Source of the DNA: Anaerolineales bacterium
GTDB lineage: Bacteria > Chloroflexota > Anaerolineae > Anaerolineales > UBA4823
Direction: 5' to 3'
Length of the DNA: 64,000 nucleotides
Assembly: GCA_035341015.1 (NCBI GenBank)
Contig: DAOQUL010000002.1
Span: 43,360 to 107,359, forward strand
Both the position numbers and the translations under genes were made by a program. Position 1 is the first letter of the stretch; each line of letters begins with the position of its first letter. Below the pieces are notes generated by a model that was not told the DNA's origin, did not search any database, and saw nothing but the letters and a program-made list of their open reading frames with translations. Below are positions 1 through 64,000 of the stretch, piece after piece.

Positions 1-881
1 TCCGCAAAGTGTTAGTAGACGAAGCATCTGATATAAAGAATGAGATTTACCTTGGTATCACCAATGACCGGTCTGCGCGCAAACCGGTCATCATGGCGTC
101 ATCTGCCGGCGGCGTAGAAATTGAAGAAGTGGCCCGGGTATCGCCAGAAAAAATCATCAAAGTGCACATTGACCCCTTGCTAGGGCTGAGAGATTACCAG
201 GCGCGCGACATTGCAGCTGGGATCGACCTGCCGCGTGAACACTGGAGGCTGTTCAGCCAGATCACGAAAGGCTTATGGCAGGCGTATATCGACAACGATG
301 CAACCCTGGCCGAGATCAACCCCCTGGTCATCACCCACGATAACCACCTGGTGGCCCTGGATGGCAAGATGGTGCTCGACGACAATGCCCTGTTCCGACA
401 CCCAGAGCTGGCCGAGATCCGCGACCTGGATATCGAAGCCCCTGCCGAGATCGACGCCCGCAAGTACGGCCTGACCTTCATCAAGCTGGACGGCAATATT
501 GGGTGCATGGTGAATGGGGCCGGGTTGGCAATGACCACCATGGACATCATCAAATTGTTCGGCGGCGAGCCGGCCAACTTCCTGGACATTGGTGGGGGCG
601 CCGGTGCAGATAAAGTTGCCGCCGCCATGCGCATCATCTTGTCGGACCCCAATGTCAAAACCGTGCTATTCAACGTTTTCGGCGGTATCACCCGCTGCGA
701 CGAGGTGGCACGCGGCATCCTGGCTGCCATTGATGAGGTCAAACCCAAAGTACCCATGGTCGTGCGCCTGGTGGGCACCAATGCTGAAGAAGGCCTTAAG
801 CTGCTTGAAAATGCCCACATGATCACCGCCGAAACCCTGGCCGACGCCGCCCAAAAGGCCGTTGCAGCCGCCAAGTCTTAG
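1..881 (+). CDS. sucC: succinyl-CoA synthetase beta subunit, 5'-truncated by window edge
   Basis: The reading frame is open to the window edge. Motifs [15 protein letters not shown] and [11 protein letters not shown] are typical of the SucC C-terminal half. sucD starts 21 nt downstream. Confidence 0.9.
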
Positions 882-902
882 GGCAAAGGAAGGTTATTAC
901 TC

Positions 903-1769
903 ATGAGCATCTTGGTTAACAAAAATACTCGCCTGTTGGTGCAAGGCATCACCGGCAATGAAGGGCTGTTCCATACCGAGCAAATGGTGGCTTACGGCAC
1001 CACTGTGGTGGCTGGGGTAACCCCGGGTAAAGGCGGCGAATGGGTGATGGATGGCAAGATCCCGGTCTTCGACTGCGTCAAACTGGCTGTAGAAGCCACC
1101 GGCGCCAATACCAGCATCATCTTTGTCCCGGCTCGTTTCTCGGCCGACGCGATCTTCGAAGCCGCCGATGCTGGAATTCCCCTCATTATATGTATTACCG
1201 AGGGCATCCCGGTGCAGGATATGATGCGGGTTCGCAACTACCTGGATACCAAAAAGGTGCGCCTGCTTGGGCCGAACTGCCCAGGCCTGATTACCCCTGG
1301 CGAAGCCAAGGTAGGGATCATCCCTGGCAATATCGCCATCCCCGGCAACGTGGGCGTTGTCTCTCGCTCGGGCACATTAACTTACGAGGTCGTGTATGCG
1401 CTCAAGCTCTTGGGGCGTGGTGTCAGCACCTGTGTAGGCATTGGCGGCGACCCGATCAATGGCACCAACTTTATTGACTGCCTGGAGATGTTTGAAGCCG
1501 ATCCTTACACAGAGAAAGTGGTCTTGATTGGCGAGATTGGCGGTACAGATGAAGAGAAAGCGGCTGAGTTTATCTCAAAGTATATGACGAAGCCGGTGGT
1601 AGCTTTCATCGCAGGGCAAACCGCCCCTCCCGGCAAGCGCATGGGGCACGCCGGGGCCATTGTCGAGGGTGGGTCGGGCCTGGCAGCCGATAAGGTCAGG
1701 GCACTCGAGGCTGCCGGTGTGCGGGTGGCAACGCACCCAGAAGAAATCCCCGGGTTATTGATCAACTGA
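903..1769 (+). CDS. sucD: succinyl-CoA synthetase alpha subunit
   Basis: 288 aa. It carries the CoA-binding motif QGITGNEG, the SRSGTLTYE motif and the phosphohistidine loop MGHAGAI. Confidence 0.92.
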
Positions 1770-1795
1770 TCTCAACTGCCTGGCTCTATTAAGCA

Positions 1796-1837
1796 AACAA
1801 GGATGAAGCGGTGCTGGTGCATCGCTTCATCCTTGTT
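1796..1837. terminator. bidirectional intrinsic terminator between convergent sucD and acpP
   Basis: Arms 1796-1814 and 1819-1837 form a 19-bp stem (one G-U pair) around the tetraloop tggt. T-rich sequence (attgtgttgtttgtt) follows on the plus strand. Confidence 0.7.
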
Positions 1838-1856
1838 ATTGTGTTGTTTGTTAATG

Positions 1857-2108
1857 CTATGCTTGATGAGACTGCATGTACTCGACAGCCTGGGCAACGG
1901 TCTTGATCTGCTGAGCTTCCTCATCAGAAATCTCGCCGCCAAACTCGTCTTCAAAGGCCATGATCAACTCGACCAGGTCGAGCGAATCTGCCTCAAGATC
2001 CTCGCGAAAGCGCGCTTCCATGACCACCTTCGCTTCATCAACACCCAACATATTCACGATGATGCTCTTGATCTTCTCGTAGATATCATCGTTAGATAAC
2101 TTCGCCAT
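1857..2108 (-). CDS. acpP: acyl carrier protein
   Basis: 83 aa counted from the internal ATG at 2108, which is preceded by AGGAGG. The phosphopantetheine-attachment motif EADSLDLVE is present. The longer ORF reaching 2240 lacks an SD and runs through the promoter. Confidence 0.9.
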
Positions 2109-2145
2109 ATATGCCTCCTTATTAATGGTTAATCTTGACTTGGCA

Positions 2146-2173
2146 ATTGTAACCAGGGTTGTCAATCTGTCAA
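2146..2173 (-). promoter_or_regulatory. sigma70-type promoter for acpP
   Basis: On the minus strand, TTGACA (2173-2168) is followed by a 16-nt spacer and TACAAT (2151-2146). This lies about 38 nt upstream of the acpP ATG. Confidence 0.6.
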
Positions 2174-2191
2174 GCCCCACGCGCCAGTTGG

Positions 2192-2220
2192 TTGACAGGC
2201 CCGAATCAGGCTGGTAAGAT
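2192..2220 (+). promoter_or_regulatory. sigma70-type promoter for fni and the polyprenyl synthase gene
   Basis: TTGACA (2192-2197) is followed by a 17-nt spacer and TAAGAT (2215-2220). It sits back-to-back with the acpP promoter. Confidence 0.55.
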
Positions 2221-2246
2221 TGCCTACAAGACAGGAACACCCCATC

Positions 2247-3281
2247 ATGCCAGAAGTTACGCCCATCAGCTCACGAAAACTAGACCACATTCGGATCAAC
2301 CTGGATAAGGATGTCCGGTCGGGTCTGACCAATGGGCTGGAGCATTACCGGTTCATACACCGGGCCTTACCAGAATTGAACCTGGAAGATGTGCGCCTGG
2401 AACAAAAATTGTTTGGGCGGCTGGTTAAATCTCCAATTCTGATCTCATCGATGACCGGTGGGACAGATGAAGCCGCGGCAATCAACCGCACACTGGCTGC
2501 CGCAGCCCAACAATGCGGTGTGGCGATGGGCCTGGGGTCGCAGCGGGCTGCCATCCAGCACCCTGAGCTGGCTGCCACATTCCAGGTGCGCAAGGTGGCG
2601 CCCGATATTCTCTTATTTGCTAACCTGGGGGCAGTGCAGCTTACCCTCGGCTATGGGGTCGATGAATGTCGCCGGGCGGTTGACATGATCCAGGCAGATG
2701 CGCTGATCTTGCACCTCAATGCCCTGCAAGAGGCCGTTCAACCAGAAGGGGAAGCCTGCTTTGACGGCCTGTTGAAGAAGATTGAAGCCGTGTGCAAGGC
2801 CCTGCCCGTGCCCGTGATCGCCAAGGAAGTTGGCTGGGGCTTCTCACCCACCGACGCCGCCCTGCTGGCCCAGGCAGGTGTAGCCGCCATTGATGTTGCC
2901 GGAGCGGGGGGCACATCTTGGAGCCAGGTGGAAATGCACCGGGCGCAGAACGACAGCCAGAAGCGGCTGGCAGCGGCCTTTGTCGATTGGGGCATTCCAA
3001 CCGCCCAAGCCATCCAAAATGTCAGCCAGGCCGCACCCGGGCTACCGATCATTGCATCTGGCGGCCTGCGAGATGGGGTCGAGATTGCCAAATGCCTGGC
3101 CTTGGGCGCAGTGATGGGCGGCATGGCAGGACCCTTTTTGCAGGCGGCGGTTCAATCCGTCGACGCAACCATCCAATTGCTCAATGAGATTCGGCGAGAG
3201 ATCCAGGTGTGCCTGTTTGCCACCGGCTCTGCCGACCTGGATGCTTTGAGACAAAACAAGCTGGAACGCCATGACTCTTGA
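2247..3281 (+). CDS. fni: isopentenyl-diphosphate delta-isomerase, type 2 (FMN-dependent)
   Basis: Motifs [15 protein letters not shown] and ASGGLRDG are present in a TIM-barrel-sized protein. I prefer ATG 2247 over TTG 2220 because the predicted -10 box ends at 2220. Confidence 0.85.
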
Positions 3282-4284
3282 AAAACTGTCGCAAACCTAC
3301 ATACCGGCTATCGAAAATGGTCTCCAGAACGCGGTAGCAAGTGCCGCGGGTGAAGGAGCGCATGAGCTGAGCAGTATGCTGGCCTACCACATGGGCTGGG
3401 AGGGAGAAGGGGCCGGCCCGGCTGCGCGCGGCAAGCGCATCCGCCCGTTGTTGGTACTGCTGACCACGGCAGCAGCAGGCGGAGCCTGGCAAGCAGCTAT
3501 ACCGGCAGGCGTGGCGGTGGAGCTGGTGCACAACTTTTCACTGATCCACGATGATATTGAGGATAACAGCCCGCTGCGCAGAGGCCGCCTGACCGTTTGG
3601 AAGAAGTGGAACGTCGCACATGCCATCAACGCAGGCGATTCGATGTTCACCCTGGCACACCTAGAAATCCTGCGCACCCAAGAGATGGCCTCTCTGGACG
3701 TGACCCTACAAGCGGCGCAAGTTTTACACCGGGCCTGTTTACACCTGACCCAAGGACAGTACCTGGACCTATCGTATGAAAACCGCCAGGAATTGGGACA
3801 GGCCGACTATTGGCCCATGGTGAACGGGAAAACCGCTTCTCTTTTGGCCGCCTGCACCGAACTGGGGGCTTTGATCGCCCAGGCTGACCCAGCCACACGC
3901 CAGAGCTACCGCCAATTTGGGCAGTCGTTGGGGTTGGCCTTTCAGGTTCAAGATGATCTCTTGGGCATTTGGGGGCAATTAGAATTAACTGGTAAATCGG
4001 CCGAGAGCGACCTGGTAGCCGGCAAGAAATCTCTGCCCATCCTATATGGTTTAAGCCAGCAGGGTAAGTTTTACCAACGCTGGACCCAGGGACCAATTCG
4101 GGCAGACGAGGCAAGTGAGATTGCCCGGGTGCTGGAAGATGAAGGCGGGCGCGATGAAACCCAACGCCATGCCGACCGCCTGACCCGGCAAGCTCTGCAA
4201 GCCCTTGAAGACGCCAAACCCAGCGGCGAGGCCGGGGCCGCCCTGCGTGAATTGGCCGATCTGCTGCTTAAACGCCAGGCCTGA
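3271..4284 (+). CDS. polyprenyl (geranylgeranyl-type) diphosphate synthase
   Basis: 337 aa. Two Asp-rich motifs are present: LIHDDIEDNSPLRRG and FQVQDDLLG. It overlaps the fni stop by 11 nt. Confidence 0.85.
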   Translation: MTLEKLSQTYIPAIENGLQNAVASAAGEGAHELSSMLAYHMGWEGEGAGPAARGKRIRPLLVLLTTAAAGGAWQAAIPAGVAVELVHNFSLIHDDIEDNSPLRRGRLTVWKKWNVAHAINAGDSMFTLAHLEILRTQEMASLDVTLQAAQVLHRACLHLTQGQYLDLSYENRQELGQADYWPMVNGKTASLLAACTELGALIAQADPATRQSYRQFGQSLGLAFQVQDDLLGIWGQLELTGKSAESDLVAGKKSLPILYGLSQQGKFYQRWTQGPIRADEASEIARVLEDEGGRDETQRHADRLTRQALQALEDAKPSGEAGAALRELADLLLKRQA

Positions 4285-4286
4285 AG

Positions 4287-5480
4287 TTAAATAAATTCCA
4301 TGAACACACGGTTGCCCAACAGACGCCCACGTTGGGTCAACCGCAGACTCGTCTGCGGCTCTCGAACCCATTCCAGCAGGCCCTGGCCTACCAGGCGCTC
4401 GATTGCCACGCCATAAGCGCTTTGCAAGCTGACCCCAAAACGTTCCTCAAACCCTAATGCGCCAACCCCCTGTCGCACCAGGCGCAGGCCCATCATCATG
4501 GTCTCACCCATTTCGGCCTGCCGGTCGATGACGATGGCATTGGCTGTAGCCGGGGTATGGGGGAAAGCCGGGCGAGGCTTTTCATCCAGCGCTGACAGAC
4601 GTTGAATATAATCTGCCGGCGATAAGACATTCGCCGTGCGCACCCCACTGGCATATCCGTGGGCCCCCGCCCCCAGGCCCAGGTAAGGTTGGTTGCGCCA
4701 ATACTGCAAATTGTGGAGGCAAGCCATAGGCTGCCCAGCGGCATCCAACCGCGCCCAGTTCGAGATTTCATACTGGGCCATGCCCGCTGCCTCCAATCGC
4801 TGGCTGGCATACTCGTACATATCAGCCGCCAGGTCTTCATCGGGGGTATCCAACAGGCCGCGCCCAACCCAGCGCTGCATGGGCGTGCCCTGCTCAAGGG
4901 TCAGCGCATACAGCGAGAGATGATCTGGGTTGAGCGCCAGGGCGGCATCCAGCGTCTTCAGCCAGTTCTCTAATGCCTGGCCCGGCAAGCCGTAGATCAG
5001 GTCCAGGCTCAGATTCTCAAAACCAGCCTGGCGCGCCCAGCCTACCGCCCGGATCACATCTTGCAGATCGTGCACGCGCTCTAACAAACGCAGTTCGGCG
5101 GTATCTGCCGACTGCATACCCAGGCTGAGGCGGTTCACCCCCCAGGCTCGCAAATTGCGCAGCATAGCCAACGATACGGTACCGGGATTGGCTTCAAGAG
5201 AAATCTCTGCGCCGGGCTGCAAGTCGAACGCTTCCGCCAGCGCCCCCAGGATCTGCCCCACAGCATGCGGGGCGAGCAAAGAGGGGGTGCCTCCGCCGAA
5301 GAAAATTGTATGCACCGGCAAACGCTTGCCCACTGCCTCCGCCAGGTAAGCCGCCTCTCGGCAAAGAGCGTCAACGTACCCAGGGATCAGTTTCTCCAGG
5401 TTGGCATAGGTGTTAAAATCGCAGTAAGCGCAGCGGCGCACACAAAAAGGGATGTGCAGATAAATGCTGTAGGGCAACAT
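4287..5480 (-). CDS. hemW: radical SAM HemN-family protein (heme chaperone HemW-like)
   Basis: 397 aa. The N-terminal radical-SAM motif CVRRCAYCDF and the GGGTPS motif are present. Confidence 0.8.
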   Translation of the reverse strand: MLPYSIYLHIPFCVRRCAYCDFNTYANLEKLIPGYVDALCREAAYLAEAVGKRLPVHTIFFGGGTPSLLAPHAVGQILGALAEAFDLQPGAEISLEANPGTVSLAMLRNLRAWGVNRLSLGMQSADTAELRLLERVHDLQDVIRAVGWARQAGFENLSLDLIYGLPGQALENWLKTLDAALALNPDHLSLYALTLEQGTPMQRWVGRGLLDTPDEDLAADMYEYASQRLEAAGMAQYEISNWARLDAAGQPMACLHNLQYWRNQPYLGLGAGAHGYASGVRTANVLSPADYIQRLSALDEKPRPAFPHTPATANAIVIDRQAEMGETMMMGLRLVRQGVGALGFEERFGVSLQSAYGVAIERLVGQGLLEWVREPQTSLRLTQRGRLLGNRVFMEFI

Positions 5481-5527
5481 AGAATAAGTATACCAAATTC
5501 AAGCATTGCGGATTCTTTCTTTCTGTA

Positions 5528-5536
5528 TGGTATAAT
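5528..5536 (+). promoter_or_regulatory. extended -10 promoter element (TGgTATAAT) upstream of the LysM gene
   Basis: tggtataat spans 5528-5536, about 38 nt before ATG 5574. Only a weak -35 (TTGCGG, 19-nt spacer) is visible. Confidence 0.4.
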
Positions 5537-5573
5537 CCGCCAAGTCTGGTCCATTCCCAGCCATAAAAATATC

Positions 5574-6725
5574 ATGAGTCCTGAAAACCCTACATCCACA
5601 AAACTTTGCCCCACCTGCGGCACGCGCCTCAGCGCAGATGCAACTCGCTGCCTGGTGTGTGGTGCTGACCTGGGGAGCAGCGAAAAACAAGCTCCCGCAA
5701 CCAAAGGCGTGCAAGGCAGCCGTATGCCATCTGTCACGCTGAGCCTGCCGGCTGCCATTGGGCTGTTGGCGCTCTTTTTGACCATTGGCGCAGTTCTGGT
5801 GTACTTTGCCCTAAAACAAACACCTGAGGTGATCGTCCCGGCTACCGCCACACCAACGGCCACCATGACCACCACGCCAACCCTCACCACCACCCCGGTG
5901 CCGCCCACCACTACTTATACCCCTGAGCCGAGCGCCACACCGCAAACCTATCTCGTCCAAGAGAACGATACCTGCCTGGGAATTGCGGCCTTTTTTGGCG
6001 TTTCGGTGCAGAGCATTGTTACGTTGAACGGCCTGCCTGCGGCGTGCGACACCTTATACATCAACCAGCCGCTTCTCATTCCTCAACCCACCCCCACCGT
6101 TACCCCCTTGCCATCTGCCACCTTTAGCCCTGCTGAGCAAACAGAGGCTGCCTGCGAAAAGATCAACTATGTGGTCCAGGCAAATGATACCCTGGGTGGA
6201 ATTGCCGCCAACTACGACGTTCCCATGGAAGCCATTCGCGCAGAGAACGGCCTGCCTGGGGATTCGGTGTACCTGGGTCAAAATATCGTCATCCCGCTCT
6301 GCAAGCGTGCAGCTACCCCGGGGCCATCCCCCACCCCCACCCTGCCGCCGCCCTACCCGGCGCCCAGCCTGCTGCTGCCGCCTGATGGCGCACCCTTTAC
6401 GCTGGCAAATGACAGCATCACCCTGCAGTGGGCATCTGTGGGCACCTTGCGCGAAAACGAAGCCTATGCGGTCAGCGTGATTGACCTGACAGGTGCGACG
6501 GGCGATACGATGACGGATTATGTCACCGATACCAAGTACATTGTACCCGCTGCTTTGCGCCCATACGACAACGTGCCGCATGTCTTCCGCTGGTGGGTGA
6601 GCGTTGTCCGGCAGACCAGCACCGATGAAAGCGGCAACCCGGTTTGGGAATCAGCAGGCACAGCCAGCGCGGGGCGCGTCTTCACCTGGTCTGGCGCTGC
6701 CAGCGCGGCAACCCCAACGCCGTAA
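5574..6725 (+). CDS. membrane-anchored zinc-ribbon / 2x LysM peptidoglycan-binding protein
   Basis: I start it at internal ATG 5574, because the upstream part of the ORF overlaps hemW. The protein has an N-terminal CPTCG..x..CLVCG zinc ribbon, one TM helix and a Thr/Pro linker. Two LysM-like blocks follow (YLVQENDTCLGIAAFFGV..., YVVQANDTLGGIAANYDV...). Confidence 0.75.
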   Translation: MSPENPTSTKLCPTCGTRLSADATRCLVCGADLGSSEKQAPATKGVQGSRMPSVTLSLPAAIGLLALFLTIGAVLVYFALKQTPEVIVPATATPTATMTTTPTLTTTPVPPTTTYTPEPSATPQTYLVQENDTCLGIAAFFGVSVQSIVTLNGLPAACDTLYINQPLLIPQPTPTVTPLPSATFSPAEQTEAACEKINYVVQANDTLGGIAANYDVPMEAIRAENGLPGDSVYLGQNIVIPLCKRAATPGPSPTPTLPPPYPAPSLLLPPDGAPFTLANDSITLQWASVGTLRENEAYAVSVIDLTGATGDTMTDYVTDTKYIVPAALRPYDNVPHVFRWWVSVVRQTSTDESGNPVWESAGTASAGRVFTWSGAASAATPTP

Positions 6726-6743
6726 TTCCTTAATTGTCTAAAC

Positions 6744-6782
6744 AAAAAGACGGACAGCCCACTTGCGCTGCCCGTCTTTTTA
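6744..6782. terminator. bidirectional intrinsic terminator between the LysM gene and trxB
   Basis: The stem is gacggacagc (6749-6758) paired with gctgcccgtc (6767-6776), with one mismatch. It is flanked by an A-run upstream and a T-run downstream. Confidence 0.7.
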
Positions 6783-6795
6783 TTATCCCAATCCC

Positions 6796-7761
6796 TTATG
6801 AATGCTCTTCCAGGAAACGAATCGCCTGCATACCGGCCGCGGCACCCATCCCCGCCGAGGTGATCACCTGACGATAATGAGGGTCGCCCGCCTCGCCCGC
6901 CACAAACACCCCTGGCACACTGGTGTGCATGGTGACGTCAGTTTTGATGTAGGTGTGCGCGTCCATCTCCAACTGCCCGGCAAAAAGCTGGGTATTGGGT
7001 TGGTGTCCGATAAAGATAAAGATGCCATCGGTTGGATGTTCGTGCACCTGGCCTGTTTTGACATTCTTCAAACGCACCGCCCGCACAGCTTCTTCGCCCA
7101 AGATATCGGTGGCCACAGTATCCCAAATGAAGTGGATCTTGGGCTCATCGAAGGCGCGCTTCTGTAAGATGGCCCCGGCGCGCAAACTGTCGCGACGGTG
7201 AATAATGGTCACCGAGCGGGCATGGTGGGTTAAGAAGATCGATTCTTCCAATGCACTATCGCCGCCGCCAACCACAACCACATCTTTCCCCTTGAAGAAC
7301 CACCCATCGCAGGTGGCGCAATAAGAGACACCCCGCCCGGTCAGTTCCTGTTCGCCAGGAATATCCAGGTGGACTGGGGTGGCGCCGGTCGCCACGATCA
7401 ACGTTTCAGCCTGGTATTCCCCGTTATACGTCTTGACGCGAAAAGGCCGGCTGGACAAATCCACCTCGCTGGCGGTATCGTATTCCACGCGGGCTCCAAA
7501 ACGCTCTGCCTGTTTTTGGAAGGATTCCACCAACTGCTGCCCACCCACCCCTTCGGGGAAACCCGGGTAATTCTCGACTACGTAGGTCAGCGAAACTTGT
7601 CCGCCCAGCGCCATACCGGTCAGCACAAGCGGCTCGAGGTTGGCGCGCGCCGTATATAACGCTGCCGCCAACCCGGCCGGACCCGAACCCAAAATCAACA
7701 CCTTGACATGTTGGCTGGCAGCCGCTGTGCCGCCAGGCAAACCTACCAGATTAAATTCCAT
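6796..7761 (-). CDS. trxB: thioredoxin-disulfide reductase
   Basis: I start it at ATG 7761, which has a GGAG SD. The FAD motif GSGPAG, the redox centre CATCDG and the NADPH motif GGGDSA are all present. Confidence 0.9.
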   Translation of the reverse strand: MEFNLVGLPGGTAAASQHVKVLILGSGPAGLAAALYTARANLEPLVLTGMALGGQVSLTYVVENYPGFPEGVGGQQLVESFQKQAERFGARVEYDTASEVDLSSRPFRVKTYNGEYQAETLIVATGATPVHLDIPGEQELTGRGVSYCATCDGWFFKGKDVVVVGGGDSALEESIFLTHHARSVTIIHRRDSLRAGAILQKRAFDEPKIHFIWDTVATDILGEEAVRAVRLKNVKTGQVHEHPTDGIFIFIGHQPNTQLFAGQLEMDAHTYIKTDVTMHTSVPGVFVAGEAGDPHYRQVITSAGMGAAAGMQAIRFLEEHS

Positions 7762-7777
7762 TTTGCTCCTCTCTACT

Positions 7778-8689
7778 CTAAACCACGTAATCGAGCCAGG
7801 CCTGGGCATGTTTGCCTTCGCCATGGATCGTGTCGGCAAAAGCTTTCGAAATGCTCTGGGTCACTGGGCCAACCTGGCCGCTGCCGATTGGGCGGTGATC
7901 TATCATGCGCACGCCGACCACCTCGGCCGCGGTACCGCTGATGAACACCTCATCGGCGATATAAAGCTGGTCGCGGGTGAACAGGCGCTCTTCCACGCGC
8001 AGCCCCATATCAGTCGCAAACGTAATAATGGCATCGCGAGTCAAGCCCTCTAGCACGGTAGCCAGCGGGGGGGTCCAGACAACACCCCGGCGCACCAGGA
8101 AGATGTTTTCGCCGGTACACTCGGCCACAAAGCCTTGCGGGTCCAGGATGACGGCTTCGTCATAGCCAGAGCGCAGGGCCAGGGTCTTGACCAGCATGGA
8201 GTTGACATAGTTACCGGCAACCTTTGACTTCGTCATGTTGATATTGGGGTGCAAGCGGGTGAAGGAAGAAACCATCATGTGTACGCCTTTTTGCTTGGCC
8301 TCCTCACCCAGGTAAGGACCCCATTCCCAGGCCGCAATGCCCACCCTGGGGCGAGAGTTGTCCATATTCAAGCCCAAAGGCCCCTGCAAATACATCAGCG
8401 GGCGAATATAACATTCAGTAAAGTGATTGACCTTGATCGTCTGATGCACTGCCAGGCACAGGTCTTCGACCGTATAGGGCAAACCTTGCACACCCAGGAT
8501 ATGGATGGATTCAAGGAAGCGCCGCATATGCTCTTGCAGACGGAATACAGCCGGGCCACGTGGGGTTTGATAACAGCGAATGCCCTCAAAAACACCCAGT
8601 CCGTAATGCAGGGTGGGCGTCAGGAAATGAACTGTGGCCTGCTCAAAAGGAACCAATTCGCCATCCATCCAGATAAAATCCGATTTCAT
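7778..8689 (-). CDS. ilvE: branched-chain amino acid aminotransferase (class IV)
   Basis: 303 aa. It shows fold-type IV features such as GVFEGIRCY and a KVAGNY-type PLP-lysine region. Confidence 0.85.
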   Translation of the reverse strand: MKSDFIWMDGELVPFEQATVHFLTPTLHYGLGVFEGIRCYQTPRGPAVFRLQEHMRRFLESIHILGVQGLPYTVEDLCLAVHQTIKVNHFTECYIRPLMYLQGPLGLNMDNSRPRVGIAAWEWGPYLGEEAKQKGVHMMVSSFTRLHPNINMTKSKVAGNYVNSMLVKTLALRSGYDEAVILDPQGFVAECTGENIFLVRRGVVWTPPLATVLEGLTRDAIITFATDMGLRVEERLFTRDQLYIADEVFISGTAAEVVGVRMIDHRPIGSGQVGPVTQSISKAFADTIHGEGKHAQAWLDYVV

Positions 8690-8752
8690 ACGCTTCTCCT
8701 TTTTCAGAATCTCGAACCAGGTCGAATGCTAGCCAATAATAACAAAACCCCA

Positions 8753-10456
8753 CTACCGCGGGCGAGAAAGCAGCAGCCACAACAAAGACAGGGCCGCTCC
8801 CACCCACAAGATGCCCGCCGGTAAAGCTAAAGCTGCCAGGTAAAATTGAATGCCGCCAAACAACAAGGCCGCAAAGACCACGCTGCCGGCTGCCTTCAAG
8901 ACGGCGCGTTCCAAACGCCGGACCTGCTCAGCAAGTTGAGGGTCGCGTGTAACCAGGTCGCCGCGCTCGATCTTGGTCAACATGGCGTCTGCCCGGCCCG
9001 GCAGTGCCACCAGCTTACGCGCCAGGCCGCCCAATTCGTCCAGCCAGGCACCCTTGCCAGCCGCGGTTTCTTCTGCCAGCAATTTGCCAGCATAAGGGGT
9101 CAGGTATTCCCAAAGGTTAAAACCAGGGTCCAGGCCTGTGCACATGCCCGACAGGATACCCACCGCTCGCCCCAGGAAGATGATATCCTGGGGAATTTGA
9201 AACGGCATGTCATACACCAGGTCGCTGAATTGGTGGGCGAACTGATGCATCTCTTTCACATCCACCATCTGAAGCTCGGTCATACTTTTGCCCCAAAAGT
9301 AATCAAACATGGTGCCCATAGCTTCTTCGATCAGCTTCAAGTCGGCACCAGGGAGCAGCATGCCCAACATCTGGTAAGCGCGGATCACACGCCCGGTGTC
9401 TCGCGTTCCCACACCAATGATCAACTCGCGCATCGCCAGCCGGGTTTCAGGAGGTATGCGCCCTACCATGCCAAAATCTACGAAGGTCAGCTTCCAGGGT
9501 AGATGCACCTCTGACGCACCCCCATCAGCAGGCGCCTTGGGCAAGGGCATGACAAACAAGTTCCCGGGGTGCGGGTCAGCATGGAAGAAGCCATCTTCAA
9601 AGATCTGCTTGAGATAGGTATCCAACAAGCGGCGCGCCACCTCACCCCGGTCGATGCCGGCTTGGCTGATCGCCTCGTAATCGGTGATCTTGATGCCGCC
9701 AACATCTTCCAGGGTCAGCACATGCGGGGTAGTGTGCGTCCAGATGATGCGCGGCACCCGAATATTGGGCTGGCCCTTGAAATTGGCAGCAAAGGTCTCT
9801 GCATTGCGCCCTTCAGCCAGGTAATCGACCTCTTCATACAACGTGCGCGTAAACTCAGCCAACAAAGCCGGGACATTGGCCCGCTTTCGAATGGGTGGGT
9901 AACGCCGCAGCCACTCACCCACCGTGCGCAGCGCTGCCAGGTCGGTGGCGATCAGAGCCTGGATGTTGGGCCTTTGCACCTTGACCACCACGTTCAAGGT
10001 CTCAAGCACCTCCTCGCCAGCCGGGTCAACACCATGAACAGCCAAACAAGCACGGTGGACCTGGCCCAGAGAAGCGGCTGCCAGCGGCGCGACATCGAAT
10101 TGGCGGTATTTTTCTTCCAGCGGCATGCCCAGGTCGGCTTCGGCCACGGCGCGGATATCCTCGAAGCGTTCAGGGGGCACTTCATCTTGCAAGCCGGCCA
10201 GTTCGCCGGTGATCTCGCGCGGCAAAACATCCACTCGAGAGGAAAGGAATTGGCCCACCTTGATCAGCACACCGCCCAATTGGATGGCCATGGCGCGATA
10301 TTGAACTGCGGCTCGGCGAAGCCGCTCTGGGCGGTTCTGCCGCGAAAGCTTTCGCAAGCCCAGGCGCGGCAGAATCAGATCCCAGAAAACAACCCCAGCC
10401 AGGATCCTGGCAAAGAAGAAAACGATGCGGCGGTAGCGCGCGCCCAGCATGCCCAA
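8753..10456 (-). CDS. ABC1/UbiB-family atypical protein kinase
   Basis: 567 aa. Motifs AAASLGQVHRA, HADPHPGN and VDFGMVG are present, and there are C-terminal TM helices. Confidence 0.85.
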   Translation of the reverse strand: MGMLGARYRRIVFFFARILAGVVFWDLILPRLGLRKLSRQNRPERLRRAAVQYRAMAIQLGGVLIKVGQFLSSRVDVLPREITGELAGLQDEVPPERFEDIRAVAEADLGMPLEEKYRQFDVAPLAAASLGQVHRACLAVHGVDPAGEEVLETLNVVVKVQRPNIQALIATDLAALRTVGEWLRRYPPIRKRANVPALLAEFTRTLYEEVDYLAEGRNAETFAANFKGQPNIRVPRIIWTHTTPHVLTLEDVGGIKITDYEAISQAGIDRGEVARRLLDTYLKQIFEDGFFHADPHPGNLFVMPLPKAPADGGASEVHLPWKLTFVDFGMVGRIPPETRLAMRELIIGVGTRDTGRVIRAYQMLGMLLPGADLKLIEEAMGTMFDYFWGKSMTELQMVDVKEMHQFAHQFSDLVYDMPFQIPQDIIFLGRAVGILSGMCTGLDPGFNLWEYLTPYAGKLLAEETAAGKGAWLDELGGLARKLVALPGRADAMLTKIERGDLVTRDPQLAEQVRRLERAVLKAAGSVVFAALLFGGIQFYLAALALPAGILWVGAALSLLWLLLSRPR

Positions 10457-10463
10457 ATGGATT

Positions 10464-11297
10464 TTAGACGATCAACACCGAGCAAGGAGCATGGTTCAGC
10501 AAACGATCAGCAACATCATCCAGCAAAATTTCAAGCCAACGGTTCTGCCCAGGCTGATGATGTGCGCCCACCACCAACAAATCGTAATGGCCTTTGTTGA
10601 GCTCATCCAGCACTTGCTCAACGACCAGGCCATGCCGGAGGAGCGGCACAATTGGGCTGGTCAACCCAGCAGCTTGCAACTGCTGCATGGCACTCTGAAG
10701 ATGTTGGCCTTCGCGTGTCTGGCGATCGATGGCAGTTTTTGCGGTGTCAAAAAGATCGCTGGGGGCGTTATCGGGCTTGAGCGCCACCTGCGACATGACG
10801 TGCAGCAAATTGACCTCGGCTGTTGTACCCTGCAGCAAAGTTCCTGCCCGGCGCATGGTTTCAACAGAGGGGATTTCAGCTCCGGTGCAAACCAGGATTT
10901 TTTGCAGCGTGGTGGGCACCGTTCGCGCGACCAAGAGGTGAGTATGGATCTTGCGCGCCAGCTTGCTGCTCGTCGAACCCAGGTTGAGCAGCCGCAGGCC
11001 GCGTTGTTGACCACTGCTGCCCATGACCACCAGGTCATAAGCCTGGCCCTGGGTTTCAGCCAGGATCTGTTCCACCGGGTGACCATGCCGGACGTGCTGT
11101 TTTACGCCAGCCCAGCCTGGCCCCAAGATGCTTGCCATGCGATCCATCGAAGCGCGCAAAGCAGCCTCTTCGGCCTCATTTTCACAAACCCCCAATAAGG
11201 TTAACTGACCACCCGCAGAGTTGCCCAGGCGGGTGAGCAGCGCAGCAGCCGCCTCGGCTGCTGGCGAACCATCGGTACAAATCAGTATTTCCATCAA
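10464..11297 (-). CDS. tandem universal stress protein (2x UspA domain)
   Basis: 277 aa made of two Usp-like halves. Each half ends in a G-rich ATP-loop-like segment (VVMGSSG...GSTSSKLA; VVGAHHQPG...VADRLLNHAPCSVLIV). Confidence 0.8.
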   Translation of the reverse strand: MMEILICTDGSPAAEAAAALLTRLGNSAGGQLTLLGVCENEAEEAALRASMDRMASILGPGWAGVKQHVRHGHPVEQILAETQGQAYDLVVMGSSGQQRGLRLLNLGSTSSKLARKIHTHLLVARTVPTTLQKILVCTGAEIPSVETMRRAGTLLQGTTAEVNLLHVMSQVALKPDNAPSDLFDTAKTAIDRQTREGQHLQSAMQQLQAAGLTSPIVPLLRHGLVVEQVLDELNKGHYDLLVVGAHHQPGQNRWLEILLDDVADRLLNHAPCSVLIV

Positions 11298-11303
11298 AAC
11301 CTC

Positions 11304-12380
11304 CTATCCAAAAATTAACAGAACAAACGGAACTGCAAAGATTACAAAGATGTAGCCAACCAGGTGACGACGACGGCGTCCCAAAAAATTCACGATCCCG
11401 TCCAAAAAACACTCATACTGGCGAAAGCCAAGCGCCATAACGAGCAGCGATACAACGGCAACACTGATCATCATCACCAACACCACCGTTACGGCAGATG
11501 AATTTGCCAACAAGGCAGCCGCCACCAATGTATCGATAAAGGTCGTGATATTCGCCCCCATTATATATGGAATTGCATTTTCTCGTCGGATGATTCCGCG
11601 CACTGACAGGGGCACTAACAGGCTGAGCGATACCGAAACCGACATCGTCAGCGAGGTCACCAAAGCCCCCGCCAAGAAAACGACCACCGGGCGGTACAGC
11701 GCGTGCGAGAGCAGCCCCAGGCCAGCCTCTTCAAAGTGGATTTCGGGGATGGCTTTGTCAAACAGCCACAAGCTCGATAAAACCAACAAGAAGCCGACCG
11801 GGAACAACGCCCAGGTCGGCAGCAGCTCTTGGAAAACGATCAACAGCGGATTGATCAGTGTCTCCAACGGCGAGCTTACATCCTGCGAGGCCTGTACCTG
11901 CCAGCGGTCGAGCCAGCCATTGGACATAAAGAAGAAACCCAAAGCCAGCACCAGTGGATACATGGTTTGAGTTACCAGCAAGCTCAGCAGACCCACGTTC
12001 AAACTCAAAACCCGCTGTTTGCCCCGCAGCATGTAAACGAGCCCAATCAGCAAAACCACAAAAGCCGCCCCCAGGCGAGAGCCCGCAATCATTGCAAAAC
12101 TCTCAACAGCCGAGAGCACATTGGCATCTAGCAGTGCCAGAGAAGTGGCCGCCACTGGTGAACCTGAAAGCGTCAAATTTGCAGAAAGCCAACCAAAGCC
12201 CAGCGCGCTCGCCGGGCTGTCGACCGAAAACTGGTTGCGGATCAAGGGTGCAAACGGTTTGGCGCCTTCTTTCAACAAAATCAACGCCAGAACAAATAAA
12301 ACAATGCAAAATAGGGCCAACCCTAAGCGGAGGGCAGCACTGACATACCAGGGGCGGGAGCGTTTGCGATTATCAGACAT
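11304..12380 (-). CDS. polytopic membrane protein, distant Na/Pi-cotransporter (PNaS)-like
   Basis: About 9 TM segments. There is an internal two-fold repeat with IMGANITTF-type and IAGSRLGAAF-type segments that resemble the PNaS repeat. The start is uncertain between 12380 and 12425. Confidence 0.45.
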   Translation of the reverse strand: MSDNRKRSRPWYVSAALRLGLALFCIVLFVLALILLKEGAKPFAPLIRNQFSVDSPASALGFGWLSANLTLSGSPVAATSLALLDANVLSAVESFAMIAGSRLGAAFVVLLIGLVYMLRGKQRVLSLNVGLLSLLVTQTMYPLVLALGFFFMSNGWLDRWQVQASQDVSSPLETLINPLLIVFQELLPTWALFPVGFLLVLSSLWLFDKAIPEIHFEEAGLGLLSHALYRPVVVFLAGALVTSLTMSVSVSLSLLVPLSVRGIIRRENAIPYIMGANITTFIDTLVAAALLANSSAVTVVLVMMISVAVVSLLVMALGFRQYECFLDGIVNFLGRRRRHLVGYIFVIFAVPFVLLIFG

Positions 12381-12480
12381 TCGATGACACAGCCTGCGCA
12401 GAGCCTGGTGCTTACAACCCTGCAAGGAAAAACACCTACTATTTTACCCTGAATGTGTCCAATCTCGATATTTTTGTGGT

Positions 12481-13239
12481 ATGCTATCGAGCATGTCGCA
12501 TATTCCTCCCGATCGTTTTGCCCAACTATACGCCTCCTTCCAATCCCCGATCGCGGCGCTAGATTGCGGAAAGAAATGTTCGCCCTATAATGAATTTGGG
12601 GCACCGTTTTGCTGTGACACCCGCCACGCCGTACCCTCTGCGTACCAGGCTGAGTGGGAATATCTACAGGCCCATACGTGCATGTGGCATCTCTGGCAGT
12701 CACCCAAAGACGAAGCCGAAACCGCGCGTGTGCAATCTCAGGCTGCCCCGGGCCAGGTTCTCATTGAATGCCAGGGGCACCTTTTATGCCAACGCGAATT
12801 CCGTTCGATGGTGTGCCGCGAATTCCCCTTCTTTCCTTATGTCACCCGCCAGGGTGAATTCATCGGCTTATCCTACTATCGCGAATACGCCGATCGCTGC
12901 TGGGTGATCAGCAACCTGTCAGCAGTCACCCATGCGTACCGTCAGCAATTCATCCAGACTTATGACGCCCTGTTTGCCGCCTGCCCTGAAGAAAGAGAGC
13001 TCTTCCGCTATCATTCGGGCATCGTACGGCGGGTTTGTGGACGCCAGCACCAACAGATCACCGTCTTGCACCGCGATGGAGAAATCTATGCGGTCACCCC
13101 GCGCGATGGCAGCCTGCAACGCATCCACGTTGAAGATCTACCCAGGTTTGGCCCCTACGCCATCAGCGCAGCACTGGCTTTCCCCGACGAGTTGGAACCA
13201 GGCGCGCTTGGCGGCCAAGAGCAGGCAGCCACTGCATGA
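12481..13239 (+). CDS. Cys-rich hypothetical protein
   Basis: 252 aa with the clusters [25 protein letters not shown] and CREFPFFP. It is only loosely reminiscent of CxxCxxCC (YkgJ-type) metal-binding proteins. Its stop overlaps the next gene's ATG (ATGA). Confidence 0.6.
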
Positions 13240-14999
13240 CATCCATTCCTGTGTTGGCCGAATTCACCCTGCCCGAGCATTGGCGCTCAGACCGCCGCGG
13301 CCCAGTGCGTTGGGTATTTTCATATTTACGCAGGCAATGGCTGCTGGCGGTCTTGATGACCATCGGGGCCATTGGCAATGCAGCCCTGGCTGCCGCCGTG
13401 CCGGTATTGATTGGGCGGGCATTTGAGGCCATCACTGCCGCACCACCCCAGGTCAACCTGCTGAGCGGACTGGCCTTTATGATCGCCGGCACGCAGATCG
13501 TACGCGGCATTCTGCAATTTGGCCGCAACTCTGGCGCCGAGTTGATCGCCCAACGCATCGAGCGCGATGTGCGGTCTGAGTTGTACACCAGCCTGCTGGG
13601 CAAAAGCATGACCTTTCACAGCCTGCAGGCAGTTGGCGATACCATGGCCCGCGCCACCAACGATGTGCGCGAAGTGAACTACATGTTCAGCCCCGGGTTG
13701 AACCTGGTACTGGGCTCGTTTTACTTTATGCTCATGCCGCTCATCCTGGCACCAACCTACCACCCGGCCCTGATGCTGGTGCCAGGCCTGTTTATGTTGT
13801 TTTACTTCCTGGCATTGTGGCAGTACTTGAAAGAATTGGACCCAATCACCACCGAAGTGCGCCGGGCTTTTGGCCAGTTGAACACCCGCCTGGCAGAAGC
13901 CCTGGATGGGATCGAGACGGTCAAAGGCATGGCACAAGAGGATAATGAAGTAGTCCGCTTCGGCAATAATGCTCGCCGGTTTCGGGATGCTTTTATCAAA
14001 CAGGGCGATGTTGAAGCCCGGTTCTTACCCCTCTTGCTGCTCGGCCTGGCCGAGGCCACCAGTTTTCTTCACGCCATGCTGCTGTACCGTCAGGGCTTGA
14101 TCGGCCTGGGCGATGTGGTGGGATACTTTGGCCTGATCCAATTGTTCGGTTTCCCCACGTTCACATCGCTCTTTGCCTACTCTCAGGTTTCACTCGGCAT
14201 TGCCGGGGCGCGCCGTATCCTCGAGCTGATCAACCGCGAAAACAACCTGGACCAAAATGCCAGCGGGTACACCGGCCCCGCACTGGGCGCAGTTGAGTTC
14301 CGCAAAGTCAGCTTTGCCTACAACGACGGTGAGCCGGCCCTGGAAAATATTTCTTTCAGCATTCAGCCTGGGCAAACAGTAGCCATTGTGGGGCAAACCG
14401 GGTCTGGGAAGACATCACTGGTCAAGTTGATCAACCGCACCTACGACGCCGCCCCGGGGCAAGTGCTGGTTGACGGCTGCGATGTGCGGGGCTGGAACCT
14501 GGAAACCCTACGCCGCAGTGTATCGATCATCGAGCAGGACGTTTTCTTGTTCTCGCGCAGCATCGCTGAGAACATTGCTTTTGGCAAGCCTGGTGCCAGC
14601 CAGGCAGAGATCGAAGCGGCTGCAAAAGCGGCCCAGGCGCACGAGTTCATCACCTCCTTCAAAGATGGCTACCAGACGGTGATCGGGGATCGCGGCGTTA
14701 CCCTCTCTGGCGGCCAGCGCCAGCGCCTGGCCCTGGCACGTGCCTTCTTGACCGACCCGCGCATCCTGATCTTGGATGATTCAACCAGTTCGATCGACAG
14801 CGCCACCGAAGACAAGATCCAACGCGCCATTTATGCCGCCGCCCGCGGGAGGACCACCTTCTTGATCACACACCGTCTATCACAGATCCGTTGGGCCGAT
14901 CTGATCATCGTGCTTCGCCAGGGAAAGATTGCCGCCATCGGCAGCCATGCCGACCTGATGCAAACCTCCGAAGCTTACCGTCGTATCTTTAGCGAGTGA
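13236..14999 (+). CDS. ABC exporter, fused permease/ATPase half-transporter (subunit A)
   Basis: 587 aa. A 6-TM domain is followed by Walker [10 protein letters not shown], signature LSGGQRQR and Walker B ILILDD. Confidence 0.9.
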
Positions 15000-15002
15000 T
15001 TT

Positions 15003-16832
15003 ATGGGCTTCTTTTCTGGACTTGCCAACGAAGGATACGACCGCCAATATTCAGACCAACAGCTTGCCCGGCGCATTGGCAGCTACCTCCGTCCCTACAC
15101 AACCACCCTGCTGGGCATCGGCGGACTGCTTTTAGCAACCGCCATCACCGGGGCTGTCACCCCCATTATTGTCTCACGCGGGGTTGACATGCTGGGACTC
15201 CAGGCAGAAGAGATGAGCATAATTGTGCTCTTCTTGATCATCCTGGGCATTGGCGTGATCAACTGGGGCATCAACTGGCTGCGCCGCCGGCTGACCGTGC
15301 GCACCCTGGGGAATATCGAGCTGACGCTGCGCACCGATGCCTTCAAGGCGGCTGCCGAGCACGATCTTTCTTTCTATGACGAATTTTCATCCGGGCGCAT
15401 CGTCTCGCGCATCACGTCTGACACCAAAGACTTTGGCAATCTCGTGGTGCTGGTCACCGATCTGCTCTCGCAAATCGTCCAGGCAATCATCCTGGGTATT
15501 GTGCTCTTCACCATTGAGTGGCGGCTGACCTTACTCCTGTTCAGCTTTTTACCGGTTGTTTTTCTCACGGCTTTCAGCTTCCGGCGCCTAGCGCGCACCG
15601 TCACCCGCCAGGGCATGCGCGCCATGGCCAACGTTAACGCGGCCATCAAAGAGACCGTCAGCGGCATTGCAGTGGCAAAGAACTTCCGCCAGGAGGCCTC
15701 GGTTTACCAAGAATTTGCCGAAGCCAACCAGCAATCGTATCGCGTGAACGTGCGGCGCGGGATCATCCTGGCCCTGGTCTTCCCCACCTTGAACGCACTC
15801 GAAGGAATTGGTACGGCCCTGATGGTCTACACCGGTGGGTCTGGCGCGGCGAATGCCGTGGTGACAGCGGGCGCCTTTTACCTTTTCTTGCAAAGCATGG
15901 GGCGCTTCTTCTCGCCGATGCTGAACCTGTCTGCATTTTGGGCCCAGGTGCAAAATGGCCTTTCGGCTGCCGAACGTGTTTTTGCCCTCATCGATGCTGA
16001 AGCTGCCGTTACACAAAACGACAACCAGCCCGTCCCGGTTCTTGAAGGCGATATCCGCTTTGAGAATGTCAACTTTCACTATAAGCGTGAAGAGGCCGTG
16101 CTGGAGAACTTCAGCCTGCATATCCGCCCAGGCGAAAACATTGCCCTGGTAGGGCATACTGGCGCAGGCAAATCATCCGTTGCCAAGCTGATTGCCCGTT
16201 TCTACGAATTCCAGGATGGGCGCATCCTGGTGGATGGACACGACCTTCGCACACTGGATCTAAGCGCTTACCGCCGCCAATTGGGCATTGTCTCGCAGGT
16301 GCCCTTCCTTTTTTCCGGCACGGTGCTTGAAAACATAGCCTATTCGCAGCCTGAAGGGGTAGACCGGCAGGCCATCACTGCGCTTGCCCACCAGATTGGG
16401 GATGGTGAATGGCTGCACACCCTGCCGCAAGGATTGGATACCGAGGTTGGAGAACGCGGGGCACGCCTCTCGATGGGCCAGCGCCAATTGGTCTCGCTGA
16501 TGCGCGTCTTGGTTCAGCGCCCGGCAATCTTCATCTTAGATGAGGCCACCGCCAGCATCGACCCCTTTACCGAATGGCAGATTCAGCAAGCCCTGAACCT
16601 GATCTTAAAGTGCTCCACCAGCATCCTCATTGCCCACCGTCTCTCTACTGTTAAGGCGGCCGATCGCATCATCGTCCTGGAAAAAGGCCAGATCATCGAG
16701 CAAGGCAATCATAACGGCTTGTTGACCCAAGGCGGGCATTACGCCAGCCTGTACAACTCCTTCTTCCGGCACCAAAGCCTGGCCTATATTGATGAAGCCC
16801 GCCAGATGGCGCAGGCCGAACCGGCAAACTAG
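15003..16832 (+). CDS. ABC exporter, fused permease/ATPase half-transporter (subunit B)
   Basis: 609 aa. Walker A is GHTGAGKSS, the signature is the degenerate LSMGQRQL, and Walker B is IFILDE. It starts 3 nt after subunit A, which implies a heterodimer. Confidence 0.9.
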   Translation: MGFFSGLANEGYDRQYSDQQLARRIGSYLRPYTTTLLGIGGLLLATAITGAVTPIIVSRGVDMLGLQAEEMSIIVLFLIILGIGVINWGINWLRRRLTVRTLGNIELTLRTDAFKAAAEHDLSFYDEFSSGRIVSRITSDTKDFGNLVVLVTDLLSQIVQAIILGIVLFTIEWRLTLLLFSFLPVVFLTAFSFRRLARTVTRQGMRAMANVNAAIKETVSGIAVAKNFRQEASVYQEFAEANQQSYRVNVRRGIILALVFPTLNALEGIGTALMVYTGGSGAANAVVTAGAFYLFLQSMGRFFSPMLNLSAFWAQVQNGLSAAERVFALIDAEAAVTQNDNQPVPVLEGDIRFENVNFHYKREEAVLENFSLHIRPGENIALVGHTGAGKSSVAKLIARFYEFQDGRILVDGHDLRTLDLSAYRRQLGIVSQVPFLFSGTVLENIAYSQPEGVDRQAITALAHQIGDGEWLHTLPQGLDTEVGERGARLSMGQRQLVSLMRVLVQRPAIFILDEATASIDPFTEWQIQQALNLILKCSTSILIAHRLSTVKAADRIIVLEKGQIIEQGNHNGLLTQGGHYASLYNSFFRHQSLAYIDEARQMAQAEPAN

Positions 16833-16851
16833 AAAAATTCGAGCGTATCCT

Positions 16852-18066
16852 ATGTGTCCTCAAATTACCATCCCATCTCCAAAGGCTGCCATATATCCCA
16901 ATTTCAGCGACCTACCCTGGGATATGCCGCTGGACACCTGGAGCGGTCACTGCCAACGCATCGAAGAAGAAGTGCCGCGCGGGCTCTCGCGCCACCCAGT
17001 TGTATTTGTCAATTACGACGGGGATCTGTATGCATTAAAAGAACTACCGCCCCATCTGGCGGAAGAAGAGTATCGCATCCTGGCCCAGATGGACGAGATG
17101 CGCCTGCCCTGCGTCACCCCGGTGGGCTATGTTCACACCCACACCGTCAACGGCCCGGCCAGCGTGCTGATCACGCGCTACCTCGATAATTCCATCCCCT
17201 ACCGGTCTCTCTTTATGCGCAGTAATCTTGACCGGTACCGAGAGCACCTGTTGGACGCCATGGCGGGGCTGATCGTGCAGCTTCACCTGGCGGGTATCTA
17301 CTGGGGCGACTGCTCACTTTCAAACACCCTCTTCCGCCGCGATGCCGGCGCACTGCAAGCCTACCTGGTGGATGCAGAAACAGCCGAGATCCATGCCTCG
17401 CGCCTGGCACCCACCTTGCGCCTGCACGACCTTGAGATCATGGAAGATAACGTCACCGGCGATCTGGCAGACCTCGAAACGCTTGGACACCTGGCAAGCA
17501 ATTACCCCATCCTAGAAACCGGTTCTTACATCCGCCAGCGCTACCGCGGCCTGTGGGAAGAGATCACCCGCGAAGAAGTGATCCGGCCTGACGAGCGCTA
17601 CCGCATTCAAGAACGTATCCGTGCCCTTAACGCTCTGGGGTTTTCAGTCAACGATGTCGAAATCCAGGGCGACGAGGGAGGTGACAAGCTGCGCTTGCGC
17701 ATCCAGGTTACCGATCGCAGCTTCCACCGCGACCAGCTTTTCGAGTTAACCGGCGTGGAAGCGGGAGAAATGCAAGCCCGGCAGATGATGAATGAAATCT
17801 ATGCCATCAAAGCCTATCTCGCTCAAGAGCAGAATCGCAGCGTACCGCTCAGCGTGGCAGCCAACCACTGGCACGCCCAACTTTACCAGCCCGTGACCGA
17901 ACGCCTGCAGCCGATCATCCAACAGCGCGAGCAGGCTGCTTCAATCAGCGACCCCGCTGAACTGTACTGCCAGGTGCTTGAGCATAAATGGTTCTTGTCA
18001 GAGCAAGCCCAACAAGATGTGGGCCACCAGGCCGCCGTAGAAGATTACCTGCGCCGTTTCGGGTAA
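16852..18066 (+). CDS. kinase-like protein of the DUF4032 type
   Basis: I start it at ATG 16852. The N-terminal half resembles the Kdo/RIO-type kinase fold (DLYALKELP, HLAGIYWGDCSLSNTLF, LVDAETAE). The C-terminal helical half resembles DUF4032. This recognition is from memory only. Confidence 0.6.
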   Translation: MCPQITIPSPKAAIYPNFSDLPWDMPLDTWSGHCQRIEEEVPRGLSRHPVVFVNYDGDLYALKELPPHLAEEEYRILAQMDEMRLPCVTPVGYVHTHTVNGPASVLITRYLDNSIPYRSLFMRSNLDRYREHLLDAMAGLIVQLHLAGIYWGDCSLSNTLFRRDAGALQAYLVDAETAEIHASRLAPTLRLHDLEIMEDNVTGDLADLETLGHLASNYPILETGSYIRQRYRGLWEEITREEVIRPDERYRIQERIRALNALGFSVNDVEIQGDEGGDKLRLRIQVTDRSFHRDQLFELTGVEAGEMQARQMMNEIYAIKAYLAQEQNRSVPLSVAANHWHAQLYQPVTERLQPIIQQREQAASISDPAELYCQVLEHKWFLSEQAQQDVGHQAAVEDYLRRFG

Positions 18067-18090
18067 TCGGTGGATTGCTCGATAGATGAG

Positions 18091-18120
18091 TTGACGAATC
18101 GACCAGGTATAACATACAAT
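18091..18120 (+). promoter_or_regulatory. sigma70-type promoter that implies a leaderless kinase mRNA
   Basis: TTGACG (18091-18096) is followed by an 18-nt spacer and TACAAT (18115-18120). ATG 18128 lies only 7 nt after the -10 box, and no SD is present. Confidence 0.5.
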
Positions 18121-18127
18121 TAAGAAC

Positions 18128-21100
18128 ATGGCTGATACTATTCAAAACCCGCCATCCGGCAAACAGGACTCTTTATTCCATCGATGGATCATTCCTGGCA
18201 TTGTGCTGTTATACCAGATCCTGGGATTGGTTGCTTTTGCCGCCTATGCCGCTTTAGGCTTCCAGTTTATGCGGCAGCCCTTCTTGGGGGCTTTTGTAGA
18301 GCACACCCTCTACATCAGCAATACCGGGGCAGGCAATGCCGAATGGGAATTGGCTCAGAAAATCGATCAACACCTCGAAAGCGTCAGGACGCTCAACGCC
18401 GAGGCAGACCCGGACGAGCAAATTGACCGCTTCGGCTACCGGTTGAGAGCGCTGGATGGCGAGGAAGTCGCCGACCACTTCCAGCTAAACGAGATGCTTG
18501 CCCAACGCCAGGTTGGGGACCAGGTAAACCTGGTGGTCACCACCCCCGATGGGCAAACGATCACTCCCAGCGTCACCCTGGGCAAGTTTCCGGTGTCAGA
18601 CCAATTCAATTACTTTTACATTCCCTATGCCACCGGTATCATTTACCTGGTTGCCAGCCTGTGGGTCTTCACCCTGAGACGGCGCGATACGGCCGGGCAA
18701 GCCTTTGCGGTCTTCTCGACGTCGGCGGCCCTGGCACTGGCTGGCTTCTTGGATATGTCAGCCACCAGCCAATTGGTGATGGTATGGACGGTGGCAATGG
18801 CCTTTTTGGGCGGCACACTGTTCAGCCTGTCGATGATCTTCCCCGTAGAACACCGCCTGGCTATGCGCCTTCCTTTCATGCGCTGGATTGGCTATGTCAT
18901 TTCAGCCGGCCTGGCAATTTGGGGATTGAGCACGATTTACAATTACAACTACCCTGATGCCTATGTAATGCCTTGGAGGTTTTCGTTTATCTGGGCCGGT
19001 GTTGCCATCCTGGCCTTTGTGATGTTCACCACCGCCCGGCTGATTTCCACCTCGGTGCCGGTGGTACGTGAGCAAACCCGCCTGATCTTCTTTGGTGCGC
19101 TGCTCGCCTTTGGCCCGCTCGGCCTATTCTTTTTCATTACATCGGTTTCGCAAACGCGTTTCCAGCCCTGGCTGTTTTTAACCGTTGTGGCTTTCCCGGT
19201 GGCGGTGGCTTACGCCATCTTGCGCTACCGGAACCTCAATACCGACTACCTGTTCAGCCGTGGGATCGTATATGCCATTCTGCTGGTGCTGGTGGTGGCT
19301 GCTTATGCCCTGTTGGTAACGGGTCTGACGCTGGCCCTGGGGCAAGAAACGGTTGTCGCAAGCCCTTATCTTGCCGGGGGACTCATCTTCCTGGTGGCAT
19401 TGGCTTTCATGCCAGTGCGCCAGCGGCTGCAACATGCCATTGACCAGGCCTTTGCGCGCGGTCAATCAACTTATCGCAGCCGCCTGCAATCCTTTGGGCG
19501 TGAGCTAACTCGCAGCCTCGATTTGCCGGGCATATTGGCACTGCTGCGCCAGTATGTAGAAGACGACCTGGTGCCGGTGAACATGCACCTGTACACGCAC
19601 GACCCAATGACCGAGCACTACATCGCAGCCAGCAACGGCGGTTCTCGTTCAGATTCGACCAGCGACCTGCGCTTTTCTCCAAGCAGCGCCCTGGTCAAAA
19701 CCCTATCTCAACAGCGCAGCTCCATCTTTTTGGGCGAAAATAAATCGCTGCCGTCTACCCTGGAACCTGAACGAGCCCGCATTTCTTTGTTGGGCGCGCA
19801 ACTCTTCGTTCCATTACCCGGCCGGCAAAAACTGACTGGCTGGCTGGCCCTGGGGGCGCGCCGCTCTGGCGAGCCGTACAACAGCCGCGACCTCGAATTT
19901 CTCGAATCGCTCTGCGATCAATCTGCCCTGGCAATCGAGCGCGCCCAGGTGGTTGCCGACCTGGAACGCCGGGTGCACGCCATGAATGTGCTGACGCGCG
20001 TATCGCAGGGCATCAACGTTACGATCATGTTCGACGATATCCTGGAATTGATCTATGCCCAGACCAACCAGGTCATCCCCACCAGAGATTTTCGCATTAC
20101 CCTGCAAGATAATATCAGCGAAATACCCTACCACGTTTTCTACCTCGAAAACGACGAGCGCCTGACAGAGCGCGAAAACCAACCCATCCCAATCACCCAG
20201 GGCCTGGAACGTGAGATTCTCAAGATCCGCCGCGCTATTGTTACCGAAGATTACGAGAGTGAATGCCGGGCACGCGGCACCCTGCCGGCGGCCAAGGGCA
20301 TTTATTCGTGGGCGGGCGTGCCGCTCAACACCGGTGCTTCCACCATCGGCGTGCTCAGCCTGGGCAGCCGAGACTCAACCGTGGTCTTCACCGATGAGCA
20401 AATCAACCTGCTGCAGGCCATTGCCGACCAGGCCGCCGGCGCCATCGTCAAAGCGCGCCTGCTGCAAGAGGCCGAACGCCGCACCAAACAGCTCACTTCA
20501 CTGAACGAAGTCGCTCGCAGCCTCACTTCGACGTTGGAACTGGAGCCCCTGCTCAACCAAATCCTGAATAGCGCCGTAGAAATCCTCAACTGCGAAGCCG
20601 GCAGCTTGCTGCTGGTGGAGCAAGAGACGGGCGAGCTGGTATTCGTGGTGGCTGTTGGCCCGGTGGGCTCAGACCTGGTGGGAAAACACCTGCCCCCCGG
20701 CACGGGCCTGGTGGGCAAAGCAGTTGATTCGCGCCTGCCGCTGATTCAGAACGATGTCCGGCGCAGCAAAGAGTGGTTCGATAAATCCGATGAACAAACC
20801 GGGTTCACTACCAATGATCTTCTGGTGGTGCCCATGCAGGTCAAAGATCAAGTTTCTGGCGTCATCGAAGTGATCAACCGCAAAGACGGCCTGCCCTTCA
20901 ATTCAGACGACCAGGAATTGTTGATGGCATTTACCAGCCAGGCGGCGGTAGCGCTCGAAAATGCTCGCCTGTATACCCAAACCGACCAGACCCTCTCAGA
21001 GCGCGTGGAAGAGCTTTCGGTCATGCAGCGCATCGACCGTGAATTGAATGCCAGCCTGGATGTTGGCCGCGCCATGCACCTCACGCTCGAATGGGCCATG

Positions 21101-22237
21101 CGGCAGTCGAAAGCCGATGCCGGCCTGATTGGCATCGTAGATAAAGAGCTGAATAAGACCCGCATCACGGCATCACAAGGCTATACCAACGAGCTGAACA
21201 ACTTTAAAGATTCGCTCTTACCCGGCGATTTGCCCTCGGTCAATGAAGCCATTGCATCTGGGCAGCCCCAATGCGTACTGGTTGCAGACACAGCTTCGCT
21301 GGATGGGGCACGCCGTTCGAACATTCTGAAACGCAGCAAGAGCCAGGTCATCATCCCAATCCGCCGCGAATCAGAGGTAATTGGTGTGGTGATGCTAGAA
21401 AGCCTGGAGGCAGAAACCTGCCCCGAAGACGTCTTGGCCTTCCTCTCTCGCTTGAGCGATCACTCTGCGATCGCCATTTCCAATGCCCAACTGTTCGCGG
21501 CCGTCCAGGCTGCCAACCAGGCCAAGAGCGAGTTTGTTTCGTTTGTATCCCACGAGCTCAAGACCCCTATGACCTCCATCCGCGGCTTTTCAGACCTACT
21601 GGCGGCGGGCGTGGTTGGGCCGGTCAATGAAGCCCAGCTCAACTTCTTGGGAACCATCCGCTCGAACGTGGAACGCATGGCAACCCTGGTTTCGGACCTG
21701 GCAGATGTCAGCCGCATCGAAGCCGGACGCCTGCGCCTGGACTTTGCAGCCGTCTCGGTAGCCGAGCTGGTCGATGAAGTGGTGCGTTCTGCCCGTGCCC
21801 AGGTCGAAGATAAGCAGCAAACCCTTGAATTGCAAATCCCCGAGGACCTGGCGCCCATGTGGGGCGACCGCATGCGGCTGATCCAGGTACTCACCAACCT
21901 GGTGAACAACGCCCACAAGTACACCCCGCAAAACGGCCACATCATCGTGGCGGCTGAACAGACCAAAAACACCTGGGATCCTGAAGGTGCGCCAATTGTC
22001 ATTCACTTGTGGGTCAAAGACAACGGCCTTGGCATCAGCCTTGAGCACCAGAAGAAGATCTTCCAAAAATTCTACCGCGCTGAGGATACCAAGATCCGCG
22101 ACATCCCTGGCACCGGCCTGGGCCTGAACATCACAAAGACCCTGGTAGAGATGCAGGGTGGGCAGATTTGGTTCGAGAGCGAAGTGGATAAGGGAACAAC
22201 CTTCCACTTCACCACCCCCATCGTCGAAAGCGCGTAG
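18128..22237 (+). CDS. sensor histidine kinase: TM, PDZ-like loop, multi-TM block, 4x GAF, HisKA, HATPase
   Basis: 1369 aa. A PDZ-like segment (LRALDGEEV...VNLVVTTPDGQTI) is followed by about 8 TM helices. Four GAF-like blocks each end in ...A.A(I/L)ENA(R/Q)L(Y/F). The H-box is SHELKTPMTSIRG and the ATPase carries N, G1 and G2 boxes. Confidence 0.85.
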   Translation: MADTIQNPPSGKQDSLFHRWIIPGIVLLYQILGLVAFAAYAALGFQFMRQPFLGAFVEHTLYISNTGAGNAEWELAQKIDQHLESVRTLNAEADPDEQIDRFGYRLRALDGEEVADHFQLNEMLAQRQVGDQVNLVVTTPDGQTITPSVTLGKFPVSDQFNYFYIPYATGIIYLVASLWVFTLRRRDTAGQAFAVFSTSAALALAGFLDMSATSQLVMVWTVAMAFLGGTLFSLSMIFPVEHRLAMRLPFMRWIGYVISAGLAIWGLSTIYNYNYPDAYVMPWRFSFIWAGVAILAFVMFTTARLISTSVPVVREQTRLIFFGALLAFGPLGLFFFITSVSQTRFQPWLFLTVVAFPVAVAYAILRYRNLNTDYLFSRGIVYAILLVLVVAAYALLVTGLTLALGQETVVASPYLAGGLIFLVALAFMPVRQRLQHAIDQAFARGQSTYRSRLQSFGRELTRSLDLPGILALLRQYVEDDLVPVNMHLYTHDPMTEHYIAASNGGSRSDSTSDLRFSPSSALVKTLSQQRSSIFLGENKSLPSTLEPERARISLLGAQLFVPLPGRQKLTGWLALGARRSGEPYNSRDLEFLESLCDQSALAIERAQVVADLERRVHAMNVLTRVSQGINVTIMFDDILELIYAQTNQVIPTRDFRITLQDNISEIPYHVFYLENDERLTERENQPIPITQGLEREILKIRRAIVTEDYESECRARGTLPAAKGIYSWAGVPLNTGASTIGVLSLGSRDSTVVFTDEQINLLQAIADQAAGAIVKARLLQEAERRTKQLTSLNEVARSLTSTLELEPLLNQILNSAVEILNCEAGSLLLVEQETGELVFVVAVGPVGSDLVGKHLPPGTGLVGKAVDSRLPLIQNDVRRSKEWFDKSDEQTGFTTNDLLVVPMQVKDQVSGVIEVINRKDGLPFNSDDQELLMAFTSQAAVALENARLYTQTDQTLSERVEELSVMQRIDRELNASLDVGRAMHLTLEWAMRQSKADAGLIGIVDKELNKTRITASQGYTNELNNFKDSLLPGDLPSVNEAIASGQPQCVLVADTASLDGARRSNILKRSKSQVIIPIRRESEVIGVVMLESLEAETCPEDVLAFLSRLSDHSAIAISNAQLFAAVQAANQAKSEFVSFVSHELKTPMTSIRGFSDLLAAGVVGPVNEAQLNFLGTIRSNVERMATLVSDLADVSRIEAGRLRLDFAAVSVAELVDEVVRSARAQVEDKQQTLELQIPEDLAPMWGDRMRLIQVLTNLVNNAHKYTPQNGHIIVAAEQTKNTWDPEGAPIVIHLWVKDNGLGISLEHQKKIFQKFYRAEDTKIRDIPGTGLGLNITKTLVEMQGGQIWFESEVDKGTTFHFTTPIVESA

Positions 22238-22248
22238 AAAGGATCGTC

Positions 22249-23418
22249 ATGACTCTCACGGCAGTTGTTGGACAGGCACAGGCATTAGAGGGCCGCGAGG
22301 CGGCCGCTCAAGCTACCCACCGCGCCCTGGACCAAATCGGCCGCAACCAGGCCGTTTTTGGGATTGTCATTGCTTCGCGCTATCATGCCATCCAGCAGGT
22401 ACTGACCGGTGCATCGACACTGCTAGGCGATATCCCCCTGCTGGGCCTGAGCACCAATGCCGAGATCACCGAGGACGGGCAGTCACAGCGCTCGGTGGTG
22501 GTTGCCTTATTGGCCGGTGACGGGATCAGCGTCAAAGCAGATTGGTGGGGCGGGTTCGGCGAAGACAGCCGCGGGGTTGCACAACGCATGACACAGACCC
22601 TGCAGTTGTACCATTCCGACGGCACCCTGCTGGTGGTTGCAGACGGTTTCAATGGAGATGCCAAGCAGTTCTGCGCCGGGCTGCCTGCCGGAGAGTACAC
22701 CCTGGCCGGCTGCCTGGCAGGCGGAGCGCTTAACCAGGCCCGCACCTATCAGATCGGCGGCCGCCAATCGGGAACAAATGGCCTTGCCGCCGCATTGATC
22801 AGCGGCAAGGTGGTGACTGGCGTTGGCTATGCGCACGGGTGGCAAACGGTCGGATCTTACTATCGCGTTACCCGTTCTCAGGGCCCTTGGGTACGGATGT
22901 TAAATGAAGTCTCGGTTGCTGAAGCATATTCTCGCCTCTTTAAATACCCGGCCCGCCAGTGGGCATTTCCACCTTTGAATGAGCTGGTTCGCCTGTATCC
23001 ATTGGGCATTGAACAAAAAGCAAGCGACCCGCTCTTGGTGCGCTCGCCGCTGCGCATGGAAACAGATGGCAGCCTGCGCATGAACACGCTGATCCCCGAA
23101 GGCGCTACCGCCCACCTGCTGGTAGGCAGCATCCAGAACTGCCTGGAAGCTGCAAAACAAGCTGCCCAGGCCGCCATCGATTCGTTGAACGGCGCTCGCC
23201 CGGTTTTGGCCTTGATCTTTGCAGATATTGCCTGGCAGATGTTGTTTGAATCAAATGCCGGGCAAGAGTTACAGGTTATTCGTGAAGTTCTTGGTCCCGA
23301 CGTGCCAATCGCCGGCGGTTACACCTTTGGCCAGATTGCCCGCGTAAACAAAGAGAAAAAGAGCGCTCCCGAATTGTTGAACCAGCAGATTGAAATTGTC
23401 TTGTTTGGAGCGCCATAA
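22249..23418 (+). CDS. stand-alone FIST (FIST_N + FIST_C) sensory-domain protein
   Basis: 389 aa with a FIST-like pattern (GIVIASRYH, LLGLSTNAEI, C-terminal GGYTFGQIA). It starts 11 nt after the kinase stop and has a GAAAGGA SD. Confidence 0.65.
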   Translation: MTLTAVVGQAQALEGREAAAQATHRALDQIGRNQAVFGIVIASRYHAIQQVLTGASTLLGDIPLLGLSTNAEITEDGQSQRSVVVALLAGDGISVKADWWGGFGEDSRGVAQRMTQTLQLYHSDGTLLVVADGFNGDAKQFCAGLPAGEYTLAGCLAGGALNQARTYQIGGRQSGTNGLAAALISGKVVTGVGYAHGWQTVGSYYRVTRSQGPWVRMLNEVSVAEAYSRLFKYPARQWAFPPLNELVRLYPLGIEQKASDPLLVRSPLRMETDGSLRMNTLIPEGATAHLLVGSIQNCLEAAKQAAQAAIDSLNGARPVLALIFADIAWQMLFESNAGQELQVIREVLGPDVPIAGGYTFGQIARVNKEKKSAPELLNQQIEIVLFGAP

Positions 23419-23439
23419 TTGATGGTTGTGGTTTCCAAA

Positions 23440-23485
23440 AAAACGAGAGTGGGGCGGTGCCAATGCACCGCCCCACTCTCGTTTT
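23440..23485. terminator. strong bidirectional intrinsic terminator
   Basis: A perfect 21-bp stem, aaaacgagagtggggcggtgc (23440-23460) paired with gcaccgccccactctcgtttt (23465-23485), closes a 4-nt loop. The arms include the A and T runs. It lies between the convergent FIST and trpB2 genes. Confidence 0.85.
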
Positions 23486-23504
23486 GGGGTTTTCCCAGCC
23501 GATA

Positions 23505-24878
23505 TTATGCCGGTATAGATACTTTGGGCAGATTTTCCAACGAAGCCTGGATCGTCTCGGTGGGGTATTCGTAATCTTCCAGCTTACCGCTTAGATAGGC
23601 CTGGTACGAAGCCATATCAAAGTTGCCATGCCCCGAGAGGTTGAACAGGATGACGCGCTTTTCGCCCTTGCGCTTGGCATCCATGGCTTCATCGATTGCA
23701 GCACGGATGGCATGGGCCGACTCGGGCGCCGGAACCAGGCCCTCGGTGCGGGCAAAGCGCAGCGCCGCATCAAAGGTAGCAAGCTGTTTGACAGCCACAG
23801 CTTCGATATACCCGGCATCATACAGGGCGCAGAGCGAAGGCGCCATGCCGTGATACCTCAGACCGCCGGCGTGGATAGGAGCGGGGACAAAATCATGCCC
23901 CAGTGTATGCATCTTGATCACCGGCGCCATTTGAGCAGTATCGCCATAATCGAAGGTGTAGGTGCCCTTGGTCAGCGAGGGGGTGGCCGTGGGTTCAACG
24001 GCGAGCAGGCGCGTGCGCTGACCGTTGCGCAGGTTTTCGCGCAAGAAGGGATAGGCAATCCCGGCAAAGTTTGATCCGCCGCCGACGCAGCCGATGACAA
24101 CATCTGGGTATTCACCCGCCATATCCATCTGTTTGAGCGATTCTTCGCCAATCACCGATTGGTGCATCAAGACGTGGTTCAGCACCGACCCAAGGCTGTA
24201 CTTCTTATATCCGCCCGACATGGCGGCAACTTCAACCGCCTCAGAAATTGCCATCCCCAAAGAACCGGGGGTATCGGGCATTTCAGCCAGCACCGAACGG
24301 CCATAATTGGTCAGGTTTGTTGGGCTAGAAAACACCTGGGCACCAAAGGCTTCCATCAAAACGCGGCGGTGAGGCTTGTGATCATAGGAAACCCTGACCA
24401 TGTAAACTTCAATATCCAGGTCGAAGAAGTTGCCTGCCATCGCCAGTGCCGTCCCCCACTGCCCGGCTCCAGTCTCGGTGGTCAGTGCACGCGTGCCAGA
24501 GATCTTGTTGTAATAGGCCTGGGCAATGGCGGTATTGGGCTTATGGCTGCCTGCCGGAGAAGCCCCTTCATACTTATAATAAATATGGGCTGGGGTGCCC
24601 AATTCCTTTTCCAGGCGCACGGCGCGCACCAAAGGGGTTGGCCTCCACAGTTTGTAGATTTCACGCACTTCTTCGGGTATTTCGATGTAGCGTTCAGTGC
24701 TCATCTCTTGCATGATCAATTCCATGGGGAACAAAACCGACATGAAATCGGGCGTCACCGGCTCTAAGGTTTGTGGGTTGAGCACAGGCATATGCGGCAC
24801 CGGCGAGTCACCGTAAATGTTGTACCAGAACTTCGGCAGATCAGATTCGTTCAAAAGGAAATGAGTTTGAGTGGACAT
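23505..24878 (-). CDS. trpB: tryptophan synthase beta-like protein, long TrpB2 type
   Basis: 457 aa. The PLP-lysine motif [10 protein letters not shown] and the GGGSNFAG loop are present. It is longer than a typical TrpB1 of about 400 aa. An AAGGAGG SD precedes the ATG. No trpA or other trp genes are nearby. Confidence 0.85.
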
Positions 24879-25244
24879 GGTAAGCCTCCTTGAAAAAGAT
24901 GATTAAACAAATACGCGTTCGCCCTCTTGGGGACGAACGCGCGCGCTCCGTGGTGCCACCCCGGTTAAGCTGCTTAACCAAAAACCCTGCCGATGATGCG
25001 ACAGGGTACAAGAAGCCAGCTTCACTCGTTACGAGTACGGGTCGAAAGACCGATACTCTTTGCCCTGGTAACGGTGGCAGCTCCGGCTCGGGTTACTCCA
25101 ACAGTGCTTTGGCACTGGTTTGACCCTGCAACTCTGAGGTCCATTCAACGCTGTCGTGCAGGCAAGGTTCTCATCATTTCCTTGCTCTCTGTACCGCCGT
25201 ACGAGCGTATACTCGTCCTCTTCATCGTCTTTGGCTATGAAGTT
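24879..25244 (-). promoter_or_regulatory. T-box leader riboswitch with Trp (UGG) specifier
   Basis: On the minus-strand RNA I read these elements in order. GA/K-turn GAUGAAGAGG (25226-25217). AGUA box GAGUAU (25214-25209). AG bulge AGAGAG (25190-25185). Specifier GAA-UGG-A with UGG at 25143-25141. GGAGUAA S-turn. F-box CCGUUA (25074-25069). Stem III GGUUAAG/CUUAACC. T-box GGGGUGGCACCACGG with the UGGC bulge at 24958-24955. A terminator follows. Confidence 0.8.
24902..24941 (-). terminator. T-box expression-platform terminator
   Basis: An 11-bp stem pairs 24941-24931 with 24924-24914 (one G-U pair). It is followed by UAUUUGUUUAAUC. Its 5' arm overlaps the predicted 3' arm of the antiterminator. 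Confidence 0.75.
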
Positions 25245-25250
25245 AGGTGA

Positions 25251-25278
25251 ATTATACGGAGAAAATTCGGTTTGTCAA
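25251..25278 (-). promoter_or_regulatory. consensus sigma70 promoter for the T-box/trpB2 unit
   Basis: On the minus strand, TTGACA (25278-25273) is followed by a 16-nt spacer and TATAAT (25256-25251). The -35 box overlaps the folA TGA stop. Confidence 0.7.
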
Positions 25279-25772
25279 GTGCCGGTACGCTGCAAAACCT
25301 GGTAAGTGCTGGGATACTCATCTTCCTCGCCAGCAGATAAGGCCTGCTCTTCAACCACGCGCCAGGCAGCAGCATCCAAATCGGGGAAGAAGGTATCGCA
25401 GTTGGCGATCGTATGCACCCGGGTCAGGTAGATGCGATCAGCCAACTTCAGGGCCTGAGAATACACCTGCCCACCGCCAATCACAAATACTTCTTCTGCA
25501 CCGGCGTCCTGGGCCAGCGCCAATGCACCATCCAGAGAGGCCGCCACCAGGCATCCTTGTGGCTGGTAATTGGCTGCCCGGCTCAAAACGATGTTGATCC
25601 GCCCGGGGAGAGCCCGGCCAATGGAAACATGCGTTTTCCGCCCCATCACCAGGTAATGCCCCATGGTCAGACGTTTGAAACGTTTTAGATCTGTCGATAA
25701 ATGCCAGGGAATGCCGCCATCGCGGCCAATCCCCCCTTGAAGATCCATGGCTACGATCAGAGAAACGATCAT
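25275..25772 (-). CDS. folA: dihydrofolate reductase
   Basis: 165 aa. Motifs [16 protein letters not shown] and LVMGRKT are present. It overlaps thyA by 4 nt. Confidence 0.9.
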
Positions 25773-26563
25773 ACCGAGATCTCAGCTTTGATGTGCGGGT
25801 GAGCCTGGTAATTCAAGAGCTCAAAATGCTCGTACTGGAACTGGGAGATCGACTGTACCGAGGGGTCAATCTGCAACCGCGGCAGGGGATAAGGCTGGCG
25901 GGTCAGTTGGAGGCGCGCCTGCTGAATATGGTTCATATATAGGTGTGTATCCCCCAAGGTGTGAACAAAATCTCCCGGCTGCAAGCCGCACACATGGGCA
26001 ATCATCATGGTCAGCAGAGCATACGAGGCAATGTTGAAAGGCACGCCCAAAAACACATCGGCAGAACGCTGGTACATTTGACAGGATAACCTGTCATTGG
26101 CTACATAGAACTGGAAAATGACGTGGCAGGGAGGCAAGGCCATTTTATCAAGCTCGCCCACGTTCCAGGCATTCACGATCAGCCGCCTGGAGTGGGGGTT
26201 TTCTTTGATCTGTGTGATGACGTGAGCAATCTGGTCGATCAAATGCCCATCTGCTGCCCGCCAGGAACGCCACTGCACACCGTATACCGGACCAAGTTCA
26301 CCGTTCTCGTCTGCCCACTCGTTCCAGATGCTGACCCCGTGCTCTTGCAAATAACGAATATTGCTTTCACCGCGCAAGAACCACAGCAGCTCGTAGAGGA
26401 TCGATTTCAGGTGCAATTTTTTGGTGGTCAAGAGCGGGAAGCCCGCGCCCAAATCAAAACGCATCTGGTAGCCAAAAGTAGACAAAGTCCCCGTCCCAGT
26501 GCGATCAGGCCTCTCGATACCGTGATCGAAAATATATTGCAGCAAATCAAGGTATTGGCGCAA
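25769..26563 (-). CDS. thyA: thymidylate synthase (ThyA type)
   Basis: 264 aa. The active-site region [22 protein letters not shown] and the [16 protein letters not shown] block are present. Confidence 0.95.
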
Positions 26564-26564
26564 G

Positions 26565-27503
26565 CTACACCCCTACGCTGGCAGCCACCACAAGCCGAGT
26601 CTGCTGGATATCCTGGCAGATCTGCGCAACCAGGGCTTCCTTATCCGAAAAGCGCTGCTCACCGCGCAGATACTCTAAGAAACTTAGCTGAACGGTTTTA
26701 CCATACAGATCGCCAGAAAAATCTAACAGATGGGCCTCAATGTGAGCCTGGTTATTTTTGCCATCAAACGTAGGGCGGACACCGATATTGGTAGCCGCGG
26801 GCCACTGGCAGCCATCCACTTCGGCCAGGCAAACATAAACACCCTTTCCGGGCACCAATTTCTCACTGCCGGGATCGAGGTTGGCAGTGGGAATGTTGAT
26901 CGTGCGGCCGCGTCCATCGCCATGGATCACTTGCCCCGAAAGGCAATAGGGCCGGCCCAAGAGTTGGTTGGCCTGCCGCACCTGGCCCGCATCCAGCAGA
27001 GCCCGCACCTGGCTGGAGGAGACCACCTGGCCGACGGCCTGCACCGGCGAGACAACATGCAGTTGGTAGCCAAGCTGGTCGCCCAACTGGCGCAGTACAT
27101 CTGTATTCCCTGAGCGCGCCCGCCCCAGGGCAAAATCATGGCCGATCCATAATTGACGCAGGCCCAGGCGTTCCTTTAAAACCCGGATGAAATCGGGCGC
27201 AGAGGTAGCAGCCATTTGAGGATCAAATTCCTGGGTGATCACCACATCTACCCCCAGCTCTCCTAACAAAGCAGCCCGCTCATCAGGCAAAGTGAGGTAA
27301 AATGCCCCTTTACGCCCACGCACCACAACTGCCGGGTGTGGGTGAAAAGTTAACACAACTGCCGGAGCACCCTCAGCGTGTGCCCCGGCAACTAAACCAC
27401 GGACGATCTCTTGGTGACCAATGTGGACGCCATCGAAGGTGCCGATGGTCAACCAGGCATTTTGCAATGCCGCATCCGCAAGAGAAAGCAGATGTGCGAC
27501 CAT
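26565..27503 (-). CDS. ribF: bifunctional riboflavin kinase / FMN adenylyltransferase
   Basis: 312 aa. The N-terminal nucleotidyltransferase region ([10 protein letters not shown]) and the C-terminal kinase region ([15 protein letters not shown]) are both present. Confidence 0.9.
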
Positions 27504-28426
27504 TAAGACGAGAAGAATACTTTACGCGGCTGCCATTCGCTGGTGGCCTCATCCACTTCAAGCAGGGCCACCAGGTCGCCCTGCTGGCTGACGCCACGGG
27601 CCCAACCCTTGGCGCCAGGTTCGGTGGGAACGCGATGCCCGTGGCGCACAAGCTCTACCTGGTCAGCATTCAGTTCCACTATGGGCCAGTCGCCCAGGGC
27701 TTCTGCGGCAGGGATGAGATATTTATACCAATCGCCGGCATGGAAAGCCTCTTGCAGACGGCGCAGTGGCACCGCATCGCGCAAAGTGAAACGCCCGCTC
27801 TTCGTGCGGCGCAGGCCCATCAGGTGAGCGCCACAACCAAGGGCAGTCCCCAGATCGTTGGCGAGTGAACGCACGTAAGTGCCAGAAGAACAGAACACGT
27901 CAATCACGGCTTCGGGTGGGTCCCATTCCAACAGTTCCAGGCTGTAGACATTGATCATGCGCGGCTCCAGTTCAACCTCTTCGCCATCACGGGCCATCTC
28001 ATACGCCTTGCGTCCATGCACTTTGACGGCCGAATAAGGTGGAGGAACCTGCTTGATCTCACCCACAAACTGTTGCAGCACCTCTTCAAAATGCTCTTCC
28101 GTAATGCTGTCTACCGAGGCGGAAGAAGCAGACGCCGTAACCCGCCCATCGGCATCATACGTATCTGTAGCGCTGCCAAGGCTGACTGTAGCCTGGTAAC
28201 GCTTGTCAGAAGCAGAGACGTATTCGCTCAGGCGTACGGCTGGCCCCACCAGCACTACCAAAACCCCAGAGGCGCGTGGGTCGAGCGTGCCCGTATGCCC
28301 CGCCCTACGAATATCGGTTCCGCGCCGGATAATCTGCACCACATCATGCGAGGTCAGGCCAACCGGTTTATCCACCACCAACACGCCAGACACCACATTT
28401 TTGAGATGTTCCTCTTGGTCGCTCAT
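27503..28426 (-). CDS. truB: tRNA pseudouridine(55) synthase
   Basis: 307 aa. Motifs VVDKPVGLTSHDV and the catalytic-Asp motif HTGTLDP are present, with a PUA-like C-terminus. Confidence 0.9.
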   Translation of the reverse strand: MSDQEEHLKNVVSGVLVVDKPVGLTSHDVVQIIRRGTDIRRAGHTGTLDPRASGVLVVLVGPAVRLSEYVSASDKRYQATVSLGSATDTYDADGRVTASASSASVDSITEEHFEEVLQQFVGEIKQVPPPYSAVKVHGRKAYEMARDGEEVELEPRMINVYSLELLEWDPPEAVIDVFCSSGTYVRSLANDLGTALGCGAHLMGLRRTKSGRFTLRDAVPLRRLQEAFHAGDWYKYLIPAAEALGDWPIVELNADQVELVRHGHRVPTEPGAKGWARGVSQQGDLVALLEVDEATSEWQPRKVFFSS

Positions 28427-28497
28427 CGGGTTATTCCTTCTATGCTATTTTAATGTCGTATTAGCTCTTCGAAGGATCGAAGAGTCAAAATATATCA

Positions 28498-29463
28498 TCA
28501 CAATAATTTACGGGTAGCGGCCAACACAGTTTCTTGCACCTGTTCCAAGCTACCATCCATTTCAGCACCGGCAGCGGCACGGTGCCCCCCACCCCCAAAT
28601 TGCTGCGCCACTTGCGAAACATCCAGGTCAGATGATGCAAGCCCGCAAACACGCCAGCTAATTTTAACATGATTTTGGCTTTGCTGGACAAAAATCAAAG
28701 CAATATCCATCTCAGAAATAGCCGAAAGGATATTGACCAGGTCGGCATCATCCCGAGCCATGTAGCCGGCATCCTGGCGATCTTGCAACGACAATGAAGT
28801 CCACGCCATACGGCCATCGCGCTGCAAGCGGGCCAAGCCAGCCCCCCAATACCGCGCCGCTGAGAAGGAGCGCTGGACCAGGGCAGGATAATACATGCGC
28901 GCCAGGTCGCCGCCGGCCTCCATCAAGTCAGCCGCAGTGCGCATGGCATCTGGATTCATGCTGGCGATGCGGAACCCCACCGTATCCGTCACCAGGCCAG
29001 TTAGCAAAGCATTGGCCACTTCAGGCGTGATTTCAAACCCCAACACGGGTAAAAGCTGCGCCAGGATCTCAGCCGTTGCCACCGCATGAGAGACAACCAG
29101 GTTGGTACGGCCAAATAACTGGTTGGTGGGATGGTGGTCAATGTTCAAGTCCGGCTGCACAACCTCGTTCAGGGCACTGCCCACCCGCTTCAACTCGGCA
29201 CAGTCCACCACGATCCGATAATCGAACGCGCCTTTAGCGCAGGTGCGCACATCGCCGCTGCCATCCAGATGGCAAAAATTCGCCGGCACACCGTCATCCA
29301 AAACCATCTGCACGCTTTTGCCAGCTTTTTGCAATGCCAACCCCAGCCCCAACAGCGAACCAATCGCATCGCCATCTGGGCGGATATGAGAAACGATCAG
29401 AATCCGTTCAGCCTTGCTCAACTCCTGGCGGATGATAGCTACCAGGTCTTGGTCAAACATCAT
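28498..29463 (-). CDS. nrnA: DHH/DHHA1 phosphoesterase (NrnA-like oligoribonuclease/pAp phosphatase)
   Basis: 321 aa. Motifs HIRPDGDAIGS, IDHH and the DHHA1 motif GGGGH are present. Confidence 0.8.
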   Translation of the reverse strand: MMFDQDLVAIIRQELSKAERILIVSHIRPDGDAIGSLLGLGLALQKAGKSVQMVLDDGVPANFCHLDGSGDVRTCAKGAFDYRIVVDCAELKRVGSALNEVVQPDLNIDHHPTNQLFGRTNLVVSHAVATAEILAQLLPVLGFEITPEVANALLTGLVTDTVGFRIASMNPDAMRTAADLMEAGGDLARMYYPALVQRSFSAARYWGAGLARLQRDGRMAWTSLSLQDRQDAGYMARDDADLVNILSAISEMDIALIFVQQSQNHVKISWRVCGLASSDLDVSQVAQQFGGGGHRAAAGAEMDGSLEQVQETVLAATRKLL

Positions 29464-29846
29464 TCAGGCTTACCTCCCTGGTCGTCGTCTGTTTGATGCA
29501 GCGAAGCGATCAGACGCTCGATTTTATCTGCATGCTCAAACGTAGGATCCCAGTGAAAACGCAAGCGTGGCATCGTACGCAGCTCAACCCGGCGGGCCAG
29601 CTCACTACGCAAAAAACCCTGGGCGCGGTCCAACGCCGCCAAAACCTCAGAAGCGCGCGCCACGCCCTCGATGGCGCAAACATGCACATCGGCATAAGCC
29701 AGCTCGCGGTCAACCTCCACATCCGTCACCGAAACACCTTTCAGGCGCGGATCATTGCTGCCCGTTAAAAGGATCTCTGAAAGCTCCTCGCGGATGCGAT
29801 CCCCAATGCGCGTGGTGCGTTTCTTCGCAACCAAATCGTCCTCCAA
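29460..29846 (-). CDS. rbfA: ribosome-binding factor A
   Basis: 128 aa. It has an RbfA-like KH-fold pattern (RIGDRIREELSEIL...VTDVEVDRELAYADV) and sits directly downstream of infB. Confidence 0.85.
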   Translation of the reverse strand: MEDDLVAKKRTTRIGDRIREELSEILLTGSNDPRLKGVSVTDVEVDRELAYADVHVCAIEGVARASEVLAALDRAQGFLRSELARRVELRTMPRLRFHWDPTFEHADKIERLIASLHQTDDDQGGKPE

Positions 29847-29892
29847 TCAATCGCCTGACGCTCAACACCAGCCAGGCGATCCATACCGCTGC

Positions 29893-31683
29893 TTAGGCCG
29901 CAGCCACCTTTTCAATGACAAAACACTCAATGCGATCCCCCAAGACGTACTCGCCAAAACCCTTGACCGCAATGCCGCACTCAAAACCCTGGCGCAGCTC
30001 ACGGACATCCTCGCTCAGGTGGCGCAGCGATTGCACTTCGCTTTCATGGATAACCTGGTTATTGCGCAGTACGCGCGCCCGGGCACCACGCCTGATCTCG
30101 CCGTCTGTGATATAACAACCCGCTACGCTGCCGAACTTGGTGACACGGAAGACCTGGCGAATCTCTGCGTGGCCAATGACCACCTCTTTCAGCTCTGGTT
30201 CCAACATGCCTTTGAGGGCCTTCTCAATATCCTCGAGCATACGATAAATAATATCGTATAACCGGATCGATACCCCCTCTGCTTCAGCCAGGCGGCGCGC
30301 CGCGGCATCAGCCTGAACGTTAAAGCCGATCACAATGGCTTTCGAAGCAGCCGCAAGCATGACATCATTTTCGGTGATGTTTCCGGTTTCAGCATGTAAA
30401 ATGTTGAGGGAGATTTCGTGACTGCTCAAATCCTTAAGCGAAGAGTTGATCGGCTCTAGAGAACCCTGCACATCGGCCTTAAGGATCAGGCGCAGTTCAC
30501 GCACATCGCCAGCCTGGAAACGCTCGAACAACTGTTCCAGCGTAATCTGGCTCTTTTTCACTGCCTGGGCCTGGTCGGCATCCTGGTGCCGTTGATATAC
30601 GATGCCGCGGGCTTCTTTTTCAGATTCAACCACCTCAAATAAGTCACCTGCCTCGGGGACCTCGTTCAGGCCCATCACCGATACAGGCATCGAGGGGCCG
30701 GCCTTGCGCAACCGGCGGCCGCGATAATCAAACATGGCTTTCAATCGGCCGTTTGCCTGGCCGACCACCACCACATCGCCCACCTCTAAGGTGCCGTTTT
30801 GCACCAGCAAGGTGGCCATCGCACCCTTGGCTTTATCCAACTCGGCCTCAATGACGGTGCCAATAACCTTTCCATCCGGGTTCGCGCGGATATCGGTATT
30901 ATCAGCCACCAGCAAGATGGCTTCCATCAGATCTTCCAGGCCCAAGCGCTTCTTGGCAGAGATAGGAACAACCAGGGTATCGCCATCCCAATCATCGGGC
31001 ACCAATTCAATCTCAGCCAACTGCTGCTTCAAGCGGTCTGGATCGGCATTGGGTTTATCGATCTTATTCATCGCCACGATGATGGGGACATGAGCGGCCT
31101 TGGCATGGGCAGCGGCTTCTTTCGTTTGCGGCATGACGCCGTCATCGGCAGCCACCACCAAAACGACAATATCTGCCCCTTGGGCACCGCGGGCCCGCAT
31201 GGCAGTAAATGCCGCATGGCCTGGGGTATCCAAGAAGGTGATTGGCCGTCCGTTATGTTCAACCTGGTAGGCACCAATGTGCTGGGTAATACCGCCCACC
31301 TCGCCCTCGGCCACGTTCGCGTGCCGGATGGCATCCAGGAGGGTCGTTTTGCCATGATCGACATGCCCCAAGATCGTTACCACCGGCGGGCGAACCGTCA
31401 GTTTTTCTGGAGCTTCATCGGCAATCATCCGCCGCCACAACGGGATCTCACCCGTATCTTTTTCTTCTACTTCTTGTGTTTCCGGCGTTGCTTCAAAACC
31501 CAGCTCAGAAGCCACAATCGCGGCCGTGTCGAAATCGATCTGCTGATTGATATTTGCCATTACCCCATTGGCCATCAAGGCCTTAATGACATCAATGGGG
31601 CTGGCATCCATGACCTTTGCCAGTTCACGTACAGTTATGCTGGCTGGTAATATGATCGTCTTATGCCCGCTCTCGCTCATCAT
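29893..31683 (-). CDS. infB: translation initiation factor IF-2 (short N-terminus)
   Basis: 596 aa. G-domain motifs [14 protein letters not shown] and NKID are present. A strong GAGGAGG SD precedes the ATG. Confidence 0.95.
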
Positions 31684-31738
31684 GGCACCTCCTCAGATAC
31701 CGTCTGCGTGCTCCCATGAGCGAGTGAGGCAAGGTACA

Positions 31739-32041
31739 TCACCCGTTCATTTCGTTTGTATCTCCCGGTAAAGATGCTGCAAAAGCACGTAACTGCTCTC
31801 GTTCAGCATCCGTCAACTCGGCTTTCAATGCACCTGCAAGCGCCCCTTGCAAGCCGCGCTCCCAACAAGAACGCTGATCGTGCAAGTAAGCCCCCCTGCC
31901 AGCCAATTTGCCCGTGGGGTCAACAACAACACCCTGCGGGCTGTGCACTATTCTGATTAACGATCTCTTCGGAAGCACACTCCTACAGCCCACGCAGGTG
32001 CGCTGAGGAATGTGCTTCCGTTTACCGGGTTTTCGGGGCAC
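31739..32041 (-). CDS. ylxR: YlxR/RnpM-family (DUF448) RNA-binding protein
   Basis: 100 aa. Motifs RTCVGCR and GRGAYL are present. It sits in the canonical position between nusA and infB. Confidence 0.85.
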   Translation of the reverse strand: MPRKPGKRKHIPQRTCVGCRSVLPKRSLIRIVHSPQGVVVDPTGKLAGRGAYLHDQRSCWERGLQGALAGALKAELTDAEREQLRAFAASLPGDTNEMNG

Positions 32042-32059
32042 GCTCTTTTCTCGAATTGA

Positions 32060-34018
32060 TTAGAGATAATCGTCGTCCCAACCACCGTCTCGCTTGCGAT
32101 GCCGCTTGATGACGTTAACACCATGGTCGGGGTCAAATTGCACTTCCACAAATTTCTTCTTCTTTTTCTTCTTCTTGCCTGTTGCCTTCTGGTCGAGATC
32201 GTCTTCTTCCTCGCTGTCTTCATCCTGAGGCACATATGCTTCGGGGAGCTGGTCAAAAATGTCGTCCAGGTTGCCAGGCTGTTCTGCCGGGGATTCATCA
32301 CTTGAGGCAGCTTGCTCAACCACAACTTCTGGCCCAGCTTCAAGCGCGGGGGCCTCGCCAGAGGGCATTTCTGCTTCATCCGGCGTCAGAACCACATCCA
32401 CGGCCGGAATCTCTGTCACAGGCTCAGCGGCTTCTGTTGGTGTAACTTCAGCAGCTTGGGGGGCTTCTTCTGCCAAACCAGCAGCAGGCGCTTCAACCTC
32501 AGCCTCCACAGGCTCGGGCTCGGGGAAGGTTAAGCCGGCCAATGTCTCTTGCAATTCCGACATCGCCTTGGGGCCGAAACCGCTCAAGCCCATAATAGCA
32601 TCTGAGTCAAATGCCATTTGCAGCATCACATCGCCCACGGTCTGGTAACCAGCTTCGCTGAGCAATGCATACAAGCGATCTGAGAAAGGCGCATCTTCAA
32701 TTGCCTGTACAAACGCGCCCTGCGGGATGGTGGCCCGTAGTGTCTTACGCCGCTCATCCTCAGCACGTTTCTCGGCTGACCGGCGGTGCAGTAGACCGCG
32801 TTCCACACGATCCACAAATTGGCTCAGGACCTGGTACTCTTCAGGAGTAACCGGTCGGCCTTCGGCCTTCTTGGCTAACACAGCCTCCACACGCGGCAGG
32901 GTATCGGTTTCTTGCTCTGCCATGAAGGTGTATTCGGGATCTGTCCCCAATTTCTGGAGAGAATCTGCCGCCGCTTCGATCAGGCTCTTGATATCGATGC
33001 GCCAGCTTGTCAACTTGGCAGCCAGGCGCGCATTTTGCCCATCCCGGCCAATCGCCAGGCTGAGCTGATCTTCCATCACCACCACGGTAGCCGTCTTGGC
33101 ACCTTTGGCGTGTTCATTCAAATATACACCGGTGACGCGCGCCGGGCTGAGCGCCTTCGCAATGTAAGACGCCGGATCGGTGTCGTACTCAATTACATCG
33201 ATCTTTTCGTCGTTCAACTCGCGCACGATGGCCTGGATACGCACGCCGCGAATACCCACGCAAGCGCCGACCGGGTCAACCGCCGGTTGGAGCGCCGCCA
33301 CAGCCACCTTCGAACGCTGGCCCGGCTCACGGGCAATCGAGCGGATCTCAACCAGGCCATGATAAATTTCGGGCACTTCATTTTCTAATAACCGGCGCAA
33401 GAAGTTGCGGTGCGACCGAGAAAGGATAATTTGCGGCCCCCGAGGAGTTTGCTTCACTTCCAACAGCAAAGACTGCACCCGGTCGTGAACGCGGAAACGC
33501 TCGCCGGGAATCTGCTGGTTGCGCGGCAAGACGCCTTCTGCCTTCATATCCAGTCCCAGGGTAGCACCCTGCGGCGTAACCGCCTGCACAATGCCGCTGA
33601 CGATCTCGCCGACCTGCTTGGCATAATGTTTCATCTGCGAATCGCGCTCAGCTTCGCGGATGCGCTGCTGGATTACCTGGCGCGCAGTTTGAGCCGCCAC
33701 ACGCCCAAAGTCTTTGGGGGTCGACTCAACCACTACCATACCACCCAGCTCAGCGGCCGGATCGATCTTCTGGGCAGCTTCCAGCGTCACTTCTGTGCGC
33801 TCATCCTGCACTGCCTCAACGATTTCCTTCTCGGCAAAAACGGTCACCTTGCCGGTATCCGGATCGATCTTGGCCTCAACATGCTGAGCATTCGATGCAT
33901 TGACGGCGCGCCGATAGGCCGAAACCATGGCCGCCTCTAAAGCCTCAAGGACAACATCCTTGGGCAGGCCCTTCTCTTCAAGGACCTCATTGAAAGCTAA
34001 AACAAACTCGTTTTTCAT
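32060..34018 (-). CDS. nusA: transcription termination/antitermination factor NusA with long C-terminal extension
   Basis: 652 aa. The NusA N-terminal domain, S1 domain and two KH domains ([11 protein letters not shown]) are followed by one HhH-like module. A ~160-aa acidic tract, K8 and a basic tail complete the protein. Confidence 0.9.
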
Positions 34019-34080
34019 CCGTTCCCTGTCTCTAAAGACTACGTTGTTTGTGCGATCTGATCACTGGTGATATTATGCAA

Positions 34081-34105
34081 GAAAAGTGGGGGCTGCCCAC
34101 TTTTC
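34081..34105 (-). terminator. terminator-like hairpin in the nusA 5' leader (candidate attenuator)
   Basis: On the minus-strand RNA, GAAAAGUGGG-CAGCC-CCCACUUUUC forms a 10-bp stem followed by UUGCAUAAUAU. It lies between the predicted promoter and the nusA ATG. Confidence 0.4.
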
Positions 34106-34144
34106 CAAGTCGTCGTATTCACCAGCCTCACTAACAGTGACTAA

Positions 34145-34173
34145 ATTTTAGCACGGAACTGGTCGAGATGCAA
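34145..34173 (-). promoter_or_regulatory. sigma70-type promoter (with TG extension) for the nusA array
   Basis: On the minus strand, TTGCAT (34173-34168) is followed by a 17-nt spacer ending in TGc and then TAAAAT (34150-34145). Confidence 0.55.
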
Positions 34174-34217
34174 GGCTATTTTCAGTTAAAATTAGGGGTA
34201 AATAGGATACCTCTTTT

Positions 34218-36155
34218 ATGAATTTTCTCCAACCGGCTGCGCTGGCCCTTGGGCTGCTGGCCATTCCCGTCCTGCTTCTTTACATGCTCAAACTGCGCCG
34301 CCGCAGAGTTGAGGTTTCATCTACCATGCTGTGGCAGGCCCTGCTGCGCGACCGGCAGGCCAATGCTCCGTGGCAAAAGCTCAAACGTAACCTGCTCTTA
34401 TTGCTCCAACTGCTCATTCTCGCGGCCCTGGTCATCGGGTTGGCGCGCCCAGCCGTGCCGGTGGCCAGCGTCTCTTCTGGCTCGGTGGTCATCCTGCTGG
34501 ACGCATCGGCATCGATGAATGCCAATGATGTCAGCCCATCTCGCTTTGCAGCGGCCCTGGAGGCGGTCCAGCAGATCATACGCAACCTAGAAAGCGGGGC
34601 GCGCATGACCATTATCCTGGCAGGCAAACAGCCGCTGGTCCTGGCATCTGCAGAAAGCGACCCCAATGCCCTGGTTCAATCACTGCGCTCAGCCGCCCCA
34701 TCGCAAGGGGCAAGCGATTGGAATGCTGCCTTTGCGCTGGCGGCAGGGGCAGCCGCCAGCGCAGCCAGCGCCGGGCAGACCGCCGCCACGGTGGTCATCA
34801 TCTCAGATGGTGGGCTGCCGGCGCAAGGATTGCCCCCATTGCCCGGCGAAGTACGTTATATGCCGATCGGCACCACCAGCGATAACCTGGCAATCTCGGC
34901 CCTGGCCCTGCGCCAGGCCGGGAACGGTGCCGAATTATTCGCCAGCGTTACCAATTATGGCGATGCTGAGCGCAGCGCTATCTTTTCACTGTACATCAAT
35001 AATGAATTGCTCAGCGCGCAGCAAATTTCGGCACCCGCCGGAGAGCAAACGACGGTGACCATTGGCGGCTTGCCGGCCCCAGCCGCATCTGAAACGATCT
35101 ACCAGGCTCGCCTGACCAGCGCCGTCAATCCACAAGAGAACCCCGGCCAAAACCAGCTCGATGCCCTGGCCCTGGACGACATGGCCTTCGCGGTTTACCA
35201 AACCCCGCGCCAGGGACGCACCCTGTTGGTCACCCCCTCCGAAGCAGGGGGCAATTTCTTCTTAGAACAGGTGCTCACCGCCCTGCCCGGCATCACACCT
35301 TACAGGGCCCTGCCCGGCGAAAACGGCAGCCTTCAGATTCCAGCCGCCCCCTTTGACCTGTATGTTTTCGACAATACAGCACCCAACCTTGAGAGCCTTC
35401 CTCCTGGCAGCCTGTTATTGGTGAACCCGCCAACCAGCACGCTTTTCACCGTGGGGGCCACCTTTGCCATGAGCGATACCGCGCAAGTAATTGAGCACCC
35501 CCTCACGCGCTACGTGGATTGGAGCAATGTACATGTTGCCCAGGCACGGCAGGTGGAAGTGCCTGCCTGGGCAGATACCCTGGTGCGCGCCAGCAGTGGG
35601 GTTTTGGTTTTTGCAGGCGAACATGAAGGCCGGCGGATTGCAGTGCTGACCTTTGACCTACACCAATCCGACCTGCCCCTGCAGGTGGCCTTCCCCATCT
35701 TGTTCTCTAACCTGATGGGGTACTTGATCCCTGCCCAGGCATTTGACGCCCCAGATGGCTTACTGCCTGGCCAAAGTTTGCGCATCCTCCCACAGGCAGA
35801 TGTGACCCAGGTGGCGATTGCATCTCCAGATGGGCAGGTCTACAGCCTGCCGCCTGCCGAAGACGGCATCCTGTTTACCAATACGGATGAATTAGGGGTT
35901 TACGCGGTCAATTACCTGACTGCCAATACCACTCAAGATGATCCACCAGACGCCGATTTCTTCGCCGTGAACCTCTTCGAGCCGAGAGAATCAGATATCC
36001 GCCCGGCACCAGCCATCTATGTCGGCCAAAGCAGCGTCGCCGCATCTGCGCAAGACCAAGTCAGCCAACATGAATTGTGGCCTTGGGTGGCTGGCATTGG
36101 GCTCATCATACTCATGCTTGAATGGTGGATTTATCATGCTCGTCTACGATATTGA
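34218..36155 (+). CDS. BatA-like membrane VWA protein (N-terminal double-TM, VWA domain, C-terminal TM)
   Basis: 645 aa. An N-terminal double TM (LLAIPVLLLYMLKLRRRR) is followed by the MIDAS motif LLDASASM and a C-terminal TM helix. Confidence 0.75.
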   Translation: MNFLQPAALALGLLAIPVLLLYMLKLRRRRVEVSSTMLWQALLRDRQANAPWQKLKRNLLLLLQLLILAALVIGLARPAVPVASVSSGSVVILLDASASMNANDVSPSRFAAALEAVQQIIRNLESGARMTIILAGKQPLVLASAESDPNALVQSLRSAAPSQGASDWNAAFALAAGAAASAASAGQTAATVVIISDGGLPAQGLPPLPGEVRYMPIGTTSDNLAISALALRQAGNGAELFASVTNYGDAERSAIFSLYINNELLSAQQISAPAGEQTTVTIGGLPAPAASETIYQARLTSAVNPQENPGQNQLDALALDDMAFAVYQTPRQGRTLLVTPSEAGGNFFLEQVLTALPGITPYRALPGENGSLQIPAAPFDLYVFDNTAPNLESLPPGSLLLVNPPTSTLFTVGATFAMSDTAQVIEHPLTRYVDWSNVHVAQARQVEVPAWADTLVRASSGVLVFAGEHEGRRIAVLTFDLHQSDLPLQVAFPILFSNLMGYLIPAQAFDAPDGLLPGQSLRILPQADVTQVAIASPDGQVYSLPPAEDGILFTNTDELGVYAVNYLTANTTQDDPPDADFFAVNLFEPRESDIRPAPAIYVGQSSVAASAQDQVSQHELWPWVAGIGLIILMLEWWIYHARLRY

Positions 36156-37041
36156 GCACCTGACCAAAACCTACCCGGGGCAGGCCCAGCCCGTCAATTG
36201 TGAGATCAGCCTCCAGATCCAGGCCGGCGAGATATTTGGCATGCTGGGCGACAACGGCGCCGGAAAAAGCACGCTGGTCAAACAAATGGCGAACCTGGTG
36301 CAAAGCAGTTCCGGCAAAATATTGCTCTTTGACCAACTGGTCGGAAAAGACCCCCTGTTGGTACCGAGGCATGTTGGTTACATGCCTCAAGACAGCCTGG
36401 CTTTAAACAACCTGACCCTCGGAGAGGCCCTATACTTCACCGCCCACCTGCGCGGCCTTAGCCGAGCTGCCGCCCGGCAAGAACGCGACCGCCTGCTCGA
36501 AACCTGGCAAATCCAAGACCTGCGCCATAAGACCAGCCGCCAGCTCTCTGGCGGCCAAAAACGTTTGCTTCAGTTGGCAGTAGCCATGGCAGGCTCTCCC
36601 CCGGTATTGATTTTGGATGAGCCAACCAATGACCTGGACCCAGTGCGGCGCAGGCAAGTCTGGGAAATACTGCGCCGCGAGAACCACGAACTTGGCACAA
36701 CCATCATCTTCATCACCCACGATGCACTCGAGGCCGAGAAGATCATCCAACGGGTGGGCATCTTGCATGCGGGAAAATTGGTGGCGCTAGGGAAACCCGT
36801 CGACCTGAAATCTGGCATCGATCAAATGCTGCGCCTGGAATTGTTCTTCTCGCCAGAAGAACCACCCCTGCTGCCAGACGGCTTAACACCGCACGTCTTG
36901 GATACTGGGCGCTGGTTGGTGTACATCGAGCGGCTGCGCGCTGGCGAAGTGCTGAATTCGATCGACCTCGACCGGGTGGAAGATTTCCGGTTGTATTCCG
37001 CCACACTTGAAGACCTGTATTTATACTATGCGCACAATTAA
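36136..37041 (+). CDS. ABC transporter ATP-binding protein (ABC-2 type)
   Basis: I start it at ATG 36136, which overlaps the upstream gene by 20 nt. Walker A is GDNGAGKST, the signature is LSGGQKRL and Walker B is VLILDEPT. Confidence 0.9.
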   Translation: MLVYDIEHLTKTYPGQAQPVNCEISLQIQAGEIFGMLGDNGAGKSTLVKQMANLVQSSSGKILLFDQLVGKDPLLVPRHVGYMPQDSLALNNLTLGEALYFTAHLRGLSRAAARQERDRLLETWQIQDLRHKTSRQLSGGQKRLLQLAVAMAGSPPVLILDEPTNDLDPVRRRQVWEILRRENHELGTTIIFITHDALEAEKIIQRVGILHAGKLVALGKPVDLKSGIDQMLRLELFFSPEEPPLLPDGLTPHVLDTGRWLVYIERLRAGEVLNSIDLDRVEDFRLYSATLEDLYLYYAHN

Positions 37042-37786
37042 ACCACAGCCCTGGTCAAGCCAGCTTTTTGATCTAACCCTGATGCAGCTCACCAATTGGC
37101 GCTGGTCTTGGCGAAGCATGCTGATCACGGGTACACTGGCGCCGCTTGCCAGCCTGATGGCGCTGGGGACATTCTCGCGCCACCTGGGGATAGAAACCCT
37201 GAGTTATATCTTGGCAGGCAACCTGGTGATGGCTTTAATGTTTGAGAACCAGGGAAAGGTATGCAGTAATTTCGCTTTTATGCAGGCGATGGGGATGTTA
37301 AACTACTTTGCCACGCTGCCTCTCCGGCGCCATTTACTCATCCTGGCAACCGTGCTTTCCTTTTTGATGCTCTCTTTGCCGTCCCTGGCAATTACCCTAT
37401 TGCTAGGCAGCTTGTTTCTGCAGGTGCCCCTGCACCTGCACCCCTTGCTGCTGGTGGTTATCCCCCTGGCAGCCCTGCCGATGGCGGGCATTGGCGCGTT
37501 GATTGGCCTGAGCGCCCGAAGCGCAGAAGAGGCCGGCTCTATCAGTCTACTGGTAACCTTTGCCGCGGTAGCCATCGGGCCAGTTGTCATCCCGCCGACC
37601 CGGCTGCCCGTGTGGATGAACCAATTGGGAAACTTAAGCCCGGCTACCTACGCCGCATCGGCACTGCGCCAGACCTTGCTAGGCCCTGTGACCGAAAGGA
37701 TCATCTTGGACTTTTGCGTTTTAATTGCCTTTACAGCCCTCACCTTTTGGCTGGTTGGGCGTAAAATGGAGTGGCGAGTTGGATGA
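37028..37786 (+). CDS. ABC-2 family transporter permease
   Basis: About 252 aa with 6 predicted TM helices. ATG 37028 overlaps the ATPase gene by 14 nt. The longer ORF would begin at TTG 37007. Confidence 0.75.
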   Translation: MRTIKPQPWSSQLFDLTLMQLTNWRWSWRSMLITGTLAPLASLMALGTFSRHLGIETLSYILAGNLVMALMFENQGKVCSNFAFMQAMGMLNYFATLPLRRHLLILATVLSFLMLSLPSLAITLLLGSLFLQVPLHLHPLLLVVIPLAALPMAGIGALIGLSARSAEEAGSISLLVTFAAVAIGPVVIPPTRLPVWMNQLGNLSPATYAASALRQTLLGPVTERIILDFCVLIAFTALTFWLVGRKMEWRVG

Positions 37787-37825
37787 AAGAAATTCGTTTT
37801 ATCGTATAGAAAGGATCAATTATTA

Positions 37826-38953
37826 ATGAAGGCATTTGTAACAGGTGGAACAGGGTTTATTGGCAGGCAGGTTGTCCACAAACTGGTGCAGCGTGGCTAC
37901 AGCGTATTGGCGCTGGTGCGCTCAGAGCGCGGCGCGGCTGAGCTGCAATCGGCCGGCGCCCAGGTGGTTTGGGGCGATATTACCGACCGCGAGTCGATGC
38001 GAGAAGGTATGCAAGGCTGTGACATGGTTTTTCACATTGCGGCATGGTACAAGATCGGCGCTCGCCGCCAAGAAATGGCCGAGCGGATCAATGTAACCGG
38101 CACGCGCAATGTCTTAGAGCTGGCATACGAGTTGGGAATTCCCAAGATCATGTATACCAGCACCGTGGCGGTATACGGCAACACGCGCGGCATTGTGGCA
38201 GACGAGACTTACCGCATGCCATCTGACAAGCCCTTTATCAGCAATTACGATCGCACCAAATGGCTGGCGCACTACGAGGTGGCCCTGCCTTTGATTGCCA
38301 AGGGCGCCCCCATCACCATCGTGCTGCCCGGGGCTGTCTTTGGTCCTGGTGATCACAGCCTGGTTGGCGATATGATGCGCGCTTTCTACAAAGGATGGCT
38401 TTTTCTCTTTCCTGGCCCCGAGACGGTCTTATCATTCACCCACGTTGACGATATCGCCGAGGGACACATCCTGGCAGCCGAGAAGGGCAAACCGGGCGAG
38501 AGCTACATCATCACCGGGCCTGTGCTTTCGCTACGCCAGGCGGCAGCAATGTGGGCCCAGGTTTCTGGACGCCCCCTGCCCCTGGGCTATGTTCCTGCCC
38601 GTTTACTGCACCCCATCGTCCCGCTCTCAGACTGGCTGGGAGAGCGCATCGCAGCCTGGCCTCAACTCTTCAGCTCAGATGCCATTCGCATCACAGGGGC
38701 ATGCTATGCGGCGCAATCTTGCAAGGCTCAGCGCGAGTTGAATTGGTATCCGCGTTCATTGGAAGAAGGATTTAAAGACACCTTCGATGCCATTGCCCAG
38801 CAGGCAGCCGATAAAACACAGGCCGGCTTATTGGGGGCGGTCCCCGAGCTGCACGCTGTATCAGCAAAAAAGCGCAAGTTCACCACCGGCATGATCATCA
38901 GCGCCGCTTTAGGCATGCTCTTGTTCTGGAAGCTTGCCCGGCGGCGAAAGTGA
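37826..38953 (+). CDS. NAD-dependent epimerase/dehydratase (extended SDR) with C-terminal TM anchor
   Basis: 375 aa. The Rossmann motif VTGGTGFIG and the catalytic YxxxK motif (YDRTK) are present. The tail has a TM helix (MIISAALGMLLFWKLARRRK). Confidence 0.8.
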   Translation: MKAFVTGGTGFIGRQVVHKLVQRGYSVLALVRSERGAAELQSAGAQVVWGDITDRESMREGMQGCDMVFHIAAWYKIGARRQEMAERINVTGTRNVLELAYELGIPKIMYTSTVAVYGNTRGIVADETYRMPSDKPFISNYDRTKWLAHYEVALPLIAKGAPITIVLPGAVFGPGDHSLVGDMMRAFYKGWLFLFPGPETVLSFTHVDDIAEGHILAAEKGKPGESYIITGPVLSLRQAAAMWAQVSGRPLPLGYVPARLLHPIVPLSDWLGERIAAWPQLFSSDAIRITGACYAAQSCKAQRELNWYPRSLEEGFKDTFDAIAQQAADKTQAGLLGAVPELHAVSAKKRKFTTGMIISAALGMLLFWKLARRRK

Positions 38954-38969
38954 GTTCTGAGGCCGCACA

Positions 38970-41900
38970 ATGCGCCTGACCCAACCCCTGGCCCTCTTAC
39001 TACTGCTGCTGCTCCCAATTGCTGCCGCATTGGGGTGGCCAGAACGCGGCTACGGACGGCGGCGAGAGTTAACCTCGCTCATTGTGCGGCTGTTATTGAT
39101 GCTTTGCATCATCCTGGCGCTCTCAGGGCTCCAGATCCGACGGCAAGCCGATAACCTGGCGGTGGTATTCTTGCTAGACGTCTCAGACTCGATGCCAGAA
39201 ATCGCCCAGGCCGCGGCCCTGGATTATGTGCGCCAGGCACTGCCAGCCATGGGGCCTGATGACCAGGCTGCCATCATTGCTTTTGGCGGCGACGCCCTGG
39301 TCGAACGCAATATGTCGGGCTTGCGCGAGTTGGATGGGATACGCTCGATCCCCACGACCAACCAGACCGACCTGGCAGAGGCTATTCACCTGGCCCTGGC
39401 ACTGTATCCTCCTGATGCCGCCCGGCGCATGGTCATCCTTTCTGACGGTGCGCCTACCACAGGCGACAGCGCAGCAGCAGCAAGCCTGGCGGCTGCATCA
39501 GGGGTAGAGATTGTGGTGATGCCTTTTGTGGTCACGCCCGGGGCTGAGGTGCTGCTCAGCAGTGTAGAACTTCCTGATCACCTCACTGAGGGCGAACGCT
39601 TTGACCTTGACCTGACCCTGCAAACCACGCAGCCCAGCCAGGGTGGCATACGGGTGCTAAGCGGCGGGCAGGTGGTGTACGAAAGCCAATACCAGGTTGA
39701 GCGCGGTACCCAAACGCTCACCCTGCCACTGGTAGCTGGGTCGACTGGGTTTGCCTCTTACGAAGTACAGCTCATCCCCGCCACAGATACTTATTACCAA
39801 AACAATGAGCTGGCAGCCTTCACCCAGGTGAGCGGGCCGCCCAAGATCCTGTTGGTGGCACCGCCGGCAGGCGAATCGATGGGCAGTTCTGACGAAACTC
39901 GGCCTGAAGAAGCGGCGCAGCTCAAGCTGGCCTTAGAAGCCGCCGGATTTACCGTGGATGCAGTACACCCCAGCGGGCTGCCGTCTGAACTGGCCTTGTT
40001 GGCCGAATATGCCTCCCTGGTGCTGGTGGATGTGCCTGCCCGCCAGCTTTCTAACCGGCAGATGGAAACCGTCCAAACCTACGTCCGAGACCTGGGCGGC
40101 GGGCTGGTAAGCGTTGGCGGACCTACTTCATACGGCGTGGGGGGGTATTTTCGCACACCACTGGAAGAAACACTGCCCCTGGATATGCAGATCAAAGACC
40201 AACAGCGCCGTCCCTCGCTGGCGATCGTTTTCATCATTGACCACTCTGGCAGCATGTCTGAAACCAGCGGCGGCGCTACCAAGCTAGAATTGGCCAAAGA
40301 GGCCGCCATGCGCTCGGTAGAACTGCTCTCGCCGGTTGACCGCGTGGGCGTGATTGCATTTGACGACCTGGCAGCCTGGGTGGTGCCCATGACCAGCATG
40401 GAAGACCCCGGCGCGGTCATCAACGCCATCGGCACCATCCAACTGGGCGGCGGCACAGATATCCTGGCTGGCGTTCAAGCAATGTCTGGTGTTCTGCCCA
40501 ATGATCCTGCCCTGGTCAAGCACGTTATCTTGCTTACCGATGGCGGGGCCGATCCCACCGGCATCCCAGAGCTGGTTGCACACCTGTACAACGATTACGG
40601 CATCACCCTCACCACGGTGGGCGTTGGCCGAGATGCGGCACCCTTTTTGCCGCAGTTGGCCCAACTGGGCGGCGGGCGTTATCACTTCGCCGAGAACCCT
40701 GCCACCATCCCGTCCATCTTTACCGAAGAGACATCCCTGGCTACCCGCTCTTATATTGTTGAGGAAACCTTCTACCCCAGCCTGGCAAGCACTTCTCCCA
40801 TCCTGGCTGGCATTACCGAAGTGCCCCCGCTTTATGGCTACGTGGGCGCCAGCGCCAAAGACAGTGCTCAAACGATCCTGGTTTCGCACCTGGGCGACCC
40901 AATCCTGGCGGCCTGGCAATATGGATTGGGCCGTTCGGTGGCGTTCACATCGGATGCCAGCGGGCGTTGGGCACAAGAATGGGTTGGGTGGCAGGGGTTT
41001 GCAGCTTTTTGGGCCCAGGCGGTGCGCTATACGATCGTCGAGCGCGCCACATCGCCCCTGGAAGTGAGTATTGAGCCAGACGGAGAGCAGGCCCTGCTGA
41101 CCGTGGACGCACAGCAGTACGGCCTGACGGCCAGCGAGATCGCTTCTGGCCAATCGCCGTATCTCAACGGCTACAACATGCAGGCCAATGTCATCAGCCC
41201 CAGCGGGCAAACTACAGCCCTCACCCTGCAGCAAATTGCCCCAGGGCGCTACCAGGCTGCATTCACGCCCAAAGAACAAGGGGCCTACCTGATCCGGGTA
41301 GCAGGCGAGCCAGGTGCCACCGAGGGGAATGCAACTGGCACAGAACCGGTGGCCGAGACGAGCGGGTGGGTTCTTTCATATTCACCAGAGTACCGCCAGC
41401 TAGACTCTGACCCTGATGCCCTCTATAAACTGGCGATCAACAATGGAGGCCGCCTGGCCTCAGCCAATCCAGAAGAGGCTTTTTCTCACACCTTCGCCGC
41501 GGTGCAGTCTGCTCGCCCCGCCTGGGGTTGGCTGATCACCATGGCAGCCACCCTGCTGCCGCTCGATATTGCCGTCCGCCGACTGGTGCTGACCCAGAGC
41601 GACCTGCGGCGCGCATTCGAGAAACTGGCTGCAAGGGCTCGCTACTTATCGCCCCTATATTGGCTCAGAGATCGCCGCCAGGCCCGGGCTGCGGCTCACG
41701 CAGCCCCGCCCAGCGCTCAGGTTGGCTCATTGCTGCAAGCCAAAGAACGGGCTCGCAAATCGCTGGGCGAGGTAGATGCTGCCGGCGAGCCGAAACTTCC
41801 TCCCCCTCCCGCCTCATCCACCCAGGCGCCCACCCCACCTACCGTCATACTCCCCATCCCGCCACCTGCCACCAGGCAGCCCAGCCAGTCACCCCCTGCC

Positions 41901-42032
41901 TCCCAGCCATCGCCACCCACCCCGCCAGGCGGTTCTCCTCCGGGCACTGGAGAGTCATCTCCAGAACAAGCCTCAACCGCGGCCCGCCTATTAGCCCGTA
42001 AACGCGCACGCCAGGGACCAGACCGCCAATGA
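38970..42032 (+). CDS. large membrane protein: 2x VWA plus GATase1/ThuA-like domain, C-terminal TM and Pro-rich tail
   Basis: 1020 aa. N-terminal TM helices are followed by MIDAS 1 (LLDVSDSM). A flavodoxin-like block follows (KILLVAP...YASLVLVD...DLGGGLV), then MIDAS 2 (IIDHSGSM). A late TM helix and a PPPPASS...PPTPPGG tail complete the protein. Confidence 0.75.
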   Translation: MRLTQPLALLLLLLLPIAAALGWPERGYGRRRELTSLIVRLLLMLCIILALSGLQIRRQADNLAVVFLLDVSDSMPEIAQAAALDYVRQALPAMGPDDQAAIIAFGGDALVERNMSGLRELDGIRSIPTTNQTDLAEAIHLALALYPPDAARRMVILSDGAPTTGDSAAAASLAAASGVEIVVMPFVVTPGAEVLLSSVELPDHLTEGERFDLDLTLQTTQPSQGGIRVLSGGQVVYESQYQVERGTQTLTLPLVAGSTGFASYEVQLIPATDTYYQNNELAAFTQVSGPPKILLVAPPAGESMGSSDETRPEEAAQLKLALEAAGFTVDAVHPSGLPSELALLAEYASLVLVDVPARQLSNRQMETVQTYVRDLGGGLVSVGGPTSYGVGGYFRTPLEETLPLDMQIKDQQRRPSLAIVFIIDHSGSMSETSGGATKLELAKEAAMRSVELLSPVDRVGVIAFDDLAAWVVPMTSMEDPGAVINAIGTIQLGGGTDILAGVQAMSGVLPNDPALVKHVILLTDGGADPTGIPELVAHLYNDYGITLTTVGVGRDAAPFLPQLAQLGGGRYHFAENPATIPSIFTEETSLATRSYIVEETFYPSLASTSPILAGITEVPPLYGYVGASAKDSAQTILVSHLGDPILAAWQYGLGRSVAFTSDASGRWAQEWVGWQGFAAFWAQAVRYTIVERATSPLEVSIEPDGEQALLTVDAQQYGLTASEIASGQSPYLNGYNMQANVISPSGQTTALTLQQIAPGRYQAAFTPKEQGAYLIRVAGEPGATEGNATGTEPVAETSGWVLSYSPEYRQLDSDPDALYKLAINNGGRLASANPEEAFSHTFAAVQSARPAWGWLITMAATLLPLDIAVRRLVLTQSDLRRAFEKLAARARYLSPLYWLRDRRQARAAAHAAPPSAQVGSLLQAKERARKSLGEVDAAGEPKLPPPPASSTQAPTPPTVILPIPPPATRQPSQSPPASQPSPPTPPGGSPPGTGESSPEQASTAARLLARKRARQGPDRQ

Positions 42033-44896
42033 TCAAACGCCTGAGAGAATTCCTAAAAATTCCTCTTTTCGATCCAGAAGAGAAGATTCGCCTGGGCAAA
42101 CTGGTTTACACCATCCTCTGGTTTGCCATGATCGTGACGGCGGTAGCGGTTACCATCACCCTGATCACCTCTCCAAACAAGTCGCTGGCAGGGGTTGGGG
42201 TGAGCGTTGTAATTTTCCTCTTATATGTGGTATGCCTGATCCTGCTGCACCGAGGGTATACCTACTTGAGTGCCACGCTACTGGTTTTTATCTTGGGAGG
42301 CATTCTGACCGCTGCCAACCTGGTCTTTGGGGGCATCAATGAGATCGTTCTGAGCGGCTATATCATTGTCATTGTCACGGCGTCGATGCTCGTGAACTGG
42401 TTTGCTGGGATTGTGGTCTCTGTTCTAAGTATCCTCTCGTATGCAGCCTTCTTGTTCTTAAGAAACCAGGGGCTGCTACCCGAACCCCTCATCCAGGCCA
42501 GCCCGTTGACCGTCTTGATCGCAGGCACCGCGGTATACATGCTGGTCATTTTCCTGGTCTACATCAGCAACCGCAATTTGCGCGAAGCCCTGCAGCGGGC
42601 GCGGCGCAATGAAGAAGAACTGAAGGCCAGCCGCGCTGCACACGAGGCCTATACCACCGACCTGGAACGGCGCGTGGTACAGCTTCAGGTGGCATCCGAT
42701 GTTGCCCGCGATGCTGCCAGCCTGCAAGAAGTTGGCCCTCTCCTCGATCGGGCGGTAGACCTGGTGCGCGAGCGCTTTGGCTTTTACCATGCGGGCATTT
42801 TCATGGTTGATATACGGCACGAATATGCCGTGCTCAAATCAGCCACGGGCGAGGCCGGCAAACAAATGGTTGCCAACGGCCACAAGCTGAAGATCGGCGA
42901 GGTAGGCATTGTGGGCTATGTCACAAAGACCGGCCAACCGCGCATTGCCCTGGACGTAGGCAGCGACGCAGTGTATTTCAGAAATCCCCTGCTGCCCGAA
43001 ACGCGCTCTGAAATGGCCCTGCCCCTCAAGACCGGCGGCTTAGTGATTGGGGCATTGGATGTGCAAAGCAAACAGCCAGGCGCTTTTGACGAGGGCGACG
43101 TCAACATACTGCAAACCATGGCCGATCAGCTTGCAGTTGCCATTGCCAACGCCCGCCTCTTCGAGGCCACCCGCCGCCAATTGGAAGAAATGGCCGCCTT
43201 AAGGGCTGTTGCAGCCACCAGCTCTGAGGCTACCAGCGAAGATGAGTTGATCGAGCGCGCCACCCAACTGGTTGCCGAGGTCTTCTACCCTGATAATTTT
43301 GGCCTGGTCATGCTGGATGAAGGCCAACAAACGTTATACCCTCACCATTCTTACCGCATCAAGCAATCCTTAAAACCGGCCTCCTTCCCAGTTGGACAAG
43401 GCATTATTGGCCGGGTGGCATCAACAGGCAAGGCCTTGCGCCTGGAAGATGTGAGCCAAGAAAGTGGATACGTGCAGATTGATCCGCTGACGCGCTCAGA
43501 GTTGTGCGTACCGGTCAAGATCGGTGACCAGGTCATTGGGGTCATCAACGCCGAAAGCAGCCGGACCGGTGCATTCAGCGAAAATGACGAGCGCTTGCTG
43601 GTCACCTTCGCAGGTCAATTGGCAATTGCCTTCCAAAAAGTACGTCTCTTCGATGCCGAGCGCCGCAGAGTGGCCGAATTAGAAGCGCTGCGCCAGGCCA
43701 GCTTGCGCCTTAGCTCTAACCTGGATCTACAAACCTTATTAGAGATCATCCTGGATCGTGCCATCCAGCTTGTAACGGCTGACACGGCCCATCTTTTCTT
43801 ATACGAGGAACAAGAACTGATCTTTGGTGCTGCATTCTGGGCCCCCGGGCACACGAATGAGATGCACCAAACTCCACGCCCACACGGCCTGACGAACAGT
43901 GTTGCCCGCAGCGGGCAGCGCATGGTGATCAACGATGTGCGCAACCATCCCATCTTTGCAGATTCGCCCTGGGATGGGGCCGTCTGCAGCCTGCCCCTGC
44001 GACGCGGCGATCAAGTGCTGGGCGTGATGAACCTGGCCTACCACGGAGGCCCGCACAATTACGACGAAAACGAGCTGCGCGTGCTCGACTTGCTGGCCGA
44101 CCAGGCCGCCATCGCCCTGCACAACGCCAATCTTTACAACCAGGCCCGCGAACGGGCCATTGAACTGGCGGCAGCCCTGGCCCAGCGTGAAGAGTTGGAC
44201 CGCATGAAGGATGAATTCATCCAAAACGTCTCACACGAGCTGCGCACCCCGCTGGCAATCACGCGAGGTTACGTTGAGCTGTTAGATTCAGGCGAGTTGG
44301 GTGAACTGAGCAAAACCCAGGTCGAAGCTGTCAACATCTGCAAGCGGCGGGTAAACATGCTGATCAAATTGGTGGATGATTTGGTGGTCATCCTCGAGGC
44401 AGAGGCGCGCGAGGCGGTACGCGAGGCGATCAACCTGAAAGAATTGGTCCTGGGCGCCAGCGCAGACTTTCAAGATGCCGCCGACCGGGCTAACCTGACC
44501 CTCGATGCCAATATTCCTCAAGAATCGATCTACGTGCTGGGCAATTACTCCCACCTCAACCGCTTGCTGGACAACCTGGTAGGCAATGCAATCAAGTTCA
44601 CCCCACCCGATGGAAACGTGACCATCAACCTGCGGGCAGAGCAAGACGAAGCCAGGATCGAGGTGATTGACACCGGCATAGGCATCTCGCCCGATAAGAT
44701 TGAACACCTATTTGAGCGTTTCTACCAGATCGATGGCAGCACCAAACGCCGCTACGGCGGCATGGGGCTTGGCTTATCCCTGGTCAAAGAGATTGCCGAG
44801 GCGCATGGCGGGAAGGTCAGCGTTCAAAGCGAGGTGGGACGCGGCAGCAGCTTCACAGTGATTCTGCCAATCCAAAAATCATCTGAGCTTGAATAA
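42029..44896 (+). CDS. sensor histidine kinase: multi-TM, 3x GAF, HisKA, HATPase
   Basis: 955 aa. Its ATG overlaps the upstream stop (ATGA). About 6 TM helices are followed by three GAF-like blocks, the H-box SHELRTPLA and an ATPase domain. Confidence 0.85.
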   Translation: MIKRLREFLKIPLFDPEEKIRLGKLVYTILWFAMIVTAVAVTITLITSPNKSLAGVGVSVVIFLLYVVCLILLHRGYTYLSATLLVFILGGILTAANLVFGGINEIVLSGYIIVIVTASMLVNWFAGIVVSVLSILSYAAFLFLRNQGLLPEPLIQASPLTVLIAGTAVYMLVIFLVYISNRNLREALQRARRNEEELKASRAAHEAYTTDLERRVVQLQVASDVARDAASLQEVGPLLDRAVDLVRERFGFYHAGIFMVDIRHEYAVLKSATGEAGKQMVANGHKLKIGEVGIVGYVTKTGQPRIALDVGSDAVYFRNPLLPETRSEMALPLKTGGLVIGALDVQSKQPGAFDEGDVNILQTMADQLAVAIANARLFEATRRQLEEMAALRAVAATSSEATSEDELIERATQLVAEVFYPDNFGLVMLDEGQQTLYPHHSYRIKQSLKPASFPVGQGIIGRVASTGKALRLEDVSQESGYVQIDPLTRSELCVPVKIGDQVIGVINAESSRTGAFSENDERLLVTFAGQLAIAFQKVRLFDAERRRVAELEALRQASLRLSSNLDLQTLLEIILDRAIQLVTADTAHLFLYEEQELIFGAAFWAPGHTNEMHQTPRPHGLTNSVARSGQRMVINDVRNHPIFADSPWDGAVCSLPLRRGDQVLGVMNLAYHGGPHNYDENELRVLDLLADQAAIALHNANLYNQARERAIELAAALAQREELDRMKDEFIQNVSHELRTPLAITRGYVELLDSGELGELSKTQVEAVNICKRRVNMLIKLVDDLVVILEAEAREAVREAINLKELVLGASADFQDAADRANLTLDANIPQESIYVLGNYSHLNRLLDNLVGNAIKFTPPDGNVTINLRAEQDEARIEVIDTGIGISPDKIEHLFERFYQIDGSTKRRYGGMGLGLSLVKEIAEAHGGKVSVQSEVGRGSSFTVILPIQKSSELE

Positions 44897-45893
44897 GCAA
44901 GCTTTGCCAGGCTTGTGTTTCGGTATCTGGGCTGGGGCCAAGGGGATCCTGCCAGGCGCGCCCCAAGAGCGCTGCCACCACCGCACGACTACACGCAGAA
45001 GCCGCTTTTAGGTTATATCCCCCCTCCAAGAACAGCGCAATCTTGCCCTGGCAGTGAGCGTCTGCCCAATCTGCCAGGCTGGCAATCAAGTGACCATACC
45101 CATCTGCTGAAAGCTGTAAGCTGCCCAATGGGTCGCCCCAATGTGCATCAAAGCCATAACTCACCAGCAGGATTTCAGGTTGATAACGATCCAACAGCGG
45201 GACAATCACGGTTTTCATCGTCGCCCTGAAAGCCGCATCTCCCGAGCCAGCGGGCAGGGGCAAATTAACCGTGTACCCGGCGCCATCACCCTCGCCGCGT
45301 TCATCCAGGCTGCCGCTGCCCGGATAGAGCGGCGATTGGTGAGTGGAGATAAACAGAACATCTTTGCGCCGCCAGAAAATGTCTTGAGTGCCATTGCCAT
45401 GATGCAAGTCCAGGTCAATGATTGCCAGGCAGGCCGGCCCGGCGCTTTGTTGAAACAAGCTTTCGGCTGCAATAGCCACATTGTTCAGCAGGCAAAAACC
45501 CATCCCCCGGTTGCGCGTGGCATGATGCCCTGGCGGGCGGGTCAAAGCAAAACCACGCCACGCCTCTCCGCTCCACACTGCCTGCGCCACCGCGGCAGCA
45601 CCGCCAGCCGCGCGCTGTGCCAGGCCCCACGAAGCCGGCGTCACATAGGTGTCGCCATCCAGTCGCTCACCAACCCGGCAAGCATCTTCCAAATATTTCA
45701 GGTAGTCCACGGAATGCACCGCTTGCAGTACCTCATCAGGCACCACCAGGGGATCCAGCAAGGCAGATGCTCGCCACCAGCCCGCCGCATCCAAGGCCTG
45801 CCGCACTGCTTCCACCCGGTGTGGGCTCTCCGAATGGCCCTCTTCGGCGTGGGCGGCATGGCCTTCAGGGTAAAACAAGGCTAGGTCGCGCAC
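44853..45893 (-). CDS. histone deacetylase-family (AcuC / acetylpolyamine amidohydrolase-like) enzyme
   Basis: 346 aa. Motifs RPPGHHA, DLDLHHGNGTQ and YPGSG are present. Confidence 0.85.
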   Translation of the reverse strand: MRDLALFYPEGHAAHAEEGHSESPHRVEAVRQALDAAGWWRASALLDPLVVPDEVLQAVHSVDYLKYLEDACRVGERLDGDTYVTPASWGLAQRAAGGAAAVAQAVWSGEAWRGFALTRPPGHHATRNRGMGFCLLNNVAIAAESLFQQSAGPACLAIIDLDLHHGNGTQDIFWRRKDVLFISTHQSPLYPGSGSLDERGEGDGAGYTVNLPLPAGSGDAAFRATMKTVIVPLLDRYQPEILLVSYGFDAHWGDPLGSLQLSADGYGHLIASLADWADAHCQGKIALFLEGGYNLKAASACSRAVVAALLGRAWQDPLGPSPDTETQAWQSLLIQAQMIFGLAESL

Positions 45894-45900
45894 AATCGCA

Positions 45901-47508
45901 TCAGCCCTTCACTGTGCGCAGCGCGGCACGGATCTTTTCCCAGTAGCGCTGTACCGCGCTGGCCCGCACGGCTTCTACAGGATGCTGGCTGTAACGCGCA
46001 TCCACGAAGGCCTCGGTCATCGCCCTGAGCGCTTCGTCCACATCTCCAGCCGAGTCTTCATCCGCCAACTGGGCTTCGATCTGCCGGGTGTATTCATAGG
46101 GCGTTTGCCAGGGTTGGCGCGGCAGGCCGCGCTCACCACCGCGCCGCACCAAGGCCAGGTAATAAAACAGCACGCGCTGGCGCGGGTTAAGGTGGCGCAG
46201 GCTTAAGAACTGGTGACCTTCTGCCAGTGGACGCTTGCGCCGCAACCCATCCAGGCGGCGCAAACCAGCCTGAACCGCCTGGGGCACCAACCCCGCCCCT
46301 GCCCGCACCCGCTCTGTCAGCCAACGCCAGGCCTTAACCAACCAGGCCATTCCTGGCAGGCGGCGCAGCCTTTGGGTCAGATCTCGATTCTGGCGATAAT
46401 AGGTAAAAAAAGCATATCCCACTGCACCAATCACCAGGGCCCAAAACACGATCGACCGCAAGACCTCTACCCAGGGGGCGGGGCTGGCTGTAGTGGGCAC
46501 CGTGGGCGGCATGAACTGCTGCACAGCAGTGATGTCAGGCGTTGTGACGGCTGATCCTCCTAACAGGCTCATGATCCACGAAAATAGATAGAACACCGGC
46601 AGCAAGATCAACATGATCACTGTGTAGACGGCCAAAAAAACTACGCTGAAAACGTAACTTAATATAGGCAGCAGGCCAATGGTATAGTGAGTGGGCAAGA
46701 TGAAAGCCAGGAATAGAATGATGCCCAAGAACAGCAAGCTGTACAGCACCCAGCGCCGGGCCATCCCCTCGCTGACGGGTAGATGCTGCCAGGCCCAGGC
46801 AGCGCGCCGCACCGATAACTGAGCCAAGCTGAGCAGTGCCAAACCCAATAAGAAATACACCAGCACGTGCAGCATACTACCCTTGACCGGCGGCGCGCCC
46901 TCGTGCAAGGCGATGAAATCCATGCGCACCAATGCCATGAAAAAGACCATGCCCACACCCACCCCAAAAACCCGGTTGGCGAGGCGCTGTTGGGTAGAGC
47001 CACGGTTGCTTGAGGCTTGATCCAGGCTTTCGGCCTGCAGGATCAATTCATCCCCCTCCAGGTTAGCCAGGTCATCGGCATAATTGGTGCTGATCATCCA
47101 CACCAGCAGCACCACCAGCAGGCTGAGCAAGTATTGAGAATCCAGGAAGGTACCGAAAAAGTCCTCCCACCACAACGGCAGGTCGGCTTTGAGATGCGCA
47201 AAGCCTTGCCAGGCGTAAATGGCGACCTTCAGGCCCACCATCACCACCACCAGCTCTACCAAGCGGTACACAATCACCGGCGTATCCAGCTCGGCGGTGC
47301 GGCGCAGGCGGCGCTGGCTGAAGACAGCCTCCAGCGCAACCAAGAAACAGACCCAGGGCAAAAATCCCCCTTGCCACCCGGGTTGCAAACGTTGGCCTAG
47401 CGCCAGGGCGGTCATCCCCAGGCAGGCCATCATGGCAGCCACGAAAAAGACGCCGATGGCGCTTGCCAGGCGCTCGTTGCTGCGAAAGGATTCGATCAGG
47501 TTGCTCAT
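45901..47508 (-). CDS. polytopic membrane protein with C-terminal DUF4129-like domain
   Basis: 535 aa with many TM helices. The C-terminal cytoplasmic segment carries WQTPYEYTRQI, which is typical of DUF4129. It starts immediately after the DUF58 stop. Confidence 0.65.
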   Translation of the reverse strand: MSNLIESFRSNERLASAIGVFFVAAMMACLGMTALALGQRLQPGWQGGFLPWVCFLVALEAVFSQRRLRRTAELDTPVIVYRLVELVVVMVGLKVAIYAWQGFAHLKADLPLWWEDFFGTFLDSQYLLSLLVVLLVWMISTNYADDLANLEGDELILQAESLDQASSNRGSTQQRLANRVFGVGVGMVFFMALVRMDFIALHEGAPPVKGSMLHVLVYFLLGLALLSLAQLSVRRAAWAWQHLPVSEGMARRWVLYSLLFLGIILFLAFILPTHYTIGLLPILSYVFSVVFLAVYTVIMLILLPVFYLFSWIMSLLGGSAVTTPDITAVQQFMPPTVPTTASPAPWVEVLRSIVFWALVIGAVGYAFFTYYRQNRDLTQRLRRLPGMAWLVKAWRWLTERVRAGAGLVPQAVQAGLRRLDGLRRKRPLAEGHQFLSLRHLNPRQRVLFYYLALVRRGGERGLPRQPWQTPYEYTRQIEAQLADEDSAGDVDEALRAMTEAFVDARYSQHPVEAVRASAVQRYWEKIRAALRTVKG

Positions 47509-48696
47509 CTACTGCCTCCAGGCATCCAATTCCAACTCATTGCGGAAGTGGTAAACCGGGAAACCGAATTGTTCGCCCAGGGCCTTGATCTCGCGCAGGC
47601 TGTGGGCAGGCGTTTTGCTCGTACCCACCAAAGATTGCCCCGTCAGGATCAGCACCAGGTTCAGACCAGCCCTGCGCAAACGGAAAAGCTCATCAAACAG
47701 GCGGTCGTCGGCGCGGCCAGTGATCAGAACCAGGGTCGTACCCCAAGGTAGCAAGGCACTCTCTCGATTGAGCAGATCTGCCAGTGGTTCTGTTTCGATC
47801 GTTTCAACGCGTGCCAGCACATCCAGCAGGCGCATCAGGTGCGCCCGGCCTTTGCGCGCCGGTACGGGCCGGAAGGAACAGCCTTGGCCCGCGACATCCA
47901 CCGACAAAGGATCCATCCCATTGGTCAGCAAGCCCACCATTTGCCTCTGCCCAATCACCCAATTAGCCAGGGATGCGGCGATGATCACAGCCAGCTCAGT
48001 GGCATCACGCCAGGCATGCGGGTCATATTCGGCGGTATTCATGTTCAGGGCCAGCACCGTAGACAGTGAAATGGAGGGCTCATACTGCTTGACCTGCAAG
48101 CGCCCAACGGCGGCGCTCGCCTTCCAATCCACGCGCCGCAGCGAATCGCCAGCCGTGTAATCTCGCTTGCCAAAAACGCGGGTGGGGTCTTCATAGATCG
48201 GTTGGGTATGCCGCAGTGTGCCCATCGGCGAATGAGATGGCAGTTTAAGGTTGCTGAACTGGATAATGCGCGGGTAAACAACCATGTTTTCCGCCGCACT
48301 TTGCCAGCGTTGTTCACCCCCCAGGCCCAACAGGTCGCCGGTGGCGGCGAACAATGGCCCCACGGTGTAATAACCGCGCTTGCGGGCCTTCATGGTGTAA
48401 TCGAAATGGGCCTGGCCGCGCGGCCCCATGCTGATGACCTGCTGCATGGGGTTGGGCGGGGCCAATTCCACCGGCACGCTTTCTTGCAGCCGCAGCCAGA
48501 TAACGGGCAGCCAGCTCGTATTGCGCAGGTGCAGCCGCACGGGCACCTCTTCACCCGAAAAGGCACGCGGCACGAACTCGCGCTGCGCCGCCAGGTGCCT
48601 GACGGCCTGCCCGCTCCACAGGCGGCCGATCAGGTACGCTCCGGCTAAGAGATACACGACGGTGAAGACAACATCGTCGCGCGCCAGGATCGCCAC
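47509..48696 (-). CDS. DUF58 family protein
   Basis: 395 aa. N-terminal TM helices and the hallmark RDYTAGDSLRRVDWKASA are present. It lies downstream of MoxR. Confidence 0.8.
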   Translation of the reverse strand: MAILARDDVVFTVVYLLAGAYLIGRLWSGQAVRHLAAQREFVPRAFSGEEVPVRLHLRNTSWLPVIWLRLQESVPVELAPPNPMQQVISMGPRGQAHFDYTMKARKRGYYTVGPLFAATGDLLGLGGEQRWQSAAENMVVYPRIIQFSNLKLPSHSPMGTLRHTQPIYEDPTRVFGKRDYTAGDSLRRVDWKASAAVGRLQVKQYEPSISLSTVLALNMNTAEYDPHAWRDATELAVIIAASLANWVIGQRQMVGLLTNGMDPLSVDVAGQGCSFRPVPARKGRAHLMRLLDVLARVETIETEPLADLLNRESALLPWGTTLVLITGRADDRLFDELFRLRRAGLNLVLILTGQSLVGTSKTPAHSLREIKALGEQFGFPVYHFRNELELDAWRQ

Positions 48697-48736
48697 AATT
48701 AAGAGCAGCGCCAGGACGATCAGATGCGTTTCGATA

Positions 48737-49705
48737 TCAAGCTCCGCTGCGACTGGGTGTGTCCAGTTCCAGGGGAATGGACTTTAACAGGTCGTCCAAC
48801 ACGCTGCGCGCCGTGCGGCCGCGCAGTTCAGATTCGGGCTTCAAGATCAGGCGGTGCGCCAATGTGGGCAGGGCCAGGTATTTAACGTCTTCAGGCAAAA
48901 CGTGATCGCGCCCGCGCAAAGCCGCCAAGGCCTGGGCGGTCTTAAAGAGGGCCAGGCTGGCGCGCGGGCTGGCCCCTAACAACAGGTCAGGGTGGCCGCG
49001 GGTGGCAGTTACCAGGCGCACCACGTAATCCTGTAGTGTCTCGTCTACATGGATATCCCACACCATATGCTGGAAATCCAGCAGACGCTGCCCTTCCACC
49101 ACTTTCTCTAAATGCGTGATCGGGTGCTCACGGCGCAAATTGGATAAAAGCTGCTTTTCGTCTGTCGTAGATGGATACCCCATCGAAATCCGCATCAAAA
49201 AGCGATCCAACTGGGCCTCTGGCAAGGGGAAAGTACCCTCATACTCAATTGGGTTTTGCGTAGCCATGACCAAGAAGGGACGCGGCAGGGCCCGCGTGAC
49301 GCCATCCACGCTGACCTGCTGTTCTTGCATTGCCTCCAGCAGAGCCGACTGAGTGCGCGGTGTGGCGCGGTTGATCTCATCTACCAGCAAGACATTGACG
49401 AAAATTGGGCCGGGCCGGAATTCAAATTGGCCGCTGTGCTGGTTATAGACCGAAACGCCCGTCACATCATTAGGCAGCAGGTCAGGGGTACACTGCAACC
49501 GCTTGAAATCTCCGCCCATGCTGAGCGCCATGGCGCGTGCCAGCATGGTCTTGCCAACCCCGGGCACATCCTCTACCAAAACATGCCCCTCGCACAGCAA
49601 AGCTGCCATAAACAATTCGATCGCCGGACGCTTCCCCACGATCACACGTTCCACGTTCCCGATTACCGTATCGGCAAACGCCTGGATTGATTGTACATCT
49701 GTCAT
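48737..49705 (-). CDS. MoxR-family AAA+ ATPase
   Basis: 322 aa. Walker A is DVPGVGKT and Walker B is LLVDEINRA. The length is typical of MoxR (AAA_3). Confidence 0.9.
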   Translation of the reverse strand: MTDVQSIQAFADTVIGNVERVIVGKRPAIELFMAALLCEGHVLVEDVPGVGKTMLARAMALSMGGDFKRLQCTPDLLPNDVTGVSVYNQHSGQFEFRPGPIFVNVLLVDEINRATPRTQSALLEAMQEQQVSVDGVTRALPRPFLVMATQNPIEYEGTFPLPEAQLDRFLMRISMGYPSTTDEKQLLSNLRREHPITHLEKVVEGQRLLDFQHMVWDIHVDETLQDYVVRLVTATRGHPDLLLGASPRASLALFKTAQALAALRGRDHVLPEDVKYLALPTLAHRLILKPESELRGRTARSVLDDLLKSIPLELDTPSRSGA

Positions 49706-51703
49706 TTATCTCTCCTTCTTCAGCCAGACTTGCATGGCCCAATGATGAGGGGCAGCGGCTGGGGCCCGGTTGGCCCAGGCATAGTATGGTATAGCTGTTA
49801 ACGTGATGAGGGATGAACGATCTGGGTCTGCCCCCGCAGGTACATGCCGGTACAAGCGCCCCTGCCATGCCGGATGCGGCGGCTCAACAGTTCCCGGCAT
49901 GCGCAAGGTGGTCACCCCGCCCAACAGGCCCGGCGCATCCTGCACGGCAGGCAAGACAGCCGCGTTAACCGCCACATCCTGCAGCCTGGCGCCTGGCCAT
50001 GCCGACCAGTCTCCTTGATCTACCGCCTCCAGGCAGTACAAGAGTGGGCCACGCCCCAGGGCCACACGCCCAGAATTTTCTACTGCATAGGGATGGCTTT
50101 CGAGCCAATAGGGCGGCATGCCCAATTCCAAGTCTACCACATCCCCAGGCTGCCATGTGCGCCGCAGCTCAACATACGTGCCCGGCTGAAGATCAGCCTC
50201 CCAGGCACGCCCATTCAAATCCAGCCTGATATCCCCAGCCCGCAGCCAGCCCGGCAGGCGCAGGAAGATGCTGTAAGGGCCTACCAGGTCCTCGGCGGGT
50301 TGAACTTCTAATCGTACGCGGCCATCCCAGGGATAACGCGTCTCCTGGCGCACCTTCATGGACGGCCCTAACCCGCCGGGCAGGTTGACCTCGGCCTCGC
50401 CTTGACCGTATAAATGCACCCACAACCCCTCAGCCGAGGTGCTGTAAAAATATGCCGGCAGCGAGGCCAAGAAGCGTACCAGGTTGGTGGGGCAGCAAGC
50501 GCAGTCATACCAGGGTTGTCGGCGGTGCCAACCGGCCCCATCATAGCCGCCGGCATCTGCCAGGGGATTGGTATAGAAATAAGATTGACCATCCAGACCC
50601 ATCCCTGGCAAAACGGCGTTGTAGAGCATCCATTCCAGGGCGTCAGCATAACCTGCCCGCGCGGCCGGGGAATGGTCTTGCCAGACCAACATGCGGTTGG
50701 CCCACATGACCCCACCAATAGCGGCACAGCTTTCGGCATAAGAGCGCTCATTTGGCAGCTCATAGGCAGCACCAAAAGCTTCGCCCTCGTGCCGGGCGCC
50801 CAGCCCACCGTTGACGTAAACCTGCGTGGCGATCATCGCTTGCCACAAACGCTCAAGCGCCTGCCGCAGAGCCGGTTCTCTGGTCTCGGCATACACATCC
50901 GCGGCGGCCGCGCACAGGTACATGGCCCGCACAGCATGCCCTTCCAGCCGCTCTAAATCGCGCAGCGGTAGGCGGTCCAGGTAATATGCCCGCCCGCCCA
51001 ACAAACCGTGCCCGCGTTGATCGATGAAGTGTTGGGCAAGCTCGAGGTAAGTACGCCGCCTGGTCTGGCGGTAAAGCTCAACCAGAGCCACCTCAATCTC
51101 AGGATGCCCACAAATCCCTGCCCGCTTCCCAGGCCCAAACACTTGATGAATATGATCGGCAAATCGCGTGGCTACACGCATCAAAGCGCGGCTGCCGGTG
51201 CTGCGCTGCAAAGCCACCGCCGCCTGGATCAGGTGCCCGGCGCAGTACATCTCGTGCATATCGCGCAGGTTGCTCCAACGTTGACCTGCCCGAGTGCCCG
51301 CATAATAGGTATCCAGGTAACCATCTGAGCTTTGGGCCGCGGCAATCCATTTCACCACCTGCCGCACCTGTCCCGCCAATTCCTTTGCAGGCGCCGGATC
51401 GGCCAACGCCAGTCCCCAGGCTGCCGCCTCCAACCACTTGTAAACATCCGAATCGTTGAAATAGTACCCCTGGAAGCTCCCGCCCGGAAAAGTTGGCGAA
51501 CCCGCCGCCCGGCGGAAATTCTCCAGGCGGCCCGTTTCTTCTAACAAACGGTATTGTGCCGGCAGCGTGACCTGCTGAATGCGCTCTAACCAGCCAAGCC
51601 AAAAACCACCCTTCAAGCGCACCGCCGGGAGAGGCAATTGGTGCATGTTTGCCGCGGGACTGTTGCAGAAATCCACGAGCGCGGCGGGCGGCTTTTCTTT
51701 CAT
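49706..51703 (-). CDS. glycoside hydrolase family 127 (DUF1680, beta-L-arabinofuranosidase-like)
   Basis: 665 aa. Motifs YFNDSDVYKWLEAAAW and the Cys cluster YDCACCPTN are present. Its stop abuts the MoxR ATG. Confidence 0.8.
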   Translation of the reverse strand: MKEKPPAALVDFCNSPAANMHQLPLPAVRLKGGFWLGWLERIQQVTLPAQYRLLEETGRLENFRRAAGSPTFPGGSFQGYYFNDSDVYKWLEAAAWGLALADPAPAKELAGQVRQVVKWIAAAQSSDGYLDTYYAGTRAGQRWSNLRDMHEMYCAGHLIQAAVALQRSTGSRALMRVATRFADHIHQVFGPGKRAGICGHPEIEVALVELYRQTRRRTYLELAQHFIDQRGHGLLGGRAYYLDRLPLRDLERLEGHAVRAMYLCAAAADVYAETREPALRQALERLWQAMIATQVYVNGGLGARHEGEAFGAAYELPNERSYAESCAAIGGVMWANRMLVWQDHSPAARAGYADALEWMLYNAVLPGMGLDGQSYFYTNPLADAGGYDGAGWHRRQPWYDCACCPTNLVRFLASLPAYFYSTSAEGLWVHLYGQGEAEVNLPGGLGPSMKVRQETRYPWDGRVRLEVQPAEDLVGPYSIFLRLPGWLRAGDIRLDLNGRAWEADLQPGTYVELRRTWQPGDVVDLELGMPPYWLESHPYAVENSGRVALGRGPLLYCLEAVDQGDWSAWPGARLQDVAVNAAVLPAVQDAPGLLGGVTTLRMPGTVEPPHPAWQGRLYRHVPAGADPDRSSLITLTAIPYYAWANRAPAAAPHHWAMQVWLKKER

Positions 51704-51719
51704 AGCTGCATCGTCCAGG

Positions 51720-52466
51720 TTAATGACCGGCCAATTGGATCAGCGAAGGCTGGCCCACCCCTTCCAGGTCGGCATACACCCCGCGATACTGAGGCGGCAT
51801 TAAGGCTGCCACCTGGTACATCAACTCATCCGCAATGCGCTGGCGCACTTGTTGGCCCGTGCCATGCAGCCCAGGGGTCAGGGTCCATAATTGGCCAACC
51901 GAAAAATGGACCTCGGTACGGCGTAAGCGGCGGAAATTATCACTAAACGATTCAACCCCATAAATCGCCATTGGCAGCATCACCGCTCCGCTGTGCTGTG
52001 CCAATAGTGATACGCCAGGCCGGGCGCGCTGCAAGCGTCCATCCCCACTGCGAGTGCCCTCAGGCAAGATCATCAACAACTTTCCCTGGTCCAGGGCACC
52101 CAGGCCCTGGCGCAACGCATGGATATCCGCCTGGCCGCGCTGCAGCGGAATAGCGCCCCACAGGTCAAACAAGAAGGCCATCAACGGCGAATCCCAGGTC
52201 TCTGTTTTGGCAAAGCCGGTCAAAGGGCGCGGCCGAAGCGAGGTGTAATAGAGCGGAGCGTCGAGAAAATTGATGTGATTGGCAACCAGGATCACTGGCC
52301 CCTGGTGCGGCACCTGCGCCAGCGCCTCGGTATGCACTTTACAAAGGATGCGCGTCAAGGCATGGATCGCCCCTGTTACCAGGTGATAGACCGGACCCGG
52401 TCTTCCACCTTTCATACCGCCTTGAATGGCAATATAGCGCAGGGTGCCGTTCAGGAAACTGGTCAT
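51720..52466 (-). CDS. plsC: 1-acyl-sn-glycerol-3-phosphate acyltransferase family
   Basis: 248 aa. The HX4D motif ANHINFLDA and the PEGTRS block are present. Confidence 0.8.
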   Translation of the reverse strand: MTSFLNGTLRYIAIQGGMKGGRPGPVYHLVTGAIHALTRILCKVHTEALAQVPHQGPVILVANHINFLDAPLYYTSLRPRPLTGFAKTETWDSPLMAFLFDLWGAIPLQRGQADIHALRQGLGALDQGKLLMILPEGTRSGDGRLQRARPGVSLLAQHSGAVMLPMAIYGVESFSDNFRRLRRTEVHFSVGQLWTLTPGLHGTGQQVRQRIADELMYQVAALMPPQYRGVYADLEGVGQPSLIQLAGH

Positions 52467-53446
52467 CGTGCCGCTCCAGGCAAAGAGAGGATCTGCAAGG
52501 CCTGCGGCAGCAGTTCAATCATCAGGTCACTCCCTGCAGTACACAATGTTTCGCCATCGGCATGCGCGGGCAGGGTTCCTTGCAAAGCATGGATACGCAG
52601 GCTGCGGGCGCGCTTGATCTGGACATCTGGATGCGCTTCTTGGGTACCCTTCATGAAACGTCCAATCAAACCCAATAAGCCCAGCCGCTTGACGGCGCCC
52701 ACCAGGCAGATATCATATAAGCCATCTTGCATCGATGACTGCGGCGCCATTTTGAACAACCCGCCCATGCGCCATCCATTCATAATGGAGATCATGATCG
52801 CCCGCTGCTCAAGCTGGAAGGCCTCGGTTTCGATGCGCACCAGCGGCGCATTGTGGAACAGCATGATCGTGCGCAAGGCCGCCACCAGGTAGGTGGCGAA
52901 ACTGAATAAGCGGTAGAAAGGGCTGCGGTTTAGCTTGAGGGCTTCAAAACCCACCACAGCATCAAAACCAATCCCCACGCCATTTCCGAAATACAAACCC
53001 TCAGGGTACAGCTCGCCCACCACCCGACCCACATCCAGGCTGTGCGCCTGGCAAGCCAGCAGGCGGTCCAGGCAAGCAGCCGGATCAGGCGAAGTGCCCG
53101 CCGCCAGCCCCAGGCCCGCGGCAAAATCATTCCCCCGCCCCACCGGGATCACCCCCATGATGCTCTTGCCTTCACCGTTTTGGCTGGCCTGGAGCAAGCC
53201 GTTCAACACCTCGTTACTGGTGCCATCGCCGCCAACGGCAATCACCACCCGGCAGCCGGCCGCTGCAGCCTGGCGCGCCAACTGCGTGGCATGCCCGGGC
53301 GCAGATGTCATCACCAGTTGGTGATTTAACTGTAAACGGTTAGCTGCCGTCTCCAGCAGTTGAAACGCCCGCTCACCAGCCCCGCGGCCGGCAACCGGAT
53401 TGACAACAAACAGGTATTCACTTGGTTGAGTAATTGGGTTCACCAT
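52463..53446 (-). CDS. diacylglycerol/lipid kinase (DagK/YegS family)
   Basis: Motifs VVNPVAGRG and AVGGDGTSNEV are present. I prefer start 53446 (no overlap) over 53476. It overlaps plsC by ATGA. Confidence 0.8.
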   Translation of the reverse strand: MVNPITQPSEYLFVVNPVAGRGAGERAFQLLETAANRLQLNHQLVMTSAPGHATQLARQAAAAGCRVVIAVGGDGTSNEVLNGLLQASQNGEGKSIMGVIPVGRGNDFAAGLGLAAGTSPDPAACLDRLLACQAHSLDVGRVVGELYPEGLYFGNGVGIGFDAVVGFEALKLNRSPFYRLFSFATYLVAALRTIMLFHNAPLVRIETEAFQLEQRAIMISIMNGWRMGGLFKMAPQSSMQDGLYDICLVGAVKRLGLLGLIGRFMKGTQEAHPDVQIKRARSLRIHALQGTLPAHADGETLCTAGSDLMIELLPQALQILSLPGAAR

Positions 53447-53447
53447 A

Positions 53448-54218
53448 TCATGGACAAAGTTGTGGCATATTGCCATAGTTAAAAACCAGCACCGGCCTAT
53501 CGCCTAATTGCCGGATTTCCCCGGTGGTTTGCAAACACTGCCCTGTTTTATCCTGTGTCCACACCACGTCATAGGTAATCCAATAAAAAGCAGATTGAGC
53601 ATCCGAAAAAACAACGATAAAGCCGGTCGTTTGAGGTTGAATGTACAGCACAATCCCACGCACACAGAGGGTTTGGCCGACATTGGCAGACGTGATTGTG
53701 GTTGCATCCACGCAGCCTGACGAGTCGAAAGTGGGAGATGGCACGAAAGTGGATGTTTCGGAAGGACCTCCTGTGGCAGCGGCTGCCAATGTACTGATAG
53801 GGGTAGGGGTAACCGGCCGGCGAGTAGCGGTTGGCCGGGGGACAGTGGCGGTTGGTGTTTTTGTAACAGCCGCAGCAGGCTCAGGGGTGGTCGGTTGGGG
53901 TGTGTATGTTGCTGTGGGGGCTGCATCTGCAAGGCGCGCCAAGGCGCCTTCGAGGGCAGGACGACCCGGCCCAATGAACATGAGCCAAACAATCGCCGCC
54001 AGCACGATGAAGGCCCCTATGCCAATCAAATGCTGGCGGCTGAACCAATTTGCCAGGCGCGCAGGCACCTGGCGAGGCCTGGCCTGGCTGGTGACTAACC
54101 AATTATCCCCAGGTTCGGGCCGGCTCAAGCCTGGCTGAACAGCCTCCCCAGTAGTATCAGGCTCTGCAAAGATTTCACGCTCGGGTTTTGAGGCTGTTCG
54201 CCGGAGCTTATTGAACAT
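53448..54218 (-). CDS. hypothetical single-pass membrane protein with Pro/Thr linker and 4-Cys C-terminal ectodomain
   Basis: I start it at ATG 54218. The order is a cytoplasmic N-terminus, a TM helix (IGIGAFIVLAAIVWLMFI), a PT-rich linker and a ~90-aa Cys-containing beta-rich domain. I do not recognise a family. Confidence 0.55.
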   Translation of the reverse strand: MFNKLRRTASKPEREIFAEPDTTGEAVQPGLSRPEPGDNWLVTSQARPRQVPARLANWFSRQHLIGIGAFIVLAAIVWLMFIGPGRPALEGALARLADAAPTATYTPQPTTPEPAAAVTKTPTATVPRPTATRRPVTPTPISTLAAAATGGPSETSTFVPSPTFDSSGCVDATTITSANVGQTLCVRGIVLYIQPQTTGFIVVFSDAQSAFYWITYDVVWTQDKTGQCLQTTGEIRQLGDRPVLVFNYGNMPQLCP

Positions 54219-54261
54219 GCCATAAGTATATCTTAATTCCCAAAAATAATAACCTCGGTAC

Positions 54262-57200
54262 TCACCGGGATACACGGGAACCGAGGAGGCAAATCGGCAC
54301 GAAAACCACCCACTCATCCTTCACGATCAAGGCCTCAAAGGCATCGGCATTATTGGTTTCATCAGGGTCGGCTGTATGCGAAGTTAATATTGCATGGTTG
54401 ACCAGAGAGCCGGAAACCTCAGGTGCGGCCACCGTGATTGATATCACCTGGGTGCTGTCGATCGGGATATTGCCCAACTCGCAGGTCACCACGCTGATGG
54501 CGTGCAAACACGGTGCAGTAGCCGATACAAAAGTAACACTCAGAGGTAATGTGTCCACCAGCTTGACCTGAACGGCATCATCCGGCCCAGCGTTTGTTAC
54601 CGTTAACGTGTAGGCGATCGTCTCGCCCTCCCCTACCACAGCCAGGCCATCTTTGACTAGAAGCAGGTCAGCCGTGGTAGTTTGCACAAGCGTTTCAAAG
54701 ATCGCGCCATTGTTGGCGCTGTTTGGATCGAGAAGTTCAGACCAGGCGGCAGCACGATTGATCAGCAGTCCTGCCCCGCCGGCCCTGGTCACGATCTCAA
54801 CGCTGGCTTCGTCGCCCGAAGCCAGGTTTCCAAGATCACAAGTCACGATATGGGCTGCTTCTAAACAGAGCGCATCGGCTGAGATAAAGGTCACCTCCAC
54901 CGGCAAAGTATCGGTCACCATAACATGAAATGCACCATCCGGACCAGCGTTTGTTATTGTCAGCGTATAAACGAGCATCTCTCCCACCTTCGCTAGGGCA
55001 GGGCCGCTCTTGACGAGAGATAAGTCGGCAGTAACCGCGCGCACAGTGGTTTCAAGAGCAGCATCATTATTGTCGCCATCAGGGTCAACCACTGCTGACC
55101 GCACTACCGCCAGGTTGGTGAAAACCCCGGCCGCATTTGCCGCGGCTACAATCTCAACCGCTGCCACGCCTCCCGGGACGATATCGCCCAGATTGCATAT
55201 CACAATCCCATGCATGTGATTGCAGGAGGCATCTGCCGAGACAAAGGCAATGCCCGCGGGCAATGTATCGGTCAGCACCACCGCAAGCGCGGGGTCTGGG
55301 CCGGCGTTGTTCACGGTCAATGTATAAGTAAGGATGTCGCCTTGCTTTACGAGAGCAGGCCCTTCATTTAAAGATGACAAATCTGCCAGGTGTCTCGATA
55401 CAATGACATCCGCCGCGGTATCGTTATCCTCCTCATGCGGGTCAAATGTGGCCGACCACACCCAGGCCCGGTTAGTGAGCAACCCGAGCGCATCTGCTGT
55501 AACCACAACCTCCGCCGTCAATACTTCGCCGCTGTCCAACACCCCCAGTTCGCAGCTCACTACCCCGGCTGCGTGTGTGCAAGGAAGGCTGGCCGAAACA
55601 AAGGTTGTGCTGATTGGCAGGGTGTCCGTCAGAGCAGCGTTCAGGGCATCGTCTGGCCCATGGTTAGCCAGGCTCAGGGTGTATGTCACCTCATCCCCCA
55701 CCAACACTGCATCAGGCCTGGCCGACTTATTCAACGCCAGGTCAGCCAAGGCCATCACAACCACTTGCTTTTCCACAACCCCCATGCCGCAATTGTTGAT
55801 CGCCCACAAAGTCACCGTATACGCACCACTGGCGACATAAGCATGGGTTGGGCTGGCAAGCGTGCTTGTAACACCATCTCCAAAGTCCCACAGGTAGCTG
55901 GCAGCGCCGAGGGAGGTGTTGGTCAAGGCCAGCGTAAGGCCATGCGCAAACTGGGCAAAGCTCGGCGTGGGTGGCACGGTGATCGCAATCACTGCATCCT
56001 CAGTATCACAGCCAAATTCATTGCAGGCCGTCAGCGTGATGGTATAAACACCCGCGGCAGCGTAGGTATGAGAGACATTCTCTGCCCCGGCGGTCATGGT
56101 TACCCCATCGCCAAAATCCCATTGCCCTTCGATCCCCGGCGGGATGCCCGCCTGCGTGGTGTCGGTCAAGACCACCACATCGCCCAGGCAGTGGTCGCCA
56201 TCCACGTCAAACGTCGCCGCTGGGGCAAGGAACTCATCGGCGATGTGCATCAGCACATCGAAGCGCGGCATCTCTCCCAGCGGGCTGTTTTCAATGATGG
56301 CATATTCAGCAGCATAATCGCCTAACGGCAAGGGCAGGGTATTCGAAAGGGCTGACATCACGATTGCCACATTGACCCTTTCTCCAGCCGGGATCGTACC
56401 AATTACCGGCTCCACCCTCGTCCAGGGCAAATCCACGGCCGAGACACCCACCAGCCACAGGATGGCATTATGCATCACAACATCCATGCCAGTGGTCCAT
56501 ATATACCCGGCAATAGAGACTACCGTCCGCCCAGTTTTAACCGCCACAAACAACTCATCATTTTGGAAACGCGCCACCTCTTCAGAGCCGGTTGTCAGGT
56601 AAGTTGCATCCAGGGGGTATGCCTCACAAATGGCGGGCACACCGGCCATGATGGGGTGTTCTGCATTGTAAGTTCCCAGGCAAGAAGCGGTCGAGAGAAC
56701 GATTGTACCGTTCATCGCAGTATAAGCCTCGTCCATGAACCGCCCCCCCATGGCCCAAAAATCTGTCCCAAGGGCAAACATCATGTTGATCACCTTACCC
56801 CCACCATCCACGTAATCTGCCAGCACATTCCCGATCCCGGTTGGGTCCTGGTACAAGGCCGCTGACCAGGTGATCACCACGTCATAAGCCTGGAGTTGAG
56901 CCAATGCAGGGGTTGCGTAACGGGCATCAAACCCATCCACCACCCCCAGGCCGCCCAAGGCCAAGAGTTGGCTGCGTATCGTAACAATATTATCGCCAGC
57001 ATGCAGCAGCAACACATCTGGACTGGCTGCGGCTATGCCGCCGTCTAATTGAATTCTTCCTGGTTGTTTTACGATCTCATATTGGAGCGCCTGGCCCCCG
57101 TTATTGATGATCTCTACCCCAAACGGATCGGTATAAACCGCCGTGCCGCTTAACACCCAGGCTTCAATAAGTTCATCCGTCACCGCCACGCAAGGCCGGT

Positions 57201-59772
57201 CGGGAACCAGGCTCACATCCAACCATACATCACCCTGGGCAGAGATGTCCACCGCGGCTGTTGCGCTCAGGTAATTGGCCCCACCAAAAATCACCTCATA
57301 CTCCCCAGTATACAACCATGCCGAATAATAGCCGTTATCTGGCACGCTGAGCGTGCTGCTGACTGGGTCTCCATCCACGATCTCGACCCATGCATCAACC
57401 GCATCCAATGTGCAATTGTCGACCACATTCCCGTGCAAATGCCCCATGCCAGCGGGCGGCGCCACCGTCATTGTCACCGGAATCGTCAACGAAGGGCTGC
57501 CGGTCAGGTTAAGAATAGTGTTGTAATCGCCTGGCTGGTCGATACCGGCTGCCAGCGTGGCAGTAAAAGACAACGTAAAGGGCAGATCTCCGGGCAGCGT
57601 GCTGCTGGCAGGGATGGTGCTCGTCAGGGGATTCTCGCCCAGCCAGGGTACATCGGTTGAGCCTTCCTCAAATTCAAAATCGTAAGGCAGAGGCAGCCGG
57701 TTGTAGAGGCTTCCAGTGAGCGTACCCGTAGCATCCCAATCCAGCCAGGCATGCACAGGCCCAGGCACAAAAGCCACCCAGGCGGTTAACATGAAATCTT
57801 GCTGCAAAGCCACTCCTGAGCGCATATCGACCAGCGCAGAAGCAGGCGCATAGTTTTGCATCGTCACCGTCACAACATGCAGGCCCTCGTCAAGGTACAT
57901 CTCATAGGAACCGTCGGGCCGGGTAACCACCGAAGTCCCGTCATCTGCATCCACCGCGGCGCCGCCCAACCCAAAACCATTGTCGGCATCCCGCGCATAG
58001 CCCAAGAGCATCCCGCGCCGCGTCATGGCAATATCTTGCACGGTGATCATCGCAGCAGTGACCTCTACCCCCGAATCGATTTCGGTGGCATATTCGGGAT
58101 GAACGGCTGTCACGGTATAAACCCCAGTCAAGGCCATGATCTGGTATGCACCGGCCGCGTCGGTCACAGCCGAGGGACTGCTGCTTACCAACCCCGATAC
58201 AGCCGTCACCACAACCCCAGCAATTGGGTCACCGCTGGCAGAATCTGTGACAGCGCCAGCCAGGTAGCCGGTGCTACCGCAGGCCTGCAAGCCCGCTGCA
58301 TACACATCCAGGTGACCATACCCATACGAGTAGTTACCCTGCCCACTTAGCGGAGCGCCGCAGCTCCCGGCTGGGGCGGCGCTGGCTGTATCTTGCAATA
58401 GTTGAAAAGTCTTATCGATTTGCCCCACCAGGCCTGGGTTGCAAGCCCACAGCAGTGCCACCGCCCCCGCCGAATGCGGCGAGGCCATCGAAGTGCCGTT
58501 GATGCAGGCATATTTGTTCGTTGGATAGCTCGAACACACATTGACGCCAGGGGCCGAAATATTGGGTTTTGTGTAAGGGATATCGTCAAAGCTGCCGGGG
58601 CCGCGGCTGGAGAAAAAAGCAACGCCGCCGCTCATGTCGTGTGCCCCTGAAGTAAAAGATTCGGGGTATTCGCCGGGCGAGGTCAGGGTAGCACACCCTG
58701 AGCCGCCATTGCCGGCCGAGAAGGCCGGGAAGATGCCCGCATCCACCCAGGCTTGCACCTTTGCTTGATACCACAGATCGCCGCGAGCGCCATCCCATGA
58801 ATTATTGACCACGTGAGGGCGATTAGCAGGATCACCGCCCGGAGCCAGGATCCAATCTGCACAGGCATTCACGGCCAAATCGCTGCAAGATTCACCCACA
58901 CAGCCCCGGCAGGCAATCCACTGTGCGTCGGGCGCCATCCCCACCTGGTAAGCCAGGCTCGCGTCATTATCGCCAACCATCGTCCCCATGGTGTGCGTGC
59001 CGTGTCCATCTGGGTCACAAGGCCCGGTTGTACAAGTGCCTGCCGGATCAAACCAACAAGCCGGGTCAGCCGGGTTGGCACTGCATTTGTACGATTGGTC
59101 CAGGGCGGGGTGAGTCCACTGCACACCAGTATCAATATTTGCCACCACAATCCCCTGGCCTTCGGCATCGAAAAATGACCAGAAATCATCTGCTCGCGCA
59201 TACGAGATGCCCCAGGCCAATGAGCTGCCTGAGGCAGTGGGAGCTGCCAGCATGTCATAGGCCAACAGGTCGCCGGCCCAATGCAGACCAGCCGCAGGGT
59301 TTGAGGGCTGAGGCGGCTCAATGTGATACGTGCGGGTGGCACGGATGCTTGCCACCTCACCCAAAGACGCCAGGTCATAGGCCGCCTTTAAATTACCGCT
59401 GTCGACATACAATTCATTACCGGCGATGAAGGTACGATACTCCAGGCCCATTGCGTCCAAGAAGCCCCGGGCCTTGGCCTGGCTGCGGCGGGCAGTTTCG
59501 CTTAACCTGCTGTACACGAATTGACCGCGCGCCTCCCAATCCATGTCATAGGCCGCCGAAAGGTCAGCCTGTTCGGCAAAGCGCACAATGAAGTCGGTGT
59601 GTTGACCCTGGGCTGAAAGTTGGCTCATTAAAGCCGCCTCAATCTTATCTTCCCCCTGGCTGGCTGGTATATCCAGAGTGCCAGCCCTGGCATCAGCGGG
59701 GTGAGCCAGGCTCAACAAGATGCCACTGATCAACAATACCGACCATAACCTCTGCAACACCGGGGATGTCAT
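54262..59772 (-). CDS. giant secreted subtilisin-like (S8) protease with accessory domains
   Basis: About 1836 aa from ATG 59772, which has an AGGAG SD and a signal peptide ending AHPADA. An I9-like propeptide precedes the catalytic Asp (ANIDTGV), His (HGTHTMG) and Ser (GTSMASPH). Two CarboxypepD_reg-like domains, a flavodoxin/GATase1-like block and two PKD domains (DFGDGVT) follow. Four DUF11 repeats complete the protein. Confidence 0.85.
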   Translation of the reverse strand: MTSPVLQRLWSVLLISGILLSLAHPADARAGTLDIPASQGEDKIEAALMSQLSAQGQHTDFIVRFAEQADLSAAYDMDWEARGQFVYSRLSETARRSQAKARGFLDAMGLEYRTFIAGNELYVDSGNLKAAYDLASLGEVASIRATRTYHIEPPQPSNPAAGLHWAGDLLAYDMLAAPTASGSSLAWGISYARADDFWSFFDAEGQGIVVANIDTGVQWTHPALDQSYKCSANPADPACWFDPAGTCTTGPCDPDGHGTHTMGTMVGDNDASLAYQVGMAPDAQWIACRGCVGESCSDLAVNACADWILAPGGDPANRPHVVNNSWDGARGDLWYQAKVQAWVDAGIFPAFSAGNGGSGCATLTSPGEYPESFTSGAHDMSGGVAFFSSRGPGSFDDIPYTKPNISAPGVNVCSSYPTNKYACINGTSMASPHSAGAVALLWACNPGLVGQIDKTFQLLQDTASAAPAGSCGAPLSGQGNYSYGYGHLDVYAAGLQACGSTGYLAGAVTDSASGDPIAGVVVTAVSGLVSSSPSAVTDAAGAYQIMALTGVYTVTAVHPEYATEIDSGVEVTAAMITVQDIAMTRRGMLLGYARDADNGFGLGGAAVDADDGTSVVTRPDGSYEMYLDEGLHVVTVTMQNYAPASALVDMRSGVALQQDFMLTAWVAFVPGPVHAWLDWDATGTLTGSLYNRLPLPYDFEFEEGSTDVPWLGENPLTSTIPASSTLPGDLPFTLSFTATLAAGIDQPGDYNTILNLTGSPSLTIPVTMTVAPPAGMGHLHGNVVDNCTLDAVDAWVEIVDGDPVSSTLSVPDNGYYSAWLYTGEYEVIFGGANYLSATAAVDISAQGDVWLDVSLVPDRPCVAVTDELIEAWVLSGTAVYTDPFGVEIINNGGQALQYEIVKQPGRIQLDGGIAAASPDVLLLHAGDNIVTIRSQLLALGGLGVVDGFDARYATPALAQLQAYDVVITWSAALYQDPTGIGNVLADYVDGGGKVINMMFALGTDFWAMGGRFMDEAYTAMNGTIVLSTASCLGTYNAEHPIMAGVPAICEAYPLDATYLTTGSEEVARFQNDELFVAVKTGRTVVSIAGYIWTTGMDVVMHNAILWLVGVSAVDLPWTRVEPVIGTIPAGERVNVAIVMSALSNTLPLPLGDYAAEYAIIENSPLGEMPRFDVLMHIADEFLAPAATFDVDGDHCLGDVVVLTDTTQAGIPPGIEGQWDFGDGVTMTAGAENVSHTYAAAGVYTITLTACNEFGCDTEDAVIAITVPPTPSFAQFAHGLTLALTNTSLGAASYLWDFGDGVTSTLASPTHAYVASGAYTVTLWAINNCGMGVVEKQVVVMALADLALNKSARPDAVLVGDEVTYTLSLANHGPDDALNAALTDTLPISTTFVSASLPCTHAAGVVSCELGVLDSGEVLTAEVVVTADALGLLTNRAWVWSATFDPHEEDNDTAADVIVSRHLADLSSLNEGPALVKQGDILTYTLTVNNAGPDPALAVVLTDTLPAGIAFVSADASCNHMHGIVICNLGDIVPGGVAAVEIVAAANAAGVFTNLAVVRSAVVDPDGDNNDAALETTVRAVTADLSLVKSGPALAKVGEMLVYTLTITNAGPDGAFHVMVTDTLPVEVTFISADALCLEAAHIVTCDLGNLASGDEASVEIVTRAGGAGLLINRAAAWSELLDPNSANNGAIFETLVQTTTADLLLVKDGLAVVGEGETIAYTLTVTNAGPDDAVQVKLVDTLPLSVTFVSATAPCLHAISVVTCELGNIPIDSTQVISITVAAPEVSGSLVNHAILTSHTADPDETNNADAFEALIVKDEWVVFVPICLLGSRVSR
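54322..55746 (-). repeat. four tandem ~357-360-nt coding repeats (DUF11 / conserved-repeat domains)
   Basis: The units are 55746-55387, 55386-55030, 55029-54673 and 54672-54322. Each begins ADL and contains (Y)TLT(V/I)(T/N)NAGPD, TDTLP, a Cys pair and a D-P-x-x-x-N-N end. Confidence 0.8.
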
Positions 59773-59850
59773 GGCAAATCTCCTGAGCCGCTCAAATCGC
59801 AAGAAAAAAAACCGCCGATTAAGAGACAAACACTCTTTGTTTCTACAAAT

Positions 59851-59859
59851 AATATACCA
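59851..59859 (-). promoter_or_regulatory. possible extended -10 promoter (TGgTATATT) for the protease gene
   Basis: On the minus strand, tggtatatt lies about 80 nt upstream of ATG 59772. There is no convincing -35 box. Confidence 0.3.
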
Positions 59860-59940
59860 CTAAAACCGAAGGGCCAAAAGACTGCCCCAAGCCCGGCACA
59901 ACCAAAGCACAAAGCTTTTAGGCTTTCGATCGGTTTTAGG

Positions 59941-59949
59941 TGCTATAAT
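59941..59949 (+). promoter_or_regulatory. possible extended -10 promoter (TGcTATAAT) for the soluble GAF kinase
   Basis: tgctataat spans 59941-59949, 18 nt before ATG 59968. No SD is present in the short leader. Confidence 0.4.
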
Positions 59950-59967
59950 TTATTAAAGTATTGCAAA

Positions 59968-62691
59968 ATGAGTGAAAACACTGCCCTGACCCTTCAATTG
60001 AAAGAAGCATGTAAACAATCCGGCGCACGCTGGGCAGTTTGGCTTGAGCGCGTTCAGGATGCGTGGCAGCCATGCGAACAGCATAACCTGACCCAAGCCC
60101 GCCTGAAAGCGCTGGTAGCTTATTTGCAAGTCGTCGAGACGGCCGAATGGTTGGCCGGCACACTGGGCAGCCAACGCGTACGCTCGCGCAGCACAGGTCA
60201 GCATGCACAAGCTCTGGGCTGCCAACGGCTGTATGCTTTTCCCCATGCCACCACTCACTCTTTGCTCTTGGTTGGCGCACAAGCACTTGACCGCCAGGGA
60301 GAGGGCATGTTTCGCATCGTAACGCTGGGCAGCCACTCTGCCATGATCGTCCCGCCTGTCATTGACGACGCCGAACAGGGCCAGGCATCTCGGGCTGCCA
60401 GCAGCGAGACCAAACTAGCCGATGCGCATGAACCGCCTGTACTGCCCATAGAAGCCGGCATCGAGGCATCTTACGATCCCCAGGCCGCTCTAGAACGGGT
60501 ATTATCCTTTTTAGCCCGCCAGATTGCCTGCCAGGCCGCTTACCTTGCTATCCGCAGCGGCGAGACTTTCCACGTCCAGGCAGCCTGGAACTGCCCGGTT
60601 GAGGTACAGGGTACCGACATCTCGATCGGGAACGACAAACCCCTGGCAAGCATCGTCATCACCCGCAAGGGATTACTGATCGAAGATACAGCCAATTTTC
60701 CCCTTGACCGGGGGTTCACATTGTATGCCCCCCTGTCTTCAGCCGGCTTACTTGGCTCATGGATGGGCTTGCCGGTCAAGATCGGCCAACGCATCATTGG
60801 CATCACAGCTTTTACCGCCCGCCAGCCGGGCGCTTTTAGCGCTTCTGATCTAGCCAAGATGGGAGAGCGCGTTGCGCGCCTGGCCTATAACATTGAAAAC
60901 GCCATCATCTTTGGCGAGGTGACCCACTACCTGCAGCAATTGGCACTGTTGAATGAGCTGGCTTCTACCGCCTCGCTGGGATTGGATACTGACCAGGGCA
61001 AGCCGCAGGATGAGTTTGCGCGCCGCGTGATGATGCGGCTGCGTAGAACCTTCAAAGCAGATTGGGCCGCCGTACTGCTCTTATCGCCAGATGGGAAAAC
61101 CCTGCAAGAATACGGCGGCGGGTCGCACCTGGCACCAGCCTGGGAAGTGCCCGTAGAAAGCAGCCTAATGGGCCTGGCAGTTCAAAAAGGCCTGCCGGTG
61201 CGCATCGGAGACGTGCACACTGCCACGCGCTACTTCCCAATCCACCCCGATTTTCGCTCTGAGCTGGCTGTGCCACTTAAATACCGCGGCCGGATCATCG
61301 GCGTTTTGGTGTTGGTCAGCGTTCAACCCAATGCCTTCAGCCGTCCTGATGAACAGTTGTTGATCGTAATTGCCTCGCAAATGGCCGGCCTTTTTGAGAA
61401 TATGCGCCTGAACGAAGAAACGCGCGAGCGCGCCCAAAAGCTGGCCGACAGCGTCCGCCAATTAGAGGCTGTGCGCGATACGTCTCTGGATATCGCCGGC
61501 GACCTGGATTTTGACACCTTGCTTTCGCGCCTGACCATCCGCGCCCGCGACCTGGTGGGCGCACGCGGGGCTGAGCTGGGGCTGTACAATGAACACGAGC
61601 AAATCGTTGAGGTTGTGATCTCAGATGCCCCGTGGGAACACGTCCAGGGCAGCCAGATTCCTCTCATGGCTGGGGTCGCCGGACGGCTGGCAGCTTTTGG
61701 AGAGCCCATTGTAGTGGATGATTACAACACCTGGCCTGGCAGGCTGCTTCCGCATCGCAAGGCCTCCTTCAGGGCCGTTGCCGGGGTGCCCCTGAAATTC
61801 AAGGGCCAGGTGATCGGCACCCTCACCGTGTTAGACGACCGCCCCGACAAGACTTTTAAGAGTGAAGATGTCAACCTGCTGGAGCTTCTGGCCCCTCAGG
61901 CTGCCATCTCTATTCGCAACGCCCGCCTGTATCAGGAATTGCAAGAGCGCATCAAAGCCCAGCAAGTGGCCGAGGCTCGCCTGGTGCGTTCAGCCCGCCT
62001 GGCCGCGGTTGGCGAAATGGCTGCCGGTGTGGCACACGAGTTGAATAATCCCCTTACCACGGTGGCGGGCTTCGCAGAGCTGATCTTGCAAGATCTAGAA
62101 CCCGGATCGCCATTCAGAGAAGATCTGGAATTGGTATTGGCAGAGGCCGAACGGGCGCGCCACGTGGTGCGCAGGCTCTTGGATTTCTCTCGCCCGGTGG
62201 AAGACCAGCGCACAAAAACCGATCTGAACGAGCTGGTAAAGGGTGTACTGCTCCTGGTCAACCACCTGACGCGTACCAGCAATGTCAAGATTGTGCTTGA
62301 GCTAAACGAAAACTTGCCCTGGGTAATGCTGGATCCCAACCAGATCAAGCAGGTCTTTCTTAACCTGGTGCACAATGCACTCCAAGCCATGCCCAAAGGT
62401 GGCAAGCTGACCGTCACCACCGGACAAGAAGAACACGAAAGCGGTGGACGCCAACAAACCTGGGCGATACTGGCTGTGCGCGATACCGGCGAAGGCATTC
62501 CGCCTGAAAATGTAGAAAAGCTATTTGAGCCTTTCTTTTCTACGCGCCCGCCTGGCAAAGGCACGGGGTTGGGCTTATCGGTGAGCTACGGCATCATATC
62601 CAGTCACGGGGGCTTCATCGACGTAGAAAGCAAGCCTGGACAGGGAAGCTGTTTTACCATTTACTTACCGCAGGAGATGAATGGTGCCTGA
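59968..62691 (+). CDS. cytoplasmic multi-GAF sensor histidine kinase
   Basis: 907 aa with no TM helices. At least three GAF-like blocks (...VPLK(Y/F)(R/K)G(R/Q)(I/V)IG...) are followed by the H-box AHELNNPLT and an ATPase with DTGEGIP and GTGLGLS. Confidence 0.85.
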   Translation: MSENTALTLQLKEACKQSGARWAVWLERVQDAWQPCEQHNLTQARLKALVAYLQVVETAEWLAGTLGSQRVRSRSTGQHAQALGCQRLYAFPHATTHSLLLVGAQALDRQGEGMFRIVTLGSHSAMIVPPVIDDAEQGQASRAASSETKLADAHEPPVLPIEAGIEASYDPQAALERVLSFLARQIACQAAYLAIRSGETFHVQAAWNCPVEVQGTDISIGNDKPLASIVITRKGLLIEDTANFPLDRGFTLYAPLSSAGLLGSWMGLPVKIGQRIIGITAFTARQPGAFSASDLAKMGERVARLAYNIENAIIFGEVTHYLQQLALLNELASTASLGLDTDQGKPQDEFARRVMMRLRRTFKADWAAVLLLSPDGKTLQEYGGGSHLAPAWEVPVESSLMGLAVQKGLPVRIGDVHTATRYFPIHPDFRSELAVPLKYRGRIIGVLVLVSVQPNAFSRPDEQLLIVIASQMAGLFENMRLNEETRERAQKLADSVRQLEAVRDTSLDIAGDLDFDTLLSRLTIRARDLVGARGAELGLYNEHEQIVEVVISDAPWEHVQGSQIPLMAGVAGRLAAFGEPIVVDDYNTWPGRLLPHRKASFRAVAGVPLKFKGQVIGTLTVLDDRPDKTFKSEDVNLLELLAPQAAISIRNARLYQELQERIKAQQVAEARLVRSARLAAVGEMAAGVAHELNNPLTTVAGFAELILQDLEPGSPFREDLELVLAEAERARHVVRRLLDFSRPVEDQRTKTDLNELVKGVLLLVNHLTRTSNVKIVLELNENLPWVMLDPNQIKQVFLNLVHNALQAMPKGGKLTVTTGQEEHESGGRQQTWAILAVRDTGEGIPPENVEKLFEPFFSTRPPGKGTGLGLSVSYGIISSHGGFIDVESKPGQGSCFTIYLPQEMNGA

Positions 62692-64000
62692 TCGCACACG
62701 CAATATACCCCCGTCGCCAGCAAAAAACGTCCTCACTGCTGAAGCAAGAACAGCCAGTGGACCGGCAGTGTTTGTGGTGGATGATGAGCCGGGGATCATT
62801 CGCTTGTGCGAGCGGCTCTTGACCCGGGCAGGTTACCAAGTTTATGCCTTCACCGACGCCCAAGAGATGCTGCAAATCTTACCCCAACACCAGGCCAGCC
62901 TGCTGCTGGTCGATATCCGCATGCCAGGCCTGGATGGATTTCAAGTGGTCAAGCTGGCCCGCCAGCAGCACCCAGACCTGGCCGTGGTGATCATGACGGG
63001 GTTTGGTACCGTTGAAACCGCAATCGAGGCCTTGCGCGAAGGCGCCGATGGTTTGATCTTGAAGCCTTTCTCAGGTATAGATCTGACCAGCAGCGTTACG
63101 CGCGCCCTTCAACAAAGCCTGCACAAACAAGATGTACTGCGCCTACAAGCCTTACGCCCGCTGTTCAATGTGACCGAGACGTTGTTCAGCGAAACCAATC
63201 CCCGCCGCCTGCGCACCCTGATCTTAGAGGCCGTACGCGGCCATTTAAAATGCCGTTATGCCGAGCTTTACCGGGTTAAAGAGACCAGCAAGTCTTCTTC
63301 AGCCGGCCGCGAGAGGCGAGCCAAGAAAGCTCCCAGCGCCATCAAGCCGTCTGAGAGCAAGCCAAGCTCTGCCAGCCTGGGTGCGTTGGTAGAATGGCTG
63401 TTGGAAAAGGAAACCGATTCTGAAGAACAGAGCCAGCCAGGCAAAACCAGGAGCGGTAAAACCATACCCATATCAAACAATCGTGTGACAGCACCGGTTT
63501 TATTCAATGATCAACCGGGCTCCGGCATCCGGTCTTTGATGTGCGCCCCGATGAGCCTTGCAACAATGGGCCAGCAAAACACCGGATGGGATCAGGCGAA
63601 CCACCTGCTGATTGCAGCCCGGGCAGAAAACGAGCCTCCTTTCCGCGAATCTGACCTGGAAATGTTTGCCATCCTGGCCCGGCAGGCAGCCATCGCCCAA
63701 GAAAACGCTCGGTTGCAAGCCGAACTGCGGGAGTATATTCGCCAGCTAGAGAATTCGCAGCGCGCCTTGATCCAGGCGGAAAAAATGGCCATTGCCGGCC
63801 GGTTAACGGCTTCGATCGCCCACGAGATCAATAATCCCCTCCAGGCAGTACAAAACTGTGTCCACCTGGCCGGGCGGGTTGAACTGGCAGATCGAGAGCG
63901 CCAAAATTACCTGGCCCTTGCACAAAGCGAGCTCGAACGCTTGATGCAAACCGTTCAGCGCATGCTTGATTTTTACCGGCCAACAGCCCTGGACCGCAAA
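62681..64000 (+). CDS. hybrid REC-GAF-histidine kinase, 3'-truncated by window edge
   Basis: It is not in the ORF track because no stop falls in the window. My own translation from ATG 62681 (AGGAG SD, 11-nt overlap with the upstream kinase) is open to 64000. The receiver reads VFVVDDEP...LLLVDIRMPGLDG...LKPF. A GAF-like region and the H-box ASIAHEINNPLQ follow. Confidence 0.8.
   Translation, partial: MVPDRTRNIPPSPAKNVLTAEARTASGPAVFVVDDEPGIIRLCERLLTRAGYQVYAFTDAQEMLQILPQHQASLLLVDIRMPGLDGFQVVKLARQQHPDLAVVIMTGFGTVETAIEALREGADGLILKPFSGIDLTSSVTRALQQSLHKQDVLRLQALRPLFNVTETLFSETNPRRLRTLILEAVRGHLKCRYAELYRVKETSKSSSAGRERRAKKAPSAIKPSESKPSSASLGALVEWLLEKETDSEEQSQPGKTRSGKTIPISNNRVTAPVLFNDQPGSGIRSLMCAPMSLATMGQQNTGWDQANHLLIAARAENEPPFRESDLEMFAILARQAAIAQENARLQAELREYIRQLENSQRALIQAEKMAIAGRLTASIAHEINNPLQAVQNCVHLAGRVELADRERQNYLALAQSELERLMQTVQRMLDFYRPTALDRK

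Follow-up and report, generated by a model that had tools for sequence, protein, structure and literature searches.

A Trp-specific T-box leader predicted upstream of a stand-alone trpB2 in an Anaerolineales genome belongs to a clade with a conserved hairpin and U-run inside Stem III

A gap on the minus strand of an Anaerolineales contig separates folA from a gene for a tryptophan synthase β-like protein, trpB2, and raises the question of which signal governs the downstream gene and what the extra hairpins carried by the gap might do. We analysed this gap within a stretch of 64,000 nucleotides (64 kb), hereafter the window. A first-pass annotation had read the gap as a complete T-box leader and proposed a scan with the Rfam T-box model, RF00230. 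That scan yields a significant match over the full length of the model (positions 1-219) at 24926-25234, with 94.8 bits against a gathering score of 93 and an E-value of 1.7e-19, and no other Rfam family is matched anywhere in the window. The gap is not strictly the only long non-coding one in the window, as had been stated, given that a second gap of 367 nt lies at 4898-5264. An apparent 913-nt gap at 7840-8752 was set aside because a 303-aa open reading frame fills the region.

To place the leader among its relatives, we assembled 80 loci with close TrpB2 relatives from species-representative genomes. By their source names, the closest proteins and loci belong to Anaerolineales or Anaerolineae within the Chloroflexota. 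RF00230 matches at or above the gathering score are found on the same strand and on the 5' side of the gene at 39 of these 80 trpB2 loci, and the window leader was aligned with these 39 relatives to give a family alignment of 40 sequences (A1). At least 14 further loci carry GGGTGGCACC and GAATGG in the right arrangement, and several others, including that of the cultured Thermanaerothrix solaris, have variant T-boxes or a T-box ∼1.2 kb further 5'. By contrast, trpB2 loci from Gemmatimonadota, Ignavibacteriota, Bacteroidota, Acidobacteriota and SAR324 have neither an RF00230 match at the gathering score nor a full T-box motif. Metagenomic data were scanned with a Stem III/T-box signature, GAGTGARGCTGGC-N40-70-GGTGGCACC, which returned 120 loci.

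The features that define a T-box are all found in the window leader, namely the Stem I motifs, Stems II and IIA/B, the F-box CCGUUA and a T-box sequence with a UGGNACC bulge (Table 1). The GA motif, AGUA, AGAGAG, GAA-UGG-A, F-box, T-box and Shine-Dalgarno sequence lie where the first-pass annotation had placed them. Across A1, many compensatory changes occur in the pairs of Stem I and the IIA/B helix CGG/CCG is conserved, while the F-box, the core of the T-box and GAAUGG (40/40 leaders) do not vary; the T-box sequence, GGGGUGGCACCACGG in the window, is conserved in 40/40 leaders. According to the covariance alignment the leader is 309 nt long, compared with the 219 positions of the model, with insertions of 16 nt in the Stem II loop, 31 nt after the F-box and 37 nt within Stem III, together with a few bases elsewhere. 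Its score is just 1.8 bits over the gathering threshold because of these ∼90 inserted nucleotides; scores of related leaders reach 112.8 bits. The E-value and the conservation of the leader in dozens of relatives exclude a chance origin.

Table 1. Positions of the leader, its elements and the regulated gene in the window
Feature	Positions	Strand	Basis or remark
-35 hexamer TTGACA	25273..25278	-	consensus scan; holds the folA stop codon (25277-25275)
-10 hexamer TATAAT, 16-nt spacer	25251..25256	-	consensus scan
T-box leader	24926..25234	-	RF00230 full-length match
Stem I with GA (K-turn) motif, AGUA/GAA specifier-loop motifs, AGAGAG bulge and distal loop	25131..25228	-	covariance alignment
Specifier codon UGG (Trp), followed by A25140	25141..25143	-	RF00230 covariance alignment
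F-box CCGUUA	25069..25074	-	RF00230 alignment; invariant in 40 aligned leaders
Extra helix between F-box and GAGUGA linker (-12.8 kcal/mol)	25032..25059	-	folding, covariation
Stem III, outer helix AAGCUG/CAGCUU around the nested hairpin	24963..25023	-	folding, covariation
Nested hairpin ACCCUGUCG-CAUCAU-CGGCAGGGU (25007-24984) and U5 (24983-24979)	24979..25007	-	terminator scan
T-box sequence GGGGUGGCACCACGG (from 24962) and antiterminator	24929..24962	-	RF00230 alignment
Intrinsic terminator, 12-bp stem 24942-24913 (-21 kcal/mol) and AUUUGUUUAA	24903..24942	-	terminator scan, folding
Shine-Dalgarno sequence AAGGAGG	24885..24891	-	6 nt before ATG; 3' of the terminator, not sequestered
trpB2, 457 aa	23505..24878	-	only gene in the regulated unit

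The leader appears to be transcribed from a promoter of its own. A consensus scan finds one promoter, TTGACA-N16-TATAAT at 25278-25251, which agrees with the consensus at 12 of 12 positions. The folA open reading frame ends at 25275, so that its TGA stop codon falls inside the -35 box, an overlap that the first-pass annotation had recognized correctly. A promoter with at least 10 of 12 matches is found at the same position in 37 of the 39 related leaders, and 23 of the 39 have a perfect TTGACA-N16-TATAAT. The -10 box ends 9-38 nt before the start of the Rfam match in the 37 relatives with a promoter (9-22 nt in 36 of them). Transcription of the window leader would presumably begin near 25244. 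Genes on the same strand 5' of the promoter are arranged as nusA-ylxR-infB-rbfA-DHH-truB-ribF-thyA-folA. The gene downstream of trpB2 is convergent and encodes a FIST-domain protein, and thus trpB2 is monocistronic.

The 457-aa protein is assigned to TrpB2 by its profile scores, which are 711.7 bits for NF009057 (cutoff 366) and 631 bits for TIGR01415 (cutoff 518.85), while the TrpB1 model TIGR00263 gives 151 bits, below its cutoff of 392. Its best PDB matches are chains of Sulfolobus TrpB2 (399-469 bits, versus ∼137 bits for TrpB1). Pfam scans of the 44 large open reading frames reveal no trpA, trpB1, trpC, trpD, trpE, trpF or trpG elsewhere in the window, which agrees with the earlier description of a lone TrpB2 without trpA or trpB1. 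Stand-alone TrpB2 has been interpreted in the literature as an indole-scavenging enzyme that is usually encoded away from other trp genes (PMC2700814). The indole or serine salvage suggested by the first-pass annotation follows this published interpretation. The predicted TrpB2 may use serine or O-phosphoserine as a substrate.

Genes of tryptophan metabolism also lie downstream of related leaders. In some genomic relatives the leader is followed by a gene for a class I aminoacyl-tRNA synthetase of the W/Y type and then by trpB2. Among the 120 metagenomic loci, the leader precedes trpB2 in 65, a trpS-like gene and then trpB2 in 16, and anthranilate synthase component I (trpE) in 10; a trpS-like gene alone is visible in 15, a P-loop ATPase gene follows in 1, and the contig is too short to tell in 13. 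Since leaders of this type also stand before trpS-like and trpE genes in relatives, the amino acid can be identified as tryptophan independently of the specifier.

The specifier itself leads to the same amino acid. The covariance alignment shows GAA-UGG-A on the 3' side of the loop, directly ahead of the closing helix CCUC, and since the codon consists of the three bases preceding the last unpaired base of the loop, it is UGG at 25143-25141. Both the RF00230 alignment and the alignment of 40 leaders place UGG, followed mostly by a purine, at the 3' end of the loop, as had been proposed for this side of the loop on first reading. GAATGG also occurs in 109 of the 112 metagenomic relatives that have enough 5' sequence. 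The acceptor-pairing bulge is UGGC at 24958-24955, within the bulge sequence UGGCACC; it is UGGC in 38 of the 40 leaders and UGGU in the other 2, and by sequence complementarity both can pair with a G73 discriminator. The discriminator of tRNA-Trp is G, and about half of Trp T-boxes place U opposite to it in a G-U wobble (T-box database preprint), which implies that the remaining ones use C. No tRNA genes were found within the 64-kb window, and ARAGORN finds no genuine tRNA-Trp gene among 200 fetched loci. The one "tRNA-Trp" that it reports, in locus L056, is a false call, 91 nt long and lying in GC-rich, coding-like sequence.

The codon could instead be read in another frame of GAAUGGA, as GGA (Gly) or AUG (Met), in which case a different tRNA would be sensed. 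Such a shift would be compatible with the one-column deletion that the covariance alignment requires beside the codon, and the variable base after UGG in the family (A, G, C or U) would be harmless in a glycine frame, where GGN always specifies Gly. However, the positional rule for T-boxes yields UGG in all 40 leaders. Furthermore, tRNA-Gly has U73 and elongator tRNA-Met has A73, and the bulge base C would mismatch either one. The same base suits the G73 of tRNA-Trp (T-box database preprint), and the regulated genes are all trp genes (trpB2, trpS and trpE). The GGA and AUG frames are disposed of by these downstream genes and by the conservation of GAATGG, which together fix the signal as tRNA-Trp, and we regard a shifted specifier as scarcely conceivable.

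The 3' half of the leader has the arrangement of a transcription attenuator. In the aligned leaders 99.2% of the cells of the antiterminator are paired, whereas slid controls reach at most 61%, and its closing (outermost) pair is seen as GC, UA, AU and CG, that is, as four Watson-Crick types. Downstream, the scan identifies a terminator stem of 12 pairs (24942-24913) followed by ATTTGTTTAA. The first-pass annotation had predicted a terminator with a U-tract before the Shine-Dalgarno sequence, and one is indeed present, but its stem has 12 pairs, including two G-U, rather than 11 bp. The 5' arm of the terminator overlaps the 3' strand of the antiterminator, and the shared segment (24942-24929) makes the two structures mutually exclusive. 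The predicted energies in the window favor the terminator (-21 kcal/mol) over the antiterminator (-10 kcal/mol), as in the usual default-off arrangement. RNAalifold applied to the 40 leaders recovers Stem I, the outer helix of Stem III and the terminator, with compensatory changes in 27 of 42 pairs.

We also considered whether the leader might act on translation, by sequestering the Shine-Dalgarno sequence as in actinobacterial ileS T-boxes, and not on transcription. Some T-boxes outside Firmicutes are reported to be translational. Nonetheless, a GC-rich hairpin of 12 bp with a U-tract competes with the antiterminator here, and AAGGAGG is located 13 nt past the end of the U-tract tail, where it takes part in neither of the alternative structures. 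Translational control is therefore very improbable.

With high confidence, we consider that the locus is best explained by a class I, transcription-attenuating tRNA-Trp T-box that has its own strong promoter of the sigma-70 type and gates a monocistronic trpB2. As a prediction, its core, the standard T-box mechanism, is well supported by anatomy and covariation, from which we infer tRNA binding and antitermination. RNA polymerase would start near 25244 and make Stem I, whose distal platform, together with the UGG specifier, would capture tRNA-Trp by its elbow and anticodon. An uncharged tRNA would pair through its 3' GCCA end with the UGGC bulge and stabilize the antiterminator (24962-24929), permitting read-through into trpB2. 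With a charged tRNA, the more stable terminator (24942-24913 and its U-tract) would form and transcription would stop. The enzyme produced upon read-through would be expected to make tryptophan from indole and a serine donor substrate, an activity reported in the literature for stand-alone TrpB2.

Two lineage-specific insertions are conserved parts of the leader as well. The first-pass annotation had described ∼100 nt of extra hairpins between the F-box and Stem III. Both hairpins exist and recur among relatives; the first does lie in that interval, but the second is located inside Stem III. At the base of the first helix, between the F-box and the GAGUGA linker, the strands covary among relatives as AGUAU/GUACU, GGUAU/GUACC, AGUCA/UGACU and GUAAU/AUUAC. 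In an imperfect MAFFT register, 70.7% of the cells of this helix are paired versus 58.3% in shuffles. The covariation score is 0.414 versus 0.238 in shuffles, none of 500 shuffles reaches the observed value, and slid controls are all lower.

The second insertion turns Stem III into an outer helix of six pairs, with compensatory changes among the 40 leaders, around a nested hairpin. In the window the nested hairpin has nine pairs (six of them G-C), a predicted stability of -14 kcal/mol and TTTTTGG directly after it, and it is listed as terminator-like by the same scan that finds the main terminator. We judged its conservation from folds of the individual sequences and a shuffle control, the MAFFT alignment (A2) being out of structural register. 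The hairpin is present in 38 of the 40 leaders, with stems of 6-11 bp, stabilities of -8 to -18.5 kcal/mol and 33 distinct 5' arms, and it is followed by U4-U8. The rule that describes it is obeyed by 37 of 38 real sequences, compared with 3.6% of dinucleotide-preserving shuffles. It is also found in 108 of the 120 metagenomic relatives, including 9 of the 10 that precede trpE and some that precede trpS. Its presence before trpE shows that the hairpin characterizes this clade of Trp T-boxes and is not confined to trpB2 leaders. The idea that the insertions form a second sensor for substrates of TrpB2 was rejected, since the same nested hairpin precedes trpE and trpS.

A plain Stem III is found in loci L016, L021 and L001 and in a Dehalococcoidia locus, L079. 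These leaders presumably function with a simple Stem III, and thus the nested insertion is not essential to the T-box. Where the hairpin is present, its loop ends in UCAC or UCAU in 31 of 38 cases. In three leaders that lack the CAC/CAU loop or the hairpin (L016, L021 and L054), GAGAGAG replaces GAGUGAG just 5' of Stem III. The sequences hint at a contact between the loop of the nested hairpin and the linker, which we regard as a lead, with L051 and L039 as exceptions. Inspection by eye found no conserved upstream pairing with the 5' arm of the nested hairpin, and the CAGGG/CCCUG complementarity seen in the window is lost in relatives.

Our analysis suggests that the nested hairpin and its U-run most likely act as a hairpin-stabilized pause site for RNA polymerase or as a leaky upstream terminator. 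Of these, we favor a programmed pause, which we infer because the hairpin and U-run sit where a pause occurs in glyQS of Bacillus subtilis. There, the loop of Stem III contains a pause site for RNA polymerase, at position 138 (PMC5570125, PMC13001445). This pause has been proposed to allow Stem I to engage the tRNA before the decision point, although its importance is unproven (PMC5570125, PMC13001445). In the window leader, a pause at the nested hairpin would likewise delay synthesis of the T-box sequence long enough for the tRNA to dock. Efficient termination at the nested hairpin would cap expression whatever the state of the tRNA, which is an awkward point for a pure pause model.

Alternatively, the hairpin and U-run (25007-24979) could constitute a true second intrinsic terminator 5' of the T-box, so that the leader would hold two termination points in series. 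Such a terminator could be constitutive, could depend on NusA/NusG or on some other protein factor, or could set free a stable RNA, ∼260 nt long, that contains Stems I and II. The element passes the same scan as the canonical terminator, its stem and stability, with U4-U8 directly after it, recur in 38 of 40 relatives at the lengths and energies given above, and in the window the main terminator has a less regular U-run than the UUUUU found here. The UCAC/UCAU loop motif, present in 31 of 38, could be a recognition site. However, a constitutive terminator that stands in series with a regulated one contributes nothing to the control, inspection revealed no alternative pairing by which the element could be regulated, and four relatives lack the nested hairpin. 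Moreover, the known signal at the equivalent place in glyQS is a pause. We therefore consider a second terminator possible, if rather unlikely.

A purely structural role is more doubtful still. The nested hairpin might decorate Stem III, for example by a tertiary contact between its UCAC loop and the GUGA immediately 5' of that stem, leaving the U-run as a linker with no kinetic role. Stem III loops of T-boxes are solvent-exposed and variable (PMC5570125), and the replacement of GAGUGAG by GAGAGAG in L016, L021 and L054, which are without the CAC/CAU loop or hairpin, is in line with such a contact. Conversely, L051 and L039 retain GAGUGA without a CAC loop, and AGUG is conserved in T-boxes generally, as the RF00230 consensus indicates. 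Nor does a structural role account for the U-run that comes immediately after the stem in almost all members.

Returning to the favored pause, we tentatively propose that the Trp T-boxes of Anaerolineae-type Chloroflexota, which precede trpB2, trpS and trpE, form a sub-class in which the Stem III hairpin and U-run serve as a kinetic checkpoint. Standing between the decoding of the tRNA and the sensing of its charge, the checkpoint would take the form of a strong programmed pause or of a first terminator that is leaky. In that case, the leaders would be two-step attenuators and would offer a natural system in which to test whether pausing at Stem III matters for T-box function. That matter is unresolved in the glyQS literature (PMC5570125), and the Anaerolineae-type clade, which seems to make the Stem III pause signal explicit, would make it testable.

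T-boxes have been reported before trpE and before a "trpB-like" gene in two Dehalococcoides genomes, which belong to the Chloroflexi (Wels et al. 2008, PMC2494555), and later surveys also record T-boxes in this phylum (PMC3766115). Because the pairing with a "trpB-like" gene was already described in 2008, the association of a T-box with trpB2 is not new to the phylum, and the leader, correctly identified, mainly confirms the annotation. With the present data, the observation made in Dehalococcoides now covers a large number of genomes and metagenomes of Anaerolineae. The data also indicate that one leader type puts trpB2, a TrpRS-like gene and trpE under predicted tRNA-Trp control, a linkage in favor of the idea that stand-alone TrpB2 genuinely supplies tryptophan and is induced when tryptophan is scarce. 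In a limited literature search we found no published description of the nested hairpin in Stem III or of Anaerolineae T-boxes. The conserved pause- or terminator-like module in Stem III represents a modest novelty that can be tested.

Comparison with known systems places the leader as follows. Its regulated protein resembles TrpB2 as defined by NF009057/TIGR01415 and by the Sulfolobus structures 6HUL, 4QYS and 6HTE over the full length, and the gene is likewise located apart from other trp genes. The leader shares with Trp-specific members of RF00230 the same Stem I, UGG specifier, Stems II and IIA/B, F-box, Stem III, T-box and competing antiterminator and terminator. The Dehalococcoides Trp T-boxes (PMC2494555) come from the same phylum and regulate the same class of gene. 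The window leader differs from that type in that it belongs to the Anaerolineae-type clade with two conserved insertions, whereas the sole Dehalococcoidia relative examined (L079) has a plain Stem III. Staphylococcal glyS T-boxes offer another case of a clade-specific extra stem in the 3' discriminator half of a T-box, "stem Sa" (PMC9177973); stem Sa is reported to lie in the terminator/antiterminator domain, whereas the insertion described here falls within Stem III and has a U-run after it. A functional parallel may be found in glyQS of B. subtilis, where a kinetic signal is encoded at the corresponding position; it follows the tRNA-decoding domain and precedes the T-box sequence, as does the putative signal in the window. 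Unlike the window leader, however, glyQS has a simple Stem III without a module of hairpin and U-run.

Across the diverged leaders, a complete consensus promoter, including its 16-nt spacer, is conserved with unusual strictness. A perfect TTGACA-N16-TATAAT sequence is present in 23 of the 39 related trpB2 leaders that match RF00230 at gathering score (drawn from loci L004-L078, which encode close TrpB2 relatives), and lies ~10-45 nt upstream of the Rfam start. The promoter scan of these leaders revealed no recognisable promoter in L016 and L021, two loci in which a tRNA-Val(GAC) gene lies ~30 nt 5' of the T-box and Stem III is simple, lacking the nested hairpin and U-run found in most relatives. 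The lack of a recognisable promoter and the simple Stem III suggest that these two leaders are co-transcribed with the upstream tRNA-Val. Another tRNA call, a 91-nt 'tRNA-Trp(cca)' predicted by ARAGORN in a further relative (L056:199-289, minus strand), was considered as a source of discriminator base 73; it sits inside GC-rich, coding-like sequence and looks like a false positive.

Between the terminator of the T-box and trpB2, about a dozen relatives carry a small ORF of 50-85 aa that is preceded by a good Shine-Dalgarno site. Ten of these ORFs are listed as examples in the table; the one in L014 precedes trpS rather than trpB2 directly. Common to these ORFs are a 'SLPAxQV'-like motif and a C-terminus of the form F-[IV]-P-stop, and none of them has a match in Pfam. 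The window lacks such an ORF; there, trpB2 starts <40 nt beyond the stem of the terminator.

In some relatives, a TrpRS-like gene (PF00579, 212 bits) is placed between the Trp T-box and trpB2. Most copies retain HIGH and have 'TMHTSYGN' at the expected KMSKS position, and those in L028 and L057 retain KMSKS. These genes may encode a divergent second TrpRS. Among the metagenomic Trp T-box loci, a P-loop ATPase of ~260 aa (AAA_21/AAA_15, GxxGSGKSTLL) lies between trpS and trpB2 in L088, L102, L117 and L200, and on one contig (L093) it is the first gene, directly 3' of the T-box. A shared transcript controlled by the Trp T-box is predicted for this gene, trpS and trpB2; the ATPase family has no known link to tryptophan.

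Coordinates of features in the related loci and in the window
Feature	Locus	Position	Strand	Length
tRNA-Val(GAC)	L016	2525-2599		
tRNA-Val(GAC)	L021	1-73		
Small ORF	L005	2482-2649		
Small ORF	L007	2752-2952		
Small ORF	L009	2605-2793		
Small ORF	L013	2776-2958		
Small ORF (before trpS)	L014	1622-1774		
Small ORF	L015	487-648		
Small ORF	L022	2823-2981		
Small ORF	L023	2800-2955		
Small ORF	L024	2761-2937		
Small ORF	L045	848-1036		
TrpRS-like	L014	1825-2862		
TrpRS-like	L027	1888-2931		
TrpRS-like	L032	1902-2969		
TrpRS-like	L042	1955-2986		
TrpRS-like	L078	454-1497		
Histidine kinase, multiple GAF	window	18128-22237	+	1369 aa
Histidine kinase, multiple GAF	window	42029-44896	+	955 aa
Histidine kinase, multiple GAF	window	59968-62691	+	907 aa

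Elsewhere in the window, another long intergenic gap, at 4898-5264 (367 nt), lies 5' of a LysM protein gene, and the Rfam scan gave no match at gathering score within it. The same 64 kb encode three large multi-GAF histidine kinases, as well as an 1855-aa protein (54262-59829, minus strand) that combines subtilase S8, CarboxypepD_reg, PKD and four DUF11 repeats. Genes for BatA/VWA, VWA-GATase1-like, DUF4129, DUF58 and MoxR (AAA_3) proteins occupy 34218-36155, 38970-42032 and 45901-49705 on both strands, and this set resembles an aerotolerance-type (Bat/MoxR) cluster.
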